Assembly (NCBI GenBank): GCA_964599475.1
Contig: CAZRFU010000001.1
Location: 33,828-97,827, forward strand
Reading direction: 5' to 3'
Source: an uncultured Thermoanaerobaculia bacterium
Lineage (GTDB): Bacteria; Acidobacteriota; Thermoanaerobaculia; Multivoradales; CAZRFU01
DNA length: 64,000 bases
Shown: positions 1-64,000 of the stretch, one piece after another
How the letters are laid out: each line of letters begins with the position of its first letter
Position numbering within the stretch: position 1 is the stretch's first letter
Notes under the pieces: model-generated
Databases searched by the model: none
What the model was told of the DNA's origin: nothing
Seen by the model: the letters and a program-made list of their open reading frames with translations, nothing else
Translations under genes and position numbers: made by a program

Positions 1-348
1 ACACCGGCGAATCAGTGGCACGAGCTCGGTGCCCTGATCGCCGGCACCACTGCGGCAAGTGAAGGGTGGTCCGTGACCTATCTCGGCGCCAACCTGCCTG
101 CGGTCGACATCGCGCTGGCTGCGCGTCGAATCGAGGCCAAGGCGATCGCGCTCAGCGTGACCCATCCGGAGGATGATCCCGGGTTGCCGGCCGAGCTTCG
201 GCGGTTGCGGGTCTTGATTGGCGCGGATGTCGTCCTCCTCGTCGGTGGGCGGGCCGTCGATGCGTACCGTGACGCTCTCGACGAGGTCCAAGCTCGGCGG
301 ATCGGCGACCTCGATCAACTGCGGCGGGAACTGGCGGGGCTGGCCTGA
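1..348 (+). CDS. 3' fragment of a cobalamin (B12)-binding-domain protein; the start lies upstream of the window
   Basis: The frame is open from base 1 to the stop at 346-348. The C-terminal sequence (VDIALAARRIEAKAIALSVTHPEDDPG...VVLLVGGRAV) resembles the Rossmann-like B12-binding module of MerR/CarH-type or methyltransferase-associated proteins. Confidence 0.4.
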   Translation, partial: TPANQWHELGALIAGTTAASEGWSVTYLGANLPAVDIALAARRIEAKAIALSVTHPEDDPGLPAELRRLRVLIGADVVLLVGGRAVDAYRDALDEVQARRIGDLDQLRRELAGLA

Positions 349-351
349 CGA

Positions 352-395
352 GGTACCGGCTACCAGGTACCGGTACTCCTCAGATCCCCGATCCA
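352..395. repeat. Short array of GGTACC/GATCCCC-type tandem units
   Basis: The sequence is ggtaccggctaccaggtaccggtac...gatccccgatcc. It belongs to the window-wide repeat family. Confidence 0.6.
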
Positions 396-406
396 CGGGG
401 CAGTAA

Positions 407-2461
<2,055 letters not shown>

Positions 2462-2465
2462 AGAA

Positions 2466-2495
2466 AGTCCCCGAGCCTGGCCGGGCTCGGGGACT
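2466..2495. terminator. Perfect 12-bp-stem hairpin between the convergent ligA and peptidase genes (possible bidirectional terminator)
   Basis: The arms are agtccccgagcc / ggctcggggact with a 6-nt loop. It sits between two convergent stop codons. There is no strong U-tract, as expected in a GC-rich genome. Confidence 0.4.
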
Positions 2496-2523
2496 GATGC
2501 GAAGGGAGTCGCAAGAACGGGTC

Positions 2524-3984
2524 TCAGGGAACCGTTGCGCTCCAGGCGGAGGTGTCGCCGCCTTCGAAGCCGTCACTGAAGATCACCAGGAGGATCCAGC
2601 CGATGTCGCGGAACTGCTCGAGCGTCAGATCGACGTCGTCGGTGAGCGCCGGGGTGATTGCGGGTTCCATCAGCAGACTGGGCGTGGCTGCCGGGCTCCA
2701 GTGTGAGATCGACGAGCCGGTCTGCAGCGGGTTCGGCGCGTTGAGGCGCAGGAAGCCGCCGTTGATGCCGGCCTGTTCGGTCGCCGAGTAGCCCAATGTG
2801 GCGTCGACGCCACCGCCGAGCTCGGCCTTGATCGAGTTTCCGAGGGCTTGGGTGATGCCATACGACGGAATCGTGATGGTCGGGTCGGCACCACCCATGG
2901 GCGGCAGGCCGGCCTGGTTGTTGGCCACGAGCACGCCGATGGCCCCAACCGCCTGGGCGTTGGCGACCTTCACCGAGAAGTTGCACACGCCGCGGTCCAC
3001 CAGCGCAATGTTGCCGGCGATGGCGCCGCCGTTCACGAAGGCCTGGCAGCCGTCGGTTGCCGTGCCTCCCGATCCGGAGGTGTCGTTGTCGTCGGCGAGG
3101 ACCACGTTATCGGTGGTCCCGCCGGGTTCCGGTGGAGCCGGACCGAAGGCGGCAATCTGCGCGTCGTACTCGCCCTGGATCGAGACCGGGCTGTTGATGA
3201 TGGCCTTCGAGGTCGGGTCCATCAGCAGCAGGGCTGCTGCGGTGGCGTTCGGACCGGTCCACACGACATCGGGATCGTTGATCGCCGACGCAATTCGCTG
3301 AGTGTTGTCCATGGCGTTCCAGTCCATGCCAACCTCGAGGTCCCGGGTGAAGGTGCTGTAGACGTCGGGAAAGCCGTTGGCGAGGGTCCCGGTGGCCTCG
3401 TTGACGAAGTTGGCGAAGCCGAGACCGTGGCCGTACTCGTGCAGCATGACTGCCAGCAAGTCGGTTTGGGCACCTTCGTTGTGGTCGTAGCCGTAGTACC
3501 AGCCGTTGCCGCCGAGGCAGTTGGGGTCCGCATCGAGATTGATGTTGAACTGTGTGGTCACATCTGGATTGGGAACGTCGAGGTCGACCCCTGCGATCGA
3601 GTTCGCCAGGGCCCCGTGGTACCACGTGCCGGCGAGGGGCGCATTGACGAAATCGCGGGATGCCGTCGCGGCGCCGGCAGAAGCCAGAACTGCACTGGTA
3701 GCGTCACAGAACTGACTGGCGGTCTGCGCACGGATCGTGATCGGCACGTCGCTGTCGAGGTTGCGAGCCCAGATTTCGGCGGCGCGCTGGAGCACGTTGA
3801 GGCGTTGTTGCCCGAGCGTGGTGCCGGGATTGCCGGCAATGGGGGCTCGTGGCGCCGGATCGTTCAGCCCCGTCCCGGCCGGATCGTTGTTGATGATCAC
3901 CACCGTCGCCCCAAAGGACGCCGAAGCGGCGAGGATGGTGCCTGCGGCGACGGCTGCGAGTGAGCGCACCGTGTTACTGGTCAT
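2524..3984 (-). CDS. Secreted zinc metallopeptidase (HEXXH) with a PA (protease-associated) domain
   Basis: It has an N-terminal signal peptide (MTSNTVRSLAAVAAGTILAASASFG). A PA-like segment is present (GAIAGNIALVDRGVCNFSVKVANAQAVGAIGVLVANNQ). The motif MLHEYGHGLGF supplies HEXXH with a downstream Glu. The peptidase family is not resolved. Confidence 0.6.
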   Translation of the reverse strand: MTSNTVRSLAAVAAGTILAASASFGATVVIINNDPAGTGLNDPAPRAPIAGNPGTTLGQQRLNVLQRAAEIWARNLDSDVPITIRAQTASQFCDATSAVLASAGAATASRDFVNAPLAGTWYHGALANSIAGVDLDVPNPDVTTQFNINLDADPNCLGGNGWYYGYDHNEGAQTDLLAVMLHEYGHGLGFANFVNEATGTLANGFPDVYSTFTRDLEVGMDWNAMDNTQRIASAINDPDVVWTGPNATAAALLLMDPTSKAIINSPVSIQGEYDAQIAAFGPAPPEPGGTTDNVVLADDNDTSGSGGTATDGCQAFVNGGAIAGNIALVDRGVCNFSVKVANAQAVGAIGVLVANNQAGLPPMGGADPTITIPSYGITQALGNSIKAELGGGVDATLGYSATEQAGINGGFLRLNAPNPLQTGSSISHWSPAATPSLLMEPAITPALTDDVDLTLEQFRDIGWILLVIFSDGFEGGDTSAWSATVP

Positions 3985-4366
3985 CCCGGGCCTCCACAGC
4001 GGGAGCTTCGCTCCCGAGGATCAAATTGGCGAGGGTGTGGCTGTCAGGTGTGCACTGGTGGGCAACGGCACCTGATTGGCTCTTGCGAGCGATCGAGTAG
4101 CTGTGGAATCGCTCATCGAGCTGAAGATTGACGCTGCCGTCGGAGAAGGTGGTCTCGACGAGCCCCTCGGTGTGCTGGCTCGTGCGCTTCACGTAGGGTT
4201 CGATGCGCGCCCACTCTTCCGGCGTCGGGGCACGCAATTCACCGGTCTCGGCGTCACGCACGGCGACGAGGGGAGCGGCATTCGGAACGTCTGCGGACAG
4301 CTTTCGGACCTGAGTCACGACGCGGTCAGGCAGGGCTTCCTCGGAGTGGGCAGGGATCGCAGCCAA
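3974..4366 (-). CDS. Hypothetical protein
   Basis: This 130-aa ORF is on the same strand between the L7/L12-like gene and the peptidase, overlapping the peptidase start by 11 nt. The in-frame upstream codons encode a signal-peptide-like stretch (TTVLLLAALAALAAIPA) but no canonical start codon, so the true start is uncertain. Confidence 0.3.
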   Translation of the reverse strand: MAAIPAHSEEALPDRVVTQVRKLSADVPNAAPLVAVRDAETGELRAPTPEEWARIEPYVKRTSQHTEGLVETTFSDGSVNLQLDERFHSYSIARKSQSGAVAHQCTPDSHTLANLILGSEAPAVEARDDQ

Positions 4367-4432
4367 GGCGGCTAGCGCTGCCAGCAGTAAAACGGTTGTT
4401 CCGGTGGTTGGTCGGGCGCCGAGGACTGAGTG

Positions 4433-4873
4433 TCAGAGCAGGATGGTCGTCGCGTTCGCGATCACCCCGATCCCGATCAAGAGGACCCCGAAGCAACCCT
4501 GGGAGGTCTTGACCGCAGGCCCCGAAGGTGGCGGTTGCCGCGTCTCGAAGGCCTCGACGGCAGCCTTGGACTCGGCGAGACCGAGGCCTGTGGCCTCGCG
4601 GTAGCGCTTGATCGCCTCGATCTTGTTGCCTGAGCCCACCAACCGGGCAACTTCCTCCATCAGCACTGGGTCGCCGATCCCGAGCGCGCCCATGCTGGTA
4701 GCGGGTGGGTTCGGCGCCTCGGCAGGCGCAAACTCGGCCGATTCGACCGCGGCCTTCGCCTCGGCGAGGCCGCTGCCCGTCACCTCTCGGTAGGCCTTGA
4801 TCGCCTCGATCTTCCTACCCTCGCGAAGCAATGACTCGATCCGGCGCCGGCCATCGGGAGTGAGGTTCGTCAT
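4433..4873 (-). CDS. Small membrane-anchored protein with two tandem ribosomal L7/L12 C-terminal-like repeats
   Basis: The start is ATG at 4873 (MTNLTPDG...). The two repeats are RKIEAIKAYREVTGSGLAEAKAAVE and NKIEAIKRYREATGLGLAESKAAVE. Both resemble the L7/L12 CTD consensus (KIxVIKxVRxxTGLGLKEAKxLVE). A C-terminal hydrophobic helix (GCFGVLLIGIGVIANATTILL) follows. Confidence 0.5.
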   Translation of the reverse strand: MTNLTPDGRRRIESLLREGRKIEAIKAYREVTGSGLAEAKAAVESAEFAPAEAPNPPATSMGALGIGDPVLMEEVARLVGSGNKIEAIKRYREATGLGLAESKAAVEAFETRQPPPSGPAVKTSQGCFGVLLIGIGVIANATTILL

Positions 4874-4960
4874 CGGGGTGGCGTCTCCTGCGAGAATGGT
4901 AGCAGTTGCGCTGTGCCCCTTCGGCTGACCCCGGGATCGTCTGGGCGCCCGATCGAGTGG

Positions 4961-5872
4961 ATGGCGAGAGAGGATTCGAACATGGTTTCGGCACTTTTCG
5001 ACCCGGCCCGGTGGAGGGCCGTCGAGGGATTCGGGTTTCGCGACATCACCTATCACCGCGCGGTCGACCAGGGGACCGTGCGGATCGCCTTCGACCGGCC
5101 GGAGGTGCGCAATGCGTTTCGGCCTCAAACGGTCGACGAGCTGGCGACCGCACTCGATCACGCCCGGCAGTCGAGCGACGTTGGATGTGTCCTGCTCACC
5201 GGCAACGGCCCTTCACCCAAGGATGGTGGGTGGGCGTTCTGTTCCGGCGGCGACCAGCGCATCCGCGGCGCCGACGGCTACAAGTACGAGGACGCCGGCG
5301 GAGTGGATCCCGCGCGGCTCGGGCGCCTGCACATTCTCGAGTGTCAGCGGCTGATCCGGTTCATGCCCAAAGTGGTGATCGCCGTGGTGCCGGGGTGGGC
5401 CGCCGGTGGGGGGCACAGCCTCCATGTGGTCGCCGATCTGACCCTCGCGAGCCGCGAGCACGCGGTGTTCAAGCAGACCGACGCCGACGTCGCGAGTTTC
5501 GACTCGGGCTACGGGTCGGCCCTGTTGGCTCGCCAGGTGGGGCAGAAGCGCGCGCGGGAGATCTTCTTCCTCGGCTTCGATTACAGCGCCGAGGAGGCGG
5601 TGGCGATGGGCGCCGCCAACGCGGCCGTGCCTCACGCGGAGCTGGAGAAGGTGGCACTCGAGTGGGCGGCGGAGATCAACTCCAAGAGTCCCACGGCGAT
5701 CCGCATGCTCAAGTACGGTTTCAACCTCCCCGACGACGGACTGGTTGGTCAGCAGTTGTTTGCCGGCGAGGCGACCCGGCTGGCCTATGGGACCGAAGAG
5801 GCTCAGGAGGGGCGCGACGCGTTCGTGGAGAAGCGCCCGCGCGACTTCTCGCGCTTTCCCTGGCGCTACTAG
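4961..5872 (+). CDS. menB: 1,4-dihydroxy-2-naphthoyl-CoA synthase (MenB; crotonase family)
   Basis: The DITYHRAVDQGTVRIAFDRPEVRNAFRP block matches MenB, and a crotonase-fold oxyanion region is present (GGDQ...GGG). The start could be 4961 or 4982. Confidence 0.8.
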   Translation: MAREDSNMVSALFDPARWRAVEGFGFRDITYHRAVDQGTVRIAFDRPEVRNAFRPQTVDELATALDHARQSSDVGCVLLTGNGPSPKDGGWAFCSGGDQRIRGADGYKYEDAGGVDPARLGRLHILECQRLIRFMPKVVIAVVPGWAAGGGHSLHVVADLTLASREHAVFKQTDADVASFDSGYGSALLARQVGQKRAREIFFLGFDYSAEEAVAMGAANAAVPHAELEKVALEWAAEINSKSPTAIRMLKYGFNLPDDGLVGQQLFAGEATRLAYGTEEAQEGRDAFVEKRPRDFSRFPWRY

Positions 5873-5955
5873 CAGGCTGCTAGCAGTTCCCCATACACCC
5901 TCCGGTGCACCCCGGCCGATGAAAGCGGGCCGTACCCAGTACCCGGTACCAAACC
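5873..5955. repeat. Composite intergenic repeat: variant core hairpin element plus GTACCC tandem units
   Basis: The sequence is gctagcagttccccatacaccctccggtgcaccccggccgatgaaagc...gtacccagtacccggtacc. It is a divergent copy of the core at 14850 and 22968. Confidence 0.7.
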
Positions 5956-5964
5956 CCCCCCCTC

Positions 5965-7050
5965 TCAACCCCCGGCGCGCGGATCAGCGGTCTCGAGCCG
6001 TTGCTCGAGCTCCAGACCGAGGGCGTCGAGCGCTGCGAGCGACGTGGGCTCGGCGCCGCGCAACGGCATCTCGACCACTGGGTGGGCGTGGCCGAGGAGC
6101 TCCCGCAAGGTCGCGACACTTTCGGCGTCGCGCTCACCGAGCCAGCGCAGCAGTCGTCGTCCGGGGCTGTCGCCAGATCCCGGGCTCGTCTCGGGCGCAC
6201 GGGGGTGGACGCGGTTGACGACGACCGGGCCGAGATGGAGCTTGCTTTCGCCGAGCTTGCGGGCGAAGAACAAGGTGTCGGCGACGCGCTCCTCGCCCGG
6301 GCCCGACACCAGCGTGAATTGCGTCTCAGGCGCACGCAGCAGGGTCTCGACGTCGGCCGCGCGCTTGCGAAAGCCCTCGAACAGCGGGCCGAAGGCCTGG
6401 AAGAACTCCGCCATGTCGCGCAGCAGATCGAGCCCGACGGCGCGGTCGAAGAAGCCTTCGACGGATCGTCCGAGGAATCCCAGGCGCCTGGTCGCCGCCA
6501 GGTGGCCGTGCTCGTCGAACCAGGGCTTGAGGGCCACCTTGAGGGCCCCCGAGTCGAGGAAATCGACGATGCGACGCGGCGCCTCGAGGAAGTCCAGAGC
6601 TTGCCGAGTCGGCGGTGTGTCGAGCACGATCTGATCCCAGGTCCCCTCCGTCGACACTTCGAAGAGGCGTTCGACCGCCATGTACTCGAGGATTCCGGCG
6701 AGTGATCCGGCCAGGTGGTCGTAGAACCGATTGGAAAGAATGCGGTCGCGCGCCGCCTGGTTCGGGGCGTAGCGCTGCACCAGCCGGTCGAAGGTGCGGC
6801 GAGCGTCGAGCAAGCTGGCACTGAGGGTGCCCGGCGTCTCGACCGGGACCTCGACGACGTCGTCGCGGGCGGCCTCGCCGACGCCGAGAGCATCCTTGAG
6901 GCGCAGGGAGGGGTCGAACGTCATGACCAGGGTGCGCCGGCCGCGTGCCGCAGCTCGCAGGCCGATCGCCGCGGCGAGGGTGGTCTTGCCGACCCCTCCC
7001 GAGCCGACCACCACCCGCAAGCGGGCTTCGACCCGATTCCCGATGCTCAC
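5965..7050 (-). CDS. ArsA/GET3-family anion-transporting-type ATPase (paralogue 2)
   Basis: It has a P-loop (VVGSGGVGKTT) and a DTPPT switch-II-like motif. It is the downstream member of an overlapping gene pair. Confidence 0.75.
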   Translation of the reverse strand: MSIGNRVEARLRVVVGSGGVGKTTLAAAIGLRAAARGRRTLVMTFDPSLRLKDALGVGEAARDDVVEVPVETPGTLSASLLDARRTFDRLVQRYAPNQAARDRILSNRFYDHLAGSLAGILEYMAVERLFEVSTEGTWDQIVLDTPPTRQALDFLEAPRRIVDFLDSGALKVALKPWFDEHGHLAATRRLGFLGRSVEGFFDRAVGLDLLRDMAEFFQAFGPLFEGFRKRAADVETLLRAPETQFTLVSGPGEERVADTLFFARKLGESKLHLGPVVVNRVHPRAPETSPGSGDSPGRRLLRWLGERDAESVATLRELLGHAHPVVEMPLRGAEPTSLAALDALGLELEQRLETADPRAGG

Positions 7051-7946
7051 GGCTCACCGGATCGACGCCAGGCATCGACGAGTTGCTCGACCAACTCGGG
7101 ACCGCGACGTGCTGCGACGAACGGAAGGGTGACGAGGGGCGCGGTCAGAGCCGCCGACAGACGCAAGAGCTCGCGCTCGTTCACCGCACGGCGCTCCCTC
7201 CACAAGGCCAGCAGCGGGTCTGCCGCTGCGTCACGATGCTCGAGAGCGCTCAGGGTGGGGTAGAGGGCGTTGGCGATCACCCCCTCGGCGTCACGGCCGA
7301 GCTCCGAGCGCAAGGCTTCGAGCAGCTCGAAGGCCTCTTGGACCGGCATCTCCTCGGCCGTGGTGACGACCATCACGCCGCAGCGCCGCGAGTCTGCGGC
7401 GAAGGAGGCGAGCTCCTCTCCCATCCTTCCGATCGGCCCTCCCTTGATCACCTCCGAAACCACGATCGGGGCGCGCAGCAGCGACAAGCCGTGTCCGGTG
7501 GCGGGAGCATCGAGGATGACGATGTCCGCCACTTTGCGCCGCACCGCGTCGAGCGCGTGGCCGAAGACGGCGAGCTCCTTGAGGCCCGGAGCGCCTTCTG
7601 CGAAGTGCTGGTACACCGGGCTGGCGAGCACTCTCCGAGCGAGCATCTCCACCTTGACTTGCTGCAGGACCAGGCGATCGAGGACATCGCGAGGCTTGAG
7701 GCTCTGGAGCCGAAGGTTGCCGCCGGCCGGCACGACATCCCCGCCGGAAGGGGCGATCCCCAGCATCTGGTGGGCGTTCTCGCGCGGATCGACCTCGATC
7801 ACCAGGGTGCGCTTGCCGGTCCCTGCCAACAGGCGGCCGAGAACCACCGCCATCGCTGTCTTGCCCACGCCACCTTTGCCGGTGACGACCAGCAACTCTC
7901 GCTGGCTACACCGCTCCAACACCTCGCGCGCCGGATCCCCACTCAT
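7047..7946 (-). CDS. ArsA/GET3-family ATPase (paralogue 1)
   Basis: The start is ATG at 7946 (MSGDPAREV...). The P-loop is VVTGKGGVGKT and the ArsA signature is DAPATGH. It overlaps the next gene by 4 nt. The longer ORF upstream of this start runs into the repeat and was rejected. Confidence 0.75.
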   Translation of the reverse strand: MSGDPAREVLERCSQRELLVVTGKGGVGKTAMAVVLGRLLAGTGKRTLVIEVDPRENAHQMLGIAPSGGDVVPAGGNLRLQSLKPRDVLDRLVLQQVKVEMLARRVLASPVYQHFAEGAPGLKELAVFGHALDAVRRKVADIVILDAPATGHGLSLLRAPIVVSEVIKGGPIGRMGEELASFAADSRRCGVMVVTTAEEMPVQEAFELLEALRSELGRDAEGVIANALYPTLSALEHRDAAADPLLALWRERRAVNERELLRLSAALTAPLVTLPFVAARRGPELVEQLVDAWRRSGEP

Positions 7947-8027
7947 TTGCCGGATTGTAGCTGGGCGAGCCCAGGCGCTGGGGGGCGATGCTGCCGGCGC
8001 CGGCCACCAGTCCCTTCCCTGAGAAGT

Positions 8028-8112
8028 TGCCCATGCAGCCCTCCGTGGTGCACCCCGGAGGATGAAAATCCGGTCTTCAGTACCCGGTACCTGGTACCCG
8101 GTACCCATTTTC
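8028..8112. repeat. Composite intergenic repeat: core hairpin element, (GGTACC)n tandem, and CCCATTTTCTGAGCAGG terminus
   Basis: The sequence is ccatgcagccctccgtggtgcaccccggaggatgaaaatc, then tacccggtacctggtacccggtacc, then cattttctgagcagg. Confidence 0.8.
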
Positions 8113-8161
8113 TGAGCAGGCACTCGGCCCCGCAGACGAGGTCCCACACAGGGGCGCCGGT

Positions 8162-8593
8162 TCACTCCTGAACGGGCGCCTGCTTGGGGTCCGCGCAGTT
8201 GTCGCGGATGGTCTCCATCATGTCGTTGAACGAGGCTTCGACCTCTTTGAGATAGGCGTCGGCCTGCCTCACGGTCAACGTGCGGTCGAAGTTGCCGTCG
8301 GCGACATCGTCGAGTGCCCGGCGCACGGCGATCCACGGGCCGGCGAGCCGATGGGTGGTGAAGACCCCGAGGCCAAACACTGCCAGCAGCAGCAGGGAGG
8401 TCTGCACCACGAGGATCTGGGTCATTTCGCTCAAGACCTCAGGGGCGAGCGAGTCGGCGAGAAGAAGGTAGGTACTGCTCGAGGCGACCAGGACCGCGGC
8501 CACGGTGACACCCATCCAGAGTCCCGCAAATCGTCCAATCAAGGGGAGAGTCTGCTTGACGCCACTTCCACGTCGTCGCTTGCGCGTAGCCAT
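8162..8593 (-). CDS. Small two-TM protein with a stand-alone HAMP domain
   Basis: The start is ATG at 8593 (MATRKRRRG...). Two hydrophobic helices are followed by a HAMP-like segment (RLAGPWIAVRRALDDVADGNFDRTLTV). The 536-aa ORF in the track is mostly a low-complexity artefact. Confidence 0.5.
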   Translation of the reverse strand: MATRKRRRGSGVKQTLPLIGRFAGLWMGVTVAAVLVASSSTYLLLADSLAPEVLSEMTQILVVQTSLLLLAVFGLGVFTTHRLAGPWIAVRRALDDVADGNFDRTLTVRQADAYLKEVEASFNDMMETIRDNCADPKQAPVQE

Positions 8594-8704
8594 CGATTGT
8601 TCCTCCGGTTCACCACGGATGGTATCAGGAGCTCGTCTGCGAGCGCGTTCGGTGAGCGTGAATGGTATCGTGCCGGTCTTGTTGACCAGGGGCGAGGAGT
8701 CCGG

Positions 8705-9949
8705 ATGACCGTCCGCCGCACGAGGGCACTTGCGGTGCTGGCGGCGCTCTACTTCGTCCAGGGGCTGCCGTACGGCTTCCAGGTCACCGCGCTCCCGGCC
8801 TACCTGCGCAGCGCCGGTGTTTCGCTCGCGGCGATCGGGCTCGCGAGTCTGTTGTCTCTGCCCTGGGTGCTCAAGTTGGCTGCCGGCCCGTTGGTCGACC
8901 GTTTCGGTTCCCCGCGGTGGGGACGGCGGAGATCGTGGATATTGCCACTGCAGCTCCTGCTCGCCTCGGCCTGCGCGTGGGGCGCCTGGTCGGTCGAGGG
9001 CGCCGACCTCACCCTGCGGCCGCTGCTCCTGGCGGTGTTCGCGGCGAACCTCTGCGCCGCGATCATGGATGTCGCAGTCGACGCATTGGCCGTCGACGTG
9101 CTCGAGCCAGCGGAGCTCGGCTACGGGAACATCGCGCAGGTGGTTGGCTACAAGCTCGGCATGTTGGTCGGCGGAGGGCTGTTGGTGTCGAGCAGCGAGG
9201 CGTTCGGCTTCGGCCTTTCGGGAGTGTTTCTCGGTATGGCGGTGCTCGTGGTAGCCATCGCCCTCGGCGCCCTGGCGGTCCCGGAGCGAGCGATGGTGGG
9301 CCGGGCAGTGGTGCCGTCCCCGAGCCCGATCAGCGTGGGTGAGGTCACCAGGAGCTTGTTGCGAGCGATTCGCGCACCAGGCGGGCTCTGGTTGGTCGCA
9401 TTCGTCGCAACCTACAAGTTGGGCGAGACGATCGCCGACACCATGTTCAAGCCTTTCCTGATCGACGCCGGCTATACGGCCGCCGAGGTCGGATTCTGGC
9501 TCGGCACATTCGGGTTGGCGTGGTCCATGATCGGATCGATTGCGGGTGGCGTCCTGGCGTCTCGAGTCGGGCCGCTGGCGGCGGTCGGGTGGACGGCGGC
9601 GCTGCGGGCGGCGGCAGTGGGGGGGGAGTGGTGGTTGACGACCATCGATCATCCCGCTGCGGCCGGCCTGGCGGCCGTCGTCGCAGCGGAACAGCTCTTC
9701 GGCGGGGCTTTGACGACGGCCCTGTTTGCTCTGATGATGATGCGGGTCGACCGGAGGATCGGTGCTACCCACTACACCTTCCTCGCGACTGTCGAGGTCG
9801 CCGGCAAGCTCCTGGCAGCCCAGGTCTCGGGCTTCGCTGCCGAGGACCTCGGCTATGCTGGGGCCTTCGCTCTGGCGACGGTGCTGGCGATGGCCTTCCT
9901 GGTACTGTTGATCCCGGTCCGATCGACCCCCCGCGAGGACGTCAGATGA
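8705..9949 (+). CDS. MFS transporter (AmpG/LplT-like permease)
   Basis: The start is ATG at 8705 ([25 protein letters not shown]...). It has 12 or more predicted TM helices, and the YFxQGLPxG block is typical of the AmpG/PAT subfamily. Confidence 0.65.
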
Positions 9950-10740
9950 AGTCGACCCCGATCGTTCGCGACAATCGCGGCGCCTCGCACCTCGGGACCG
10001 TCGTGTGTCTTCACGGCCTGGGCGAGTCCGCGCTCTCCTTCGCGCCGCTGTTGGCGGACCCGCGGCTTCAAGGCTGGAGAGTCATCGCCGTCGATCTGCC
10101 GGGCTACGGGAGATCACCCGCTGCGGCGGACCATCGCGGCCTCCTCGACCACGTCGACAGCGTCGGATCGTGGCTGGCCGGGCAGGACATCGGGCCGGTG
10201 GTCCTGGTTGGCCACTCGATGGGTGGGGTCGTGGCGGTCGCCTGTGCCGAGCGATTCCCCGAGCTCATTCGGGCGATCTTCGATGTCGAGGGCAACGTTA
10301 CTCCGGATGACTGTGCCTACAGTGGTCCCATTTCCGCGATTCCGGAAGAGCGATGGCCGCTGCCCGGGCTCGCCAGCATTCGTGAACGCGTCTGGCGCGC
10401 TGCGCAGGACGACGAGGCTCACCGTCGCTACTTCGCGAGCCTGGCCTTCGCCGATCCGCTGGTCCTGCGCCGCGATGCGCTCGACCTGGTGGCGTGGTCT
10501 GCGCGGGGGGATCTCGCGTCGCGTCGAGCACGGCTGTCGCTACCGCTGGAGTACGTGGCGGGAGAGCCCGGCGGTGCCGGCGCCGCGTCGCGCGCCGCCC
10601 TCCAGACTGCCGGGGTGGAATGGTCGACGATCGCACCGGCGGGCCACTGGCCCTTCGTCGATCAGTACGACAGCTTCGTCGAGCGGCTCGTCGCGTTCCT
10701 GGAGCGGCTGGAGAAAGGGACTGAGGGACAAAGGGACTGA
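9946..10740 (+). CDS. Alpha/beta-fold hydrolase
   Basis: The start ATG overlaps the MFS stop (ATGA). It has an HGLGES oxyanion region and a GHSMGG nucleophile elbow. The last 10 or so codons lie inside a GGGAC-type tandem repeat. Confidence 0.7.
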   Translation: MKSTPIVRDNRGASHLGTVVCLHGLGESALSFAPLLADPRLQGWRVIAVDLPGYGRSPAAADHRGLLDHVDSVGSWLAGQDIGPVVLVGHSMGGVVAVACAERFPELIRAIFDVEGNVTPDDCAYSGPISAIPEERWPLPGLASIRERVWRAAQDDEAHRRYFASLAFADPLVLRRDALDLVAWSARGDLASRRARLSLPLEYVAGEPGGAGAASRAALQTAGVEWSTIAPAGHWPFVDQYDSFVERLVAFLERLEKGTEGQRD

Positions 10741-10773
10741 GGCGACGGGAACGAGGGACAACGGGACGGACGA
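10706..10773. repeat. Tandem 8-nt GGGACNNN repeat array overlapping the hydrolase 3' end
   Basis: The sequence is gggactga gggacaaa gggactga ggcgacgg gaacgagg gacaacgg gacggacg. It is the reverse-complement flavour of the GGTCCC arrays. Confidence 0.65.
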
Positions 10774-10798
10774 GTAACTAAGGCCCGTGTTGGGCGCC

Positions 10799-11158
10799 TC
10801 AGCCCGCGAGCGCCGCCAGGAACGCCCCCAGACCCGGAACCGCCTGTACCCACAGGATGCGGCGGCTGGCAGTTGCAGCACCGAACAAGCCGGCGATCAC
10901 CACGCAGCCGCAGAAGAACAGCTGCAGTGGTCGTCCGGCGTCTCCGAGCCACCACGCCCATCCGAGGCCGGCGGCGAGGAATCCGTTGTAGAGCCCCTGG
11001 TTGGCAGCCAAGACCCAGGTCTTCTCGGCGAGCTCTCGCGTGTGGCCGAAGACCCTTCGGCCCACGCGGTGACGCCACAAGAACATCTCCAGGACCAGGA
11101 ATGCGAGGTGCAAGGCGGCAACCAGCAACAGCAACACATCGCGAACATGGTGGAGCAT
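10799..11158 (-). CDS. DUF1304-like small membrane protein
   Basis: This 119-aa product has four hydrophobic segments and the sequence pattern typical of DUF1304. Confidence 0.5.
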   Translation of the reverse strand: MLHHVRDVLLLLVAALHLAFLVLEMFLWRHRVGRRVFGHTRELAEKTWVLAANQGLYNGFLAAGLGWAWWLGDAGRPLQLFFCGCVVIAGLFGAATASRRILWVQAVPGLGAFLAALAG

Positions 11159-11203
11159 CGATCGAGTTTACAGCGGATCCCTGATCCCTAATCCGACATC
11201 GCG

Positions 11204-11278
11204 ATGCCGCGATGCGGCATAAAGCTTGCCGCAGCTTGACATCGAATGCCGCAGTGCGGTAGGCTGTTCTTGCCGCAG
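11204..11278 (+). promoter_or_regulatory. Putative phaR promoter (TTGACA-N18-TAGGCT) with three (T/A)TGCCGCAG operator-like repeats and an upstream palindrome
   Basis: The palindrome ATGCCGCGATGCGGCAT is at 11204-11220. The -35 TTGACA is at 11236 and the -10 TAGGCT at 11260. TGCCGCAG boxes lie at 11226, 11246 and 11270, one of them the near-palindrome GCCGCAgTGCGGt. Confidence 0.4.
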
Positions 11279-11323
11279 AGCGGCGCTATCGAGCCGCCGC
11301 TCCAGATCATCGAGGAGCCACCC

Positions 11324-11905
11324 ATGATTCGAGTCATCAAGCGCTACGAGAGTCGCAAGCTGTACGACACCGAGGAGAGTCGCTACGTGTCCTTGGACGA
11401 TGTTGCCACCTGGGTCCGTGAGGGCCAACAGGTGCGGATCGTCGACAACGCCTCGTCGGAGGACGTCACCGCCCAGACGCTGACCCAGATCATTCTGGAA
11501 GAGGGTCGCAAGGGCATTTCGTTCCTACCGAGTGAGTTGATGCACGAGCTGGTACGCCTCGGGGAGCGGGCAGTGTCGTCCAGCGTCGAGCAGATCCAGC
11601 ACGGCGTCGATCGCCTGGTGCGCGGTTCTCTCGACCGGTTTGCTCCGCTGCGCCGGGTTCGCGAGGACATGACGCTGCTGCGCCAGCGCCTGGAGGAGCT
11701 CGAAGGCTCGCTGTCGTCGCTCGAGGCCGAGCGTCAGACATCGACGAAGGATGTGGTCGCGGCCAAGCCCAAGTCGGCGCCGAAGCCTGCTGCCAGGGCT
11801 GCAGCCGCGAAGTCGGCCGAGCCGGCGAAGCCGATCGCCGCCAAGCCCGCGGCCAGCCGGCGGCCCCGCGCCGTCGTCAAGAAGGTCGCGCCGAAGGCCG
11901 AGTGA
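11324..11905 (+). CDS. phaR: Polyhydroxyalkanoate synthesis repressor PhaR
   Basis: The N-terminus MIRVIKRYESRKLYDTEESRYVSLDDV is the canonical PhaR DNA-binding region. Confidence 0.85.
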   Translation: MIRVIKRYESRKLYDTEESRYVSLDDVATWVREGQQVRIVDNASSEDVTAQTLTQIILEEGRKGISFLPSELMHELVRLGERAVSSSVEQIQHGVDRLVRGSLDRFAPLRRVREDMTLLRQRLEELEGSLSSLEAERQTSTKDVVAAKPKSAPKPAARAAAAKSAEPAKPIAAKPAASRRPRAVVKKVAPKAE

Positions 11906-11960
11906 TCGGATCTTTGAACCGACCCGCGCACGCCGCGCGGGCTGACTGAGGAGAATTGCC

Positions 11961-12365
11961 ATGACTGCCAAGAAGTCCACCGCCAAGAACGAAGCAGCCG
12001 ATCGCTTCGCCGCCGAGCTGCGCGAAGGCGCGCACAAGATCTGGCTTGCCGGCCTCGGAGCGTTCACCGTCGCCGAGGAGGAAGGCAACAAGTTGTTCAA
12101 GAGCCTGGTTGAGCGCGGCGAGGAGTTCGAGTCCCGCGGTCGCGACCGGGTCGAAAAGGTCAAGACCAGCGTGGAAGAGGCTGCCAAGACCACCCGCGAG
12201 CGCATCGGCGACGCGTGGAGCAGCTTCGAGACCGGGCTCGACGAGAAGGTTGCCGCCGCAGTGCACAAGCTGGGGGTGCCGACCCGCGAGGAGATCCACA
12301 CGCTGACCAAGCGGGTGGAGGAGCTGACCAGCGCGGTCGAATCGCTGCGCGCCAAGAAGGGCTGA
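11961..12365 (+). CDS. Phasin-family PHA granule-associated protein
   Basis: This 134-aa coiled-coil protein (KIWLAGLGAFTVAEEEGNKLFKSLVERGEE) is of the PhaF/TIGR01837 type. Confidence 0.7.
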   Translation: MTAKKSTAKNEAADRFAAELREGAHKIWLAGLGAFTVAEEEGNKLFKSLVERGEEFESRGRDRVEKVKTSVEEAAKTTRERIGDAWSSFETGLDEKVAAAVHKLGVPTREEIHTLTKRVEELTSAVESLRAKKG

Positions 12366-12371
12366 CCATCC

Positions 12372-13586
12372 GTGCCAGCCGCGCGCCGAGCTGCCACGAA
12401 GTCGTTACCCAAGATCGCCCTCGCCCTCGCGGGCGGGGGCCCCGGGGGCGCCGTCTACGAGATCGGCGCGCTGCGGGCTCTCGACGAAGCCGTCGAGGGT
12501 CTCGATCTGAATCAGGTCGGCATGTACGTCGGCGTCAGTGCCGGGGCGTTCATTTCGGCGTGTTTGGCCAACCAATTGACACCGGCGCAGATGTGCCGGG
12601 CGATCATCAAGGACGAGCCGGGCGAGCACCCGTTCGTTCCCGAGACCTTCTTCCAGCCGCTGCTATCCGAGCTCGGGAGTCGCGCGGCGTCGTTGCCGGG
12701 CCTGATCGCCGACAGTGTGCGTGAGTTTCTGCGACGTCCCGGAGATCCGGGCCTGATCGAGTCGTTGACGCGGGTCGTTCGCGCGCTGCCGACCGCTGTG
12801 TTCGACAACGAGCCGATCCGCCAGTACCTGGCCTCGATCTACACCATCAAGGGTCGCACCGACGACTTCCGTCGGCTCGACCAGCGTCTGTTCATCGTCG
12901 CGGCCGACCTCGAGAGCGGGCGCGCAGTGCGTTTCGGCGAGCCGGGATGGGACCACATCCCGATCTCCCGGGCGGTGCAGGCGAGCACCGCACTGCCGGG
13001 GTTGTATCCGCCGGTCGAGATCGGTGGGCGCCACTACGTCGACGGCGTGCTGCTCAAAACCGTGCACGCATCGGTGGCGCTCGATGCCGGCGCGGAGTTG
13101 GTGCTTTGCGTCAACCCGATCGTGCCGGTCGATCTCTCGAAATCCGCAGATGCTGCCGGAGAGTTGATCCGCCGCGGACTGCCGGCGGTGCTCTCCCAGG
13201 CGATGCGCACGTTGATCCACTCGCGCATGGAGGTCGGTTTTGCGGCCTACCACGAGCGCTATCGGGGCTCGGACATCGTGTTGCTCGAGCCGGAGCGTGA
13301 AGACCACACCATGTTCTTCACCAACATCTTCTCGTTCTCGTCGCGGCGCGCCGTCTGTGAGCACGCGTACGAGGCGACTCGGCGCCTCCTGCTCGCGCGC
13401 TACGACGAGCTGGCGCCGGTGTTCGCGCGCCATGGCATGAAACTGCGCCGAGATCGGCTCGAGAACGGCGGCGGAATGTGGCAAGGCCTCGGCCTCGAGC
13501 CCCACCAGGGCCGCGAGGATGTGGAGATCGTCACGAGTCGCCTCGAGTCGATGCTCGATCGCGTCGAGCGTCTGGCGCGCTGCTGA
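12372..13586 (+). CDS. Patatin-like phospholipase
   Basis: It has a GGGxxG oxyanion motif (LAGGGPGG), a GVSAG serine hydrolase motif and a catalytic DG(V) region. Confidence 0.8.
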   Translation: MPAARRAATKSLPKIALALAGGGPGGAVYEIGALRALDEAVEGLDLNQVGMYVGVSAGAFISACLANQLTPAQMCRAIIKDEPGEHPFVPETFFQPLLSELGSRAASLPGLIADSVREFLRRPGDPGLIESLTRVVRALPTAVFDNEPIRQYLASIYTIKGRTDDFRRLDQRLFIVAADLESGRAVRFGEPGWDHIPISRAVQASTALPGLYPPVEIGGRHYVDGVLLKTVHASVALDAGAELVLCVNPIVPVDLSKSADAAGELIRRGLPAVLSQAMRTLIHSRMEVGFAAYHERYRGSDIVLLEPEREDHTMFFTNIFSFSSRRAVCEHAYEATRRLLLARYDELAPVFARHGMKLRRDRLENGGGMWQGLGLEPHQGREDVEIVTSRLESMLDRVERLARC

Positions 13587-13708
13587 CTCTGGGAGCCGGG
13601 AGCCGGATCGACGCCTCCGTGTCGGGCGCCGGCCCGCTCGGGCGGGTGCCCTGGCCGAATACCGGTACGATAGAGGCGTTGACTCACTTTTGTTCTGGGG
13701 GGACAGTC

Positions 13709-14623
13709 ATGAGCCGTGCGCGCACTCTTGCTTTCGGACTCCTCGTGTCGGCGGTGGGCGGACTTGCTCCGGCGACTTTTGCGGTCGGTGAGGGTCGCAT
13801 TCACGGGACCATCAGTGACGAAGAGGGCAACCCGCTCAGCGGAGTCACCATCCAGGTCACTACTCCCGAGCGTCCGACGTTCGAGCTCGAGGAGTCCACG
13901 GACGCCAAGGGTGCGTATGCCTTCACCATCCGGGACGCGTCCCTCATCTACACCTATCGATTCAGCAAGTCGGGGTACCAAACCCTCGAGCATGTAGAGC
14001 GAATCCCCTTGCACACGAACACCAAGCGTGATTTCACGCTGAAGACCGAACGTGCTGGCGGAGCCGCGACCGCGGTCTTCAACGAGGGGGCCGTAGCTGC
14101 GCAGGCGAAGGACTACGCTACCGCCGAGGCCAAGTTCAAAGAGGCCGTGGCTCTCGATCCGGCGCTGGCGCCAGGATGGTCGGCTCTCGCGGCGATCTAC
14201 CTCGAACAGGGCAAGACTGCCGAGGCCGCGGCGATGGCGGACAAGGCGGTGGAGCTTGCTCCCGACGTGGCGCGCCACCAGCACCTGCGCTACGAGGCGT
14301 GGCGCCTAGCCGGCAACGCGGAGAAAGCCGCCGAGGCGAAGGCAGCGTTCGAGAAGCTCGACCCCAAGGGCATGGTGATTCCGCTGGTCAACCAGGGGAT
14401 CGAGGCCTTCAACCAGGGTGACATCCCGGCCGCGACCAAGGCCCTCGAACAGGCAATCGCGCTGGACGACACCAACATCAAGGGCCTGTTCACGCTGGGG
14501 CTGTGCTACGTCAATGCCGGTAACTCGGCCAAGGCGAAGGAGACGTTCGAGAAGTACCTCGCCCTCGCTCCGGCCGACGATCCGGACATGGCCACCGCCA
14601 AGGAGATGGTCTCGTACCTCTAG
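13709..14623 (+). CDS. Secreted protein: carboxypeptidase-regulatory-like domain plus TPR repeats
   Basis: The start is ATG at 13709 with a signal peptide (MSRARTLAFGLLVSAVGGLAPATFA). An Ig-like CarbopepD_reg-type segment follows (GRIHGTISDEEGNPLSGVTIQVT), then Ala-rich TPRs. Confidence 0.5.
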   Translation: MSRARTLAFGLLVSAVGGLAPATFAVGEGRIHGTISDEEGNPLSGVTIQVTTPERPTFELEESTDAKGAYAFTIRDASLIYTYRFSKSGYQTLEHVERIPLHTNTKRDFTLKTERAGGAATAVFNEGAVAAQAKDYATAEAKFKEAVALDPALAPGWSALAAIYLEQGKTAEAAAMADKAVELAPDVARHQHLRYEAWRLAGNAEKAAEAKAAFEKLDPKGMVIPLVNQGIEAFNQGDIPAATKALEQAIALDDTNIKGLFTLGLCYVNAGNSAKAKETFEKYLALAPADDPDMATAKEMVSYL

Positions 14624-14624
14624 G

Positions 14625-15012
14625 CCTAGCAAGCTCGTGGTGCACCCCGGTCTGACGGAAATGGGAACCGGCCGCGGACGGGCACCAAGGTACTGGGTAG
14701 CGGGTACCCGGGTACTGGCCCGGAGCGCCCGCGGCATTTGCTGAGCAGTTCCTCATGCACCCCTCCGTGGTGCACCCCGGAGGATGAGAATCAAGCCCGC
14801 CGTCCGGTCTGGGTTCCGGATCCCTGGTCCCGGGTCCCTGGTCCCGGGTCCCCATTTGCTGAGCAGTTCCCCATGCACCCCTCCGTGGTGCACCCCGGCC
14901 GATGAGAATCAGGTCCCTGATCCCTGATCTCCGGTACCCATTTTCCCAGCAGGCTGCGAGCCCATCTTCCTCGCTTCCGGGAGTACCCGGTACCCGGTAC
15001 ACCCGCTACCCC
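14625..15012. repeat. Large composite repeat cluster: at least two full and two partial core hairpin elements interleaved with tandem units
   Basis: Cores lie at 14734-14810 and 14850-14912 (TTGCTGAGCAGTTCC[C/T]CATGCACCCCTCCGTGGTGCACCCCGG...GATGAGAATCA). Partial cores lie at 14628-14650 and 14937-14961. Tandem units include ggtcccgggtccctggtcccgggtcc and gtacccggtacccggtac. Confidence 0.85.
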
Positions 15013-15013
15013 T

Positions 15014-16333
15014 CTACAACATCTCGCTCGCCAGATTGGCCAGTGCCGAACGTTCACCCTTCTTGAGCGAGACGTGGGCGTAGAGCCCTTGTCCGCGCAG
15101 GCGCTCGATGACGTAGGAGAGGCCGTTGCTGCGGGCATCGAGGTACGGTGTGTCGATCTGGAACACGTCGCCGGTCAACACTACCTTGGTGCCTTCGCCG
15201 GCGCGGGTGACGATCGTCTTGACCTCGTGGGGGGTCAGGTTCTGTGCCTCGTCGACGATGAACAGGATCTGTGAGAAGGAACGGCCGCGGATGTAGGCGA
15301 GGGGCGCGACGTGGAGCTTTTCTTGCTCGATCATCTCGTTGATCCGCTTGTGCTCGCGGTCCTTGGGGTCGAACTGCGACCGGATGAACGAGAGATTGTC
15401 CCACAGCGGCTGCATGTAGGGGTTGATCTTGGAGGCGACGTCGCCCGGGAGGTAGCCGATGTCCTTGTTTGAAAGGGGTACGATCGGCCGCGCTAGGTAG
15501 ATCTGGCGGTAGTGGCGCCGCTGCTCGAGGGCTCCGGCCAACGCCAGCAAGGTCTTGCCGGTGCCGGCGGGGCCCGCCAGCGTGACCAGGGGCACGTCGG
15601 TCGTCAGCACCGCGTGGAGGGCAAAGGTCTGCTCCGCGTTGCGCGGCCAAATCCCGTAGGCCGGTTGTTTGATGATCCGCTCTAGCCGGTCGGTGCGCGG
15701 GTTGAAGAATGCCAGGGCCGAGCGGCCCGGTGACCGAACGATCAGGTACTGGTTGGCCAGCGGTGCGAAGACACTCTCGAAAGAGGATCGATCGAGGAAG
15801 CCGTGCTCGTGGAGGTGATCGACCAACGCGGCGTCGCCGAGGTCGATCTCGCTGGCCTCGGCGGACAGGCGCTCGAGATCCGACACGCGAACCGTCTCGT
15901 AGTCTTCGGCCACGAGATTGACGGCGCGAGCCTTGAGGCGAAGGTTGATGTCCTTCGACACCAGAATCACCGGTCGGTCCTGCACCTGCTCCTTGAGAGA
16001 CAGTGCTGCGTTCAGGATGCGGTGGTCGTTCTTGTTCGACCCGAACAGGGCATTGGTGTCGACCGGTCCGGTCTGATCCGCCAGGACGCGGAAATTGCCC
16101 CTCGTCGAACCGTTCAGAGGGATCCACTCGCGCAGCAGGTTGCCGCCTGAGAGGGTGTCGAGCTGGCGGATGAACTCTCGCGCCTGAAGGTTCATCACGC
16201 TGTTGCCCTTCTTGAACTGATCCAGCTCCTCGAGCACCGTCAGCGGGATCGCCACGTCGTGCTCTTCGAAGTTCTGAATCGCCAGGCCGTCGTAGAGGAT
16301 GACGGACGTGTCGAGCACGAAGATCTTCTTCAT
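15014..16333 (-). CDS. PhoH2-type protein: N-terminal PIN domain fused to a PhoH-like ATPase
   Basis: The start is ATG at 16333 (MKKIFVLDTSVILYDG...), which carries the PIN acidic residues. The PhoH P-loop is [13 protein letters not shown] and a Walker B follows. Confidence 0.85.
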   Translation of the reverse strand: MKKIFVLDTSVILYDGLAIQNFEEHDVAIPLTVLEELDQFKKGNSVMNLQAREFIRQLDTLSGGNLLREWIPLNGSTRGNFRVLADQTGPVDTNALFGSNKNDHRILNAALSLKEQVQDRPVILVSKDINLRLKARAVNLVAEDYETVRVSDLERLSAEASEIDLGDAALVDHLHEHGFLDRSSFESVFAPLANQYLIVRSPGRSALAFFNPRTDRLERIIKQPAYGIWPRNAEQTFALHAVLTTDVPLVTLAGPAGTGKTLLALAGALEQRRHYRQIYLARPIVPLSNKDIGYLPGDVASKINPYMQPLWDNLSFIRSQFDPKDREHKRINEMIEQEKLHVAPLAYIRGRSFSQILFIVDEAQNLTPHEVKTIVTRAGEGTKVVLTGDVFQIDTPYLDARSNGLSYVIERLRGQGLYAHVSLKKGERSALANLASEML

Positions 16334-16509
16334 TTGGCGGTGATCCCCCTGTTTCTGGCCCTCGGGTCTCGACGCACACGGCGGAGAGAAGTGCGAGACG
16401 CTAGCGTTTCTGATGGCTGGCGAACGGTCGAATAGCGGAGCACTAGGCGGGAACGATATCGTGAGCTCGTCCATGCGGCAAGGCGACGGGCGCGAGGTAC
16501 ACTCTGCGG

Positions 16510-18621
16510 ATGGTCGCCGAAGGGAGTAGCGGGAGACTTCGAGAGCTGGGGCTCCTCAGGCTCTTGGTCGCGCTGCCCTTGGTCGTCGCCGCGATCGCCT
16601 GGGTGATGATGCCGATCGTGTCCTATGACACGGATATCTGGTATCACCTCGCAGATGGGAGGAAGATCGTCCAGACTGGGGAGATTCCCCACACACTGGA
16701 TTTCTCTTTTCTGGCTCAGCGTGAGTGGGTCGACTACTTCTGGGGATTCCAGGCACTCCTCTACACGGTCTTCGATGCGTTCGGTTTCGGAGGCTTGATC
16801 GGTCTTCGCGCCGTGCTGTTCGTCGCCGTGCTGGGCTGCATCACGGCCTTGCTCTGGCCAGCCGGTGTGGTGTGCTGGCGTTCGTGGCTTGCCACCGCGG
16901 CAGTAGTCAGCTGCTACGCCGTGATTCTCGGGCCGAGGTATCACCTCGTGCGCCCGCACACCGTCAGCTATCTCCTGATCGTGGTGGTTCTGTACATCAC
17001 AACTCGTCGGCCCAAGTGGGTATTGGCCCTTCCGCTCGTGGCGCTGGTGTGGGTCAACGTTCATGGGGTCACATTTCCGGTCTTGCTGTTATGCCTGGGG
17101 TCGCTGTTCGCCGACCAGGTGGTCGGGAGAGTGAAGGATCCGGGCGGTTCTCAGCGAACAGAGCCTCTTCTGGCAGTGTTGCTGGGCGCTGCGGCGGTAC
17201 TGGCCACTCCGGCTGGCTCAGCACTGCTCCCGCTTCCTTTTGCGGATTGGCGCTTCGCCGCCGGCTACATCGAGGAGTTGGGCAAGCAGAGCCTGGGTGA
17301 CATCTTCGGTTTGGAATTCGAGGGCCTCGGGCTTTCCCAGGGTTCGGCGCTGACGGTTGTGGGCGCCATGGCGGTCGCTGGGCTGTGGAGGTTGCGCGGT
17401 CGTTGGTTGAGCGGAACTGGCGCGTTGGTTCTCGCGGCAGGCGGTTTGGTGTTGTTCCTGCGGGGGCATCGCTTTGGGGTCGAGTTCTCGCTGCTGCTCT
17501 TGCCCCTGATCAGGGTCAGCCTTGGGGGGGCTGAGAGGTGGACACGGGGAATCGTCACCTGGGTCGTCGCCTTGGTGTGGCTCTCGGGTTGCGCTGCCGT
17601 GTGGAAGGGTACCGAGGCAGGGAGGTGGGCAGGGCCTGTTGCGCCTTTCCGCCTGCCGCAGGGCGCCGTCGAGTACCTCAAGCGGGACCCGCTGCCAGGG
17701 ACGGTCATGAACCCTCCGGCCGTGGGTGGTTACCTCCTGTGGGCGCTGCCGCCGAGGTTCCAGTTTGCGATGGACATGAAGGTGCCCATTGTCTTCACCG
17801 ATCAGGATTTCTTTCTCGCTGATGGGTTCTACTGGCATGGGCCGATCCTCGACCGAGTAATCGCCGAGCACGATCCGACCTACGTGATGCTGCCGCTCAG
17901 CTCGGAGCCTTCCCTGCGTCGACTCCGGCAGCGGGCGCCTGAATATTCGCCGGTGTTCTTCGACGATACCGTTGTACTCTTTGCCGACCTGCAGCAACGC
18001 CCGGGAGCCCGCGTGCTCGAATCCATCGACCCCTATCGGCTCGACAACGGCGAGTCGATCCCCGAGTTCGACGCTGAAACCTCTGTAGTGGTCTCCCGAG
18101 AGCTCAACTATCTGCTGTCGATCCACCCGACCGGCTTGCTGACCAACCAGCTCAAGGCGATTCTGGCCACGCGCGCCGCACGGTTCGAGGAGGCCGAGCG
18201 CGCTGCGCGAGCCGTGATCGCCGTCGTTCCTGGCGGAGTCGCCGGTTGGCTGCTGCTTGGCGATGCTCGATCGGGACTCGGTGAACTGGACCGGGCAATC
18301 GAGGCCTATCGCCATGCAGAGCGGGTCGCGAGTGCTGCGGAGCGGCCGAAGGCCCTGCGGTCGCTCGCCATCGCACTGGCACGGGCGGGCAAGTCGGCTG
18401 AGGCTTACCGCACGATGGTCGAATTCTCCGGTTGGTACAATCCTGAAGTTTCGCTCGACGACTTGGAGCTTCTGGGTGGGCTCGCCGTGGAGCAGGGAGA
18501 TCTGGAGGCTGGGGCCAAGGTGCTGGAGCTGGTTCTGCTTCGAAGCTCGCCCGAGGACCGCAGCCGCGTGGATCGCGTGCGGAAGGTGCTCGCCGACCTT
18601 TCTGCGCTCACGGCCCAGTAG
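16510..18621 (+). CDS. Polytopic membrane protein (GT-C-like) with C-terminal TPR repeats
   Basis: It has at least 10 TM helices with an acidic first loop (YDTDIWYHLADGRKIV). The C-terminal 200 aa or so is TPR-like. This architecture resembles the TMTC/PMT class. Confidence 0.5.
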   Translation: MVAEGSSGRLRELGLLRLLVALPLVVAAIAWVMMPIVSYDTDIWYHLADGRKIVQTGEIPHTLDFSFLAQREWVDYFWGFQALLYTVFDAFGFGGLIGLRAVLFVAVLGCITALLWPAGVVCWRSWLATAAVVSCYAVILGPRYHLVRPHTVSYLLIVVVLYITTRRPKWVLALPLVALVWVNVHGVTFPVLLLCLGSLFADQVVGRVKDPGGSQRTEPLLAVLLGAAAVLATPAGSALLPLPFADWRFAAGYIEELGKQSLGDIFGLEFEGLGLSQGSALTVVGAMAVAGLWRLRGRWLSGTGALVLAAGGLVLFLRGHRFGVEFSLLLLPLIRVSLGGAERWTRGIVTWVVALVWLSGCAAVWKGTEAGRWAGPVAPFRLPQGAVEYLKRDPLPGTVMNPPAVGGYLLWALPPRFQFAMDMKVPIVFTDQDFFLADGFYWHGPILDRVIAEHDPTYVMLPLSSEPSLRRLRQRAPEYSPVFFDDTVVLFADLQQRPGARVLESIDPYRLDNGESIPEFDAETSVVVSRELNYLLSIHPTGLLTNQLKAILATRAARFEEAERAARAVIAVVPGGVAGWLLLGDARSGLGELDRAIEAYRHAERVASAAERPKALRSLAIALARAGKSAEAYRTMVEFSGWYNPEVSLDDLELLGGLAVEQGDLEAGAKVLELVLLRSSPEDRSRVDRVRKVLADLSALTAQ

Positions 18622-18681
18622 GGTTTCCTTCAACGATCTCGAGGTGTCCTGTCGAAGCGGGTTCCTTGCCTCAGGTCGCGC

Positions 18682-21318
<2,637 letters not shown>

Positions 21319-21342
21319 GTGGTCAAGTCTCCTTCTCCGGCC

Positions 21343-22305
21343 TCAGCTCACCGTCTCACCCGGCCGGGGAGTGAAGGTGCTGCGCGAAGCGAGCTCGCGC
21401 CACAGGCGGGCTTCGTCGTCCGACACCGTCGTCGGAACCGTGATCCGAAGCTCGGCGAAGAGATCGCCGCGGGCGCCGCGCGGCGTTGGGAAACCCTTCC
21501 CGGCGAGGCGGATACGCCGGCCGCTCGAGGATCCGGGAGGGATCTTGATGGTCACTGTGCCGTCGAGGGTCGGGACCCGCGCCTGGCCGCCGAGCACGGC
21601 CTCCCACGGCGCCACTGGGACCTCGACGCGCAGGTCGTCGCCGTCGAGGGTGAAGGCCGAGCCGTTGGCGAAGTCGATCGACACCAGCAGGTCGCCTCGG
21701 GGGCCGCCGCCGAAGCCTTCGCCTCCCTGGCCGGCGAGACGGATCTTCTGGCCGGGTCGGATGCCCTGAGGAATCTTGACGCGCAGAGTGCGGCGTTCGC
21801 CGGTGTGTGGGTCGGCCAGCTGAATCGAGCGTTCACCCCCGGCCGCGGCTTCCTCGAGCCCGAGGGTGAGCTGGACCTCGTGGTCGGCGCCCCGCGAAAC
21901 CCAGTGGGCGCCGCCGCCGGCTTGCGCGCGAGCGCCGCGACCGAACAAGGCTTCGAAGAAGGAGCTGAAACCCGACCCGCCGAATCCTCCGCCGAAGTCG
22001 GTACCGCCGAATCCACCGCCTCCTCCCTGGAAGCCGCGGAAGATCTCCTCGAAACCCGGGGGCGGTGCGCCGCTGCGTTGGCTTTGATTCCAGGCGGCGC
22101 CGAACTGGTCGTAGCGAGCCCGCTTCTCGGGGTCGCGCAGGACCTCGTAGGCTTCGCCGATCTCCTTGAAGCGGTCCTCGGCGCCCGGAGCGCGGTTGAC
22201 ATCCGGGTGGTACTTGCGCGCCATCTTGCGGTAGACCTTTTGGATCTCCTCCGCATCGGCGCTGCGGTCCACTCCCAGGATCTTGTAGTAGTCCTTGTAT
22301 TCCAC
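21343..22305 (-). CDS. cbpA: DnaJ-family co-chaperone of the CbpA type (J domain, no Zn finger)
   Basis: The J domain is DYYKILGV...KYHPD. A G/F-rich linker and C-terminal substrate-binding domains follow. The CxxCxGxG repeats are absent. Confidence 0.8.
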   Translation of the reverse strand: MEYKDYYKILGVDRSADAEEIQKVYRKMARKYHPDVNRAPGAEDRFKEIGEAYEVLRDPEKRARYDQFGAAWNQSQRSGAPPPGFEEIFRGFQGGGGGFGGTDFGGGFGGSGFSSFFEALFGRGARAQAGGGAHWVSRGADHEVQLTLGLEEAAAGGERSIQLADPHTGERRTLRVKIPQGIRPGQKIRLAGQGGEGFGGGPRGDLLVSIDFANGSAFTLDGDDLRVEVPVAPWEAVLGGQARVPTLDGTVTIKIPPGSSSGRRIRLAGKGFPTPRGARGDLFAELRITVPTTVSDDEARLWRELASRSTFTPRPGETVS

Positions 22306-22425
22306 TGCTCCTCCAGCGCCGCCGCGAGCTCTCCCAGCTCCCCGCAGGCGAAAACATCTTAGTGATGCCCCTGCAGATCTGACAACGCGAGGCGGGGGCG
22401 AAAGATTCCCGATGTCAGGACTATC

Positions 22426-25251
22426 TTAGCCGCGCAGACTCATATCGAGGGGCGAGAAGGAAGGGTGAACGGGGGGCGGGCGGAACAGAGGGCCTCGTCC
22501 CTTGCCAGTTCCCCGTCCCTCTTCCCCCCAAACACAACGGCCGCGCTCATCGCGCGGCCGTTGCCCAATCCGGAGGAGCGGCGAGCTCAGGGAGCGTCGA
22601 AGCCGAACTTCTGGTAGTTCATCCCGATGTACTTCTTCCACTCGTCCGGGACCTCTTCCATTGGGAAGATCGCCTGAACCGGGCAGGCATCGACGCACAG
22701 GCCGCAGTCGATGCATTCCTCGGGATGGATGAAGAGTTGGTTCCAGTCCTCGTTCTTGCCATAGATGCAGTCGACCGGGCAGACATCCACGCAGGATGTG
22801 TCTTTCACGTCGACGCACGGCTCGGCGATGATGTGGGGCATCTCGGGTCCTTTCGTTGGCCAGCGCGAGAACATGCTCGCTCGCTGCGGATTCTAGCAGG
22901 GGGACCAAGGTACCGGGTACCAGGTACCGGGTACCCGTCGGAGCGCCGGAGGCCTCTTCCGAGCGGTTCCCCATGCACCCCTCCGTGGTGCACCCCGGAG
23001 GATGAAAATCAAGCCCGCCGTCCGGTCTCCGTTCCGGCCCGGTCCCGGGTCCCCGGTCCCCGGTACCTCCCGCCCGGGCCTTCAGCCATGCCACAGCGGC
23101 CTCCAGCACCTCGTCGCGGCCGGCAGCGATGCCGGCGCGGGTTGGTGTCACGACGACGTCGGGGATGACTCCGCGTCCGCGGATGTTGCCGTCTGGACCG
23201 TGGGCAGACATCCCGGTGAAGTAGAGGCGATAGCCCGCCGGGAGCCACAGGCCGGTGAAGTTGCCGTTGGTACCGGCAGACGGGCTGCCGACGATGGTGG
23301 CGAGGCGCTGTTCGGCGAACATGGTGAGGAGGGTTTCGGCGTAGCTCAGGGCGTTGTGGTCGGCCAGCACCACGATCGGGGCGCGGAGCCGCGGTTCGAG
23401 CGGCGGCACGGTCCACCGCGAGCATTGCGGAATGCCGGCGCCCGGCCGGTCGCGCTCCGGGATGCAGAACTGGGGACCCGCCAGTGGTCGATCGCTCAGA
23501 TGGCCGAGTTTGGATTCGGAGATCACTGGATACCCGCGCAGGTCGAAGATCACGCCGGTTGCTGCGGCGAGCCTCGGCAGGACTTGCTCCCAGGTGGTGT
23601 CGTCGACCCGCCGCAGGTCGAGCGAGAGCACGCCATCAGCCTCGACCCGCAGGCTCGGCCGTTCGTCGACCAGGAGCTTGCCGAGGCTGCCGGCCGGTCG
23701 AGCGGCAAGCGCGACCGTGCGCCGTGCTCCGTCGATACCCTCCGCCTCGACCTCGACCAGGTGTGGGGCTGAGCGCAGGACCAGGTTCTCGAGGGCACGA
23801 GCACGTCGGTGGGGCTCGGTCGCGCCGGCGGTTCGTGCGAGGGCGTCGAGCAGGGCTTGATCCATCGTCCGCCCGTCGAAGCGAAGGAGCCGATCGCCGA
23901 CTCGCACCTCAGAAACGTCGTCGGCGGTGCGAGTGACGACGACCTCGCCATCGATGTCGGCCACGAGGAAGGGCAGGCGGAACTCGCGGCCACCCTCGGG
24001 CCGCCCGAGCAACGCGTGACCGTCGTTGGTCGCACCGACCAGGCGCTCGAGCGCGTGGGTCGCCTCGCTCGCCGAGCCCGCAACGGCGAGCTCGCGCAAG
24101 GCTCGCCGCAGGACGTCCTCCCACGCGGCGGAACCGGGTGGACGTTCGGGATCGAACTGCTCGAGCACGCCCCAGGCGAGAATCGCCGTGGCCAAGCGGG
24201 TCGACCGATCTGTCGCCGACGGCGCCCACCCTGCTGGGCGTACCGGGATCGGGCCGGCTGCCGGCGCCCCGGTGGCGCAGGTGTCGAGGGGGATGTCGGC
24301 CTCGAGTCCCTCGCCGAGATCGACCGTGGCGCGACGCGCGTCGGTGGTGGGGACGAAGCTGCTGCGAAGCTCGAACGCCGCCATCGGCACGTCGAAAGGT
24401 GCGCCCAGGTAGGTGCGCCGGTGCGAGCCACCCGGGCAGAGCGACGACCCCTGTCCGCTCGGCGAAGCTTCGATCGACAACCCCGGTGCGAGTGGGCCGA
24501 GAGTGGCCATCAGTGCTTCGGCCGGAACCCCTGGGTGGTTCTCCACCTGTTCGACGGCGGCGATGGCTGCGAGATCCCAATCGACCGGCGGATCCGCAAC
24601 CGGGCCGAAGAAACGCAGGATCGAAAGCAGGCGTGCGAGCATCACCAGGCGGGTTTCGCCATCCGCCGAGAGCGGCGCGGCAGATTTATCACCCATGCCG
24701 AGGGCGATCCCAACCTTCGCGTCGAGATCGGCGAGGCCGAAAGTGCCTGCGCCGAAGGCCGCGACCTCGATCAGCACCGCATCAGCGTCGTCGCCGACCT
24801 CGACGACGAGCCCGGCCGGCGCCCATGTGTTGGGCAGTCCGCGGCCGGGACTTTCGACGCGAAACAGGCGTTCGCCGCTGTCCTTGACCGCGGTGGCAAT
24901 CAGCCGAGCGACCCCGCTGTGTTCGGGTTGCGGTGCGGACCAGGTCAGGGCGCGCAGGTGGAGCCTGTGCCCCCGCCACGGTGTGGCGTCGACACGCTGG
25001 ACCAACCGTGCAGCCGGTACCAGAGGTCCCGTCGCCCGCTCGCAACGCAGGACCGCCGCCCACCGGCCCCCCAGCCGCTCGCGCTCGAGTGCGCAGGCGC
25101 CGCCGGTCCGATCGTCGAGTTTCCACGCCTCGAGCGCCGCAGGACGGGAGAAGTCACCACGGATCGCAACCGCTCCCGCCTCCGGCGACTCGGGTGCCGT
25201 GCCGCTACCGAGGGTGGCGATCGCCAGTACCACCGTGCCGAGCCGCGGCAC
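22426..25251 (-). CDS. S41-family C-terminal processing peptidase (tail-specific-protease-like); the 3' end reads through a repeat insertion
   Basis: The probable start is GTG at 25251, immediately after the DUF72 stop, followed by a signal peptide (VPRLGTVVLAIATLGSGTA). S41 blocks are present (DLRGYPVISE, ADHNALSYAETL, SPSAGTNGNF, GVIPDVVV). The homologous part ends near 23070 (AVAWLKARAGG). No in-frame stop occurs until 22426, so the frame continues through the repeat and antisense to fdx. The 3' boundary is uncertain. Confidence 0.55.
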   Translation of the reverse strand: MPRLGTVVLAIATLGSGTAPESPEAGAVAIRGDFSRPAALEAWKLDDRTGGACALERERLGGRWAAVLRCERATGPLVPAARLVQRVDATPWRGHRLHLRALTWSAPQPEHSGVARLIATAVKDSGERLFRVESPGRGLPNTWAPAGLVVEVGDDADAVLIEVAAFGAGTFGLADLDAKVGIALGMGDKSAAPLSADGETRLVMLARLLSILRFFGPVADPPVDWDLAAIAAVEQVENHPGVPAEALMATLGPLAPGLSIEASPSGQGSSLCPGGSHRRTYLGAPFDVPMAAFELRSSFVPTTDARRATVDLGEGLEADIPLDTCATGAPAAGPIPVRPAGWAPSATDRSTRLATAILAWGVLEQFDPERPPGSAAWEDVLRRALRELAVAGSASEATHALERLVGATNDGHALLGRPEGGREFRLPFLVADIDGEVVVTRTADDVSEVRVGDRLLRFDGRTMDQALLDALARTAGATEPHRRARALENLVLRSAPHLVEVEAEGIDGARRTVALAARPAGSLGKLLVDERPSLRVEADGVLSLDLRRVDDTTWEQVLPRLAAATGVIFDLRGYPVISESKLGHLSDRPLAGPQFCIPERDRPGAGIPQCSRWTVPPLEPRLRAPIVVLADHNALSYAETLLTMFAEQRLATIVGSPSAGTNGNFTGLWLPAGYRLYFTGMSAHGPDGNIRGRGVIPDVVVTPTRAGIAAGRDEVLEAAVAWLKARAGGTGDRGPGTGPERRPDGGLDFHPPGCTTEGCMGNRSEEASGAPTGTRYLVPGTLVPLLESAASEHVLALANERTRDAPHHRRAVRRRERHILRGCLPGRLHLWQERGLEPTLHPSRGMHRLRPVRRCLPGSGDLPNGRGPGRVEEVHRDELPEVRLRRSLSSPLLRIGQRPRDERGRCVWGEEGRGTGKGRGPLFRPPPVHPSFSPLDMSLRG
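22523..22561 (-). terminator. Rho-independent-type terminator downstream of the ferredoxin gene
   Basis: A 10-bp perfect stem (ACGGCCGCGC / GCGCGGCCGT) has a 5-nt loop. On the minus strand it is followed by TTGTGTTTGGGGGG. Confidence 0.5.
22587..22841 (-). CDS. 7Fe-type ferredoxin (FdxA-like)
   Basis: The start is ATG at 22841 (MPHIIAEPCVDVKDTSCVDVCPVDCIY...CIDCGLCVDACP). It has the classic [3Fe-4S][4Fe-4S] cysteine spacing. Confidence 0.85.
   Translation of the reverse strand: MPHIIAEPCVDVKDTSCVDVCPVDCIYGKNEDWNQLFIHPEECIDCGLCVDACPVQAIFPMEEVPDEWKKYIGMNYQKFGFDAP
22901..23070. repeat. Composite repeat: (GGTACCN)4, variant linker, core hairpin element, then (GGTCCC/GGTCCCC) units
   Basis: The core at 22968-23032 (ttccccatgcacccctccgtggtgcaccccggaggatgaaaatcaagcccgccgtccggtct) is identical to the copies at 14760 and 14880. 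Confidence 0.85.
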
Positions 25252-25252
25252 T

Positions 25253-25957
25253 TCAGTCGCCGGCCAACTCGACGAAGCGCTGGGCCAGTTTGGGCCCGAT
25301 GCCCCCGTCTTCGTGCTTGAAGAATACGTACGCCTCGGCGAGACCCGCGGCTCGCAGCCGTTCGAGCCAGGCAACCAAGCGTGCCTCGTCGTAGGCTTCG
25401 CGGCGCAGCCGCACATAGGCAAAGCGTGCGGTGACCGCCACCTCGGGTTCGGGTGCGTCGTCGACGTCGGCGGTGCACCAGGAGCACGCGCCGTGGCTGC
25501 GGACCAGCTCGAGCACCGCCGGATCCGACCAGCTCGGATGGCGCATCTCGAGGGCACAGGGCAGGCCGGCCGGCAGGTCGGCGAGGAAGCGCGCGAGGCG
25601 GTCGTCGTCGCGCCTGAGGTTCGGTGGGGTCTGGAACAGGATCGGGCCGAGCTTCGGGCCCAAGGCCTGCGCCTGTTGGCAGAGGTATGCGACGTTGTCG
25701 GCGGTGTCCTTCAAGCGCGCAATGTGGGTGATCTTCTGCGACGCCTTGAGCACGAAGCGAAAGTCGTCCGGCACCTGCGCCGCCCACCCTTCGAGCACCG
25801 ACGTTTTGGGCATGCGGTAGAAGGTGTTGTTGATCTCGACCACTCCGAGGCGTTCGGCGTAGTAGCCGAGCATCTGGTCGGGTTTGATTCGCTCGGGGTA
25901 GAAGGACCCCTTCCATTCGGGGAACGAAAATCCGCTGGTGCCGGCGAAGACCTTCAT
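25253..25957 (-). CDS. DUF72 (YecE/UPF0759) family protein
   Basis: The 234-aa product contains INNTFYRMP and a TIM-barrel-like DUF72 signature. Confidence 0.75.
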   Translation of the reverse strand: MKVFAGTSGFSFPEWKGSFYPERIKPDQMLGYYAERLGVVEINNTFYRMPKTSVLEGWAAQVPDDFRFVLKASQKITHIARLKDTADNVAYLCQQAQALGPKLGPILFQTPPNLRRDDDRLARFLADLPAGLPCALEMRHPSWSDPAVLELVRSHGACSWCTADVDDAPEPEVAVTARFAYVRLRREAYDEARLVAWLERLRAAGLAEAYVFFKHEDGGIGPKLAQRFVELAGD

Positions 25958-25987
25958 CGAGAGCTCCTTGTGCCCGGTTCGGTGCGC

Positions 25988-26887
25988 CTAGGCTGCAGCG
26001 GGTGAGCCCACCAGGAGCGCCGCTTCGAGCCGGGCCACCAGGGCCGCGACCTCGAGGCGCGAGACCTTGGCGCCGGCACCGTCACGTTCGACCCGGTCGA
26101 GGGTGGCGCGGGCGAGCAACACCGGCAGCGCACAAAACGCCACGACACCTTTGGGGGCTTTGTGTTGTTGGAGCAGGTGCACGTATTCGGTGGCGCGTTC
26201 GAGGTCGGCGCGGGCGATGGCGAAAACCTCGGTGCGATCAACCGACCGCGGCACGTAACAGCGGCCTTCGCCGCGATCGTCTTCGGCGTCCTTCAAGATG
26301 TTGACCAACTGGAGGCCTTCACCGAAGGCGCGCGATCGCGATCGCAGGGCCTCGGCACCGGCGGCCAGTTGGGGGCGGCCGAGCAGGAAGAGCTCGGTCA
26401 ACATCTCGCCGACGATGCCCGCGACCACGTAGCAGTAGTCGCGCAGATCGTCGAGGGTCTCGAGCGTCAGCGAGCCCGCATCGGCTCCGCTCGCGACGAA
26501 TCGCGCCATGCCGGCGGCGCTGCCGTCCAGGTGCCGATGAAGGATCGACCGCGCGTCATCGCCGAGCTCGCGGAAGGCCTGCATCACCCGGGGCGTTTCG
26601 CGCAGCAGCTCGAGGTACCCAGGGTGCTCGAGCGGCGGCTGGTGCAGCCACCCCTCCGCCTCTGCCACCGCCTCGAGTGCCGTGGGGCGCTCGAGCAGGG
26701 TGCGAAAGCCCTGGAGCTCCCGCACCCGACGATCCCGGCCCCAGGCCACCGCGTCCTCGAGGGTGTCGGCGATGCGGAACAACAGGTAGGCAACCGTCAC
26801 CTGCCTCCGCGTCGGTTCGGGCAGCCGGGGAATCGACAGCGCAAAGGTGCGGCTGGTGCGTTCGAGCAGCTCGTCGAGAGTGGGCAC
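25988..26887 (-). CDS. Squalene/phytoene synthase family protein (HpnC/HpnD- or CrtB-like)
   Basis: Trans-IPPS head-to-head motifs are present: the first Asp-rich region is LFRIADTLED, the second is DYCYVVAGIVGEM, and there is a LQLVNILKD block. Confidence 0.75.
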   Translation of the reverse strand: MPTLDELLERTSRTFALSIPRLPEPTRRQVTVAYLLFRIADTLEDAVAWGRDRRVRELQGFRTLLERPTALEAVAEAEGWLHQPPLEHPGYLELLRETPRVMQAFRELGDDARSILHRHLDGSAAGMARFVASGADAGSLTLETLDDLRDYCYVVAGIVGEMLTELFLLGRPQLAAGAEALRSRSRAFGEGLQLVNILKDAEDDRGEGRCYVPRSVDRTEVFAIARADLERATEYVHLLQQHKAPKGVVAFCALPVLLARATLDRVERDGAGAKVSRLEVAALVARLEAALLVGSPAAA

Positions 26888-26963
26888 GGGGGAATGATAC
26901 CCAAGGCGCTCGGTGCACGGAGCCGGCGGTACAGTCGAGCCCGACTGTCTCGCCCGTTCCCAC

Positions 26964-27671
26964 TCACTCGAGCCAGCGAACCCTGCCGGAGCCGATGTCG
27001 TGGATTGCGCCGACGACCTCGAGCTCTCCGGCCTCGATCAGTTCCCGGATCAAGCTGCTGTCGCGGCGAATCCGCTCGACTGTCAGGCGCACGTTGGTTT
27101 CGGTGACCGCGGCAACGAAGGCCGGGTTCGAGCCACTTCGCGGCTCCGGCCCAGGGGTCGCGGCGACCGCCGGTTCGATCTGGTCGAGCAGGCCGGTGAG
27201 GTGGCCGAGCTCGGCACCGTCACAGGCGCCGACGATCGCCCCGCAGTGATCGTGACCCAGCACCACGACCACTTTCGATCCCATCAACTTGGTGGCGAAC
27301 TCGAGGCTGCCGAGCAATTCGTCGGTGACGATGTTGCCGGCGATCCGGCCGACGAAGAGGTCTCCAAGCCCTTGGTCGAACACCAGCTCGGGAGAGGCAC
27401 GCGAGTCGAGGCAGGCGATCACCGCGGCGAAGGGCCGTTGGCCGGCGGCGCTGCTGGCACGTTCGGCCTTCCAGTTGCGAGCCTTGAGGTGGTCGGTCGT
27501 CCAGCGTTCGTTTCCGGCCCGCAGGCGCTCGAGGGCCTGACGCGGCGTCATCGCCTGCTGGTCGGCCTGCGACAAGGTGGTGGTGCGGGGTGCCGGACCT
27601 CGATGGGCGCAGCCCCCGAGGACGGCTACGGACAGGAATCCTCCAAGGAACACTGATGTCACGCGCTGCAT
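26964..27671 (-). CDS. Beta-class carbonic anhydrase with a lipoprotein-type signal peptide
   Basis: The start is ATG at 27671 (MQRVTSVFLGGFLSVAVLGGC). The zinc ligands are CLDSR ... HDHCGA. Confidence 0.8.
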   Translation of the reverse strand: MQRVTSVFLGGFLSVAVLGGCAHRGPAPRTTTLSQADQQAMTPRQALERLRAGNERWTTDHLKARNWKAERASSAAGQRPFAAVIACLDSRASPELVFDQGLGDLFVGRIAGNIVTDELLGSLEFATKLMGSKVVVVLGHDHCGAIVGACDGAELGHLTGLLDQIEPAVAATPGPEPRSGSNPAFVAAVTETNVRLTVERIRRDSSLIRELIEAGELEVVGAIHDIGSGRVRWLE

Positions 27672-27740
27672 CGTCGTCTCCGGAGCAGTTTCGGCCAGTG
27701 TAGCGGATCGCCGAGGTCGGGTGCAGGGCCCGGGTTGCCC

Positions 27741-27782
27741 TGCGGCGACCGATCCATGCTCCGATCCCCGATCCCCGATCCC
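27741..27782. repeat. Short (GATCCCC)3 tandem array
   Basis: The sequence is ccgatccatgctccgatccccgatccccgatccccc, between the carbonic anhydrase start and the end of the isoprenoid operon. Confidence 0.5.
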
Positions 27783-27783
27783 C

Positions 27784-28584
27784 CTAGGCCCGCGGTACCA
27801 GCGTGCCGACTCGCCCCTCCCGGCGCAGAGCGGAGGCGAGGGCGCCGGGCGTCGTCCCATCGAAGATCCAGGACTCGACGCCGCTGCGCGCGAGCTCGAG
27901 GGCGGTATCGACCCGCAGCCTCACGCCGCCGGTGACATCGACGCCGGCGGCGCCCGCAAGGGCGTGGTCGAGCTCGGCTCTTCGTTGCTGATCGACCAGT
28001 GGGACCAGCTCGCCGTTCCGGTCGAGGATGCCTGGCGTGGCTCCTGCCCACAAGGCTCGGTCGACTCGCCAGCCGGTCTGCGGCAAGGCGTCCACCAAGG
28101 CTGCGAAGACCTGCTCGGTCGAGGCGATGGTGGTTCCAAGGCGCGCGTCTGCGACGATATCTCCGCAGACCACGGGGATCGCCCCAGCCTCGAGGGCTCC
28201 GGCCAGGGCGTCGACCGAGGCCATGAGTACACTGCCTCCGGCGAGGGTGAGCCAGGCAGCTGGGCGCAGAGACAGCGCCGGCAGCCGCGCTGTGACCAGC
28301 GCACTGAGAAGAAGTCGGTGAAGCTCTCCAGCGGCGAGTTGAACTCGGGCAGCCGCAAGCGTTCGCGCAGCTCCGGTGCGCTCGCGAAAGCGGTGTCGAT
28401 GGGCGGCCCAGTGGCCGAAGGAGCCGCTGCCGTGCCCCAGGATCACCGCCGGCGCGTCGGGTCGGGCGGTGACTGAGGTGAGCTCCTCGGCCAGGCGCTC
28501 GATCACCTCGCGGCGCAGCGCCCGCGGCCGCTGCTTGTCGGTCAGCAGGCTGCCCCCGAGCTTGACCAGCGTGACCGGCCGCAT
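27784..28584 (-). CDS. Isopentenyl phosphate kinase (amino-acid-kinase fold)
   Basis: The start is ATG at 28584 (MRPVTLVKLGGSLLTD...). It has the KLGGS motif and a His-containing IPK-type region (ILGHGSGSFGH). It is the last gene of the isoprenoid operon. Confidence 0.7.
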   Translation of the reverse strand: MRPVTLVKLGGSLLTDKQRPRALRREVIERLAEELTSVTARPDAPAVILGHGSGSFGHWAAHRHRFRERTGAARTLAAARVQLAAGELHRLLLSALVTARLPALSLRPAAWLTLAGGSVLMASVDALAGALEAGAIPVVCGDIVADARLGTTIASTEQVFAALVDALPQTGWRVDRALWAGATPGILDRNGELVPLVDQQRRAELDHALAGAAGVDVTGGVRLRVDTALELARSGVESWIFDGTTPGALASALRREGRVGTLVPRA

Positions 28585-29585
28585 CAAAACAGGTGCTCGG
28601 AGCTGATCGCAGGTCCGTTGCCGACGTGGTCGCTGATGACCTCCTCGACGCCTGGAACCGCGCGCAGGAGCGCTGCCAGATCGGCCGCCGACCGGCTTTC
28701 GCAGATCGCGTGGACGTTGGCTCCGGCGTCCATCGTCGCCCAGGCCGGCAGGCCGTCCCGGCGGGCCCGGCGGACCGCTTCGAGCACCGCCAGGGTGGCC
28801 GGGCGCCAGTAGAAGATCGGCGGCCGCGACGACATCGCGATCAGGTGCAGCTCGATCGCCTCCTCCTCGAGCACCGGGCCGAGGAGGTCGAGGCGGCGTT
28901 CTTCGATCGCCAGTCGGACGGCGGCCAGACGGGTCGGCAGCAGGTTGCGACGGGTCTCGAAGTGGGGGCTCGTCGCGGCGCGGCGATGACCGTCGATCGA
29001 GGCGACGTCCTTCTCGGCCGTTTCGACGACCGCGATCACGTCGGCGAGATCCCAATGGGAGGCTGGGAAGAGGGATGCCGCCGGGGCGTCGGGGTCGTCG
29101 CCCGGAGGGGCCGGCCACTCGACATATCCGCCGAGCACCGACCGGCTGGCCGAGCCCGAGCCCGACAGCCGCGCGCGGATCGACAGCTCCCGCCCACTCG
29201 GCTGCTCTCCGAGAGCGCTCGAGACGGCGGTGGCGAGAGCCGCAAAACCGGAGGCCGAGCTTGCCAGGCCGGCAGCGGCAGGGAAGCTGTTGCGGGTGGC
29301 GACGCGGAAGCCGCGGCCGGTGCCGATGTGCGCGCGCAGACGCTCGAGATGTGCCAGCACCCGGGCGGCGAAGCGTTCGGGTGCCACTCTGGCGGTACCC
29401 AGGGAATCGATCAGCTCGATCGAGTCGGCGGCGCCCTCTGGCAGCGCTTCGACCGTGGTCGTGGTGGCGCAGACCGACAGAGTCATCGAGATCGACGGAT
29501 CGAGCGGCAGCGCCGAGCTCAGGTCGCGGGCGCCCCAATACTTGACGAAGGCGATGTTGGCCGGGGCGACGATGGTGGTCTTCAT
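28584..29585 (-). CDS. Diphosphomevalonate-decarboxylase-family enzyme (MVD or phosphomevalonate decarboxylase)
   Basis: The start is ATG at 29585 (MKTTIVAPANIAFVKYWG...). It is a GHMP-kinase-fold MVD family member (SSASGFAALA). It overlaps its neighbours by 1 nt on each side. Confidence 0.8.
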   Translation of the reverse strand: MKTTIVAPANIAFVKYWGARDLSSALPLDPSISMTLSVCATTTTVEALPEGAADSIELIDSLGTARVAPERFAARVLAHLERLRAHIGTGRGFRVATRNSFPAAAGLASSASGFAALATAVSSALGEQPSGRELSIRARLSGSGSASRSVLGGYVEWPAPPGDDPDAPAASLFPASHWDLADVIAVVETAEKDVASIDGHRRAATSPHFETRRNLLPTRLAAVRLAIEERRLDLLGPVLEEEAIELHLIAMSSRPPIFYWRPATLAVLEAVRRARRDGLPAWATMDAGANVHAICESRSAADLAALLRAVPGVEEVISDHVGNGPAISSEHLF

Positions 29586-30664
29586 CAGGTCTCCTCGAGG
29601 CGTGCGCCGACGGCGCCGAGTGTGGTGGTCAGGGGCGACCAACCCAGTAGGGCTGGCTCGAAGCGCTCGAACGGATCGTGGGCGAGGACGGCGCCCGCGC
29701 CGGGATCGGACAGCGCACCAGCGCCCGAGATCTTCGCACTGATGCCTCGCCGACCGAGGGCCTCCAGCTGTTGACGGACTGCGGGTGGTACCACGCCGAG
29801 GTGTTCGAGTGCCTGTTCGCAGTCGTCGATGGCCACCGCCAGGTTGCGGCCGTCGCCCGCCACCAGCGCATCGCGCAGCCGGTGGGTGGCGGCGCCGATT
29901 CGATCGTTGGCGGCCTCGACCACATCCGGGTGCAGGTTGGCGAGTCGTCGAACGGCAGCGACCACCGCTCCAGTGGTTTCGTTGGGGCGCCCGGAATCGG
30001 CCAGCGCCAGATGACTGAGGAGCTGCGGTTCAGCGACCACGGGACTGACCTCGAGCTGCTCTCCCCAACCCGCTCCTTGGTCGTCGGCGCCCGCAGCCAA
30101 CCGACGGCTGATCCAACATACGCCGCCGTGGAGCACTGCGGCGTTGTCGATCCCCGATGGCCGGCCGTGCTGCAGCCGCTCGACCGCGAGCGAGGCGTCG
30201 AAGAGTGTCGCGGGCTCGAGGAGGTGCCCCAGTGCCGCTGAGCCGGCTTGGAGCACCGCCACGGCCAGGGCGGCTGAGCTTCCGAGGCCGGCGCCGAGAG
30301 GGATTTCCGAGGTGACCACGAGCCTCAGCGCCGGCATCCGGTCGATGGCGAGGCGACGACCGAGCTCGTGCAGCGTCGCAGCGATGTGCGCGAGCGGGTC
30401 CTTGGTCCCGAGCGGGGCGCCGGGGTCCGCGCACCAGCGATGCCAGGCAGCCTCCGCGGCTTGGGCGAGGTCGTGTGCGCGGTCGCACGCGAGGTCGTGG
30501 CGGGTGCCTGCGAGGTGGATCTGGTGGTTGGTGCCCGCGACGGTTGCCGCCTCCACGCTCAGCCGCAACCCGATCGCAGCGATCAGGGCGGGCCGGCCCC
30601 ACACCGCTGCGTGTTCTCCGGCCAGGATCGCCTTCCCCGGCGCCGAGGCGACCGCAGCAGGCAT
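29585..30664 (-). CDS. mvk: Mevalonate kinase (GHMP kinase)
   Basis: The sequence APGKAILAGEHAAVWG and the GHMP motif PLGAGLGSSAAL are present. Confidence 0.8.
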   Translation of the reverse strand: MPAAVASAPGKAILAGEHAAVWGRPALIAAIGLRLSVEAATVAGTNHQIHLAGTRHDLACDRAHDLAQAAEAAWHRWCADPGAPLGTKDPLAHIAATLHELGRRLAIDRMPALRLVVTSEIPLGAGLGSSAALAVAVLQAGSAALGHLLEPATLFDASLAVERLQHGRPSGIDNAAVLHGGVCWISRRLAAGADDQGAGWGEQLEVSPVVAEPQLLSHLALADSGRPNETTGAVVAAVRRLANLHPDVVEAANDRIGAATHRLRDALVAGDGRNLAVAIDDCEQALEHLGVVPPAVRQQLEALGRRGISAKISGAGALSDPGAGAVLAHDPFERFEPALLGWSPLTTTLGAVGARLEET

Positions 30665-30671
30665 CGTCGGA

Positions 30672-31955
30672 TCAGCCGCCGAGCTCTTCGGGCAGACGCC
30701 CGCGCCCCAGACGCTCGTGGGCGCGAGCGAGGTCCTGGCTGGTGAAGGCCGCCATCAACGACAGCTCCGAGGCCAACACGACGGCACCGAGGATCTCGGC
30801 GAGCCGGCGCACAGCCGCACCGGGCCGCTCCGGATCCGGCACCACTCCGAGCATCGACAGAGCTTCTCGTTGGGTGTCGAGCCCGGTACCGCCGCCGACC
30901 GCGCCGAGCGGCACATCCGGCAGGAAGATCGAGAAGTGTGCAGCGTGGTCGGGCCGCTCTTCGATGCAGGTCACCCCTTGCGAGGCGCCGACGACGTGAG
31001 CGAGGTCTTGACCCGTCGCGATGAAGAAGGCAGCGACCGAGTTGGCGAAATGGGCGTTGAAGCCCTTGGCGCCTGCTGCGATCGAGCCCAGGAGGTTCTT
31101 GCGGTACTGCACCTCGACCAAGCCCACGGCCGAGGTCTTGAGTACGTCGTGCAGCACCTTCTCGGGCAGCAGCACCTCGGCGTGGATGCGCTTGCCGCGA
31201 CCCTCCTGGAAGTTGATCGAGGCCGGCTTCTTGTCGATGCAGAAGTTCCCGGACAAGGCGACGCAGTGGACGCCGGTCTCCTTCTCGATGTACTCCTGCA
31301 CGATGCGATCGCACGCGATCGTCGCCATGTTCATGCCCATGGCGTCGCCGGTGGCGAAGCGGAACCTCAGGTAGACCGAGGTCGAAAAGGCAAATGGCTT
31401 GATATCGAGCAGCCGCAGATGCCGGCTGGTTGCCGCCGCCAGCTCGCGCATGTGGTCGGTGTGAGCCTCGACCCACGCAAGGAAACGCCGCGTTTCGTCG
31501 ATGCCGCCGGTGTGGAAGACCGGGGCGCGGGTCATGCCGACGTCTTCGACCGAAACCCGCACCCCGCCGGCGGCGCGGATCGCAGAACAGCCGCGGTTGG
31601 TGCTGGCGACGAGCGCACCCTCGGTCGTGGCCAGGGGGACGTAGACCTCTTCGTTGGTGATGTCGCCGCGGACAGCGAGGGGTCCGACGATCCCCATCGG
31701 GACCTGGGCCACGCCGAAGAGGTTTTCGCAGTTGCGGCGCGACGCGCGTTCGGTGTCGAAGCTGTGGTGCCCGAGGTTCGGCAACTCGACGTGGCACATC
31801 GCCTCGATCGCGCGTCGGCGGATGTCTGCAGCCAGGGCGGCGGGAAGCTCGCGCGGGAGCTGGTGGAAGCGCAGGTCTCCGGAGACCAGGGCGGTCACCA
31901 GCTCGTCGGCGAGCGGGGCGGATTCGGCGGGAAGGGACGAGGTGCGCGCCGTCAT
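30672..31955 (-). CDS. HMG-CoA reductase (class I type)
   Basis: The start is ATG at 31955 (MTARTSS...). The signatures are ENLFGVAQVPMG, DAMGMNM and GTGLD...GVV. The longer ORF in the track is a GC artefact upstream of this start. Confidence 0.9.
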   Translation of the reverse strand: MTARTSSLPAESAPLADELVTALVSGDLRFHQLPRELPAALAADIRRRAIEAMCHVELPNLGHHSFDTERASRRNCENLFGVAQVPMGIVGPLAVRGDITNEEVYVPLATTEGALVASTNRGCSAIRAAGGVRVSVEDVGMTRAPVFHTGGIDETRRFLAWVEAHTDHMRELAAATSRHLRLLDIKPFAFSTSVYLRFRFATGDAMGMNMATIACDRIVQEYIEKETGVHCVALSGNFCIDKKPASINFQEGRGKRIHAEVLLPEKVLHDVLKTSAVGLVEVQYRKNLLGSIAAGAKGFNAHFANSVAAFFIATGQDLAHVVGASQGVTCIEERPDHAAHFSIFLPDVPLGAVGGGTGLDTQREALSMLGVVPDPERPGAAVRRLAEILGAVVLASELSLMAAFTSQDLARAHERLGRGRLPEELGG

Positions 31956-33007
31956 GGCGCCTCCTTTCGGATCGGAGCAGCGGCGCGCAGAGCCGTCGCG
32001 TTGGCGGCGCCCACACAGAACATGGCGATTTCGAGCTCGAGGCGCAGACGATCGATGCGCTCGGCGACGCGGTCGGGCGACTCCATCGCGGCCTCGAGGA
32101 AGGGTTGGGCGACGCCCACGAGATGGGCACCCAAGGCGATGGCCTTGGCGGCGTCGAGTCCCGAGCGAATCCCGCCGCTGCCGATCACCGTGAGCCCCTC
32201 GATGGCGGCCAGGGCGCGGATGGATTCGGGGGTGTCGATGCCGAGCTCCCCGAACATCTCCGCCAGCTCGGCGTCGTCGGCGCGGGCCGCTTCGATGCGG
32301 GCCCAACTCGTACCGCCGACGCCGGCGGTATCCAGGATCCGTACGCCGCGCGCGGCCAGGGCCCGGCCGACCTCGGCCGAAAGCCCGCTGCCGACCTCCT
32401 TGACGATCACCGGCACCGGCAGGGCCGCGGCGACGTCGCCGATCTTGTCGAGCAAGCCGGCAAAGTTGCACTGGCCCTCCGGCTGGAGCGCCTCCTGGAG
32501 CGGGTTCAGATGCAGCACGAGGGCGTCGGCCTCGACCATCTCGACTGCTGCGCGACAGTGGTCGATGCCGTAGCCGTAGTTGAGCTGGACCGCTCCGAGG
32601 TTGGCCAGGATTGGCACCGACGGGGCGGCGTCCCGCACCCGGAAGGTCGAGGCGAGCTCCGGCTGCTCCAGGGCCTTGCGCTGCGAGCCGACGCCGAGGG
32701 CGACGCCGCGGTCCTGTGCGGCGATCGCGAGCCGACGGTTGACGTCGGCTGCGATCTCGGTGCCGCCGGTCATGCAGGAGATCAGCAGCGGCAGCTCGAG
32801 GCGATAGCCGAGGAATTCCGTACCGAGGTCGATCTGCGCGCGGTCGATCTCCGGCAGGGCCGAGTATTCGAGCCGCCAAAGATCGAACGCGCGGCGTCGA
32901 CCCTGCATCGCAGGCTCGAGGGCGAGCCGAATGTGGTCGGCCTTGCGGTCGATCGGCTCGGCCGATGCCGCCAACGGGTGCGGACGCTTCATCCTCGGAA
33001 TCGACAT
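31952..33007 (-). CDS. fni: Type 2 (FMN-dependent) isopentenyl-diphosphate isomerase
   Basis: The start is ATG at 33007 (MSIPRMKRPH...). It has the FMN-binding TIM-barrel motifs VIVKEVGSG and GSGGIRSG. It overlaps the HMGR start by 4 nt. Confidence 0.85.
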   Translation of the reverse strand: MSIPRMKRPHPLAASAEPIDRKADHIRLALEPAMQGRRRAFDLWRLEYSALPEIDRAQIDLGTEFLGYRLELPLLISCMTGGTEIAADVNRRLAIAAQDRGVALGVGSQRKALEQPELASTFRVRDAAPSVPILANLGAVQLNYGYGIDHCRAAVEMVEADALVLHLNPLQEALQPEGQCNFAGLLDKIGDVAAALPVPVIVKEVGSGLSAEVGRALAARGVRILDTAGVGGTSWARIEAARADDAELAEMFGELGIDTPESIRALAAIEGLTVIGSGGIRSGLDAAKAIALGAHLVGVAQPFLEAAMESPDRVAERIDRLRLELEIAMFCVGAANATALRAAAPIRKEAP

Positions 33008-33087
33008 GATCGGGGACGCTCGGGAGAGCGTCGGCGGATCATAGCAGTAGCCTTGCAGCCTTCCGCCGACCGGGCACGCGGTGCTCG

Positions 33088-33114
33088 AGTACCCGGTACC
33101 CGGTACCCAGTACC
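33088..33114. repeat. (GTACCCG)3-type tandem array
   Basis: The sequence is gagtacccggtacccggtacccagtacc, upstream of fni. Confidence 0.5.
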
Positions 33115-33183
33115 TTGGTGGTGGTGCAGGGCCGGTGCTTTCCGGTCCAATCTGGGTGGGCCACGGAGAGGCCTGTGATCGAA

Positions 33184-34899
33184 TCAGCGGCCGTATTCGA
33201 GGGCCTGCAGCTCGAAGGTCGCTGGGGTGGGAGTCTGCGGTCGGCAGCGCACCGAGAGCTCGTAGAGGAAGATTTGATCGTCGCCCCACCACATCCGATG
33301 ATGGGCCCGCAGGTGCGGCTCGAGGTCCACCGTGCGGATGCCTGCGCCCTGCTCGGTCCGCAGCTGGGTGACTCCGCCGAGATCGAGGGTGGTGCTCGGA
33401 TCGCCACCCGTCAGACGCAGGCGCAGCACCGACACCGGCTGGGCCGAGCCGATCAGGAGGTGGCCGCGGACCAGCGCTGGGCAGGTCAGCGATCCCTCGA
33501 GGGGAAGGACGCCGCGGTCGAGGAATTTGATCCACAGGTTGTGGTGCACGATGTCCTCGATGCCGGCGGGCTTGAGGTGGCTCTGCGTGGTCTCGTAGGG
33601 GAGCAGGGCCCTGGCCGCCGGTGTGACCCAGCGGTAGCTGCCGTCCGGCCCGTAGGGTGCTGCGCGTGGGGCGACCCAGAGCGGCCAGATGAAAGGCGCC
33701 GCCACCAATGCGACCGCCGCCGCTGGCCAGGGACGCGTGACCCGCGTCGGGACGAACCACAGCGCCGGAAGCAGGGGCATCAAGTAGCGATTGGCGAGCG
33801 ACCCGCCGCCCCCCCAGAAGTTGATTGGGCGGTTGAGGGCGAAGAACAGCATCGCCAGAGCGAACGCTGCGACCAGGCTCCAGGCCAAGGCGCCGCGAGG
33901 TCGGCCGACCAGGAGCAGAAGGACGGCGGCAAAGTAGGGGAGCAAACCGACGTGGCGGCCGACGAGGGTGTAGAGGAGATTCCAGCCGAGGCGGTCGGCG
34001 CCCCAACGGGCGACCTCGACGGCGCCGGCGGGGCCTTCCCACGCGGCGTCGTCACGGGTGTCGTCGAAGCGCGCCCGTGCTGCAGGTCCACCCGCGCCCA
34101 CGTCCGGCCACCCGGTGTGAGCGTAGAAGCTGCGTCGTTCGCCGCCGTAGGCCGAGTAACTTCCCGTGCGGGAGCTCTGCGACCACAGCAGCCCTCCCGA
34201 CACCAGCACGGCGCCCAACACGAACGCACCTGCCGCGGCCCGCCGCCGGCGCGGCGGCAGGGCAACGATCACGGGAAGCAGCAGCACTGCGTAGGGAGGG
34301 CGGCTCCAGATCACCGCCGCCAGCAGGGCACCGGCAAAACACCACGGGATCCAGGCGAAGGAGCTCGGCCGGGAGAAGCGGTTGCGCTCTCGTTCCTGCA
34401 GTTCAGCAGCCATGATCGCGGCCAGCGCCAGAGCAACCAGGGCCATCGAGAGGAGGTCCGAGTGGGCCCAGAAAACCCACGCGAAGGTGACCGTTGCGAA
34501 GACGTGGGCGGCAATCCAGGTCGCGGCCCAAGGGCCGGTGCGGGTCGTCAGGGCGAACGCGGCGCACAGCGCCGCCAGGCTCAGGGCGAAGGCGTTGGCG
34601 ATGAAGGGCCCCTGTCGCCCGAACAGGGCCACGAACGGGGCGGCATAGAGGGGCCAGAGCACCGGCTTGCCGTAGAACAGATCGCCGTTGGGGCCGCGCT
34701 GCAGGATCAGGCCCTCGGGCTCCACTTTCCAGCGCTGGCGGAAGCGCTCGAAGTCGTCGGCGGTGTAGCGGTAGTCGCCGTCGAAAGCGAGGCTTTCGGC
34801 GGCCATCAGGTAGGTCGCTTCGTCACCGACCAGAGTCGGCCAGGTTCCGCGGTCGATCGTGGCCGCACCCACGAGGAGGGCAACGGACAGCGCTACCAA
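33184..34899 (-). CDS. GT-C-fold membrane glycosyltransferase-like protein (PMT/ArnT-like first-loop DE motif)
   Basis: It has about 12 TM helices. The N-terminal loop DEATYLMAAESLAFDGDYRY resembles the GT39/GT83 catalytic loop. The true start may be further upstream. Confidence 0.5.
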   Translation of the reverse strand: MVALSVALLVGAATIDRGTWPTLVGDEATYLMAAESLAFDGDYRYTADDFERFRQRWKVEPEGLILQRGPNGDLFYGKPVLWPLYAAPFVALFGRQGPFIANAFALSLAALCAAFALTTRTGPWAATWIAAHVFATVTFAWVFWAHSDLLSMALVALALAAIMAAELQERERNRFSRPSSFAWIPWCFAGALLAAVIWSRPPYAVLLLPVIVALPPRRRRAAAGAFVLGAVLVSGGLLWSQSSRTGSYSAYGGERRSFYAHTGWPDVGAGGPAARARFDDTRDDAAWEGPAGAVEVARWGADRLGWNLLYTLVGRHVGLLPYFAAVLLLLVGRPRGALAWSLVAAFALAMLFFALNRPINFWGGGGSLANRYLMPLLPALWFVPTRVTRPWPAAAVALVAAPFIWPLWVAPRAAPYGPDGSYRWVTPAARALLPYETTQSHLKPAGIEDIVHHNLWIKFLDRGVLPLEGSLTCPALVRGHLLIGSAQPVSVLRLRLTGGDPSTTLDLGGVTQLRTEQGAGIRTVDLEPHLRAHHRMWWGDDQIFLYELSVRCRPQTPTPATFELQALEYGR

Positions 34900-34999
34900 C
34901 AGCAGCAGTGGCCAGCGTCGCCTGGGGAAAACCGAGAGGTCGGGACGTGACGAAGGAATCGGGTGGCTCCAGGAGGCAGAGAAATGTGCCGATATGAGC

Positions 35000-35815
35000 T
35001 TAGCGCTTGTTCTCGCGGCCGGTCCACGTCACCATGCTGGTCGAGGCGCCGAAGAGATCCGAAACCCGATCCGAGATCGACCGCGGCAGCAGGGCCATGA
35101 TCGCCGGGGTGACCTTCACCATCCATGGTTCGAGCACCGCCACCTGTCGCCGACGCACTGCCTTGACCACCAGTTTGGCCATGCGCTCCGGGGTCAGCAG
35201 GGGCGTGAGCAGCGGTGGTCTGACCCCTTCGAACATGCCCGTGGCGACGTAGCTCGGGCAAACCGTGGTCACACCGACATGGCGATGGCCGAGACGCAGC
35301 ATCTCCATTCGGATCGACTCGGAGAAGCCGATGACGGCCCACTTGCTCGCGGCGTAGGTGGAGCCGAACGGCAGGCCGAGGAAACCCGAGGCGCTCGCCA
35401 TGTTGACCAGGTGGCCTTCGGGAGCGTCGATCAAATCACCGAGGAAAGCGTGCGTTACCGCCACCACGCCGTCGACGTTGACGCGGAAGGTGGCCTGGTG
35501 CCGCTCGATCGGCACCTCGAGGAAGGGCCCTCCGAACACCACGCCCGCGTTGTTGATCAGGACGTCGACCCGTCCGTGCTCGCTGCGGATGCGGGCGCGG
35601 GCGGCTGCAATCGACTCGAGATCGGTGACGTCGAGGGTGACGCAGCCGGCGCGCGGGCCGAGCTCGCCGGCAGCGGTGGTCGCTGCCGCGCCGTCGAGGT
35701 CGGCGATCACCACCGCCGCGCCGGCGGCGCTGAATTGGCGCGCCATTTCGAGGCCCATGCCTCGGGCCCCGCCGGTGATCAACACGGTCTTGCGGTCGAG
35801 GGTCTTCATCGCCAC
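35000..35815 (-). CDS. Short-chain dehydrogenase/reductase (SDR)
   Basis: The motif TGGARGMG matches TGxxxGxG, and NNAG and the YxxxK catalytic tetrad are present. Confidence 0.85.
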   Translation of the reverse strand: MAMKTLDRKTVLITGGARGMGLEMARQFSAAGAAVVIADLDGAAATTAAGELGPRAGCVTLDVTDLESIAAARARIRSEHGRVDVLINNAGVVFGGPFLEVPIERHQATFRVNVDGVVAVTHAFLGDLIDAPEGHLVNMASASGFLGLPFGSTYAASKWAVIGFSESIRMEMLRLGHRHVGVTTVCPSYVATGMFEGVRPPLLTPLLTPERMAKLVVKAVRRRQVAVLEPWMVKVTPAIMALLPRSISDRVSDLFGASTSMVTWTGRENKR

Positions 35816-35866
35816 CGATCTCCGGAAAGGAGGTCCGGCAGGATCTCCGGCCGGACCTCCGAGTGA

Positions 35867-36469
35867 TCAGGCTGCGGCGTAACGCTGAGCGACAGCCTGC
35901 CAGTCGATGACGTTCCAGATCGCGGTGAGATAGTCGGGCCGCCGATTCTGGTAGTTCAAATAGTAGGCGTGCTCCCAGACGTCGATGCCGAGGATCGGGG
36001 TCTTGCCCTGCATCAGCGGGCTGTCCTGGTTCGGCGTGGCAAGGACCTCGAGGCGCCCGTCGGCTACCACGAGCCAGCCCCAGCCCGACCCGAACTGTCC
36101 GGCAGCGGCGGCGTTGAGCTTCTCGCGCAGCGCTCCGAAGGAGCCGAAGTCGCGGGCGATCGCCTCTGCGAGGCTGCCGCCGGGCTCCCCGCCGCCACCG
36201 GGCCCGAGGATCTCCCAGAACAGGGTGTGGTTGGCGTGTCCGCCGCCGTGATTGCGCACCGCGGTCTTGATCGCGTCCGGCACCGCGTCGAAGTTGCGCA
36301 GGAGGTCCTCGACGGGCTTGCTCTGGAGATCCGGATGGGCTTCGAGCGCCTTGTTGAGATTGGTGACGTAGGCCGCGTGGTGTTTGCCGTGATGGATTTC
36401 CATCGTCCGCGCGTCGATGTGCGGCTCGAGGGCGTCGAAGGCGTAGCCAAGGGGTTTGACCTGGTGCAT
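35867..36469 (-). CDS. Fe/Mn superoxide dismutase
   Basis: The sequence [10 protein letters not shown]...DVWEHAYY carries the canonical SodA/SodB metal ligands. Confidence 0.9.
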
Positions 36470-36581
36470 CGGGGTCTCCTCCGTGTCGTGAATCTTCAGT
36501 CGGGCCGCATCAGACGTGCCCGCACCCTCATCCTATCGCGTCACGACGAGCGGCGACCGACCTGCTCGGCGAGACTGCCCA

Positions 36582-36610
36582 TTGACACGCTTTCGCCGCG
36601 AGCGTAGAAT
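36582..36610 (+). promoter_or_regulatory. Sigma-70-type promoter for the tRNA-Val/tRNA-Asp/rpmG unit
   Basis: The TTGACA box, a 17-nt spacer and TAGAAT end 18 nt before the mature 5' end of tRNA-Val. Confidence 0.5.
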
Positions 36611-36627
36611 GCGCGTCGCTCTGCCGG

Positions 36628-36700
36628 GGGAGGTTAGCTCAGCGGTTAGAGCACCTGCCTTACACGCAGGGAGTCGGGGGTTCGAATCCCTCACCTCCCA
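36628..36700 (+). tRNA. tRNA-Val (anticodon TAC)
   Basis: A cloverleaf was folded by hand. The acceptor is GGGAGGT/ACCTCCC, the anticodon loop is CTTACAC and the T-loop is GGTTCGAAT. CCA is not encoded. Confidence 0.85.
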
Positions 36701-36724
36701 GAGGGTTGCGGGGTTCTTTGGAAC

Positions 36725-36801
36725 GGAGCGGTAGTTCAGTCGGTTAGAATGCCGGCCTGTCACGCCGGAGGTCGCGGGTTCGAGCCCCGTCCGCTCCGCC
36801 A
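36725..36801 (+). tRNA. tRNA-Asp (anticodon GTC)
   Basis: The acceptor is GGAGCGG/CCGCTCC, the anticodon loop is CTGTCAC and the T-loop is GGTTCGAGC. The 3' CCA is encoded. Confidence 0.85.
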
Positions 36802-36854
36802 ATTCCACCCTTCGCATCTGCTCCCGATCTCAGCTTCGACATCCGAGGTTCATC

Positions 36855-37010
36855 ATGCGCGACAAGATCAAGCTCGTCTCGTCGGCCGGTACCGGCTACT
36901 TCTACACGACGACCAAGAACAAGAAGACGAGCACCGAGAAGCTCAAGATGATGAAGTACGACCCGAAGGTGCGCAAGCACGTCGAGTTCGTCGAAGAAAA
37001 GCTTCGCTGA
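36855..37010 (+). CDS. rpmG: 50S ribosomal protein L33
   Basis: The 51-aa product is [51 protein letters not shown]. It is absent from the ORF track because it is under 60 aa. Confidence 0.85.
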
Positions 37011-37037
37011 GTCTCGCGTCGGCCCTCGACCTTGTGG

Positions 37038-37067
37038 TACGCTCGCGTCTGCGAGCGTTTTGTTTTT
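37038..37067 (+). terminator. Rho-independent terminator after rpmG
   Basis: A GC hairpin (acgctcgc gtct gcgagcgt) is followed by TTTTGTTTTTT. Confidence 0.65.
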
Positions 37068-37278
37068 TCAGGCGGGTGAATCGGACAAGATGGTCTGATC
37101 GCTGCGGGCTGTCTCCTCCACAGGAGTTCAGCTCATGTCGATCAGCTCTGTTCGCGCTCAGGATGTGTACGCGCAGGGGTCGCCCGACCCTTGTTCGCTC
37201 CCGTCCTGTTCGGTCGTTCCGCCGCCTACCCTCGCCGCGCCGAGCCACGCCTCCAGCCTCGATCTGGCAACCAAGCCG

Positions 37279-37905
37279 ATGGTGGACTGGGTCGCCTTGA
37301 CGTCGCGCATGCTCGCACGAGCCGCCAGGTCCCGCGGCCTCGCCATCGATCCCGACGACCTTGCCCAGGAGACCTGGCTGCGGCTCTATTCGCGGCGGGG
37401 TGGCGTGCCGAGCTTCGTCAACGAGGCTGCTGCCCGGGCCTATCTCGCGCAGATCGCGAGCAACATCCTCGCGAGCAAACACCGCGCGGCCCGCTGCGAC
37501 CGTCGAGCCGCGGCGCTCGTGACCTCCACCGAAGAGATCGAGGTCGTAGCGCCGGCGGACACCGAACGCGACGTGCTGACCCGCGAGCGGGTGCGAGTGC
37601 TCGCTCGCTCGTTGAGCCGGGCAACGACCGCGGCGGTGCGCGGCCGAAACGCCACCATGCTGCGAGCGCTGTGGCTCGAAGGACTGTCGGCCGTCGAAGT
37701 GGCGGAGCGCTTCGGAATGTCGAAAAGCACGGTCAACACGATCGTGTTCCGCGCGCGCAGGGTCTTGGCCACCGCCTCTGCCAGGCACGACGACCTGGAG
37801 CCCGGCAGGAAGAGTCCCTCCGGCCGCTTCGGGGCCCCAGCCCCTCGGCCCGCGCCGGCACATCTGCGAGAATGTCGGAACGATGATCGTGTTGTGGCAC
37901 CGTGA
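37279..37905 (+). CDS. ECF-type sigma-70 family factor
   Basis: Region 2 (DPDDLAQETWLRLY) and a region-4 helix-turn-helix (LSAVEVAERFGMSKSTVNTIVFRARRVL) are present. The start could instead be 37135. Confidence 0.7.
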   Translation: MVDWVALTSRMLARAARSRGLAIDPDDLAQETWLRLYSRRGGVPSFVNEAAARAYLAQIASNILASKHRAARCDRRAAALVTSTEEIEVVAPADTERDVLTRERVRVLARSLSRATTAAVRGRNATMLRALWLEGLSAVEVAERFGMSKSTVNTIVFRARRVLATASARHDDLEPGRKSPSGRFGAPAPRPAPAHLRECRNDDRVVAP

Positions 37906-38818
37906 GACCCTGTTGCACCAGTCGCCGCCGGGGTATCCCGAGGTGCCTCAACGCGTGGAGCGGATCGTGGCGGGTCTCGCCGACGCCGGCTTCCGCGTCG
38001 TGGAGTCGCCCCTCGACCCAGACCGCACGCGCCGGCTGGCCGAACAGGTGCACACGCCTCGCTACGTCGCTCGGCTCGAGGCCGCCGCGGCGCGAGGTGA
38101 CGGGATCTTCGACTCGGCCGACAATCCCCTCGGCCGCGGCACCTACCGGGCGGCGCTGGCCGCCGCCGGCCTCGTCGTGGCGGCGGTGGATGAGGTGGTC
38201 CGCGCGGAGGGGCCGCGGCTGGCTTTCGCCGCCGCGCGGCCGCCCGGACATCACTGCGAGCGCGACGTGGCGATGGGCTTCTGTTACCTGGCAAACGTCG
38301 CCATCGGTGTCGCGGCGGCCCGTGAGCTCGGGTTCCGACGGCCGGCAATCGTCGACTTCGACGTGCACCACGGCAATGGCAGCCAGCACCTTTTCGAGGA
38401 GGACCCGGAGGTGTTGGTCGTGTCGACGCATCAGTATCCGTTCTACCCTGGAACGGGTGCCGAGTCCGAGCGCGGACGTGGGTTGGGAGTTGGGGCGACG
38501 ATCAACGTTCCCTTGCCGGCCGGAACGTCGGGCGAGGCCTACCTCGCGGCCTTCGACCGGGTCGTCGTGCCTGCCGTCGTCGCCCATCGCCCCGACATCT
38601 GCTTCTGGTCGGCCGGTTTCGACGGCTGGAAGGGGGACCCCCTCGGCGGCTTCGAGTTGGAAGCAGAGACCTTCCGCCAGATCGGCCTTCGCCTGGGTGC
38701 AGCCGCGCGCCGCAGCTCGGCGCCGCAGGTCGCGGTCCTCGAAGGTGGATACGACCTCGAGGCGCTGCCGATGCTGGCCGAGGCCCTGTTGCGCGGCCTC
38801 GAATCCGGAAGTCGTTGA
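37883..38818 (+). CDS. Histone-deacetylase-family amidohydrolase (AcuC/HDAC-like)
   Basis: HDAC motifs are present: PPGHHCERDVAMGFCYLAN and DFDVHHGNG. It overlaps the sigma-factor 3' end by 23 nt. Confidence 0.8.
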   Translation: MIVLWHRETLLHQSPPGYPEVPQRVERIVAGLADAGFRVVESPLDPDRTRRLAEQVHTPRYVARLEAAAARGDGIFDSADNPLGRGTYRAALAAAGLVVAAVDEVVRAEGPRLAFAAARPPGHHCERDVAMGFCYLANVAIGVAAARELGFRRPAIVDFDVHHGNGSQHLFEEDPEVLVVSTHQYPFYPGTGAESERGRGLGVGATINVPLPAGTSGEAYLAAFDRVVVPAVVAHRPDICFWSAGFDGWKGDPLGGFELEAETFRQIGLRLGAAARRSSAPQVAVLEGGYDLEALPMLAEALLRGLESGSR

Positions 38819-38956
38819 CTTCGGTGTGGATGTATCGCTACACTTCACTGAAAAGTTCATGTACCACTCGAACTAGGATGCTCGACGAGACGATGTGACG
38901 AGGTTCGGAAACGCGACGGAGGCCACGGGGCGATGGCGGTTCCGAGGGAGGTTCAG

Positions 38957-40162
38957 ATGAAAGCGAAGGGATTGTGGCTCGCGGCGCTTGCTTGTCTGCT
39001 CGTGGCGCCGGTGCGGGCGGCGCAGCCGTTCGGGGCCTTCGACGGCCTTGCGGAAGGCGGCAACTCCACCAGTGGGGTGGCTGCTTTGGTGGGATGGTCC
39101 TTGCACGATGTGGGCGTCGAGTACGTCGACATCTATGTCGACGACCGCATCGTCGGCCGCGCGAACCTCGGCCGATCGAGCCCGAACGTCGCGCTGATCT
39201 ACCCGACCTACCCGGATTCGTCGTTGGCGCGCTGGGGCTTCGAGCTCGATACGTCGCAATTCTTCAACGGGGAGTACACGCTGCACGCCTTCGTGCGGGC
39301 GGTGACCGGCGAGGGTAGCTGGCTGACCGGGCCGACGGTCGAGTTCCTCAATACCTCGGCGGACCTGCGCCCCTTCGGTGACCTTCGCAACCCACTGCCG
39401 AATCAGGAGCTCTACGGCGTCTGTGACCCGTCGGATCCGATTCGCCGCCACACGGTCGTCGACGGCTTTGCGGTCGATGCCGGGATGAGCGAGGTCGACA
39501 CCGGAGTGAAGTGGGTGCAATTGCTGCTCAACGGCACGGTGCTCTACGACACCAAGCGCGACTGCGAGTACATCCCGGTGCTCGGCGGTCTGACGAACTG
39601 CTATGGCCTTCCCGATCAGGCGAGCGAACGCCGGTACCCCGGTTTGCCCGACGCTCCCCACTCGGGTTTCCGTTTCGTTCTCGACGTCGGCCATCTGATC
39701 GATGCCGGTTACGTCCAGGGCCACCACCGGCTCGAGGTGCGAGCCGGCGACAACGACGACCAGGTGCGGCTGTTCGGGACCCGGACGGTGTCGCTCCTGT
39801 GCGACGACTTCATCGGCAACGAGGGTGCCTTCGGGTACGTCAACCGCGTGCAACCCGCCGCCCTGTCCTCCAACCTGATCCTGCTGCGCGGGTGGGCGGT
39901 CGACTGGGAGGGCATCGCGGTGATCGACATCCGCGTCGACGGTCATTTGGTGGGGTCGGTATTCCCCTCCGAGGTGCGTCCCCTGGTCAGCCTGCGGTAT
40001 CCAGGGTACCCGAACGCGGCGTTCCCCGGCTGGTCCTTTGCGATCGATACCACCAACTTCTCCAACGGCTCTCACAATGCTCAGGCCGTGGTGATCGATC
40101 TCGAGGGACATCAGACGATCATCGGCGAGCGCGAGTTCGTGATCCAGAACCCGGCTCCCTGA
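38957..40162 (+). CDS. Secreted protein with three internal repeats of about 130 aa; function unknown
   Basis: It has a signal peptide (MKAKGLWLAALACLLVAPVRA). Three repeat units begin at VGWSLHDVGVEYVDIYVDDRIVG, VDGFAVDAGMSEVDTGVKWVQLLLNGTVLY and LRGWAVDWEGIAVIDIRVDGHLVG. Confidence 0.45.
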   Translation: MKAKGLWLAALACLLVAPVRAAQPFGAFDGLAEGGNSTSGVAALVGWSLHDVGVEYVDIYVDDRIVGRANLGRSSPNVALIYPTYPDSSLARWGFELDTSQFFNGEYTLHAFVRAVTGEGSWLTGPTVEFLNTSADLRPFGDLRNPLPNQELYGVCDPSDPIRRHTVVDGFAVDAGMSEVDTGVKWVQLLLNGTVLYDTKRDCEYIPVLGGLTNCYGLPDQASERRYPGLPDAPHSGFRFVLDVGHLIDAGYVQGHHRLEVRAGDNDDQVRLFGTRTVSLLCDDFIGNEGAFGYVNRVQPAALSSNLILLRGWAVDWEGIAVIDIRVDGHLVGSVFPSEVRPLVSLRYPGYPNAAFPGWSFAIDTTNFSNGSHNAQAVVIDLEGHQTIIGEREFVIQNPAP

Positions 40163-40172
40163 CGCGTCCGGG

Positions 40173-40976
40173 TTGGGAATGAGGATGGAGGCCCTGGCGT
40201 GTCGCCGGGGCCTTCGCTTTTGCGGGGCTGCCTTCGACGGAGCGTTGCTGGCTCATGTGGCAGGCGGGCTCACCGACTGCGAGAGCCTCCGTCTCCGGCA
40301 GGCGGGCGTGCGCGTGCGATGGCCCGGTGCCCGGATACCCGCCGACCTCGAGGTCGAAGCTACTAGCGGGGCGCCCGCCGAGGATCGTTCGGCGAATCTC
40401 ATCGCCGCGGCGAGGCGCTGGTTTCGCGACCGCCCTCTGGTCGGCGGGGTGCTGGTGGGCGGTGCCAGTCGGCGCATGGGCCGGGACAAGGCACTGCTTC
40501 CTTGGGGGCGAGGTCGTTGGATCGACCGGCAGGTGCGTACTCTGGCCCGTGTCGCCGACGAAACGTTCCTCGCCGGGAGGCCGATCGATCCTCACCCGGG
40601 CCTGGCGGACGCCGATGGCTCGGGTCCGCTCGCGGGAATCTGGGCGCTGGCCCAGGCCCGCCCCTTGGCCACCCTGCTGGTCGTGGCTGTGGACCAGCCG
40701 CTGCTGACGGCCTCCGCGCTCCGGTGGCTGCGCCGTCAGCGGCGGGTCGGGACCGACGTAGTCCTGCCGCAGCTGCATGGCAGGCTTGCTCCCTTGCCGA
40801 TCGTGATCGAGCCGCCAGCCTTCGCGGCGTTGGGGCGCCTGGCGCGCGCTGGCAGGGGGCCTCGAGCGCTGCTGGAGGTCGCGACCGTCAGCCACCCTGA
40901 GGTGCCCCAGCGTTTCGTCCGGTCGTGGCGCGACTTCGACGCCCAAACGGACCTCGCCACGTTTGGGCTCGGCTGA
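40173..40976 (+). CDS. mobA: Molybdenum cofactor guanylyltransferase MobA-like (NTP_transf_3)
   Basis: The motifs LVGGASRRMGRDKALL and AVDQP are present. The MobA core starts around aa 88. The roughly 85-aa N-terminal extension is not MobA-like, so the true start may be the in-frame GTG at 40449. Confidence 0.6.
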   Translation: MGMRMEALACRRGLRFCGAAFDGALLAHVAGGLTDCESLRLRQAGVRVRWPGARIPADLEVEATSGAPAEDRSANLIAAARRWFRDRPLVGGVLVGGASRRMGRDKALLPWGRGRWIDRQVRTLARVADETFLAGRPIDPHPGLADADGSGPLAGIWALAQARPLATLLVVAVDQPLLTASALRWLRRQRRVGTDVVLPQLHGRLAPLPIVIEPPAFAALGRLARAGRGPRALLEVATVSHPEVPQRFVRSWRDFDAQTDLATFGLG

Positions 40977-41032
40977 GCGCGGATCTTCTCGGCCGGGGCT
41001 CAGGACGGAGGGGTGCATGGGGAGCTGCTAAA

Positions 41033-44000
41033 ATGATCTCGATGACAACCTCCCCAGGGGCTGCTCCGGTAACGCTGGCCTGCCCGGCGTGCTCGAAACG
41101 GTTGCGGGTTCGACTCGACGGCACGGATGCCGAGCGCGTTCGGGTCCGTTGTCCGCAGTGTACCCATTCCTTCGTCGTGCGCCGGCGGCCCGCTTCGGAG
41201 CAGGCCCCGTCCGCTGCCTCACCCGTGGCGACCGAGTGGTCGCAGACCGCCGGTGCCGGCGGGTCGACCCCGGCTGACCTGCCGACTCACGCCTTTGTCA
41301 AGGCATCGTCCTCGACCCCCGCGTCAGGAGCGGAGGGCGGCGGTGACAGTCGCGCGTTTGCGATCGGAGAGCTCGTCGCCGACCGCTGGCGCATCGTCCG
41401 CTTCATCGCCCGCGGGGGCATGGGTGAGGTCTACGAAGCGGAGGACACGGCGCTCAAGGAGATCGTAGCCCTCAAGACGGTGTTGCCCGAGATCGCCGCG
41501 AACGATCGGGCGATCGAACGCTTCACCCGCGAGGTCTCGGTGGCTCGGCAGGTCACGCATCGCAACGTCTGCCGCATCCACGACCTCGGCACCCACCGCT
41601 CGACCTCGGCCATCGCGGCGCGGTACCCCAAAGGTGAAATCCCATTCGTGACGATGGAGATGCTGCGCGGAGAGCCGCTGTCGGCGCGGCTCGTTCGCGG
41701 CCGCTTCAGTCCCGAGGATGCGCTTCCCTTGGTCCGCCAGATGGCGGCGGGGCTGGACGCAGCTCATGCCGTGGGGATCGTCCACCGCGACTTCAAAGGG
41801 GGCAACGTCATTCTCGAGCCGGCCGCGGATGGCGTGCGTGCCGTGGTCACGGATTTCGGTCTCGCCCGCGGCATCCAGGCGGATGGGCGGTTCTCGGCCA
41901 CCGTCACCATGGGTGATGGCCTGTTGGGATCGCCGGCGTACATGGCACCGGAGCAGGTCGACGGGCGAACCGCCGGGCCGCGTGCCGACGTCTATGCCTT
42001 CGGCACCGTGGTCTACGAGATGGTGACCGGGAGCTTGCCTTTTCGGGCCGACAACCCGCTCGCAACCGCAATCAAGCGGTTGACCGAAAACCCCATCCCA
42101 CCCCGTGATGTGCGGCCGGATCTCGACGATCGCTGGGAACGGGCGCTGCTGCGCGCGCTCGACCGCAGCCCCGACGCGCGCTTCGCCTCGGCGGGAGAGC
42201 TGGTTGCGGCGCTCGAGGGGCGCCTCGAAGAGCCGCCGACGAAGGAGGAGATCGAAGCTGCCGCCCGCCGCCCCCCGCCAAAGCGGCTGGCGCTCGCCGT
42301 GCTGGCCGGGGTGCTGGTCGCGGGCGCATTCTTCGCGTGGTTCAACGTGTGGCAGCGCCGGCAGGCCGCCGAGCCCATCGAAGCCGGCTTGACCATTCCG
42401 ACCACTGCTCGCAGCACCGTGGCGGTGCTCGGCTTTGCCTCGCTGTCGGAGGATTCGGAGCTCGACTGGCTCGACACAGCGCTGGCGGAGATGATGGCGT
42501 CGGAGCTGTCGCGCGGCAGCGGTGTGCGGCTGGTCCCGTCCGAATCGGTGGCAAGGTTTCTGCGCGAGAGCTCGATCGAGGACGTGCGGACGCTGTCGGC
42601 CGAGACGCTCACGCGCGTCCGCTCCTCGTTGGGGGCCGACTACGTGCTGATCGGCACGTTTGCCTCGATCGGGGCACCGCCCGACCGGCAACTGCGTATC
42701 GATGCCAAGCTCCAGGATACTCGTGCCGAAGGACGAGGCGGGGCAGCGGCCGCAACCGCGCCCGAAAACGAGGTGTTCGGACTGGTTGCCAAGCTCGGCT
42801 CGGAATTGCGTACGAGTCTGGGCCTCGAGCAGCTCGCCGCCGGACCCCAGCCGACCGATGTGAGCGCAGAACGCGCGTATGCCGAAGGCCTCGAGCGGCT
42901 GCACGCCTTCGACTACGCGGGAGCGCGGGACCGTCTCGTGGCGGCGGTCGAGGCGGTCCCCGCCGAGCCTCGCTATCACGGCGCGTTGGCGCGGGCTTGG
43001 ATGGCTCTCGGCTATGGCGAGCGAGCGGCCGGTGAGGTCGACCTTGCGCTCGAGGGGAGGGGGACGCTGGCTCCCGGGGAGATCGCGCAGCTCGAGATCC
43101 TGCGCCTCGAAGCTCGCGGCAAGACGGGCGAGGCGGCGACGGCGGCTCACGAGCTGTGGAGAGCAAATCCCGACGATGTCGACGCCGGCCTGGCGGCGGC
43201 GCGGCTGCTCGAGGCCGCCGGGCGCGGCGTCGAGGCTGGGCCGCTGCTGCAGGTTCTCGAACGTCTGCCTTCGTCGGCGGCTGCGGATCCACGGATCGCC
43301 TTGGCGAAGGCACGCCTGTTCGCCGCGTCGGGAGACTTCCGCAAGCAGCTGGCGGCCGCCACGGCCGCGAGAGAGGCAGCCGAGGCCGTGGGGGCGCCAG
43401 GGGTCGCGGCGCGGGCGTTGCTCGCCGAGTCCGAAGCGCAGCGCCAGCTGGGCGAGGTGCCGGCAGCACGGTCGACCGTCGAGCGTGCCCGCGACCTTCT
43501 GCGGCAGGTTGGCGACACGCCCGGAGCGATCGCGGCGATGACCCAGGGTGGGGCGTTGGCCTTCCAGGCGGCCGACCTCGCCGGAGCCAAACGACTGTTC
43601 ACGGAGGCACTGGCCGCCGCGCGTGAGCTTGGAGATCGACGCGCAGAGTTGTCGATTCGCAACAATCTGGCGGTGGTGACGCGGCAACTCGGCGAGGTCG
43701 AAGCCGCCGATCGTGAATACCAGGCCTTGATTGCGATTGCAGAAGAAACCGGCGACCGGTATGCCTTGGTGCAGGGATACGTCAACCGCGGGGCGACCCT
43801 GGTGCATCGCGGCAGGCTGGCCGAGGCCAAGACGCTGTTCTTGGCGGCTCGGCCGCTGGCAGACCAGCTCGGCGATCGTTCGCTCGTCGCCTCGACTCGT
43901 GCGAGTCTGGCTCTGGCGGCGCGGCGGATGGGTGACCTGACGACGGCGAGTGCCGAGCAGGAGGCGGCCCTCGCGACTCGCAGGGAGATCGGCCAGAAGG

Positions 44001-44725
44001 CAGCGGAGAGCTCGTCCCTGGTCGACATCGGCTGGGTAGCGTTTCTGCGCGGCGAGCTCGAGTCCGCTGAAGGCTCGTGGAATGAGGCCCTCGAGATCGC
44101 GCGAGAGGTTGGTGCGAAGCGGTTCGAGGCCGGAGCCTTGGACGGGCTGGGTCGATTGGCAGCGGTGCGCGGTGATCAGGTGAGGACGCGGGAGCGCCAT
44201 GAGGAGGCGCTGGCTCTGCGTCGCGAGAGCGGCGATCCGGTGTTGGTGGCCGAAAGCCGACTGGCCCTGGCCAAGCTCGATCTGGACCAGGGCCAACGCG
44301 AAGACGCGCAGTTGACCCTTGGGGAACTGATTCCGGAGCTGCGTCGCCTGGGGGCCATCGACTCGGCAGCGGAGGCTGAAGCGGCGCTCGCGATGGCCGC
44401 GCTCAGCAGCCGGAGGACCTCCGAGGCCCGCGCTTCGGTGGAGTCCGCGGCGGCTCGACTGACGCAGAGTCAGAATGTGCTGGTAGAGCACGATGTGACC
44501 GTGGCGAGTGCCCGGGTCGCAGCAGCGCTCGATCGCGATGCCGAAGCGCGGCGCCAACTCGAACAGGCCGCCGAACGGGCGAGGTCGCGCGGGTTGGTGG
44601 GTCAGGAGCTCGAGGCCGAGTGGTATCTCGGTCAGCTCGAAGGAGGCGTGGCTGGGACGCGGCGGCTGGACGAGGTCAAGCGCCGTGCCGCAGAGCTCGG
44701 CTACCGCATCTGGGCCGGCGCCTGA
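41033..44725 (+). CDS. Ser/Thr protein kinase with an N-terminal zinc ribbon, a TM segment and a large C-terminal TPR region
   Basis: The start is ATG at 41033. The N-terminus contains CPAC...CPQC. Hanks kinase motifs are present (GGMGEVYEA, VALK, HRDFKGGN, DFGLAR, APE). A TM helix near aa 430 is followed by about 700 aa of TPR-like repeats. Confidence 0.8.
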   Translation: MISMTTSPGAAPVTLACPACSKRLRVRLDGTDAERVRVRCPQCTHSFVVRRRPASEQAPSAASPVATEWSQTAGAGGSTPADLPTHAFVKASSSTPASGAEGGGDSRAFAIGELVADRWRIVRFIARGGMGEVYEAEDTALKEIVALKTVLPEIAANDRAIERFTREVSVARQVTHRNVCRIHDLGTHRSTSAIAARYPKGEIPFVTMEMLRGEPLSARLVRGRFSPEDALPLVRQMAAGLDAAHAVGIVHRDFKGGNVILEPAADGVRAVVTDFGLARGIQADGRFSATVTMGDGLLGSPAYMAPEQVDGRTAGPRADVYAFGTVVYEMVTGSLPFRADNPLATAIKRLTENPIPPRDVRPDLDDRWERALLRALDRSPDARFASAGELVAALEGRLEEPPTKEEIEAAARRPPPKRLALAVLAGVLVAGAFFAWFNVWQRRQAAEPIEAGLTIPTTARSTVAVLGFASLSEDSELDWLDTALAEMMASELSRGSGVRLVPSESVARFLRESSIEDVRTLSAETLTRVRSSLGADYVLIGTFASIGAPPDRQLRIDAKLQDTRAEGRGGAAAATAPENEVFGLVAKLGSELRTSLGLEQLAAGPQPTDVSAERAYAEGLERLHAFDYAGARDRLVAAVEAVPAEPRYHGALARAWMALGYGERAAGEVDLALEGRGTLAPGEIAQLEILRLEARGKTGEAATAAHELWRANPDDVDAGLAAARLLEAAGRGVEAGPLLQVLERLPSSAAADPRIALAKARLFAASGDFRKQLAAATAAREAAEAVGAPGVAARALLAESEAQRQLGEVPAARSTVERARDLLRQVGDTPGAIAAMTQGGALAFQAADLAGAKRLFTEALAAARELGDRRAELSIRNNLAVVTRQLGEVEAADREYQALIAIAEETGDRYALVQGYVNRGATLVHRGRLAEAKTLFLAARPLADQLGDRSLVASTRASLALAARRMGDLTTASAEQEAALATRREIGQKAAESSSLVDIGWVAFLRGELESAEGSWNEALEIAREVGAKRFEAGALDGLGRLAAVRGDQVRTRERHEEALALRRESGDPVLVAESRLALAKLDLDQGQREDAQLTLGELIPELRRLGAIDSAAEAEAALAMAALSSRRTSEARASVESAAARLTQSQNVLVEHDVTVASARVAAALDRDAEARRQLEQAAERARSRGLVGQELEAEWYLGQLEGGVAGTRRLDEVKRRAAELGYRIWAGA

Positions 44726-44735
44726 CTCGCTTGGT

Positions 44736-45302
44736 CTACTCGTCGGCCGCTTCGGCGGTCAGGGCCTCGATCCCACGCCGAAACTCTTCGAGACGCCGAT
44801 TCCACACCGCGGAATCGGCAGGCACCGGGACGCGGGCTGCCGGGCCGAGGCGGATCGGGCCGGTGGTCGGGGCCGGCGTCGGGATGTCGATGGGGCGGGT
44901 TCGGGCGGACCTCTGCGCCTTCCAGAGGCCTTCGTCCCAGATGCCGCGCTGGTGCATCCGAGCTTCGCGCTCGGCGGCGCGAAGGTCTGCGTCGTCGTGC
45001 CCGGCCCACCCGAAGCCGCCGCGCACGATCTCGACCGCCAGATCGCGGCCGTCGGCGGTGAGGAAGCGAGTACGGCCGGAGACCGTCGCAATCGCGATCA
45101 CTGAGCCCCTCCATGCCTGGGCGAGCTCGCTGAAGCTGCGCCCGAGCAGTGCCGGCTCGGTGGACCTCGCCGTCGGCGCGAAAACCCCATCGACCGGTAC
45201 CGCGGCGGCGGTTCCGGAACAGCTCAACACGACCCGGTCCGGCGACGGAAGGTGGTCGACCGAGCAGGCAACGGCAGCAGTCAGCAGAACAATGGGCAAC
45301 AT
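44736..45302 (-). CDS. Secreted thermonuclease (SNase)-like protein
   Basis: The start is ATG at 45302 with a signal peptide ([14 protein letters not shown]). The C-terminal block [18 protein letters not shown] resembles the SNase catalytic end. The upstream part of the 501-aa track ORF is antisense to the nitroreductase gene and was rejected. Confidence 0.55.
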
Positions 45303-45461
45303 AACGGCTCCTCCTTGGGGCAGAATCGGGACGTGTCGTTGGTCGAGGCAGATTCCCCATCGACAAGAAACGCCAAAAACCGCGGAGATTGCGCAGTGAC
45401 TTCGAGCCCGGACCACGAGCTCCCGGCGAGTGCCTTCTGGCGCGAGTATCCGGAGACCGAG

Positions 45462-46091
45462 ATGCTCGAACGCATTCGCGCGTTCGAAGGGGACCTGCTG
45501 CGTCGGCGCTCGATTCGGGCCTTCGATTCGCGACCGGTGAGCCGCGAGATCATCGAGCGAGCGCTGCGGGCTGCCGCCAGCGCCCCGAACGGGGCCAACA
45601 TGCAGCCGTGGCACTTCGTGGTCGTTGGCGATCCGGCGATCAAACGAAGGCTTCGGGAGGCGGCCGAGGCCGAGGAACGGGAGTTCTACGAACGCCGTGC
45701 CTCTGAGGAATGGCTCGAGGCGCTGGCGCCGCTCGGCACGGATGCCCACAAGCCCTTCCTCGAACATGCCCCGTGGCTGATCGCGATCTTCGCCCAGTTG
45801 TCCGGTCGCGAGCCCGACGGAGCGGTGCGCAAGCACTACTACGTCAACGAAAGTGTCGGCATCGCGACCGGGATGTTGATCACCGGCCTGCACCACGCGG
45901 GGCTCGCAACATTGACCCACACCCCCTCTCCGATGCGATTCATGAACGAGATCCTGGGCCGGCCGGCCCACGAGAAGCCGTTCCTCCTGCTGGTCGTCGG
46001 ATACCCAGCGGCCGACGCGACGGTCCCCAAACACGCGGTGGAGAAGAGACCGCTGGCCGAGATCGCGACCTTCCTGGAGCGCTGCGACTGA
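45462..46091 (+). CDS. Nitroreductase-family flavoprotein
   Basis: The sequence [41 protein letters not shown] is a classic nitroreductase N-terminus. The start is uncertain (45462 ATG or an upstream GTG). Confidence 0.75.
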
Positions 46092-46126
46092 GGATCCGCC
46101 CGGGGCTCGTGCAAGGTATCTGCGCC

Positions 46127-46222
46127 CGATACCCCCTGCTTCCGTCCCTGATCCCTGGTCCCGGTCCCTGGTCCCTTCCGCTCCGTCCGATACCCGATAC
46201 CCGATACCCAGTACCCGATACC
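46127..46222. repeat. Tandem array of GGTCCCT / GATACCC units
   Basis: The sequence is gatccctggtcccggtccctggtccc ... cgatacccgatacccgatacccagtacccgatacc. Confidence 0.7.
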
Positions 46223-46295
46223 TTCCAGATAAACTAGCCATCAGGTCCGCCCGCGACCTCCCTCATTCCCTCCATCCATCCCCGCGGAGAAGTCC

Positions 46296-47822
46296 ATGAG
46301 CTCTGTCGACGTTGCTGCGTTGTTGTCGTCCCTTGGCCTCGAGGCCGAAAACCCCGGCGCCTTTTCGGACCGTTTCCTGCCCGGCAGGGGCGAGCGCCTC
46401 GAGTCGATCGATCCCTCGACCGGCAAGGTGATCGCCGCCGTGCGCATGGCATCGGCGGAGGACTACGAGGAGGTCGTGGCGGCGTCGGTGGCCGCCTTCG
46501 CCGCCTGGCGGGAGTGGCCGGCGCCGCGCCGCGGCGAGATCGTTCGCCAGATCGGCGATGCCCTGCGGACCCACAAGGACGCTCTCGGCGCGTTGGTTTC
46601 CCTCGAGGTCGGCAAGATCCTCTCGGAAGGCCTCGGGGAGGTCCAGGAGATGATCGACATGGCGGATCTCGCGGTCGGCATGTCGCGTCAGCTCTACGGC
46701 CTGACGATGCACTCCGAGCGTCCGCAGCACCGCATGTACGAGCAGTGGCATCCGCTCGGCCCTGTGGGGATCATCACGGCTTTCAATTTCCCGGTGGCGG
46801 TGTGGGCATGGAACGCGTTCGTGGCCGCGGTGTGCGGTGACTCGATGGTGTGGAAGCCGTCGGAGCTGGCGCCGCTGACGTCGATCGCGACGATGAAGAT
46901 CGCCCAGCAGGTGCTCGAGAAGAACGGCGCCCCGCCGATCTTCGGCCTGGTGATCGGTGACGGACCGACCATCGGCGAGCGCATGACCGCTGATCCGCGC
47001 TTCCCGCTGATTTCGGCAACCGGTTCGGTGCGCATGGGCAAGCGGGTCGGTGAGGTCGTCGCTGGCCGCCTCGGCCGGACCCTGCTCGAGCTCGGCGGCA
47101 ACAACGGCCTGATCGTGATGAACGATGCCGATCTCGATCTCGCCCTGCGGGCGGTGGCCTTCGGTGCGGTCGGGACCGCCGGCCAGCGTTGCACCACGAC
47201 TCGTCGCCTGTTCCTGCAGCGCGGCATCGCTGCCGACATGAAGCGGCGGCTGGCGGAGGCCTACCGCTCGGTACGGATCGGCCCTGCGACCGACCCGAAG
47301 ACCCTGATGGGGCCGCTGGTGACGGCGCGTGCGGTCGAGGGGTACCGCCACGCCATCGAGACCGCCAAGGCGCAGGGGGGGCGCGTGCTCGCCGGGGGCA
47401 AGGTGCTCGATCGCCCCGGGTTCTACGTCGAACCGACGCTGATCGAGGTGGATTCGATGTTGCCGATCACCTGTGAGGAGACCTTTGCGCCGATCCTCTA
47501 CCTGTTCGAGTTCGACAGCCTGGACGAGGCGATCGCGATGAACAACGGCGTGCCACAGGGCCTGTCGTCCTCGATCTTCACGCTCAACGTGCGCACCGCC
47601 GAGACCTTCCTGTCGGCGGCCGGCAGCGATTGTGGGATCGCCAACGTCAACATCGGCACGTCCGGCGCTGAGATTGGCGGCGCGTTCGGCGGCGAAAAGG
47701 AGACCGGCGGCGGCCGCGAGGCCGGTTCCGATTCGTGGAAGGCCTACATGCGGCGCCAGACCAACACCCTCAACTGGGGGACGGCATTGCCGCTGGCGCA
47801 GGGCGTCGAGTTCGATCTGTGA
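46296..47822 (+). CDS. Aldehyde dehydrogenase, ALDH7 (alpha-aminoadipic/piperideine-6-carboxylate semialdehyde dehydrogenase)-like
   Basis: The ALDH catalytic Cys (GQRCTT) and Glu (LELGGNN) are present. The overall pattern matches antiquitin-type enzymes (FNFPVAVWAWN). Confidence 0.85.
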   Translation: MSSVDVAALLSSLGLEAENPGAFSDRFLPGRGERLESIDPSTGKVIAAVRMASAEDYEEVVAASVAAFAAWREWPAPRRGEIVRQIGDALRTHKDALGALVSLEVGKILSEGLGEVQEMIDMADLAVGMSRQLYGLTMHSERPQHRMYEQWHPLGPVGIITAFNFPVAVWAWNAFVAAVCGDSMVWKPSELAPLTSIATMKIAQQVLEKNGAPPIFGLVIGDGPTIGERMTADPRFPLISATGSVRMGKRVGEVVAGRLGRTLLELGGNNGLIVMNDADLDLALRAVAFGAVGTAGQRCTTTRRLFLQRGIAADMKRRLAEAYRSVRIGPATDPKTLMGPLVTARAVEGYRHAIETAKAQGGRVLAGGKVLDRPGFYVEPTLIEVDSMLPITCEETFAPILYLFEFDSLDEAIAMNNGVPQGLSSSIFTLNVRTAETFLSAAGSDCGIANVNIGTSGAEIGGAFGGEKETGGGREAGSDSWKAYMRRQTNTLNWGTALPLAQGVEFDL

Positions 47823-47834
47823 GGTGGAGCGAAG

Positions 47835-47937
47835 AGGTACCGGGTACCGGGACCCGGGACCAGAGTGGGAGCCGGACCCATTCGGACGGAACCGGCCCGC
47901 GCTCCGACGAGTCCCCGGTCCCTGGTCCCTGGTCCCC
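47835..47937. repeat. Composite tandem array (GGTACCG/GGGACCC ... GGTCCCT)
   Basis: The sequence is ggtaccgggtaccgggacccgggacc ... ccggtccctggtccctggtcccc. Confidence 0.7.
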
Positions 47938-49728
47938 TTGACCTCCACGGCGGCCCTGGCTCCGGCGCTGCTGCTGGTCATCGTTGCATGCGCCGGCGGC
48001 TTGTGGACCGGGGCAACGGCTCTCGGCGCCGCCGTCGTTGGACTTGCCGTGGCAGCGGCGGTGGCCGCCTCGGGAGGGAGGCTGGCGGCTCCCGTCGGGC
48101 CTGGCTCCGGGTGGGTGAGTATCGTTGTCCCTGCGGTGTGGCTCGTCGCCACCTTGGAATCGCCGGTTCCGCGTGCTGCGCTCGGGAGCTGGGTCGTGCT
48201 CCCGAGTCTGCTGGTGGTGCCGAGTCTGGTTGCGGCGGCGTGTGAACGCGGCTCGAGGGTCGTGGCGGGGGCGATCGGCGCATCGGCAAGCCTGCTCGGG
48301 GCGGCGGCGTTGGCCGAGGCGATGTGGAGCGGAGGTCCGGTGGCGATGCCTCTCGGCCACCATCTGCTGCTGGCAGCGGTGTTGCTCGGGACTTGGCCGG
48401 CCTGGTGGCTCGCGACCGTCGGCTGGTCCTGGTCGACGCGAGCTCTTGGGGCCGCACCCGCGGTCGTGGCCATCATCGCCACAGAGTCGATCGCGGCGCT
48501 GCTGCTGCTGGGCGTGCAGATCGCTTGGCTGGCGCGGACCAGGCGCTGGGCGGCCATCGCGATTGCGGTGGCCGGCATCGCTGCGATCGGGAGCGCGCGC
48601 CTCGTGACGATGGTGCAAGGGGTCGATCTGTCGACGCTGGCGCGTTGGCGTTACCTGCAGGCGGGATGGAGGGGAGTGTTGGACTCGCCGTGGTGGGGCC
48701 ACGGTCCCGGCAGCACTGCGTGGTTGATAGGAAACTTCGGCGCTGCGGCGCCGGGTGAGCTGGTCGGCGATCTGCACAGCGCCTTCCTGACCATGGCCTT
48801 CGAGCTCGGTCTGGTGGGGCTGATCGCGATGGTGCTGGTGGCGTGCGCCGCACTGCGGCGCTGTCGGTGGGGCTCGGATCTTGCTCCCGTGATCGGCATC
48901 GCCGGCTTCCTGCTCCTCGAACCCACCTTTTCGTCGCCGGCGCCCTGGATCGTGCTGAGCGTGGCGGGGGGCCTCGCTCTGGCGCCTCACCCGGTGCCCG
49001 GCTCGTGGCGCCGGTGGCTCGGACCGGCGGTGGCAGTCGTCCTGTGCGCTGTCGCGGGGCCGGTGCTGCTCGGCCAGTGGTTCTGGGATCGGGCGGTGAC
49101 TGCCGCAGACTCGCCAACGGCGCTGAGCTCGCTGCGCCGTGCCGCGGAGCTCGACCCACGGCATCCGCTGTACGCTTGGCGGCTTGCAGTCGAAGCCGGC
49201 GACGCCGAGGCGGCGGCCACGGCGGCAACGAAGGCCAACGGCATCGCCGCCCTCCACCTCGGCGCAGCCGCGCTCGAACCGGAGAGCGGCGACGCACTCG
49301 GCCGGGCACGCCAGCTCGATCCGAGCGACCCGTTTGCGGCGTGGCTCGAGGCTCAGACTCTGGGTGACGGCGCGGCGGCGGTCGAGTCGCTGGCGGTGGC
49401 GCTGCAGGGGGAGCCGCGGTTGCTGGCAGCACCTGCGATCCTGCTCGTTCCCGAGGCGACCCGCGTGGCGATCTCCCGACTGGTGGCGGATCCGAGTCTC
49501 GATCCGGGGTGGCGTACGCGCCTGCGTGAGGTCGCCCGGGTATTTCCCGAGGCCGGTGATGGATTGCTGCGCCGCCGCGCCGATGCCGAGCCGGCGACGA
49601 GCCTGTCGCTGCTGCTGTTTCGCCGCCGACCCTGGCCGGTGGAGCTTGTGCAGGTGCCGGTGGATCTCGATCTGGCCGAGAGCCTCGGCCTTGGACCGGC
49701 CTCATCTGCTTCGGTCAAATCGCGGTAG
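47938..49728 (+). CDS. O-antigen ligase/polymerase (Wzy_C)-like membrane protein with a C-terminal TPR-like tail
   Basis: Multi-TM. The Wzy_C-like periplasmic loop is GHGPGSTAWLIGNFGAAAPGELVGDLHSAFLTMAFELGLVGL. The start was placed at the in-frame TTG at 47938 just after the repeat; the track ORF begins inside the repeat. Confidence 0.5.
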   Translation: MTSTAALAPALLLVIVACAGGLWTGATALGAAVVGLAVAAAVAASGGRLAAPVGPGSGWVSIVVPAVWLVATLESPVPRAALGSWVVLPSLLVVPSLVAAACERGSRVVAGAIGASASLLGAAALAEAMWSGGPVAMPLGHHLLLAAVLLGTWPAWWLATVGWSWSTRALGAAPAVVAIIATESIAALLLLGVQIAWLARTRRWAAIAIAVAGIAAIGSARLVTMVQGVDLSTLARWRYLQAGWRGVLDSPWWGHGPGSTAWLIGNFGAAAPGELVGDLHSAFLTMAFELGLVGLIAMVLVACAALRRCRWGSDLAPVIGIAGFLLLEPTFSSPAPWIVLSVAGGLALAPHPVPGSWRRWLGPAVAVVLCAVAGPVLLGQWFWDRAVTAADSPTALSSLRRAAELDPRHPLYAWRLAVEAGDAEAAATAATKANGIAALHLGAAALEPESGDALGRARQLDPSDPFAAWLEAQTLGDGAAAVESLAVALQGEPRLLAAPAILLVPEATRVAISRLVADPSLDPGWRTRLREVARVFPEAGDGLLRRRADAEPATSLSLLLFRRRPWPVELVQVPVDLDLAESLGLGPASSASVKSR

Positions 49729-49737
49729 GCTCTGGAC

Positions 49738-50531
<794 letters not shown>

Positions 50532-50532
<1 letters not shown>

Positions 50533-51029
50533 TGCGGGTGACGATCGTCGCGGCGATTGCCGCCAACGGGGTGATCGGGCGCGACGGTGGTCTGCCGTGG
50601 CGGCTGCCGAGCGACCTCGCCCACTTCAAGCGCCTGACCATGGGGCACACGCTGGTGATGGGGCGGCGAACCTGGGAGTCGATCGGGCGGGCGTTGCCGG
50701 GTCGACGAACGTTCGTCGTCAGCCGCCGCGGTGTCGACGCTCCGGGCGGAGTCGTCGTTGTCGACAGCCTGCTGGAGGCGCTCGCGCAAGCCCGGGCGTG
50801 CGGCGAGGAGGAGGTTTTCTTCGTCGGCGGCGCCGCGCTGTACCGAGAGGGCCTTGCACTTGCGGACCGCATGGTGATCAGCTGGGTCGACGGTGAGGCC
50901 GTCGGCGATACCACGTTCCCTGAAGTCGCGTGGGATCGCTGGCACGAGGTCGAACGAGTCCGCTCCGAGCCTGCAGCTGGGGACGAGAGAGCCTTCAGCG
51001 TCGTTTCCTACGAGCGGTACCCCAGCTGA
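50532..51029 (+). CDS. folA: Dihydrofolate reductase
   Basis: The motifs IGRDGGLPW and LVMGRRTWESIG are present. The ATG overlaps the thyA stop (ATGA). Confidence 0.9.
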
Positions 51030-51043
51030 GGGAGAAAGCGACC

Positions 51044-51072
51044 CTTGCGCCGCCGAAGCTTCCGCGCTATAG
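51044..51072 (+). promoter_or_regulatory. Sigma-70-like promoter upstream of tRNA-Lys/tRNA-Leu (and possibly the tig-clpP-clpX-lon unit)
   Basis: The TTGCGC box, a 17-nt spacer and TATAGT end 14 nt before tRNA-Lys. Confidence 0.45.
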
Positions 51073-51086
51073 TCGACGGCTCGTTG

Positions 51087-51162
51087 GGGCCGCTAGCTCA
51101 ACTGGCAGAGCAACAGACTCTTAATCTGTGGGTTCTAGGTTCGATTCCTAGGCGGCTCACCA
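51087..51162 (+). tRNA. tRNA-Lys (anticodon CTT)
   Basis: A cloverleaf was folded by hand. The anticodon loop is CTCTTAA and the T-loop is GGTTCGATTCC. CCA is encoded. Confidence 0.85.
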
Positions 51163-51265
51163 TCCAACGCTTCTTCCGGCCCGGTCGGCCGACCCTGTCG
51201 CCTCGACGGCACGGGCGGCAGCCGGGCCGTTCGTTTCTCTGCAGCTCGCCCGTCCCCCGGGCTTC

Positions 51266-51352
<87 letters not shown>

Positions 51353-51450
51353 GAGTTCCCGCACGATTTCCACTCCACAGCTCTCGGACCCGGTCGTCGG
51401 TGTGATCGCCGGACCTCCTTCGAGCCGATTCCTTCAGGGGTAGTCCACCG

Positions 51451-52677
51451 ATGAGTGTCGTCGTTTCCCGTCAAGATGTCGATTCCTGGCATACCGAGCT
51501 CACGATCGAAGTGCCCCAGCCGGCGGTCGAGGCCGAGACCCAGCGCGTTCTCGGGGATTGGCGCAAGAAGGTGAAGATGCCGGGCTTTCGCCAGGGCAAG
51601 GTGCCGGCGAGTGTCGTGCGGCAGCGCTACGCCGAGGAGATCGGTCGCGACGTGGTCGAGCGTTTGGTTGGTCGCTACTGGCAGCAGGCGCAGGCCGAGG
51701 CCGGGATCAAGCCGCTGTTGCCGCCGTTGATCGAGGACATCGAGCACGAGCTCGGGACGAAACTCTCGTTCGTCGCCAAGGTCGACGTGCGTCCCCCGGT
51801 CGAGTTGCGCGAGTTCCGCAGCTGGGAGCTGCCGGAGATGCCGGTCGAGCCGACCGACGAGGAAGTCGATCTGGCTCTCGAAGATCTCCAACGCAGCGCC
51901 GGTGCCTGGCGTGAGGTCGAGCGCCCGGCCGGCCGGGGCGACCGCGTGGTGGGCGAGATCGAGGCCGAGGGTTCCGAGGACGGCCCCCAGCGCCTGCGTG
52001 TCGAAGTGGGCGGGGAGGGGGTCTGGGAGGAGCTGACGCTGGCTCTCACCGGAGTCGTTGCCGGGAGCGAGACGTCGTTCGACCACGGCGACGAGGGCGG
52101 CGCCACGACGCACTACCGAGTCAAGGTCGAGCAGGTCCAAGAGCTCGAGCCGGCGACCATCGACGACGAGCTGGCCAAGAAGCTCGGAGTCGCCGACGCG
52201 GCAGCCCTGCGCGACGCGATCCGGCATCGCCTCGAGCACGGCAAGAAGGATCAGCGTCGACAGCGGCGAGAGCACACCTTTCTCCAACGGCTGGTCGAAG
52301 AGCACCCGCTCGAGCCGTCCGAGCGATTGATCGAAAGCGAGCTGCGGGGGATGCTCGAGGACTACGCGCGCGAGCTTCACGGGCGAGGTGTCGACCTCGA
52401 GCGTGCGGAGCTCGATTGGGCCCGCATCGGCGACGAGATGCGGCCCCAGGCCAAGCGGCGCATCCAGATCCGCTTGCTGCTCGACGCAATCGTCGACGCG
52501 GAAGATGTCGAAGTGCCGGAAGACAAGCTCGAGGCGACGCTCGCGAGCTTGGCCAAGGGGCAGGGCATCAGCGCCGGGCATCTGCGCCAGCACCTCGCTC
52601 GTGATGGGCGCCTGCAGCGTTTGCGCGCCGACCTGGCGCGGCAGACGGCTCTGCTGTCGGTGCTCGAGCCGGCGTGA
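51451..52677 (+). CDS. tig: Trigger factor
   Basis: The 408-aa product has an N-terminal ribosome-binding domain, a PPIase-like middle (GFRQGKVP) and a C-terminal arm. Confidence 0.9.
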   Translation: MSVVVSRQDVDSWHTELTIEVPQPAVEAETQRVLGDWRKKVKMPGFRQGKVPASVVRQRYAEEIGRDVVERLVGRYWQQAQAEAGIKPLLPPLIEDIEHELGTKLSFVAKVDVRPPVELREFRSWELPEMPVEPTDEEVDLALEDLQRSAGAWREVERPAGRGDRVVGEIEAEGSEDGPQRLRVEVGGEGVWEELTLALTGVVAGSETSFDHGDEGGATTHYRVKVEQVQELEPATIDDELAKKLGVADAAALRDAIRHRLEHGKKDQRRQRREHTFLQRLVEEHPLEPSERLIESELRGMLEDYARELHGRGVDLERAELDWARIGDEMRPQAKRRIQIRLLLDAIVDAEDVEVPEDKLEATLASLAKGQGISAGHLRQHLARDGRLQRLRADLARQTALLSVLEPA

Positions 52678-52804
52678 CTGAACGTTTCCCTCCTCTCGTA
52701 CGTATGATCGTGGATATCGGCGGCGCCACGCCCACGGTTCCGCCGCTCACAACCCAGGCCCCGGCTCGAGACCGGGGCCGGCTTCACCCTCAGGAGCGTG
52801 CCTC

Positions 52805-53395
52805 ATGTTGATCCCGATGGTGGTCGAGCAGACCAGCCGCGGCGAGCGTGCCTACGACATCTACTCGCGATTGCTGAAGGACAACATCATCTTCCTCGGC
52901 TCCCCGATCGACGACGATGTCGCCAACCTCGTGATCGCCCAGTTGTTGTTCCTCGAGGCGGAGAATCCCGAGCGGGACATTGCGCTCTACATCAACTCGC
53001 CCGGCGGCTCCATCAGCGCCGGCATGGCGATCTACGACACCATGCAGTACATCAAGCCCGACGTGGCGACGGTGTGTGTGGGGCAGTGTGCGTCGATGGG
53101 GGCGGTGCTGCTGGCGGGCGGAGCCAAGGGCAAGCGTGCCGCGCTTCCCAACAGCAGAGTGTTGATCCATCAGCCGCTGATGTACGGGCTGCAGGGTCAA
53201 CAGACGGACATCGAGATCCATGCCAAGGAACTGCTGCGCACCCGTGATCGCCTCAATCGGATCCTCGCGCACCACACCGGCCAGCCGGTCGAAGAGATTC
53301 ACCAGGCGACCGAACGCGACCGTATCTTCGAGGCCGACGAGGCGCTCGCCTACGGGCTGGTCGACCGCGTGATGCGCGAGCGCAGCGGCGTCTGA
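52805..53395 (+). CDS. clpP: ATP-dependent Clp protease proteolytic subunit
   Basis: The catalytic triad context is [11 protein letters not shown] (Ser), plus His and Asp. Confidence 0.97.
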
Positions 53396-53515
53396 AACAT
53401 CGGGTGTAGACTTGGAATCGAAGGTCCGGAGGGTTTCGATCCTCCAGTGATCGGACGGTGATCCCACGGCGAGTGGGGCAAGATGACGGCTCCATAGGGT
53501 CGTCGGAGGCAGAAG

Positions 53516-54751
53516 ATGGCGAAGAAAGAATCCAGCGACGACGCTCTGCGGTGCTCGTTCTGCAACAAGAGCCAGCGTGAGGTCAAGAAGCTGATTGCCG
53601 GACCGAGCGTCTTCATCTGCGACGAGTGCGTCGACATCTGTCTCGACATCATCGCCGAGGACCGCATGCTCGAGCAGCAGCAGGAGACCTCGCTGCCGCG
53701 TCCGCAGGAGATCAAGGGGCTGCTCGACGAATACGTCGTCGGCCAGGACCAGGCGAAGAAGAAGCTCGCGGTGGCGGTATACAACCATTACCGCCGCATC
53801 GACTACGCCGAGCGTACTCGCAGCGACGTCGAGTTGCAGAAGTCCAATATCATGCTGATCGGACCGACCGGCACCGGCAAGACCCTGCTCGCGCAGACCT
53901 TGGCCAAGTTGCTGTCGGTGCCGTTCACGATCGCCGATGCCACCACGCTGACCGAAGCCGGGTACGTCGGCGAGGATGTCGAGAACATCATCCTCAAGCT
54001 CTACCAGGCGGCGGGCAACGACAAAGAAAAGACCCAGCGCGGGATCGTCTACATCGACGAGGTCGACAAGATCTGCCGCAAGGGCGACAACCCGTCGATC
54101 ACTCGTGACGTCTCGGGCGAAGGCGTGCAGCAGGCGTTGCTCAAGATCCTCGAGGGCACGATGTGCAACGTGCCGCCGCAGGGAGGGCGCAAGCACCCAC
54201 ACCAAGAGTTTCTGCAGATCGACACCTCGAACATCCTGTTCATCTGTGGTGGTGCGTTCGTCGGCCTCGAGGACCAGATCGCCGCGCGCCTCAACCGCAA
54301 GGGCATGGGCTTCGGTGCCGAGATCAAGGAGCACAAGCAGCGCAAGAGTGGTGAGCTCCTGCCACAGGTGCTGCCCGAGGACCTGATCCGCTACGGACTG
54401 ATTCCCGAGTTCGTCGGCCGATTGCCGGTGGTGGCGACTCTCGACGAGCTCGATGAGGCGGCCTTGGTGCAGATCCTGGTCGAGCCCAAGAACAGCTTGG
54501 TGCGCCAGTACCAGACGATCTTCGGCTTCGAGGACGTCAAGCTCGACTTCACCGAGGGTGCGCTCAAAGCGATCGCCTCCGAGGCGATCAAGCGCAACGT
54601 CGGCGCGCGAGGGCTGCGCATCATTCTCGAGGAACTGATGCTCGATCTGATGTATTCGATTCCGTCGCGGGACGATCTCAAGGAACTGGTGATCGACGAG
54701 GATGCGATTCGCACCAACTCGACCGCCACACTGCTCAAGAAGGCAGGCTGA
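53516..54751 (+). CDS. clpX: ATP-dependent Clp protease ATP-binding subunit ClpX
   Basis: A C4 zinc finger (CSFCNK...CDEC), Walker A (GPTGTGKT) and the pore-loop GYVG are present. Confidence 0.97.
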
Positions 54752-54756
54752 TTCGA

Positions 54757-57189
54757 GTGGAAGATCACGACCGGATGACTTGGCTTTCGTCGTCACAGGC
54801 GCGGTTGGCGGTGGTGCCGCTGCGCGACATGGTGATCTTCCCGCACATGATGGCGCCGTTCATCGTCGGCCGCGGGCCGTCGGTCAGGGCTCTCGATGTG
54901 GCGCTCGCCGACCCCGAGCGACGCCTGTTCCTGGTGGCGCAACGAGATCCCAAAGTCGACGAGCCCAACCGCGGTGATCTCTACGAGATCGGTGTGGTGG
55001 CGCGGATCGTTCAGAACCTGAGGCTGCCGAACGGCAACGTCAAGGTGATGGTCGAAGGCTTGCAGCGGGCCAAGCTCGTCACCCTCGAGCAGGTGGATGG
55101 GGCCAGTGTCGCCGACGTCGAGGTGTACGCCGTCGACTTCCCGGCGACCGAAGCCCTCGAGACCTACATGGGCCGCGTGCTCCAGCTTTTCGAGCAGTAC
55201 GCCAAAGCCTCCCATCACCTCGCGTTCGAAAGCCTCGCCGCCACCCTCAAGACCGACGATCCCGATCGCTTCGCCGATACTCTGGCATCGCATCTGGGGG
55301 TGGGCACGACGGGGCTCGGCACGGCCGACCGGCAAACGCTGCTCGAGCTCCTGAGCCCCGCCCGCCGACTGCTGCGCCTCCATGACCTGCTCGATCTCGA
55401 GCTCGAGAAGCTCTCGATCGAGAAGCGCGTCAACGTGCAGGTCAAGAAGCAGATGGAGCGGGCGCAGAAGGAGTACTACCTCAACGAGAAAATCAAGGCG
55501 ATCAACCAGGAGCTCGGTCGTCGCGACGACCGCGCCGACGAGCTCGCCGAGTTGCGCGAGCGGGTCGAAAAGGCCGGGCTTCCGGAAGAGGTCAAGGCCA
55601 AAGCCGAGCAAGAGCTCAAGCGCTTGGAGGCGATGCCGCCGGTGTCCGCCGAGGCAACCGTCTCGCGCAACTACCTCGAGTGGTTGGTCAGCGTGCCCTG
55701 GACCAAACGCAGCCGCGAGCTCAAGGACCTGGCCAAAGCGCAGCAGATCCTGGACGCCGACCACTTCGGTCTGGAGAAGATCAAGGAGCGCATCCTCGAG
55801 TTCCTCGCGGTGCGCCAGCTGACCAAGAAGACCCAAAGCTCGATCATCTGCTTCGTCGGTCCTCCCGGCGTGGGCAAGTCGTCGCTCGCGAAGTCGATCG
55901 CGGAAGCGACGGGTAGGCGCTTCGTGCGGCTGTCGCTCGGCGGCGTGCGCGACGAAGCCGAGATTCGTGGCCATCGGCGGACCTACATCGGCGCCTTCCC
56001 GGGTCAGATCATCCAGATGATGAAGAAGGCTGGGACCATCAATCCGGTGTTCCTGCTCGACGAGGTCGACAAGATGTCGATGGACTTCCGCGGCGACCCC
56101 TCCGCAGCGCTGCTCGAGGTACTCGACCCGGAGCAGAACGACGCCTTCGTCGATCACTACTTGGACGTCGAGTACGACCTTTCGAAGGTGATGTTCATCG
56201 CCACCGCCAACGTGCTCCATCCGATTCCGGCACCGCTGCGAGATCGTATGGAGGTGATCCAGCTCACCGGCTACACCCTCAACGAGAAGCTCGCGATCGC
56301 TCAGGGTTTCCTCGTCCTCAAGCAGCTCGAGAATCACGGGTTGAGTACCGATCTGGTGACCTTCGAGGACGAGAGCGTGCGTTCGCTGATCGAGGGCTAC
56401 ACGCGCGAGGCGGGGGTGCGCAACCTCGAGCGCCAGGTGGCGGCGGTGTGTCGCAAGCTCGCCCGTCGGGTGGTCCAGACGGCCGGTGAACATCCGCCGA
56501 TCGTCGTCACCCCGGCGCTGGTCGCCGAGTTGCTGGGAGCCGCCAAGTTCCGGCCGCGGCGCAAGAACGAAACGTCCGAGGTCGGCGTGGCCACCGGGCT
56601 TGCCTGGACCGAGGCCGGTGGCGATCTGCTCGAGACCGAAATCGGCGTGATGCCAGGCAAGGGACGATTGACGCTCACCGGCCAGCTCGGCGAGGTGATG
56701 CAGGAGTCCGCCCGTGCCGCCCTGTCCTATCTGCGCAGTCGCTCCGAGTTGCTGCACATCGATCCCGAGGTCAGCGAGAAGCGCGATCTCCACGTCCACG
56801 TTCCGGAGGGCGCCATCCCCAAGGACGGGCCGTCGGCAGGTATCACCATGGCAACCGCCCTGGTTTCGGCGCTGACCGGGATTCCGGTGCGCAAGGACGT
56901 CGCGATGACCGGTGAGATCACCCTGCGCGGCAAGGTCTTGCCAGTGGGCGGGATCAAGGATAAAGTTCTGGCCGCCTACCGCGCCGGCCTCACCGAAATC
57001 GTGCTCCCCAAGGAGAACGAGAAGGATCTCGAGGATATCCCGGCCGAGGTTCGCGAGACGTTGACCTTCCACCTGGTCGAATCCATGGACGAAGTGCTCC
57101 GGCTCGCGCTCGACGGTGACCTCGCGTCGCCGACGGGGCGCGGAGGTTTCCCAGAGCCGAAGCCCTCGGCAGACACCATCGCTCACTGA
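54757..57189 (+). CDS. lon: Lon protease
   Basis: The Lon N-domain, AAA+ module (GPPGVGKSS) and the protease Ser-Lys dyad ([10 protein letters not shown]) are present. Confidence 0.97.
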
Positions 57190-57295
57190 CCCCACATCGA
57201 CGAGTCCAGCTCCGAGCTGTGGGGTTTCCCGCCGCGGATCCTCCCGGATTCGCTCCTTCCGATCTCCCCTTTTCCCATTCCGAAGGTACGAGTCC

Positions 57296-57904
57296 ATGCG
57301 CGGACGAGTCACCACTGCGGACTTTGTGCGAGGCGCCCACGATGCCAAGAGCTTCGTCGCGGACGGTCGGCCGGAGTGTGCCTTGGTGGGGCGTTCGAAC
57401 GTGGGCAAGTCGAGCCTGCTCAATCGCTTGGTGGGTCGCAAGGGGTTGGCGCGCGTCAGCTCGACTCCCGGACGCACTCAGGCCGTCAACTACTTCCTGA
57501 TCGACCAGAGCGCCTATCTCGTCGATCTCCCAGGCTACGGCTACGCCAAGACCAGCAAGCAGAATCGCCAGACCTTTGCGGCGCTGACCGAGGCCTACTT
57601 GGTGCACAAGGGCAGGGACCCACGTTTTGCTCTCGTGCAGCTGGTCGATGGCGTGATCGGCGCGACCGAGCTCGACCAGCAGGCGCACCAGTGGTTCCGC
57701 GACGTCGGCGTCGAGCCGATCGTCGTCGCGACCAAGATCGACCGTGTCAAGCCCGGGCAACGCCGGGCGTCCATGGCGGGGATCTCCGCCACTCTCGACC
57801 TCGACCCCAACCACCCGCCGCTCTTCGTGTCCGCCAAGACCGGAGAGGGGATCTCCGATTTGTGGAAAGCCATCAACGCACGCCACGACCACGACGTGCG
57901 GTGA
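57296..57904 (+). CDS. engB: Ribosome-biogenesis GTPase EngB/YihA
   Basis: The start is ATG at 57296. The G1 motif is GRSNVGKSS, and DLPGYG and TKIDR are present. Confidence 0.85.
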
Positions 57905-57914
57905 GGAGCCAATC

Positions 57915-59264
<1,350 letters not shown>

Positions 59265-59267
59265 CTA

Positions 59268-59330
59268 GGGGACCCGGGACCCGGGACCCGGGATCCGGAC
59301 CTAACCCCTAACCCCGAACCCCGAACCCCT
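59268..59330. repeat. Tandem (GGGACCC)4 + (AACCCCT/GAACCCC) array
   Basis: The sequence is gggacccgggacccgggacccgggatcc ... taacccctaaccccgaaccccgaacccc. Confidence 0.7.
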
Positions 59331-60166
59331 TGTTCTGCTCCATCGACCTCGCCGCCCGAATCGAAGCCTCCGAAGTCGAGTTGCTCCGCTCTGCGGCCCA
59401 GGTGGCTCGCGCGCGAGGTGTCACCGATGTGCTCGCGCTCGATGTCGGCGGAGGCATTGCGGTGTGGATCGAGGCCGGCTCGCCGCTGTGCAAGGTCGCC
59501 GGACTCGGTTTCTCGGGCGACTTCGATGTGGCGGCTCTCGGCCCCGCGGAGGAACACTTCGCCCGCCACGGTGCTGCGCTCCAGGTCGAGTTGTCGAGCC
59601 TGGCGGATCCAACCGTTGCGCCGAGCTTGTGTGATCGTGGGTATCGGCTGGTTGGCTTCGAGAACGTCCTCGGTCGACCTCTCGAGGGCCGCGTTCTCGA
59701 GGCGGGGACCGGCTCTGTCGAGGTGCGCGAGAGTCCCGCGGCGGAGCTCGGCCAGTGGCTCGAGCTGTCGATCACCGGCTTTGCCACCCCGGACGATCGG
59801 GGCATCGCCTCGCGCGATGTCTTTCCTCGCGACGTGCTCGAGCGGGCGATGACCGACCTCGTGCGCTGCGACGGCATGAAGCGGTACATCGCGGCGGTCG
59901 ACGGTGCGGACGCCGGGGCCGGAGCGATGCGACTGTCTGCGCATGGCATTGCCCAGATGTGTGGCGCCGCAACCGTGCCGCAGCTTCGTCGGCGGGGAGT
60001 CCAGAACGCTTTGCTTCGCCGCCGGCTCGAGGTCGCGGCGCAGGCCGGCTGCGACCTTGCCACGGTGACCACCCAGCCGGGCTCGACCTCGCAGCAGAAC
60101 GTTGGGCGACACGGGTTCGAGCTGCTCTACGTGCGCGCCATCCTGGTCCGCGAGCCCGAACGCTGA
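59330..60166 (+). CDS. GNAT-family acetyltransferase-like protein
   Basis: The C-terminal half has an acetyl-CoA-binding motif A-like region (QLRRRGVQNALLRRRLEVAAQAGCD). The start is the TTG at 59330, which is uncertain. Confidence 0.5.
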   Translation: MFCSIDLAARIEASEVELLRSAAQVARARGVTDVLALDVGGGIAVWIEAGSPLCKVAGLGFSGDFDVAALGPAEEHFARHGAALQVELSSLADPTVAPSLCDRGYRLVGFENVLGRPLEGRVLEAGTGSVEVRESPAAELGQWLELSITGFATPDDRGIASRDVFPRDVLERAMTDLVRCDGMKRYIAAVDGADAGAGAMRLSAHGIAQMCGAATVPQLRRRGVQNALLRRRLEVAAQAGCDLATVTTQPGSTSQQNVGRHGFELLYVRAILVREPER

Positions 60167-60250
60167 CGGGGCCCTTTGTGGAGTCTGCGTTGTCCGTGGT
60201 GCGTCATCGCCTCGGACCTGACGCACACCCTCAGGCTCCCCTCAGCTGCG

Positions 60251-60280
60251 ATCCCCGTACCCAGTACCCGGTACCCAATC
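60251..60280. repeat. Short (GTACCC) tandem units
   Basis: The sequence is gatccccgtacccagtacccggtaccc. Confidence 0.5.
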
Positions 60281-60290
60281 CCTCGTCCTG

Positions 60291-60938
60291 TTACCCTCCC
60301 AACTCGAGACTTGCGTCCGCGAGCCCCGGCGAGGTGGCTGGCCGCAGAGCTCTGATGAGGATCACGTGGGTCATGCCGTAGGCAACCACCGACATCGCCC
60401 CCACGACGATGACCAGGTGGAGCACCGGAGGCCCGAGCTGCTGTCCCCAGAAGGGGTCGCGGAAGGCGAAATTGACGTTCTCGGCTGGATCGGTTGCGAG
60501 GCGTGCGAGGACGATCCCCGATCCGGCAATGCCGGACTGCAGCGCCCATCCGCGGCGGTCGTAGCCGGTCTGGACGAGGCACCAGACCACCAGCACCGGC
60601 CAGCCCAGGTGGTAGAGCGACAGCAACCGGGTGAACAGGGGGTACTGTGGATCCCACATGTAGGCGGTGCCGCCGAACAGGAAGGATCCGGTGGTCACCC
60701 GCGTTCCGGCATCGAGGGCCCACACCAGACCGATGATCGGCGCTGCGACGGCTTGGCTCGAAACCACCAGACGGTTGCCGACGAAGATCGCCAGCGCAGT
60801 CAGGGTCACGCCGAGGTTGCACAGGAAGAGAAAGTTGGTTGCGGGATAGGCGAGGGCGTAGGCGGGCACGTAGACCACCATCCACACCAATGCGACCCAC
60901 CTCAGGGTTGGCCAGGGGTGGCGCCGAGCTGCATCCAT
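60291..60938 (-). CDS. Hypothetical integral membrane protein (about 6 TM)
   Basis: Hydrophobicity pattern only; no recognisable motif. Confidence 0.4.
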   Translation of the reverse strand: MDAARRHPWPTLRWVALVWMVVYVPAYALAYPATNFLFLCNLGVTLTALAIFVGNRLVVSSQAVAAPIIGLVWALDAGTRVTTGSFLFGGTAYMWDPQYPLFTRLLSLYHLGWPVLVVWCLVQTGYDRRGWALQSGIAGSGIVLARLATDPAENVNFAFRDPFWGQQLGPPVLHLVIVVGAMSVVAYGMTHVILIRALRPATSPGLADASLELGG

Positions 60939-61002
60939 CGCGCCATTCTATGCCGCAGATTGCCGGCCGACCTCGTCGTCCGAGAGGTGGCCGGCGGTCT
61001 GA

Positions 61003-62160
61003 TCAGTAGCGCAGCCGCGCGGCCAGGGGCGGCGTCGCCTTGGATCTTGCGGTGTCTGCGAGGACGACAACCTCGCCGCCGAGGGCCAGCGTGTGGTGGA
61101 CGGCCAAGTCGAGGAGATCCTCGTCGCCAGGTTGGTTCTCCGGGTGAATCTCCGTGGAGGCGTTGGTGGCGTCGTAGCGGCCCCAGATCGCCTGTGGGGT
61201 CGGAGCAAACAGCGTCGCGACGCGCCCTTCGACGGCGGCAGTGACGACACTGGCAGCATCGGTGGCGACGCGATCACGCTGAGGGATTTCGCGCAGCTGC
61301 GTGAGCGAGGCCTCGTCGCGCCGGCGCCAGGCGTCGTGGGCCAGGGCGCGAGCTTTGGTCGCCAGCTCGCGGTCTGAGATCCGATCGGGGTTCCCGTTGA
61401 GCTTGGCCAGCACCTCGAGGTCCGGATTGGCCCGCTCGAACAGCGGCTGATGTTCCTCGACAGCAGCGAGCACCACCGGAGCGTGAGCGGCCGTGAGGTC
61501 GCCGAGGGCTGCGCCGACCCGGCGGAAGAAGGTAACCAGGTCGGTCTCCCAGCGCTCCTCGTCGTCGTCTCCGTGGCCGTGCACGATGGGGGCCTGTCGG
61601 GCCAAGCCGCGGGGTCCTGCACCATGGCCGTGGAGCTCGCTGTGGTACTGCAGATCGCCGAGTGCCGCGGCCATGGTCGCTGGCAAGCTCGGAAGGTTCA
61701 CCGGGCTGGCTCCGTCGGTGCCCACCTCGAGAAGGCGAACCTGGTTCACGCTCAGGGCAAGGACGTAGACGGTTTCGAACCGGGGAATCGTGGCGAGCAG
61801 CGGCGCGACTCGGAAACGCACGGGGTGGATGGAGACCTCGGGCTCGAACGCGACGTCCGAAACCAGCACCTGCAACTCGCCGGGAGCCAGGAACACGGCA
61901 AGCCCGTGCGCGGTGGGCGGGGCGTCCGCTGCGAGGGAATCGAGCCCTGGCAGTGACTCCAGGAGTCGTCGAGCGATGGGGGATTCGGCCTCTGCTTCAG
62001 CGATGAGGCTTTGGGCTCGGGCTCGGAGATCGGCGAGACGTTGGTGTTGGCCGTAGATCTGCGATCCGGAAGGCCGAATCGGGGCATACAGAGAAAGGCA
62101 CGGGCCGGTTCGTTCGGGAACCAGGTCGAGGAGCTTGGCTTGCGTCGCGTGTTGGTACAT
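61003..62160 (-). CDS. Conserved hypothetical protein (385 aa); a possible eRF1/Pelota-like (baeRF-type) fold is speculative
   Basis: It has no TM segment and a three-segment organisation with an HGHGAGPRG loop in the centre. The family was not identified with confidence. Confidence 0.4.
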   Translation of the reverse strand: MYQHATQAKLLDLVPERTGPCLSLYAPIRPSGSQIYGQHQRLADLRARAQSLIAEAEAESPIARRLLESLPGLDSLAADAPPTAHGLAVFLAPGELQVLVSDVAFEPEVSIHPVRFRVAPLLATIPRFETVYVLALSVNQVRLLEVGTDGASPVNLPSLPATMAAALGDLQYHSELHGHGAGPRGLARQAPIVHGHGDDDEERWETDLVTFFRRVGAALGDLTAAHAPVVLAAVEEHQPLFERANPDLEVLAKLNGNPDRISDRELATKARALAHDAWRRRDEASLTQLREIPQRDRVATDAASVVTAAVEGRVATLFAPTPQAIWGRYDATNASTEIHPENQPGDEDLLDLAVHHTLALGGEVVVLADTARSKATPPLAARLRY

Positions 62161-62267
62161 TGCACACCTCCGAGATCAGCCTACGGCCGGTACCGCGAGA
62201 CCAACCCACCCGCCGGTGCGAACTTCTGGTCCGCGCGCTGAGGCTGCCCGCCCCGGGGCGTGGCGCG

Positions 62268-63272
62268 CTACTCGCGCCCGATACGGACGATCAGCTTGCC
62301 TCGCTTCGAGCCGTCGAACAGCCGAGTCAGAGCGGCCGGGGCGTTTTCGAGCCCGTCGACGATCTCGTCGCGGCTCGTGATCTTGCCGGCGGCGAGCCAG
62401 GCTCCCAGCTGAGCCAGGGCTTCGGGGTAGCGCTTGCGGTAGTCGAAGATCACGAAGCCTTCCATCCGCGCCCGGTTGACCAGCAGCGAGAGGTAGTTCG
62501 CAGGGCCGGGCACGGGCTCGGTGGCGTTGTACTGGGAGATGGCGCCGCAGACGACCACCCGGGCGCCGCGTCGTAGGCGTGCGAGCGCGGCGTCGAGGAT
62601 CGTCCCGCCGACATTGTCGAAGTAGACGTCGATGCCTTCGGGGCAGGTCTCCTTCAGCCGTTTGCCGACGTCCTCGTTCTTGTAGTCGATGGCCGCATCG
62701 AAGCCGAGATCCGCGGTGATCCAGCGACACTGATCAGGACCCCCGGCGATTCCTACGACCCGGCAGCCGAGGATCTTGCCGATCTGCCCTACGACCGAGC
62801 CCACCGCACCGGCGGCCGCCGACACGACGATGGTCTCACCGGCTTGGGGCTTGCCGACGTCGAGAAGGCCAAAGTAGGCGGTCAGGCCGGTCATCCCGAG
62901 GGGGCCGAGGAACAGCGGCAGCGGGAGTCCCGGCGGGAGCTTTTGGAGCTCCTTGGCGCCGGCCACTGCCCACTGTTGCCAGCCGAGGGCACCCGATACC
63001 CGATCGCCGGGAGCGAAGTCCGGGTGATTCGATACCGTGACCCGGCCAACCACCAGGCCACGCATCACCGCTCCGATCGCAACCGGCTCGATGTAGGACT
63101 TGCGATCGGTCATCCAGCCGCGCATGGCCGGGTCGAGCGACAGGTAGAGGTTCTCGACCAGGACTTGGCCGTCTTCCGGTGTCGGAACGGCTTCCGTCGT
63201 GGTGTCGAAGTCGGAAGCCTTGGGCAGACCGACCGGCCGGGCAGCGAGACGAATCTGGAGATTGTCAGTCAC
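62268..63272 (-). CDS. NADP-dependent oxidoreductase, MDR superfamily (prostaglandin-reductase/YncB-like)
   Basis: The nucleotide-binding motif AAGAVGSVVGQIGK and the PTGR-like N-terminus are present. Confidence 0.85.
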   Translation of the reverse strand: MTDNLQIRLAARPVGLPKASDFDTTTEAVPTPEDGQVLVENLYLSLDPAMRGWMTDRKSYIEPVAIGAVMRGLVVGRVTVSNHPDFAPGDRVSGALGWQQWAVAGAKELQKLPPGLPLPLFLGPLGMTGLTAYFGLLDVGKPQAGETIVVSAAAGAVGSVVGQIGKILGCRVVGIAGGPDQCRWITADLGFDAAIDYKNEDVGKRLKETCPEGIDVYFDNVGGTILDAALARLRRGARVVVCGAISQYNATEPVPGPANYLSLLVNRARMEGFVIFDYRKRYPEALAQLGAWLAAGKITSRDEIVDGLENAPAALTRLFDGSKRGKLIVRIGRE

Positions 63273-63750
63273 GGGGAGCTCCCAGGAAGTCGTTGGATCT
63301 GGTCATGGGGAAGTCGATCGCCCGTTCGCGGCCATCGAGCTTTCCTTCTATCCGAGCGCTGAGCCGTTCGCCGTCGAGACGTCGGTAGATGATCCGCTGC
63401 GGGAAGTCGTGATCGGGGTTCTCGAACACCACGTGGCTCTCGCCGATCTCGACCACCGAGAAGTGCGTCTCGGCTTGGCCGGATGGCACCGCCACGTAGG
63501 CCAGGCGTCCGGGCTCGACCTCGCGGATCGACAGATGCTCGAAAGCGACGGTGCGATCACCGCGGACTGTGCGGCTGACACCGAACATCGTCCCACCCTC
63601 GGGGCTGAGCCAGCACTCGCCAGAGCCGGCATCTCGGCCTTCGCTCGCCCAGCAGCCTGTGAGCCAGATCAGCTGTTCGATCGTTGGAGGTGCCGGTTTG
63701 GGCGGCGTGTCGGCCGCGAGTGCTACTGCCACGGCAATGAGCCAACTCAT
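63265..63750 (-). CDS. Hypothetical secreted protein (DUF6265-like)
   Basis: It has a signal peptide (MSWLIAVAVALAADTP). Its start overlaps the upstream gene's stop by 4 nt. Confidence 0.4.
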   Translation of the reverse strand: MSWLIAVAVALAADTPPKPAPPTIEQLIWLTGCWASEGRDAGSGECWLSPEGGTMFGVSRTVRGDRTVAFEHLSIREVEPGRLAYVAVPSGQAETHFSVVEIGESHVVFENPDHDFPQRIIYRRLDGERLSARIEGKLDGRERAIDFPMTRSNDFLGAPRD

Positions 63751-64000
63751 CGTGCTCCTTCTTCCTCGAAGTCGAGGGAATCCACGTTTTCGAGAGAATC
63801 GAAGTCTCGTTCAACGAATTTCACGAGGTCGCCCCAGGTAGAGCGCACGAAGGCGTCGGCGAGCTCGGATTCCGGTTCGGTTGCCGTGGTGACGATCAGA
63901 TCCGCATCGAGCAGCTCGATCTCGGCAGAGAAGCCCTCGGCCTCGACCAAGAGGAACGGTCTGCCCGCGACCGTGGATCCCCCAGCCTCGAGCAGTTTCG
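63747..64000 (-). CDS. Hypothetical acidic protein, 3' part; the 5' end probably lies beyond the window
   Basis: The open frame continues to the window edge. The only in-window start candidate is a TTG at 63950. Confidence 0.3.
   Translation of the reverse strand, partial: KLLEAGGSTVAGRPFLLVEAEGFSAEIELLDADLIVTTATEPESELADAFVRSTWGDLVKFVERDFDSLENVDSLDFEEEGAR

Follow-up and report, generated by a model that had tools for sequence, protein, structure and literature searches.

A mosaic repeat family of heptamer arrays and dispersed core modules, probably non-coding, in intergenic DNA of a Thermoanaerobaculia bacterium

Described repeat families and the composite locus

BOX elements of Streptococcus pneumoniae, Correia/NEMIS and ERIC are intergenic repeats of 100-200 nt with inverted ends, and their presence or absence varies between strains; BOX is also modular (boxA-(boxB)n-boxC), with a variable number of internal units. 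The small dispersed repeats (SDRs) of the cyanobacterium Nostoc punctiforme are reportedly 21-27 nt long, mobile-looking and embedded in other repeats, including heptameric tandem repeats. G-rich heptamers, among them the classical cyanobacterial STRR heptamers, are known from Xanthomonas (GGGAATC) and Nostoc (GGGGA(C/T)T) (Rehm et al. 2015, PMC4692102). About 90% of these arrays are intergenic, four units is their modal length, and the unit number varies among close relatives; just past a stop codon their G-rich sequence lies on the sense strand, and shortly ahead of a start codon it lies on the antisense strand, convergent plus/minus pairs are frequent, and neither a link to IS elements nor a regulatory role was found (PMC4692102). 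The REP tag is defined as an unpaired GTAG or CGTC at the stem end, and RAYT-like tyrosine transposases have been reported from other Acidobacteria (Di Nocera et al. 2013, PMC3733652). BIMEs are defined as palindromic units in alternating orientation (Nunvar et al. 2010, PMC2817692).

We analysed 64 kb of contiguous DNA from an uncultured Thermoanaerobaculia bacterium (the window, meaning that whole stretch) together with relatives, covering about 150 kb of the lineage. The intergenic repeat family found there is, with a probability of roughly 0.6, lineage-specific mosaic repeat DNA that is non-coding and not a gene. The family probably resembles fast-changing selfish or neutral repeat DNA, unlike an RNA gene, and "MITE/BIME-like mosaic repeat" is the description that fits it best.

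The heptamer arrays of the family correspond to an already described class, the G-rich heptameric simple repeats of Xanthomonas and Nostoc, and, judged by sequence, probably belong to it: they are tandem 7-nt units with a G3-4 tract, intergenic with a bias to non-coding DNA, about four units long, polar, frequently in convergent pairs and variable in unit number. They differ in their Acidobacteriota host, in the coexistence of several unit types and in the many units that embed a palindrome, and they are joined to a core, a core 2 and linkers, a coupling that is not described for Xanthomonas/Nostoc in PMC4692102. An earlier sequence-only reading of the window made no link between the arrays and this class.

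Like REP, REPIN and BIME families (PMC3733652; PMC3116915; PMC2817692), the family is short, extragenic, palindrome-containing and species-specific; it likewise lies mostly in unidirectional or convergent gaps, forms mosaics with few linker motifs and amplifies in tandem within clusters. Unlike REPs and REPINs, it has no GTAG/CGTC tag beside the stem, its clustered copies are direct and not inverted, its 57-nt unit is far longer than the palindrome, its stem is not maintained and its spacers are heptamer arrays; no RAYT occurs in the window or in the relatives' annotated loci. The linker-mosaic build of BIMEs is shared (three linker types, CATTTTCTGAGCAG, CGTCGGAGCGC), but their alternating orientation is not, all being direct. 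Size, inverted ends, intergenic siting, presence/absence differences and modular build recall bacterial MITEs and BOX, but the ends here are degenerate heptamer arrays with no defined terminal inverted repeats, and no target-site duplication was seen; to our knowledge, the family has no parent IS.

A complete element has the order G-array, linker, core, linker, C-array. In the composite locus in focus here, two full core modules spaced 118 nt apart are accompanied by a half-core, one G-type array, three C-type arrays and a terminal motif:

14624..15013, plus strand: composite locus; it takes up the whole gap in which a TPR gene (+) and a PIN-PhoH gene (-) converge
14636..14650, plus strand: half-core CGTGGTGCACCCCGG, right half of the palindrome (repeat family and weak profile match)
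14689..14718, plus strand: G-type array GGTACTG GGTAGCG GGTACCC GGGTACT
14735..14791, plus strand: core copy 1, CATTTGCTGAGCAG...GATGAGAAT (profile E 1e-22)
14792-14820, plus strand: linker A, after core copy 1
14811..14852, plus strand: C-type array (GGTCCCN) x6 (TRF; the minus strand satisfies the G4 motif)
14853..14909, plus strand: core copy 2, tandem duplicate 118 nt downstream of copy 1 and 92% identical to it
14912..14952, plus strand: C-type array GGTCCCT GATCCCT GATCTCC GGTACC with terminal boundary motif CATTTTCCCAGCAG (TRF, repeat family)
14982..15002, plus strand: C-type array (GTACCCG) x2.6, adjoining the PhoH stop codon (TRF)

The array at 14689-14718 is complementary to that at 14983-15000 (inverted pairs, 87-89%). 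The stem of core copy 2 is broken because its right arm reads CGGCCG.

Heptamer arrays and their polarity

The family occupies further loci across the window:

351..395, plus strand: G-type array (GGTACCR) right after a stop codon, then a short C-type GATCCCC array (TRF)
5876..5950, plus strand: diverged core 5876-5924 (3-nt palindrome deletion) and C-type array 5932-5950 (E 2e-8); the enoyl-CoA hydratase stop codon falls inside the end motif CTAGCAGGCTGCTAGCAG
8013..8119, plus strand: core 8013-8069, linker B CCGGTCTTCA, C-type array 8080-8106 and terminal CATTTTCTGAGCAG
10710..10767, plus strand: G-type array of period 8/16, GGACAAAGGGACTGAG, overlapping a stop codon (TRF)
11176..11194, plus strand: C-type array (GATCCCT) x2.7 between divergent genes (TRF), one of two exceptions to the polarity rule
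22893..23067, plus strand: complete single element, with CTAGCAG end motif, G-type array 22909-22935, linker CGTCGGAGCGCC, core 22953-23009, linker A and C-type array 23038-23067
27759..27784, plus strand: C-type array (CCCCGAT) x3.3, adjoining a stop codon (TRF)
33088..33114, plus strand: C-type array (GTACCCG) x3.7, then end motif GTACCTTGGTG (TRF)
40983..41031, minus strand: partial core, 5' half only, inverted, in the leader of a Ser/Thr kinase gene (E 5e-6)
46144..46222, plus strand: two C-type arrays, (GTCCCTG) x4.9 and (GATACCC) x5 (TRF)
47836..47937, plus strand: second element type, with G-type array 47836-47861, a 47-nt core 2 AGTGGGAGCCGGACCCATTCGGACGGAACCGGCCCGCGCTCCGACGA and C-type array 47911-47937
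59268..59330, plus strand: G-type (GGGACCC) x4.3 immediately behind the rho stop codon; a C-type array (CCCCTAA/CCCCGAA) x4.4 then extends to the following start codon (TRF)
60253..60277, plus strand: C-type array (GTACCCN) x3.6, adjoining the stop codon of a minus-strand gene (TRF)

Arrays were detected with TRF and with a lag-7 detector at strict and relaxed settings, using dinucleotide shuffles as the control. The results showed about 20 heptamer arrays in the window, spread over 15 of the 39 intergenic gaps of at least 45 nt. The strict detector found 8 arrays against 0.03 in the shuffles, and 17 of the 18 window arrays found at the relaxed setting lay inside non-coding DNA, which makes up 9.4% of the window. 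When the relatives were included, 32 of 34 arrays were non-coding in sequence that is itself 83-91% coding, with a median array of 27 nt (3.9 units). The family recognised in the sequence-only reading is thus real on the strict array count and on the six cores of the profile search, and both array methods recovered all the array coordinates given there, adding arrays at 11176 and 13589. Its statement that nearly all longer gaps carry repeats was too strong, given modules in 15 of 39.

The units follow G3-4N3-4 (GGGTACC, GGGACCN, GGGGATC, GGGTATC, GGGGTTN). Several unit types coexist and many embed a 6-bp palindrome (GGTACC, GGATCC, GGGWCCC), so that the arrays are self-complementary and hairpin-prone as well as G4-prone. 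GGTACC sites were 5.5-fold enriched in non-coding DNA (21 of 40, against 3.8 expected). G-type and C-type arrays are 71-89% complementary, and the ends of the elements are without sharp definition. Of 13 arrays lying within the left 40% of a gap, 11 were G-rich, and of 13 within the right 40%, 12 were C-rich: on entering a gap from either flanking gene, the strand read is G-rich. Convergent G/C array pairs occurred in the gaps at 349, 14624, 22843, 47823 and 59265. Strict polarity of this kind would also be expected from selection on 3'/5' untranslated regions, an observation that speaks against the selfish or neutral reading.

The same properties could be read as selected cis-acting boundary signals, that is, terminators or attenuators, mRNA 3'-end stabilisers, G-quadruplex/i-motif insulators, or protein sites on the 22-bp palindrome. 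The arrays are strictly polar, with the same polarity in Xanthomonas and Nostoc, and lie close to stop or start codons, with a median spacing of roughly 15 nt. Canonical G4 motifs were rarer than expected in the window overall (13 against 21.5) but concentrated in arrays, which held 10 of the 13; the motif (G3+N1-7)x3 G3+, a sequence-level prediction of quadruplex potential, is satisfied by 10 arrays and not by several GGTACCR arrays. We nevertheless regard selected signals as quite unlikely, with modules in just 15 of 39 gaps, two of the six convergent gaps without any repeat module, and no regulatory role reported for the repeats in Rehm et al.

The core module and its hairpin

The profile search returned six significant copies of the core (about 57 nt) in the window. 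Matches at 14737, 14855, 22955 and 8018 each had E values of 1e-20 to 1e-22, and weaker ones lay at 5882 (E 2e-8) and, on the minus strand, at 41031-40983 (E 5e-6). The full cores placed near 14734, 14850 and 22968 in the sequence-only reading were all recovered at E 1e-20 to 1e-22. Of its two diverged copies, that at 5883 is diverged (E 2e-8, 3-nt deletion), but that at 8031 is 90-95% identical to the full ones; its core list held up as far as it went but missed the minus-strand partial copy at 40983-41031, and cores are not all on the plus strand.

What the copies conserve is CATTTTCTGAGCAG-TTCCCCATGCACCCCTCCGTGGTGCACCCCGG-NN-GATGAAAAT; a linker of one of three types comes next, and ATTTTC...GAAAAT brackets the core. 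Alignment showed that the boundary motif CATTTTCTGAGCAG flanks each module on both sides and that the linker CGTCGGAGCGC recurs. The 22-nt palindrome CCTCCGTGGTGCACCCCGGAGG, centred on GTGCAC, is exact at 8040, 14762 and 22980 and has 2 mismatches at 14880 (shuffles, 0); its flanks read ...GCACC-stem-ATGA on one strand and ...TCAT-stem-GGTG on the other. Across about 120 kb from 3-4 assemblies the profile search returned 16 significant cores, most of them 90-100% identical even across two genomes. Pure neutrality would not predict so well conserved a core, and its conservation requires very recent spread, ongoing gene conversion or selection at the sequence level, for example on a protein-binding site.

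The potential hairpin of the core is CCUCCG-UGGUGCACCC-CGGAGG, with an alternative helix GCACC/GGUGC. Described earlier as perfect, it is so in some copies, but base pair 29-48 of the stem is broken in 7 of 16 and base pair 30-47 in 5 of 16; the 16 copies contained 0 compensatory changes, and the shuffle control was indistinguishable. Sequence is conserved more strongly than the stem. The RNAalifold consensus held 3 pairs at -0.59 kcal/mol, and the core folded no better than shuffles (z = -0.66); the complete element folded better than shuffles (z = -2.05). No match to the core was found in Rfam, even at E = 10, and no promoter or terminator was found for a core RNA. The orientation of the cores relative to transcription was mixed.

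These results bear on a further proposal of the sequence-only reading, a structured-RNA gene family, and on the related idea that the core is a cis-regulatory RNA motif. A potential hairpin with an alternative helix and intergenic copies are what such RNAs would offer, and folding and strand bias had been suggested as checks. We reject the structured-RNA interpretation as highly improbable because the hairpin is not kept, folding is no better than in shuffles, orientation is inconsistent and one ortholog has decayed (see below). For the boundary-signal interpretation, the better folding of the complete element and the conservation of the core beyond its stem, as in a double-stranded DNA protein site, count in favour, as does a GGTACC array followed by CATTTTCTGA, which has a terminator-like score. 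No other junction qualifies, and the one at 8086 runs antisense to the genes on either side. Against that interpretation stand the mixed orientation and the sequence behind the core hairpin, AUGAAAAUC, which contains no U-tract.

Several other candidates were rejected. A small ORF (MKIKPAVRS...) starting at an ATG past the hairpin has a Shine-Dalgarno spacing of 0, and its length and frame vary among copies. All 6 window copies share one orientation with respect to the upstream gene, but a cluster in a relative (contig L016) contradicts a fixed orientation, and orientation does not follow GC skew either. An IHF-type site in GAAAATCAAGCCCGCC lacks the TTR part of the consensus, and neither of the two mutually exclusive helices of a riboswitch-like switch covaries.

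Orthologous sites, distribution and spread

We compared the window with a close relative represented by independently assembled JGI contigs from other samples (L014, L016, L017, L021; 82-94% DNA identity). These contigs carry the family at orthologous and non-orthologous sites, with ordinary point divergence. Collapsed or chimeric reads might be suspected in a metagenome-assembled contig, where short GC-rich repeats are error-prone, but the independent assemblies hold the same elements at the same positions, with extra copies at unrelated loci; an assembly artefact is thus ruled out, its probability being practically negligible. The term "genome-specific" used earlier applies at the level of a narrow lineage.

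The comparison showed that the family is dispersed at non-orthologous sites and that its presence or absence differs between close relatives. The core and array of 8013-8119 are absent from the orthologous gap in L014, and the L021 gap orthologous to 40977/40983-41031 contains about 290 nt of extra mosaic that is absent from the window; both polymorphic sites are too diverged to place junctions. Core 2 recurs at L021 8125 (ortholog), at L021 1134 (non-orthologous) and at L016 5590-5631. Core 22953 shows 100% identity to a copy at a non-orthologous site but only 86% to its own ortholog, next to a left flank that is 98.9% identical. The ortholog has decayed in the relative with the gene context intact.

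Local amplification was shown to proceed by tandem duplication of whole 118-128-nt modules. At the 14624 site the relative has a single core in a 158-nt gap where the window has the 118-nt duplication, and L016 holds a 770-nt cluster of seven cores in which a 128-nt module recurs 2.4 times (96% identity). Clustered cores are all head-to-tail (7 of 7 in L016, and both at 14735 and 14853), and the 14-nt direct repeat that bounds the modules belongs to the element itself. Sequence loss was shown to occur by deletion between internal direct repeats of the core, TGCACCCC; a 15-nt deletion sits exactly between GGGGTGCA direct repeats.

The arrays also differ from those of the relative. Indels of 7-nt units were found at 46186 and 59300, the array at 59268..59330 being longer by one unit in the relative. 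The array at 27759 has 3 versus 2 units between the genomes and in the relative forms the junction of a 546-nt deletion, and the second array of 46144..46222 is (GATACCC) x5 in the window and (GATCCCC) x3 in the relative. In one array an A-to-C change runs in parallel across every unit.

These observations suggest a mechanism in two layers. In the first, heptamer arrays are simple sequence repeats at gene boundaries that gain and lose units and are homogenised, with replication slippage as the probable cause of change. In the second, dispersed modules lie between or beside arrays; they comprise the 57-nt core, core 2 with its 47 nt, and a small number of fixed linkers. New sites may be seeded by copy-and-paste, either with shared arrays as homology for recombination or gene conversion or through a candidate transposase acting in trans; against this reading, no empty and filled site pair with clean junctions was recovered in about 150 kb of the lineage. 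The family would then be selfish or near-neutral, with no selection on individual copy sequences, and any host effects would be by-products of hairpin-prone or G-quadruplex-prone DNA/RNA at gene ends. The decay of the 22953 ortholog in an intact gene context, core numbers per site that range from 0 or 1 up to 7, and the lack of the family in relatives at ~76% ClpB identity further count against selected boundary signals.

A true non-autonomous transposon of MITE or REPIN type, moved by a transposase encoded elsewhere (e.g. IS200/IS605, RAYT, TIRYT), is unlikely; the enzyme would recognise the inverted arrays or the palindromic core and then cut and paste or copy the element to intergenic sites. 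Complete elements do have an inverted G-array/C-array around a conserved centre and a core within ATTTTC...GAAAAT, presence or absence differs between relatives at two loci, dispersed copies are up to 100% identical, and other Acidobacteria have RAYT-like tyrosine transposases (PMC3733652). However, neither Pfam searches of the 64-kb window nor the JGI annotations of L014, L016, L017 and L021 revealed a transposase, a target-site duplication could not be defined, the tag is absent, clustered cores are all direct unlike those of REPINs and BIMEs, orientation does not track GC skew, and slippage or recombination between internal repeats accounts for much of the observed change. The earlier label "REP/MITE-like" stands for an extragenic, multi-copy, dispersed family with presence/absence differences, tandem amplification and inverted flanking arrays; it fails for canonical REPs (no GTAG/CGTC tag, direct copies, stem broken in 7 of 16), and the MITE hallmarks of target-site duplication and partner transposase could not be demonstrated.

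It is improbable, though conceivable, that arrays and cores together form a hitherto unrecognised self-propagating mosaic element, in which the polar arrays, G-rich at the 5' end of either strand, would act as "terminal inverted repeats" and a dedicated enzyme or nucleoid protein would bind them in the form of G-quadruplex, i-motif or hairpin DNA. If true, the polarity code shared by Xanthomonas, Nostoc and this Acidobacteriota lineage, members of three phyla, would reflect a general mechanism marking gene boundaries.

Outside the close relative, the family was absent from the next-closest Thermoanaerobaculia loci (48 kb sampled). A 20-mer scan of species-representative genomes gave 5 matches, 4 of them coincidental, and only the 692-bp contig L002 has the element; two of the coincidental matches proved to be coding when read (GPSVVHPG in Polyangiaceae). 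A core scan of JGI metagenome contigs gave 8 matches, all by chance in unrelated contexts, nothing was found in viral contigs, plasmids or phages, and an exact-protein look-up with ClpP returned only a 1.6-kb contig. As far as these sequence comparisons go, the core appears to be a new short dispersed repeat without Rfam, plasmid, phage or viral match.

The favoured reading, lineage-specific mosaic repeat DNA, accounts for most of the unusual intergenic sequence in the genome by one family. It extends the polar four-unit G-rich heptamer class, itself unexplained, from Gammaproteobacteria and Cyanobacteria to Acidobacteriota, and the physical coupling of arrays to conserved dispersed modules offers a handle on array origin and spread. 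The repeat loci could serve as hypervariable strain-typing markers for this uncultured lineage. They should not be annotated as sRNA genes or ORFs: a protein-database search with a chimeric six-frame core translation led to spurious ORFs called across other core copies, and public gene callers place 208-227-aa "hypothetical proteins" across repeat loci and extend one peptidase gene through a locus.

Core copies, arrays and module anatomy

The window (64 kb, ~67% G+C) had ordinary chromosomal gene content, including ligA, clpB-dnaJ, a mevalonate-pathway cluster, sodA, thyA-folA, tig-clpP-clpX-lon and rho, and its nearest named ClpB homologues were from Thermoanaerobaculia (Acidobacteriota) MAGs (~76% identity). 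A ClpB identical to that of the window has been recorded on a 143-kb NCBI contig. The sequence-only reading had proposed an intergenic repeat family, and this family proved real. The 22-nt core palindrome occurred in three exact copies and one with two mismatches, versus none in shuffles, and TRF detected period-7 arrays at every locus named in that reading. A strict lag-7 detector found 8 arrays, compared to 0.03 in dinucleotide shuffles, and a relaxed detector found 18, with 17 in non-coding DNA (9.4% of the window). The statement that almost every longer gap carries such repeats was too strong: of the 39 gaps measuring 45 nt or more, 15 contained a module. GGTACC was enriched 5.5-fold in non-coding DNA, and many array units contained 6-bp palindromes, a local peculiarity that makes the arrays self-complementary too. 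Searched with a profile derived from the full copies, the window yielded six significant cores.

Core matches in the profile search
5882: significant core
8018: significant core
14636: half-core
14737: significant core
14855: significant core
22955: significant core
41031-40983, minus strand: partial core, overlooked by the sequence-only reading

Near the partial core, a Ser/Thr kinase probably starts at ATG 41057 or 41069 rather than at 41225 (added stretch 41057-41224), giving a CPxC...CPxC zinc-ribbon N-terminus; the second ATG (41069) is the one kept in the close relative described below. With this start, the partial core (40983-41031) would fall in the kinase 5' leader.

We aligned 16 core copies. 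The conserved unit was CATTTTCTGAGCAG-TTCCCCATGCACCCCTCCGTGGTGCACCCCGG-NN-GATGAAAAT, with a hypervariable NN (AG, CC, GG or GC), followed by one of three linkers. The boundary motif CATTTTCTGAGCAG recurred 3' of the array, so each module lies between 14-nt direct repeats.

Linkers and elements (G-type and C-type, G-rich and C-rich on the plus strand)
Linker A: CAAGCCCGCCGTCCGGTCTCCGTTCCGG, then (GGTCCCN)n
Linker B: CCGGTCTTCA, then (GTACCCN)n
Linker C: GGGGCCGCCTCGCACCGCCACCAAG, then (GTATCGG)n, then CGTCGGAGAGCGCTCGGGGG
22893-23067: complete single element; CTAGCAG end motif, G-type array, CGTCGGAGCGCC, core, linker A, C-type array
47836-47937: core 2 (47 nt), a conserved centre between inverted arrays

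The cluster end motif CTAGCAG(G)CTGCTAGCAG, at 5868-5885 and 14621-14634, is a 15-nt palindrome including the rare tetramer CTAG. The TAG stop of the enoyl-CoA hydratase gene (5870-5872) comes from the CTAGCAG end motif.

Arrays as G-rich heptameric simple repeats

The heptamer repeats GGGAATC and GGGGA(C/T)T of Xanthomonas and Nostoc (Rehm et al. 2015, PMC4692102) are ~90% intergenic with a mode of four units, frequently form convergent plus/minus pairs, carry the G-rich strand as sense up to 50 nt past a stop or antisense up to 50 nt ahead of a start, differ in length among close relatives, and their function is not known (PMC4692102). Every one of these features was also true of the arrays here. 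In the window and its relatives, 32 of 34 arrays were non-coding, and the median length was 27 nt (3.9 units). Of the 13 arrays located in the leftmost 40% of a gap, 11 were G-rich on the plus strand, and of the 13 in the rightmost 40%, 12 were C-rich; this is the polarity rule of Rehm et al. expressed by position. Orthologous arrays in the relative acted like simple repeats: two differed by one 7-nt unit, and (GATACCC)n in the window corresponded to (GATCCCC)n, the identical substitution in each unit indicating homogenisation. On each testable criterion, the arrays are G-rich heptameric SSRs. Canonical G4 motifs were depleted overall (13 versus ~21.5 expected from mononucleotide shuffles), and 10 of the 13 fell within intergenic heptamer arrays.

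In the relative (L014), a 546-nt piece (27216-27761) of the beta-carbonic anhydrase gene (Pfam Pro_CA; 26964-27671, minus strand) is deleted, leaving a 42-aa remnant. The junction adjoins a (CCCCGAT)n array, which suggests that arrays are rearrangement hot spots. The mevalonate-pathway cluster (27784-31955, minus strand) was assigned via synteny with the relative's annotated genes; it comprises HMG-CoA reductase, GHMP kinases, a diphosphomevalonate-decarboxylase-like gene and an amino-acid-kinase-fold gene, and is adjoined by FMN-dependent dehydrogenase and squalene/phytoene synthase genes.

Copies in relatives and differences at individual sites

A 20-mer scan of species-representative genomes, a set without the source genome, found the element only on JAGQPW010000364.1 (692 bp at 1.4x coverage, placed in the bin of a Planctomycetaceae MAG). 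Its match to the window was limited to the repeat element. The contig is either mis-binned or a sign of the family in another lineage. A metagenome contig scan for the core gave chance matches only, and no core match was found in phages, plasmids or viral contigs. The relative, a syntenic JGI contig, was reached through a ClpB cluster member (L014, 82-94% DNA identity) and a ThyA homologue (L021, same contig). Two further JGI loci, L016 and L017, were reached by protein search with the six-frame core translation, which matched two "hypothetical proteins", both of them spurious ORFs called over additional copies. These are ORFs of 227 and 208 aa over core/array clusters (L016 3083-3766, L017 10001-10627), and a public peptidase S41 gene call (L014 6104-8551) extends across an element; all three are likely annotation artefacts. 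The 770-nt intergenic cluster at L016 2970-3740 held seven cores in a single orientation, with a 128-nt module repeated 2.4 times (96% identity between repeats). Across the window and the relatives' loci, the profile search gave 16 significant cores, and core 2 recurred in L016 and at a non-orthologous L021 site. Three more distant Thermoanaerobaculia ClpB loci (48 kb, similar G+C) contained neither arrays nor cores.

Window sites compared with the relative
14624-15013: 390 nt in the window versus a 158-nt gap with one core; the window extra is an inverted module between TGCACCCC direct repeats plus a 118-nt tandem duplication
7947-8161: relative without core, linker and array
40977: ~290 nt of additional mosaic in the relative, including core 2 plus a core from which 15 nt are deleted, exactly between its internal GGGGTGCA repeats
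22893-23067: element orthologous in the relative, left flank 98.9% identical; cores 81% identical along the alignment of the orthologs and 86% within the core proper

The window's core in the last element was 100% identical to a non-orthologous L017 copy. These differences fit a population of repeats undergoing duplication, deletion and decay as well as conversion or re-insertion, and do not fit site-by-site purifying selection. A selected boundary signal, which the positional polarity of the arrays might bring to mind, is improbable.

Class and origin of the family

The suggestion of a structured-RNA gene family did not survive. In the proposed hairpin, pair 29-48 was disrupted in 7 copies out of 16 and pair 30-47 in 5; none of the pairs changed on both sides among the 16, the shuffle control looked alike, and the alternative GCACC/GGTGC helix had no informative variation. 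The RNAalifold consensus kept 3 pairs (-0.59 kcal/mol), and folding of the core, a check proposed by the sequence-only reading, was no better than shuffles (z = -0.66). Rfam returned no core match, permissive thresholds included. Core orientation relative to transcription was mixed and did not correspond to GC skew: the cores at 8018, 22955 and 41031 were antisense, those of the L016 cluster were sense, and the L017 core lay in a divergent gap. An RNA gene or an assembly artefact is very improbable. An ORF from the ATG 3' of the hairpin was rejected, its frame and length varying among copies. Right beside the seven-core cluster, L016 3781-3825 (+) gave a near-threshold match to the Acido-Lenti-1 RNA motif (RF01687, Rfam; 35.6 bits versus a gathering score of 37, E = 4.6e-5), which had no match in the window.

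The label "REP/MITE-like" held for MITE size, inverted though not sharply bounded ends and insertion polymorphism, and failed on the testable REP/REPIN criteria: the core carries neither a GTAG or CGTC tag nor doublets in inverted orientation, and the stem is not kept (definitions, PMC3733652). Compared with BIMEs (PMC2817692), the family shares their mosaic-with-linkers build but lacks their alternating orientation. The family has no demonstrable target-site duplication or parent IS, and no transposase lies within the 64-kb window. A transposase-driven MITE is unlikely, though ahead of a boundary signal. As arrays are SSRs, the core fails as a REP/REPIN on the testable points and BIME/MITE features are partly shared, we filed the family as a BIME/MITE-like mosaic in which arrays of simple heptamer repeats are coupled to dispersed cores specific to the lineage.

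The data revealed a dispersed, polymorphic family in which modules were amplified in tandem, deletions were bounded by repeats, units were gained and lost, homogenisation took place and one orthologous copy had decayed. We favor lineage-specific mosaic repeat DNA, largely selfish or neutral (probability about 0.6), which would spread by copy-and-paste, either via homology between arrays or by the action of an unseen transposase, and may have structural side-effects at gene ends. The chief counterpoint to neutrality is that most cores are 90-100% identical, even between genomes, which keeps in play a possible protein-binding or transposase-recognition role of the core.

Elsewhere in the window, 61003-61896 (minus strand) encodes a bacterial archaeo-eukaryotic release-factor-like (baeRF) family 3 protein. 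A 703-aa TPR-containing gene (16510-18621, +) lies between PIN-PhoH and ClpB, which are adjacent in the relative without it. Its G+C (0.625, the lowest in the window) and strong AT skew (-0.256) are consistent with recent acquisition.

Follow-up and report, generated by a model that had tools for sequence, protein, structure and literature searches.

An S41 peptidase gene without a stop codon of its own at the edge of a dispersed composite repeat in an uncultured Thermoanaerobaculia bacterium

The question raised by this locus is where translation of a peptidase gene ends when the stop codon expected at its 3' end is missing. In the window, meaning the whole stretch of 64,000 nucleotides analysed from an uncultured Thermoanaerobaculia bacterium, a minus-strand ORF (22426..25557) carries an S41-family peptidase and runs on in the same single frame, its translation including ...AVAWLKARAGGTGDRGPGTGPERRPDGGLDFHPPGCTTEGCMGN... 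in the ORF listing. An earlier note had described this frame as open from ...AWLKARAGG through a repeat down to 22426, and this is confirmed: there is one ORF, the translation is as quoted, and past the final GGT codon of the peptidase the sole in-frame stop is TAA 22428-22426. The remaining two frames stop at TGA 23011-23009 and TAG 22895-22893. The NCBI annotation of the source genome has the identical 941-aa product (P0155). The features are collected in Table 1. As set out below, the peptidase of this lineage has probably lost its own stop at the edge of a dispersed repeat, and its tails are then set by the first in-frame stop in or beyond that repeat.

Table 1. Features of the peptidase 3' end and the adjoining region (positions in the window)
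Feature	Position	Strand	Description
S41-family peptidase core	23065..25251	-	729 codons, GTG 25251 to GGT 23067-23065; ends ...AWLKARAGG; without own stop
Stop-less junction	23062..23073	-	GCG GGA GGT ACC; last peptidase codons abut the heptamer array directly
Peptidase-proximal heptamer array	23038..23068	-	Sense GGTACC GGGGACC GGGGACC CGGGACC; Tandem Repeats Finder period 7; inverted-repeat arm
Repeat core	22965..23037	-	22-nt near-palindrome at 22980-23001; carries TGA 23011-23009
Fdx-proximal heptamer array	22908..22935	-	GGTACCN, 4 units; forms the other arm of the 28-nt inverted repeat
Run-on part of the ORF	22426..23064	-	212 codons and TAA 22428-22426; spans repeat, fdx (alternative frame) and fdx 3' region
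Extended -10-like motif	22890..22898	-	TGCTAGAAT; upstream of fdx; identical in L001
Ferredoxin gene fdx	22587..22841	-	84 aa, 4Fe-4S dicluster; Pfam Fer4_7 and Fer4
Terminator-like hairpin	22535..22563	-	3' of fdx; 12-nt perfect arms, 5-nt loop, then TGTGTTTGG

Regarding the enzyme itself, its true start is probably GTG 25251 (or 25233) and not 25557, and the ORF portion upstream of this likely start overlaps a DUF72 gene. The Pfam Peptidase_S41 family (PF03572) is matched with 30.5 bits against a cut-off of 24 over ORF residues 721-803, the match stopping 27 residues short of the AGG end. A profile built from 40 family members matches the structures of CPAF (3dja, 3dor) and CtpA/CtpB (E = 6e-13 to 5e-5); the NCBIfam matches are far under their cut-offs, so the peptidase is not regarded as an equivalog of CPAF or CtpB. 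Homologues were collected by an exhaustive representative search with the core alone, which returned 5938, of which 149 were inspected, while a query including the low-complexity tail gave 2 matches only. The window peptidase keeps all 20 invariant columns of the family, H412 and S636 among them. S636 (in LSYAE), H412 (in NDGH), D410 and E639 are invariant in the 40 aligned members, the window included, and are putative catalytic residues by analogy with the His-Ser-Glu triad of CPAF.

The core has no internal stops or frameshifts. Compared with assembly L001 it shows 63 synonymous and 43 non-synonymous differences, giving a dN/dS of 0.25 and a clear departure from neutrality (binomial p = 1.3e-11); neighbouring genes span 0.02-0.25, which puts this value at their upper limit. 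These comparisons show an intact enzyme core on which purifying selection acts. The dN/dS, the lack of internal stops and the retention of all invariant residues together indicate that this is not an old pseudogene, and the suggestion of a decaying gene is thus not upheld for the history of the lineage.

The position of the missing stop can be read from the family. The C-terminal ends of 143 of the 149 distant homologues fall between -8 and +12 residues from the GGA codon 23070-23068, with a median of 0, and the composite repeat extends, with its inverted-repeat arm and heptamer array, up to 23068. Since the homologue ends and the array start coincide there, the usual stop of the S41 family is absent exactly at the repeat edge. 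The earlier note's observation that S41 homology stops where the composite repeat begins holds. The length of the run-on is in itself unremarkable in DNA of 67% GC, since the next stop is 213 codons or more away for about 20% of all combinations of position and frame in the window; the part not owed to chance is that the stop is absent at the family C-terminus and that this point falls on the repeat edge. An upstream frameshift concealing a stop was also considered and rejected, as all assemblies have the same frame and it follows family homology as far as the junction.

The element that adjoins the gene is a composite in which two heptamer arrays flank a palindromic core. Its arms (22908-22935 and 23041-23068) are 28 nt long and 82% complementary, a value that is partly automatic because the arrays are built on the palindromic GGTACC; with the same reservation, terminal inverted repeats of the MITE type are present. 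The near-palindrome CCTCCGTGGTGCACCCCGGAGG recurs at 8044, 14766 and 14881, core copies, besides the one at the peptidase, lie at approximately 5893-5930, 8030-8075, 14745-14790 and 14860-14905, and tandem composites occur at 14620-15000, so that at least five core copies and about 12 heptamer-array loci are found within 64 kb. As in REP/BIME-type sequences, a short imperfect palindrome is thus repeated extragenically and in composite clusters. No transposase was noticed in the 64 kb. Across genome contigs, the 17-nt core TCCGTGGTGCACCCCGG gave nothing but single matches in unrelated taxa, their number being roughly the ~70 estimated for chance matches of a 17-mer in 596 Gb.

Period-7 arrays of 2-6 copies are found in the window by Tandem Repeats Finder, and six besides that of the peptidase begin 3-14 nt past the stop codons of long ORFs with high GC3; GGGNACC is the sense strand in five of these six (exception 346/352). 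Heptamer arrays thus habitually sit at gene ends, the peptidase one being a few bases closer. At the junction the sense strand has GGGGACCGGGGACCCGGGACCGGG, which fits the canonical G-quadruplex motif with four tracts of three or more G (23061-23038, minus strand). Rfam gave only sub-threshold miRNA-like matches over the region (hairpin 22447-22530) and only tRNAs over the whole window.

The stop may have been removed when the repeat inserted, when the array expanded, or through a point mutation such as TGA to GGA at 23070-23068. No direct repeat that could represent a target-site duplication was seen between the flanks GGGGGACCA and CCCGCCCGG, read directly. A search with the peptidase in genome and metagenome contigs, meant to find relatives with an empty site or a preserved stop, returned no further relatives, no assembly has an empty site at this locus, and a degenerate pattern of the fdx N-terminus had no match in metagenome contigs. 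Of the idea that an inserted repeat created a C-terminal extension, the repeat at the 3' end and the extension stand, as homology ends at the repeat boundary and all available assemblies of the lineage are stop-less there; insertion itself is one of the three possible routes.

The comparison between assemblies separates the loss of the stop from the length of the tail. The stop-less junction GCGGGAGGTACC is identical in 7-8 assemblies including the window (the others named being L001, L095, L096, L097, L098 and L104), which come from different samples and from two sub-lineages about 6% apart, and none of the available assemblies of the lineage has a stop at the junction. Because independent assemblies share it, the stop loss is not a local sequencing error, as the earlier note had considered; that explanation retains some force for the length of the tail. 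The peptidase-proximal array has 3 units in the window and in L097/L098, 4 in L096 and 5 in L001/L095/L104, the L001-type count being found in three samples. The tails measure 212 aa in the window, 86 aa in L001/L095/L104, 20 aa in L096 and again 20 aa, with a different sequence, in L097/L098. The window and L096 are exactly one CGGGACC unit apart, and this alone changes a 20-aa tail into one of 212 aa: with its extra unit L096 reaches the TGA 23011-23009 inside the repeat core, which is out of frame in the window. The L096 frame reads ...GPGTRDRAGTETGRRA, and the window frame would give C-terminal peptides such as AGGTGDR, GPGTGPER and RPDGGLDFHPPGCTTEGCMGNR. Neither frame, sequence nor length of the tail is conserved between strains.

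These observations are best accounted for if the stop codon of the peptidase was lost exactly where the composite repeat abuts the gene, so that translation ends at the first in-frame stop in or past the repeat. As 7 nt is not a multiple of 3, each gain or loss of a unit shifts the frame; slipped-strand change of unit number would be the cause of the tail polymorphism, and with indels that the repeat core also carries, closely related strains would make different tails. In the window, the frame misses both repeat-borne stops and crosses fdx in an alternative frame, giving 212 aa. The tail, non-conserved and rich in Arg, Gly and Pro, would then be a by-product, presumably tolerated or trimmed since the enzyme core is maintained by selection.

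It could be objected that the 212-aa extension arose as an artefact of assembly or consensus calling, and that the array really has four units after GGTACC and the tail 20 aa, ending at 23011-23009, with the native stop still missing. The window indeed lies one 7-nt unit from L096 inside a tandem array, a tail of 212 aa occurs in a single assembly, and short-read assemblies evidently struggle here, as L096-L098, L101-L103 and L105 all break within the repeat. The tails of L096, L097 and L098 could themselves reflect assembly paths because these assemblies end inside a multi-copy repeat. Against an artefact, L096 ends 3 nt past its stop and is thus no better supported than the window, whole-unit differences are the expected product of real slipped-strand variation, and independent assemblies differ in having 3, 4 or 5 units. 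An artefact is judged unlikely, with a chance that deserves to be taken seriously, and it would concern the length of the tail and not the loss of the stop.

Over the 2184 nt of the core, the window differs from L097/L098 solely by TGC to AGC at codon 16 (nt 25206). The resulting change of Cys16 to Ser is found in the window alone and removes the Cys of an A-T-L-G-C lipobox-like motif kept by all other assemblies. This loss and the longest tail occur in the same genome, and two recent hits of this kind could mark an incipient pseudogene in the window strain, which is considered improbable. Two changes are too few for statistics, and an A-I-A motif just upstream could permit cleavage by signal peptidase I. 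In addition, purifying selection acted between sub-lineages that are both stop-less, and the core of the window keeps the intact frame and the invariant residues described above.

Downstream of the repeat, the run-on had been described as antisense to the ferredoxin gene. This needs correction, as fdx lies on the same strand as the peptidase and is crossed in a different frame. Over fdx, GC3 is 0.82-0.85 in the fdx frame compared with 0.33-0.35 in the peptidase frame, and the 84-aa fdx product is annotated in other assemblies. The -10-like motif may serve as the fdx promoter, to judge from its sequence; the TAG 22895-22893 within it is out of frame for the peptidase. The terminator-like hairpin, with a stem that L001 also conserves, precedes the run-on stop, 22428-22426 being about 105 nt past it. 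A consensus terminator scan of 22200-23300 found none and did not flag this hairpin.

There is next to no chance that the extension is a genuine functional C-terminal domain. A few distant homologues (P0089, P0100, P0142) do have real extra C-terminal domains of 228-483 residues, but among near-identical strains the tail varies in its frame, its sequence and its length, the run-on tail has no Pfam match, GC3 falls in the peptidase frame over fdx, and the tail runs across a strongly conserved gene out of that gene's frame. The strain comparison effectively refutes such a domain.

The same polymorphism has been considered as a means of regulation. If transcripts ended in the repeat or at the hairpin 22535-22563, they would be non-stop mRNAs, their products directed to tmRNA-tagged degradation unless rescue were limiting, and the number of heptamers would act as a phase-variable switch between a stable form that terminates and an unstable non-stop form. 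The first stop of the window frame lies past the fdx hairpin, the arrays are simple repeats that shift the frame and vary in copy number between assemblies, and precedents are offered by ArfA (PMC3989581) and by enhC-QMITE2 of Coxiella (PMC5896051). Against this, the repeat has no terminator according to the consensus scan, its folding surpasses that of shuffled sequences neither in the window nor in L001 (z = -1.5 and -1.3), the tails resemble arbitrary out-of-frame sequence, and variation in a tandem array is expected without selection. Such regulatory use is accordingly rated as a very long shot. The related proposal that the heptamer array is a contingency switch, its unit number choosing between termination within the repeat, with a short-tailed stable enzyme, and passage beyond every stop as far as the fdx terminator, with a non-stop message and a tmRNA-tagged, effectively off protease, is given scarcely more credit. 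If it were true, an S41 protease, and possibly fdx too, would be under heritable and reversible control by a repeat in 3' UTR position, and the long-tail state would also send ribosomes across the fdx start in the wrong frame.

Under the preferred reading, loss of the stop at the repeat edge, a functional gene that lacks a stop of its own is nevertheless maintained by selection, its stops being supplied by a hypervariable repeat. In high-GC genomes with stop-free repeats, one lost stop or one unit can open very long run-on ORFs. The practical effect is visible in the deposited annotation, which carries a 941-aa 'peptidase' and apparently no separate call for the overlapped, highly conserved fdx. 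With this locus, heptamer arrays placed directly on gene ends extend to a further lineage, beyond Xanthomonas and cyanobacteria.

This is a known kind of event, of which the peptidase is a tidy example, and the mechanism is not new. In Escherichia coli, the arfA message can lack an in-frame stop through a 3' hairpin or transcript end, and the fate of its protein has been tied experimentally to trans-translation (PMC3989581). For the peptidase, unlike arfA, a non-stop mRNA is no more than a possibility, and stops do exist further downstream in the DNA. Heptameric G-rich repeats are described as GGGAATC in Xanthomonas, GGGGAYT in Nostoc and the STRR of cyanobacteria, in about four copies, intergenic, with the G-rich strand sense and lying less than 50 bp from a stop or overlapping it (PMC4692102). 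The tandem 7-nt arrays of the window resemble them in starting 3-14 nt past six stops, but have the units GGTACCN, GGGNACC and GGTCCCN and often form pairs, one inverted arm on each side of a palindromic core, similar to MITE/REP composites.

Rickettsia palindromic elements (RPEs) insert internally and in frame, and are kept as conserved peptide segments. In-frame fusions are reviewed for them and for other MITEs (PMC10969869). As with RPEs, a dispersed palindromic repeat joins the peptidase ORF and is translated while the host gene is still functional; however, it replaces the gene end and its translated frame is not conserved. In phase-variable contingency loci, change in the unit number of a repeat whose length is not a multiple of three shifts the frame between strains. 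Heptamer count likewise alters the peptidase frame between strains, but the repeat lies past the last functional codon, the catalytic core is never disrupted and no evidence of on/off switching was found.

A system closely comparable to this locus is QMITE2 of Coxiella burnetii, a small non-autonomous repeat over the 3' end of enhC that supplies its last residues (33 aa in Dugway), a strain indel deciding whether the stop lies before or after the element; its authors raise the matter of non-stop mRNA (PMC5896051). In both cases a functional gene has a repeat over its 3' end, and strain indels set the stop position. The peptidase differs in having no known strain with a stop before the element, in a repeat unrelated in sequence, in an uncultured high-GC host, and in a frame that changes through a 7-nt tandem array, one variant of which crosses the next gene.

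The gene of the S41-family peptidase belongs to a single minus-strand open reading frame in the ORF listing of the window, the upstream portion of which overlaps a DUF72 gene, so the start is most likely the GTG at 25251 or 25233. Counted from 25251, the peptidase has 729 codons ending in ...AVAWLKARAGG (GGT 23067-23065), after which the frame remains open for 212 further codons, as the earlier note had claimed for the stretch down to 22426. The same note had placed this run-on antisense to the ferredoxin gene (fdx), which is wrong, as both genes lie on the same strand and fdx is traversed in a different frame. GC3 of the peptidase frame is 0.7-0.9 as far as about 23100, and over fdx it is 0.33-0.35, compared to 0.82-0.85 in the fdx frame; thus, the extension has no coding signal of its own. 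Its length is also unremarkable; in this window of 67% GC, roughly 20% of all combinations of position and frame have 213 codons or more before a stop is reached. How little ORF length alone says here is illustrated by a 929-aa ORF (19573..22362, plus strand) on the strand opposite ClpB and DnaJ, of the spurious long type that is typical of high-GC DNA. Past the fdx terminator, an imperfect 84-nt hairpin/palindrome (22447-22530) aligns poorly with L001, a locus from another assembly of the same lineage, and gave only sub-threshold miRNA-like matches in Rfam.

Features of the peptidase run-on, the composite repeat and the stop-adjacent arrays (window positions)
Feature	Position	Strand	Remark
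DUF72 gene	25253..25957		Pfam 8e-62
ORF containing the peptidase	25557 to 22426	minus	TAA 22428-22426
Run-on, part 1: composite repeat	about 22893-23068		
Repeat part 1, heptamer array		peptidase sense	GGTACC GGGGACC GGGGACC CGGGACC
Repeat part 2, spacer		peptidase sense	
Repeat part 3, core	22980-23001	peptidase sense	position given for the near-palindrome CCTCCGGGGTGCACCACGGAGG contained in the core
Repeat part 4, second array	22908-22935	peptidase sense	(GGTACCN)x4
Repeat part 5, CTGCTAG module		peptidase sense	
Core stop	23011-23009		TGA
CTGCTAG-module stop	22895-22893		TAG
Run-on, part 2: fdx	ATG 22841 to TGA 22589-22587	minus	Fer4 domains
Run-on, part 3: terminator-like hairpin, then DNA past it	22535-22563		inverted repeat I8
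Stop/array pairs	346/352, 5967/5950, 15016/15001, 47820/47836, 59262/59269, 60293/60277		GGTACCN, GGGACCC, GGTCCCN

Regarding the missing stop, the Pfam S41 match stops 27 residues short of AGG. An exhaustive HMMER search with the 728-residue core against 1.84 billion representative proteins gave 5938 homologues, and for the best 149 distant ones (30-41% identity), the end of the homologue was compared with the end of the alignment in the query. Measured from the GGA codon 23070-23068, the offset has a median of 0 residues (-8 to +12 in 143 of the 149), with real extra domains in three exceptional homologues. As the 28-nt inverted-repeat arm, equivalent to the heptamer array, extends to 23068, the family C-terminus and the repeat edge coincide within a codon or two. 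This coincidence, which bears out the claim that the S41 homology ends where the repeat begins, is what makes the observation non-trivial. No homologue between 41% and 93% identity was returned by this search, so the lineage is an unsampled one; the event itself is of a known type.

The composite repeat is dispersed, with further core copies at about 5893, 8030, 14745 and 14860, the last two within tandem composites. Period-7 arrays are found at about a dozen loci in the window, where the 13-mer GGTACCGGGTACC occurs 54 times with up to two mismatches, compared to 0.7 expected. Six other arrays start 3-14 nt past the stops of ORFs that are long and high in GC3, the G-rich strand being the sense strand in five of them. 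Moreover, the TAG stop (5870-5872) of ORF 4835..5872 lies within the CTACTAGCAG / CTGCTAGCAG module (5865-5886) of another repeat copy, and the repeat family may therefore supply the stop of a second gene. Consequently, the arrays are habitually placed directly at gene ends, and that of the peptidase occupies the expected stop position. The arrays are stop-free in all frames; the core and the CTGCTAG module carry stops in two different frames, and the window peptidase frame is the third one, bypassing both. The element combines MITE-like inverted arms with a REP-like palindrome, and no target-site duplication was found at the peptidase copy; it was filed under neither class. Downstream of a PhoH-like gene, three units are in tandem at 14620-15001, in the order array, CATTTGCTGAGCAG, core, array and onward, and L001 holds a copy related to them (14099-14194).

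A single close cluster is all that is present in the protein databases, and its members differ in what follows ARAGG: 212 aa in the 941-aa P0155 from the 143-kb NCBI contig (the window ORF as annotated), 86 aa in the JGI proteins P0001 (815 aa) and P0003 (a 353-aa fragment) from L001 and L095, and 20 aa in two 749-aa proteins, P0153 (JGI, L096) and P0154 (Logan, L097 and L098), with differing tails. The stop-less junction GCCCGGGCGGGAGGTACC is identical in the DNA behind all these proteins and in L104, which rules out a local sequencing error, proposed earlier, as the cause of the lost stop. The arrays of the window and L096 are exactly one CGGGACC unit apart (three vs four units after GGTACC), and this 7-nt difference alters the frame, L096 ending at the core TGA. 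A one-unit assembly slip may underlie the three-unit array of the window, although this is less likely than not; it would shorten the tail from 212 to 20 aa and leave the stop loss unaffected. L001, L095 and L104 possess five units, and their core is degenerate and carries additional indels; their frame terminates at the equivalent of TGA 22807-22805, within the beginning of fdx. Three samples show the L001-type arrangement. As the tails differ between strains, a functional tail domain is excluded. In the 2184 nt of the peptidase core, a single nucleotide separates L097 and L098 from the window, yet their repeat core is L001-like, suggesting a far more rapid turnover of the repeat than of the gene, unless that variant reflects ambiguous assembly paths, both loci being short contigs that end within the repeat. 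Two window segments are absent from L001: 2.3 kb (16397-18678) with a 703-aa membrane/TPR-like ORF (16510..18621), and about 545 nt (27218-27762) ending beside a CCGATCC x3 array (27761-27783).

The picture that we consider probable is a stop lost at the repeat boundary, termination by repeat or downstream stops and a tail varying with unit slippage. The loss of the native stop would date to the ancestor shared by the sampled strains and would have occurred where repeat and gene meet, by insertion, array expansion or a point change; GGA 23070-23068 is one base away from TGA, and another window array has TGA CGA GGTACC leading into it. Since then, termination would depend on stops within or past the repeat and, because the unit has 7 nt, slippage by one unit would give another frame and tail, resulting in Arg/Gly/Pro-rich, non-conserved appendages of 20, 86 or 212 residues. 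Thus, of the earlier proposal that a repeat at the 3' end created the extension, the missing stop at the repeat edge stands, and insertion becomes one of three possible routes. A regulatory role, via non-stop mRNA or phase variation, would be favored by transcripts ending at the fdx hairpin, where the window frame is stop-less (22428 is about 105 nt past it), and is considered highly improbable.

Comparing the peptidase core of the window and L001, both lacking the native stop, there are 63 synonymous and 43 non-synonymous differences (dS 0.111, dN 0.028), the non-synonymous share being far under neutral expectation (binomial p = 1.3e-11); the dN/dS of 0.25 is at the upper end of that of neighboring genes (0.02-0.25). 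The core has no internal stops or frameshifts, the family profile finds the structures of CPAF and CtpA/CtpB, and in an alignment of 40 members of the family, one of them the window protein, the latter keeps 20 of the 20 invariant columns, including H412 and S636. The dN/dS, intact frame and kept residues indicate that selection maintained the peptidase throughout the period without its own stop, and the gene decay previously suggested, in the form of an old pseudogene, was rejected on these grounds. A recent inactivation in this strain is unlikely, with one caveat: codon 16 (nt 25206) is AGC (Ser) in the window and TGC (Cys) in L001, L096, L097 and L098. This change, the only core difference from L097/L098, removes the Cys of a lipobox-like A-T-L-G-C kept by every other assembly, and the peptidase of this strain may no longer be lipidated.

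Only JGI and Logan assemblies have the 84-aa ferredoxin product on record. For the 143-kb NCBI contig, the products of DUF72 and PhoH are recorded and the ferredoxin is not, so the deposited annotation has probably lost its ferredoxin call to the run-on ORF. An extended -10-like motif, TGCTAGAAT (22890-22898, minus), identical in L001, precedes the fdx start by about 50 nt; since it sits in the CTGCTAG module, the edge of the repeat may supply the predicted fdx promoter or lie next to it. In addition, fdx and its 5' region are near-identical between the two sub-lineages (window 22590-22900 vs L001 8300-8666), with one synonymous difference in the gene and one more upstream, and the flanking genes have dS of 0.11-0.54 (0.11-0.35 on the peptidase side, 0.53-0.54 on the DnaJ/ClpB/PhoH side), pointing to either a boundary of recombination in the vicinity of the repeat and fdx or an unusually strong constraint on fdx.

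Among known systems, enhC of Coxiella burnetii is the closest precedent: in one strain, a QMITE2 copy encodes its final 33 residues, and in another, a stop ahead of QMITE2 is restored by an indel (PMC5896051); many MITE copies overlapping gene 3' ends are listed in the same study. The heptameric G-rich simple repeats of Xanthomonas and Nostoc are concentrated up to 50 bp from stop codons, on the sense strand, some of them overlapping the stop codon (PMC4692102). The window arrays resemble these repeats, described as G-quadruplex-prone, in being stop-adjacent and mostly G-rich on the sense strand, and the sense strand of the peptidase junction likewise fits a canonical G-quadruplex at the level of the motif.

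Follow-up and report, generated by a model that had tools for sequence, protein, structure and literature searches.

A conserved Thermoanaerobaculia operon predicted to encode the lower half of a mevalonate pathway that runs through isopentenyl phosphate

Gene content and layout of the locus

The stretch of DNA analysed here, 64 kb from an uncultured, soil-type member of the Thermoanaerobaculia (Acidobacteriota) and referred to below as the window, carries five minus-strand genes between positions 27784 and 33007, the models of which were derived by start-codon inspection (Table 1). The original prediction of a five-gene mevalonate operon at this place was borne out, in that all five open reading frames are intact and the family assignments agree with it. 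Independent gene calls on metagenome contigs with identical genes gave the same five protein lengths, and the IDI-2 gene has a second possible ATG at 32992.

Table 1. Genes of the mevalonate operon and the two genes downstream of it, with positions in the window
Feature	Position	Strand	Length	Remarks
IDI-2 (fni), type 2 (FMN-dependent) isopentenyl-diphosphate isomerase	31952..33007	-	351 aa	Operon gene 1
HMGR, class I NADPH-type	30672..31955	-	427 aa	Soluble catalytic domain only
MK, divergent GHMP mevalonate kinase	29585..30664	-	359 aa	
MVD-family ATP-dependent decarboxylase	28584..29585	-	333 aa	Predicted PMD/MPD
IPK, amino-acid-kinase fold	27784..28584	-	266 aa	
Beta-class carbonic anhydrase	26964..27671	-		PF00484, NF011765; lipoprotein-like N-terminus (…VLGGC)
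Squalene/phytoene-synthase family protein	25988..26887	-		PF00494, 144.8 bits; closest to eukaryote-type squalene synthase

An overlap of 1-4 nt had been described for every junction, and this holds for three of them: IDI-2 and HMGR overlap by 4 nt (ATGA), with an AAGGAGG preceding the HMGR ATG that overlaps the IDI-2 stop codon, and both the MK/decarboxylase and the decarboxylase/IPK junctions are 1-nt overlaps (TGATG). HMGR and MK are instead separated by a 7-nt spacer (TGA-TCCGACG-ATG), the sole correction to the earlier description of the locus. The ATG of IPK shares one base with the stop codon of the decarboxylase gene, which implies translational coupling, and the five genes form one co-directional, largely translationally coupled operon.

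Between IPK and a gene for a squalene-synthase-like protein sits a carbonic anhydrase gene, which was found at this place only in contigs of the same species (L001-L004), whereas at the other Acidobacteriota loci no carbonic anhydrase gene stands between IPK and the squalene-synthase-like gene; it is probably a lineage-specific insertion and not a component of the pathway. The squalene-synthase-like protein had TIGR01559 as its top model (101 bits, under the cut-off of that model) and squalene synthases as its best PDB matches (50-56 bits), and is named farnesyl-diphosphate farnesyltransferase by JGI. It is a likely consumer of the isoprenoid units made by the operon.

Of the 54 genes predicted in the window, 49 were scanned against Pfam, the remainder being five short ORFs (1-348, 63265-63588 and 63747-63998 at the window ends, and two in the interior), and among these 49 there was no further GHMP kinase, no HMG-CoA synthase, no thiolase and no PMK of the animal type. 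MK is the only GHMP kinase among the scanned genes. The operon is, as had been predicted, devoid of a PMK, and the scan agrees with the earlier description in showing neither HMG-CoA synthase nor thiolase among the genes covered.

Family assignments of the flanking enzymes

IDI-2 scored 373 bits against TIGR02151 (cut-off 281) and also matched PF01070. The assignment of HMGR to class I, which had been made from the sequence alone, was upheld by a score of 442.7 bits against the class I NADPH-type model TIGR00533 (cut-off 441.8), compared with only 31 bits for the class II model TIGR00532; its PF00368 match scored 385 bits. The top model for MK was TIGR00549, at 151.4 bits slightly under the cut-off of 163, while the PMK model TIGR01220 gave only 27.5 bits. 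Mevalonate kinases made up 11 of the 13 PDB matches of MK, including the top nine, and the motifs APGK..GEHA, GLGSSAA and SGxD align. IPK is a bona fide member of its family as judged by the cut-off of model NF040647 (132.2 bits versus 120) and by signature residues, since it retains KLGGS, GSFGH (His57) and DVTGG from the published list of conserved residues (PMC3857490, Table 2). Six of its eight PDB matches, among them the top six, were IPKs (7LNT, 94 bits), and the match to FomA was weaker (50 bits).

The decarboxylase and its specificity residues

The decarboxylase matched PF22700 and PF18376, and its top PDB match was 6N0X, the PMD of Anaerolinea thermophila (228.6 bits, ~42% identity). 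The MDDs of Staphylococcus epidermidis, S. aureus and Enterococcus faecalis scored 134-160 bits, the best true MDD match being that of E. faecalis (5V2L, 159.9 bits, 36% identity). Models for other decarboxylases of the family were far from reached, with 135 bits against the haloarchaeal MvaD model NF040704 (cut-off 475) and 25.6 bits against the bisphosphomevalonate decarboxylase model (cut-off 560). The enzyme does pass the cut-off of TIGR01240, the NCBIfam model for diphosphomevalonate decarboxylase, with 199.7 bits, a pass that is uninformative because the proven A. thermophila PMD passes as well (282.7 bits). JGI and NCBI both label the protein a diphosphomevalonate decarboxylase, and these databases most likely mislabel the key enzyme of the operon.

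In MDDs of bacteria, Sulfolobales and eukaryotes, the conserved lysine of the YWG-K motif (Lys21 in S. epidermidis) touches the terminal phosphate of MVAPP (PMC3857490, Table 4). Ala19 occupies the position of this beta-phosphate-binding lysine in the decarboxylase of the operon, and His200 lies at a site that has Met in the two aligned MDDs and His in the A. thermophila PMD. These are exactly the two sites at which the engineered variant 6N0Z departs from the wild-type A. thermophila enzyme (Asn24Lys and His198Met), and a Lys/His rule separating MDD from PMD is given likewise in PMC11052028. The original prediction had held that MVD-type specificity residues in this enzyme, together with a bona fide PMK elsewhere in the genome, would speak against the alternative route; comparison of the active site with characterised PMD and MVD enzymes yielded Ala19 and His200, so that the residues do not refute it. 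Across 27 members of the clade His200 never varies and Ala19 hardly does; the catalytic residues R148, K192, S196 and D286 are likewise invariant, and their integrity suggests an active ATP-dependent decarboxylase.

Other positions are less telling. Only one of the six in the table of Dellas et al. (PMC3857490), Lys21, discriminates here: Ser143, Ser145 and Ser196 fit the MDD column of that table, and the A. thermophila PMD carries those serines too, as it shares with the decarboxylase an Arg at the YWGxR position. At the Ile27-equivalent position the PMDs of Chloroflexi and haloarchaea have an Arg, which has been suggested to keep out the second phosphate by steric hindrance (PMC3857490). The equivalent residue in the acidobacterial clade is Ala25, not Arg, and MVAPP may consequently not be excluded. 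In a neighbour-joining phylogeny the sister group of the acidobacterial decarboxylase clade does not resolve.

Conservation of the operon and residue context

Loci from 28 Acidobacteriota, taken from GTDB species representatives with flanks of +/-10 kb around the decarboxylase gene, all kept the order IDI2-HMGR-MK-decarboxylase-IPK with one kinase, barring losses at contig ends, and two further loci, L089 and L090 (on contigs of 4.36 Mb and 588 kb), had identical gene order. The operon is conserved across the class. IPK adjoins the decarboxylase gene in 27 of the 28 genomes, the exception (L038) ending directly after the decarboxylase gene, and for 21 of the 28 the flanking sequence retrieved 3' of IPK contains a squalene-synthase-like homologue, which is present in L089 and L090 as well. 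No PMK gene was found within 10 kb of the decarboxylase gene in the 28 loci, and none of the genes called in L089 and L090 is a PMK.

The residue at position 19 was compared with gene context in 46 informative loci, including related loci from other phyla, of which 35 were linked to IPK and 11 to two kinases without IPK. It was non-basic in 34 of the 35 IPK-linked decarboxylases, and Lys or Arg in 10 of the 11 others (Fisher p = 3e-8; p = 0.001 with the acidobacterial clade collapsed to one observation). The His at the 200-equivalent position is not exclusive to IPK-linked enzymes, being present also in 6/11 of the two-kinase-linked enzymes in this data set.

Proposed pathway and its alternatives

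With a probability that we put at roughly 0.8, the operon encodes the lower half of a mevalonate pathway of the haloarchaeal/Chloroflexi type (the MPD route). Class I HMGR would convert HMG-CoA, the synthase for which would be encoded elsewhere, to mevalonate, and the single GHMP kinase would phosphorylate this to mevalonate-5-phosphate. The MVD-family enzyme would then form isopentenyl phosphate by ATP-dependent 3-phosphorylation and decarboxylation, IPK would add the second phosphate to give IPP, and IDI-2 would equilibrate IPP with DMAPP, the products probably feeding the squalene-synthase-like enzyme encoded directly downstream. The reading of the locus as an MPD/IPK route, to which every test run here points, finds support in silico from the nearest structure being that of a PMD, from Ala19 and His200, from the coupling to a bona fide IPK, from the conserved gene order with one kinase and from the association of residue and context, and in the literature from the survey of the MAG Mor1 described below.

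It is unlikely that the pathway is instead classical, with an MDD, a PMK (possibly non-GHMP) encoded elsewhere in the genome and an IPK that only salvages isopentenyl phosphate. Such a reading would accommodate the TIGR01240 pass, the matching database names and the three serines of the MDD column, but the first and last of these are shared by the proven A. thermophila PMD, and the lysine that binds the beta-phosphate is replaced by Ala19. Although the classical pathway and IPK coexist in Sulfolobus and plants (PMC3857490), IPK is here coupled to the decarboxylase gene and directly follows it throughout the clade, and related decarboxylases that adjoin a second kinase carry Lys/Arg at position 19. 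A PMK could be encoded outside the 64-kb window; bacterial mevalonate genes, including that for PMK, are however normally in one cluster (PMC6107057), and with none found within 10 kb of the decarboxylase gene in the 28 loci the genome presumably has no such gene. Somewhat less improbable, though still doubtful, is an enzyme of dual specificity, a PMD/DMD intermediate taking both mevalonate-5-phosphate and mevalonate-5-diphosphate, with the IPK branch as main flux and a classical branch possible if a kinase supplied MVAPP. The clade has neither the MDD lysine (Ala19) nor the Arg or other bulky residue (Ala25) proposed to bar the second phosphate in Roseiflexus castenholzii MPD (PMC3857490), and Chloroflexota enzymes with the same pattern of no Lys plus His are cited as dual-active (PMC11052028). 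No MVAPP-making kinase was found in the operon, among the scanned genes of the window or in the flanks of relatives, however, so an activity on MVAPP would be left without substrate unless a PMK were encoded elsewhere. Least probable is that the genes belong to a variant of the Thermoplasma or the archaeal (anhydromevalonate) type, or that the cluster is decaying and non-functional. IPK is common to all modified mevalonate pathways and MK falls slightly under its family cut-off, but the decarboxylase retains the catalytic Asp286 that mevalonate-3-kinases are without (PMC9254496) and is remote from the bisphosphomevalonate decarboxylase model, the scanned genes of the window include none for an AcnX-type dehydratase or UbiD/UbiX, and all of the five ORFs, none of them disrupted, recur in at least 28 genomes.

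Comparison with known systems

The proposed MPD/IPK route has its closest precedent in the Chloroflexi, in which the R. castenholzii MPD (Dellas et al. 2013), with a kcat/KM for MVAPP below detection, and the A. thermophila PMD (6N0X) belong to systems with the same MK, lysine-less decarboxylase and IPK, and no PMK. The host phylum differs, and so do several features: the mevalonate genes of Chloroflexi lie dispersed (PMC6107057; a lone decarboxylase gene was what we saw at the majority of Chloroflexota loci) rather than in a tight operon, their reported HMGR is of class II (PMC6107057) rather than class I, and position 19 is Leu, Asn or Val rather than Ala, with Ala25 as the equivalent of Arg83. 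The haloarchaeal system (Haloferax volcanii MvaD and IPK) has the same order of steps, decarboxylation of mevalonate-5-phosphate and then IPK, and IDI-2 and class I HMGR are both typical of archaea, but the host here is bacterial, the operon is organised differently and the decarboxylase falls well short of the haloarchaeal model. The mvaK1-mvaD-mvaK2 operon of Firmicutes shares the catalytic residues of the GHMP-fold decarboxylase and the clustering of MK and decarboxylase genes with IDI-2 (fni), whereas the acidobacterial operon has IPK in the place of mvaK2 (PMK), Ala at the Lys21-equivalent position and an HMGR of class I, not class II.

The cluster was partly seen in 2017 in the acidobacterial MAG Mor1 (SD22), in which whole-genome BLAST revealed no MEP pathway and only the majority of the mevalonate-pathway genes (Sinninghe Damste et al. 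2017; PMC5462960). The gene-definition table for its gene maps lists IDI-2 (orfD), hmgcR, mvK and mvD as those of the mevalonate pathway, all of them genes also present here, and Mor1 also has a squalene-synthase homologue. The word "phosphomevalonate" is absent from the supplement, so no PMK appears there. The paper described an incomplete classical pathway with a "mevalonate diphosphate decarboxylase" and made no mention of IPK, whereas we read the operon of the window as a probable MPD/IPK route. The class Thermoanaerobaculia is not uniform, since Thermoanaerobaculum aquaticum, which is in culture, possesses the MEP pathway (PMC5462960). The pathway type itself is already known; what the operon would add is its occurrence in a bacterial group for which it had no earlier description.

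An Operon for a Probable Alternative Mevalonate Route

With a probability of about 0.8, the operon encodes a mevalonate pathway of the MPD route, in which mevalonate-5-phosphate is decarboxylated to isopentenyl phosphate before isopentenyl phosphate kinase (IPK) acts. The original prediction, which saw IPK plus one decarboxylase without a phosphomevalonate kinase (PMK) as fitting this route, is held to be correct at that same strength, on the basis of residues, context and conservation. In the proposed scheme, HMG-CoA would be supplied by an HMG-CoA synthase (HMGS) encoded elsewhere, and the class I HMGR would convert it to mevalonate; the single mevalonate kinase (MK) would form mevalonate-5-phosphate, a PMD-type decarboxylase would turn this into isopentenyl phosphate, IPK would produce IPP, and IDI-2 would convert IPP to DMAPP. 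A triterpenoid sink is suggested by a conserved downstream squalene-synthase-like gene.

Gene content and coupling were observed directly. The five minus-strand genes, whose starts were set by codon inspection, had been assigned their functions from the sequence alone, and curated family models agree with those assignments; all five ORFs are intact, and the same five lengths occur in independent gene calls on metagenome contigs with identical proteins. The expectation that the gene junctions overlap by 1-4 nt holds at three of them (ATGA at IDI-2/HMGR, TGATG at both MK/decarboxylase and decarboxylase/IPK) but not at HMGR/MK, where there is a 7-nt spacer and no overlap. We infer the operon boundaries from spacing; promoter and terminator scans gave matches no more numerous than in shuffled sequence, and Rfam identified two tRNAs and nothing else in 25000-37500.

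Features of the window, with their positions and principal matches
Feature	Position	Strand	Description
Isopentenyl-diphosphate isomerase, IDI-2	31952-33007	-	351 aa; TIGR02151 373 bits (cut-off 281)
HMGR, class I	30672-31955	-	427 aa; TIGR00533 442.7 bits (cut-off 441.8)
MK (GHMP kinase)	29585-30664	-	359 aa; best family TIGR00549, 151.4 bits (cut-off 163.05)
MVD-family decarboxylase	28584-29585	-	333 aa; PF22700 and PF18376
IPK (amino-acid-kinase fold)	27784-28584	-	266 aa; NF040647 132.2 bits (cut-off 120)
Squalene/phytoene-synthase family gene	25988-26887	-	Nearest eukaryote-type squalene synthases; PDB matches 50-56 bits; TIGR01559 101 bits, below cut-off
Beta-carbonic anhydrase	26964-27671	-	Lipoprotein-type N-terminus (…AVLGGC)
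Polytopic membrane protein	33184-34899	-	571 aa; no Pfam match; weak match to NF047440 putative glycosyltransferase family, 22 bits
Polyhydroxyalkanoate-related trio	11270-13586	+	PhaR-type regulator (PF07879), phasin (PF05597), patatin-like phospholipase
Large ORF	16564-18621	+	685 aa; no Pfam match
Large ORF	22426-25251	-	941 aa; weak C-terminal Peptidase_S41 match only
Trigger-factor gene	51451-52677	+	
tRNA-Asp call	52200-52293	-	94 nt (ARAGORN); probable false positive
baeRF-like gene	61003-62160	-	385 aa; matches several bacterial baeRF (archaeo-eukaryotic release factor) families; PF18845 93 bits

Of the 54 genes predicted in the window, 49 were scanned against Pfam, and among these there was no second GHMP kinase, HMG-CoA synthase, thiolase or animal-type PMK, which bears out the earlier statement that the synthase and the thiolase lie outside the window. 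The GC content of the window is high (0.62-0.71), that of the operon being 0.70-0.71, and the operon is surrounded by chromosomal housekeeping genes (LigA, ClpB, DnaJ, trigger factor-ClpP-ClpX-Lon, Rho, ThyA and DHFR). The idea of a recently horizontally acquired island was rejected on its window-like GC, these neighbors, and the retention of the operon across the class.

Several other features of the window were recorded (see the table). The beta-carbonic anhydrase gene, between the IPK and squalene-synthase-like genes, is found only in this species' contigs (L001-L004 among the related loci), and its place beside a CO2-releasing decarboxylase is probably a coincidence. Upstream of IDI-2, the 571-aa membrane protein occupies the place held by polyprenyl synthase in 17 related loci, and the window as a whole yielded no polyprenyl synthase. 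The start of the 941-aa ORF abuts a DUF72 gene, itself downstream of the squalene-synthase-like gene. The window has no PHA synthase to accompany the polyhydroxyalkanoate-related trio, and the baeRF-like gene has small ORFs without family matches on both sides. The tRNA-Asp call lies within the trigger-factor gene and is doubted because of its length and location.

IPK, Mevalonate Kinase and HMGR

The identity of the IPK is well supported, in that the top six of its eight PDB matches are IPKs (7LNT, 8U0K, 3LL9, 3K4O; 76-94 bits), with FomA next at 50 bits, and its residues K8, G10, G11, K17, His57 (of GSFGH) and DVTGG align with solved IPKs. Its motifs KLGGS, TDK, GSFGH and DVTGG also agree with the conserved residues of the published IPK signature, which in M. 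jannaschii comprises K6, G8, G9, K15, H60, D213, T215 and G216 (PMC3857490 Table 2).

The operon's kinase falls below the TIGR00549 cut-off, with orthologs in relatives scoring 138-153 bits. It is nevertheless MK-like and not PMK-like (151 versus 27.5 bits with the PMK model), and the prediction that the operon has no second GHMP kinase was upheld. Mevalonate kinases make up 11 of its 13 PDB matches, including the top nine, although these matches are weak (54 bits or less), and the motifs APGK..GEHA, GLGSSAA and SGxD align with those of solved mevalonate kinases; judged by sequence, the protein is treated as a divergent MK. The HMGR passes the class I cut-off and scores only 31 bits with the class II model TIGR00532. 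The exact MK, HMGR and IDI-2 sequences carry no source-given name in the database listing and the MK is also below its cut-off, so that automated reconstruction of pathways in these genomes may overlook several steps.

The Decarboxylase and Its Probable Substrate

The closest homologs of the decarboxylase (58-65% identity) are from Acidobacteriota and Thermoanaerobaculia MAGs, and all of the named ones are annotated "diphosphomevalonate decarboxylase". Among solved structures, the best match is 6N0X/6N0Y (228.6 bits), the phosphomevalonate decarboxylase (PMD) of Anaerolinea thermophila and the only solved PMD (PMC9254496), versus 159.9 bits for the best true diphosphomevalonate decarboxylase (MDD, or DMD), E. 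faecalis 5V2L, and 119-134 bits for the MDDs of S. aureus, S. epidermidis, yeast and human. The database name is a consequence of family models that do not discriminate PMD from DMD. The window decarboxylase passes the cut-off of TIGR01240 ("diphosphomevalonate decarboxylase"; 199.7 versus 171.35 bits), but so does the proven A. thermophila PMD, used as a control (282.7 bits). Conversely, the curated PMD model NF040704 (MvaD, cut-off 475) is failed by the window protein (135 bits) and likewise by the A. thermophila control (196.8 bits), so that this model must be specific to haloarchaea, and such models cannot separate the two activities.

The catalytic residues R148, K192, S196 and D286 (R144, K188, S192 and D283 in S. 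epidermidis) are retained here and do not vary within the clade, and there has therefore been no mevalonate-3-kinase-like loss of the catalytic Asp. Residues were read by pairwise alignment against published criteria, six phosphate-binding positions having been tabulated by Dellas et al. (PMC3857490, Table 4). The discriminating position is that of S. epidermidis Lys21 (in YWGK), which binds the terminal phosphate of mevalonate-5-diphosphate (PMC3857490 Table 4; PMC11052028). The MDDs of bacteria, Sulfolobales and eukaryotes have Lys there, and MPD-like enzymes have Leu, Met or Tyr (PMC3857490). In the window protein the equivalent of Lys21 is Ala19 (YWG-A19-RD, versus YWG-N-RD in A. thermophila), and at least 90% of the 27 clade members examined have Ala at this position. 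His200, invariant in the clade, corresponds to His198 of A. thermophila and to a Met (S-R-x-G-M) in the aligned E. faecalis and S. aureus MDDs, but it is a weak PMD marker, since 6 of 11 two-kinase-linked relatives carry His too. These two marker positions are precisely those at which the engineered A. thermophila variant 6N0Z departs from the wild type (Asn24Lys and His198Met); according to PMC9254496, Thomas et al. used mutagenesis to change the specificity of a PMD to that of a DMD, and a rule in the literature associates a conserved Lys with DMDs and a conserved His with PMDs (PMC11052028). Ser143, Ser145 and Ser196 are uninformative, as they are common to MDDs and the A. thermophila PMD.

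One proposed PMD feature is absent. At the position of R. castenholzii Arg83 (S. epidermidis Ile27), an Arg or Thr was suggested to bind the one phosphate and keep out another (PMC3857490), a feature that rests on a homology model and for which Table 4 of the same paper shows Arg or Thr within Chloroflexi. The equivalent here is Ala25, with Ala, Val or Pro across the clade. Measured against characterized PMD and MDD enzymes, the comparison that had been proposed for this protein, it is PMD-like at Ala19 and His200 and not at Ala25, where the excluding Arg is lacking.

In a neighbor-joining (NJ) tree with 100 bootstraps, the acidobacterial decarboxylase clade was recovered in 100/100 replicates and never formed an exclusive clade with the Firmicutes MDDs, and A. 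thermophila grouped with Anaerolineae in 82/100. This tree singles out no sister group for the acidobacterial decarboxylases, and no donor lineage is therefore claimed.

Conservation of the Operon and the Residue 19 Rule

Scanning GTDB species-representative genomes with the clade alignment produced 80 loci with 10-kb flanks, the ORFs of which were searched with the window's proteins. The order IDI2-HMGR-MK-decarboxylase-IPK with a single kinase, and with short spacers or overlaps between genes, was present in 28 of 28 Acidobacteriota loci, a few of them cut by a contig edge, such as L038, the only one without IPK, which stops at one. The labels of these loci include Thermoanaerobaculia, "uncultured Acidobacteriota" and Ca. 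Multivorans, and one bin is labeled Gemmatimonadota. Two loci on contigs of 4.36 Mb and 588 kb (L089 and L090, with precomputed Pfam labels) have the identical arrangement, preceded in one of them by polyprenyl synthase. In a Pfam census of flanking genes, polyprenyl synthase was the commonest upstream neighbor (17 loci; for its position upstream of IDI-2 compare L009-L029 and L090), and HMGS, thiolase and PMK did not recur among the most frequent families. At 21 of the 28 Acidobacteriota loci the flank includes, downstream of IPK, a gene of the squalene-synthase family (for examples of the arrangement see L007-L029, L061, L089 and L090), which suggests a mevalonate-to-squalene module. Upstream genes at Acidobacteriota loci included squalene-hopene cyclases in two cases and cytochromes P450 in four.

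Other lineages had different arrangements. Chloroflexota loci were mostly a lone decarboxylase, in agreement with the scattered mevalonate genes described for that phylum (PMC6107057), and a group of loci from CPR and gammaproteobacterial MAGs (L032, L036, L043-L045, L047, L048, L052, L058, L065 and L071) had two MK-like kinases before the decarboxylase and no IPK. The second of these kinases is named here only a second MK-like kinase and not a PMK: in the loci tested, both adjacent kinases pass the NCBIfam MK cut-off and neither passes any PMK cut-off, and the presumed PMK is therefore an MK-like paralog that current models would misname. Residue 19 follows this context closely: Lys or Arg occupies it in 10 of the 11 two-kinase loci, whereas 34 of the 35 IPK-linked loci have a non-basic residue (Fisher p = 3e-8, or p = 0.001 with the acidobacterial clade counted once). 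The single exception to the rule is the Paceibacterota MAG locus L031, where a Lys19 decarboxylase is directly followed by an IPK gene, on a contig (6.3 kb) too short to show the presence or absence of a second kinase. Two loci from Roizmanbacteria and Microgenomates MAGs (L055 and L086) have overlapping genes in the order MK-MVD(Gln19)-IPK and group in the NJ tree with two-kinase relatives having Lys or Arg at residue 19, with a bootstrap of only 43/100. This grouping suggests that residue 19 and gene context may switch together, apparently in a change between DMD-type and PMD-type gene sets that took place independently within CPR.

Competing Explanations

A decarboxylase of dual specificity, handling the monophosphate and the diphosphate alike, must be weighed given the missing Arg at position 25; with the diphosphate-binding Lys also missing at position 19, it is accorded a small chance of being right. 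A classical route with a distant PMK, in which IPK would serve salvage, is a slimmer prospect still. The PMK would have to lie elsewhere in the genome, and in the operon, the 64-kb window and +/-10 kb of 30 relatives IPK is present and PMK was not seen; neither hallmark of an MDD, the Lys21 equivalent or an adjacent PMK gene, is found here (Ala19; one GHMP kinase, which matches MK best). Under the favored MPD route, PMK would be absent genome-wide and the decarboxylase would act on mevalonate-5-phosphate. Any other reading is very improbable.

Three further candidates were rejected. A Thermoplasma-type pathway is contradicted by the presence of the catalytic Asp and by the score of 25.6 bits with the bisphosphomevalonate decarboxylase (MBD) model (cut-off 560); the archaeal anhydromevalonate route by a window without AcnX or UbiD genes; and a fused or bifunctional MK/PMK by a kinase of one GHMP domain and 359 aa.

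Significance for the Acidobacteriota

The MPD route is established in haloarchaea. It is also established in Chloroflexi (PMC3857490), which have been stated to be the only bacterial phylum with it (PMC6107057), and a 2024 survey likewise lists it, among bacteria, for Chloroflexota only (PMC11052028). A literature search for Thermoanaerobaculia and mevalonate produced no match, and the one relevant study found on Acidobacteria with mevalonate or IPK is that of Sinninghe Damste et al. (PMC5462960). Their gene-definition table has IDI-2, HMGR, MK and "mevalonate diphosphate decarboxylase" but neither PMK nor IPK; the acidobacterial cluster had thus been glimpsed earlier and taken for an incomplete classical pathway (PMC5462960). 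Cultured Thermoanaerobaculum aquaticum has the MEP pathway (PMC5462960), and the class Thermoanaerobaculia is therefore heterogeneous. What is added here is a probable MPD route for the Acidobacteriota, organized as an operon and misnamed in databases; it is a known pathway type and not a new mechanism, and no new kind of enzyme or pathway is shown.

A broader joint reading, to which we give somewhat less than even odds, is that in the Thermoanaerobaculia and their allies the MPD/IPK route is the sole source of IPP, is carried as a mobile module, and has its own Ala19/Ala25 solution to specificity. The lineage concerned may be a large, mostly uncultured acidobacterial one that includes "Ca. 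Multivorans", and the module would be polyprenyl-synthase-IDI2-HMGR-MK-PMD-IPK-squalene-synthase. In contrast to the Chloroflexi enzymes, monophosphate specificity would be attained in an enzyme that lacks both the MDD lysine and the excluding Arg.

If the MPD route is the right reading of the operon, a whole acidobacterial class would join the bacteria with this route, its genes packed into a compact operon that lends itself to transfer. In that case hundreds of clade entries named "diphosphomevalonate decarboxylase" would be mis-annotated, and metabolic reconstructions would wrongly report an incomplete pathway, as for the acidobacterial MAG Mor1 in 2017. Position 19 together with gene context, across Acidobacteriota, Chloroflexota and CPR, would be a simple, testable rule for telling PMD from DMD, and the five genes (HMGR, MK, PMD, IPK and IDI-2) would be a ready-made bacterial cassette for engineering the alternative route. 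Under the broader reading, there would be a second independent bacterial data point on the interconversion of PMD and DMD specificity, and the statement that Chloroflexi are the sole bacterial phylum with the route would be overturned.
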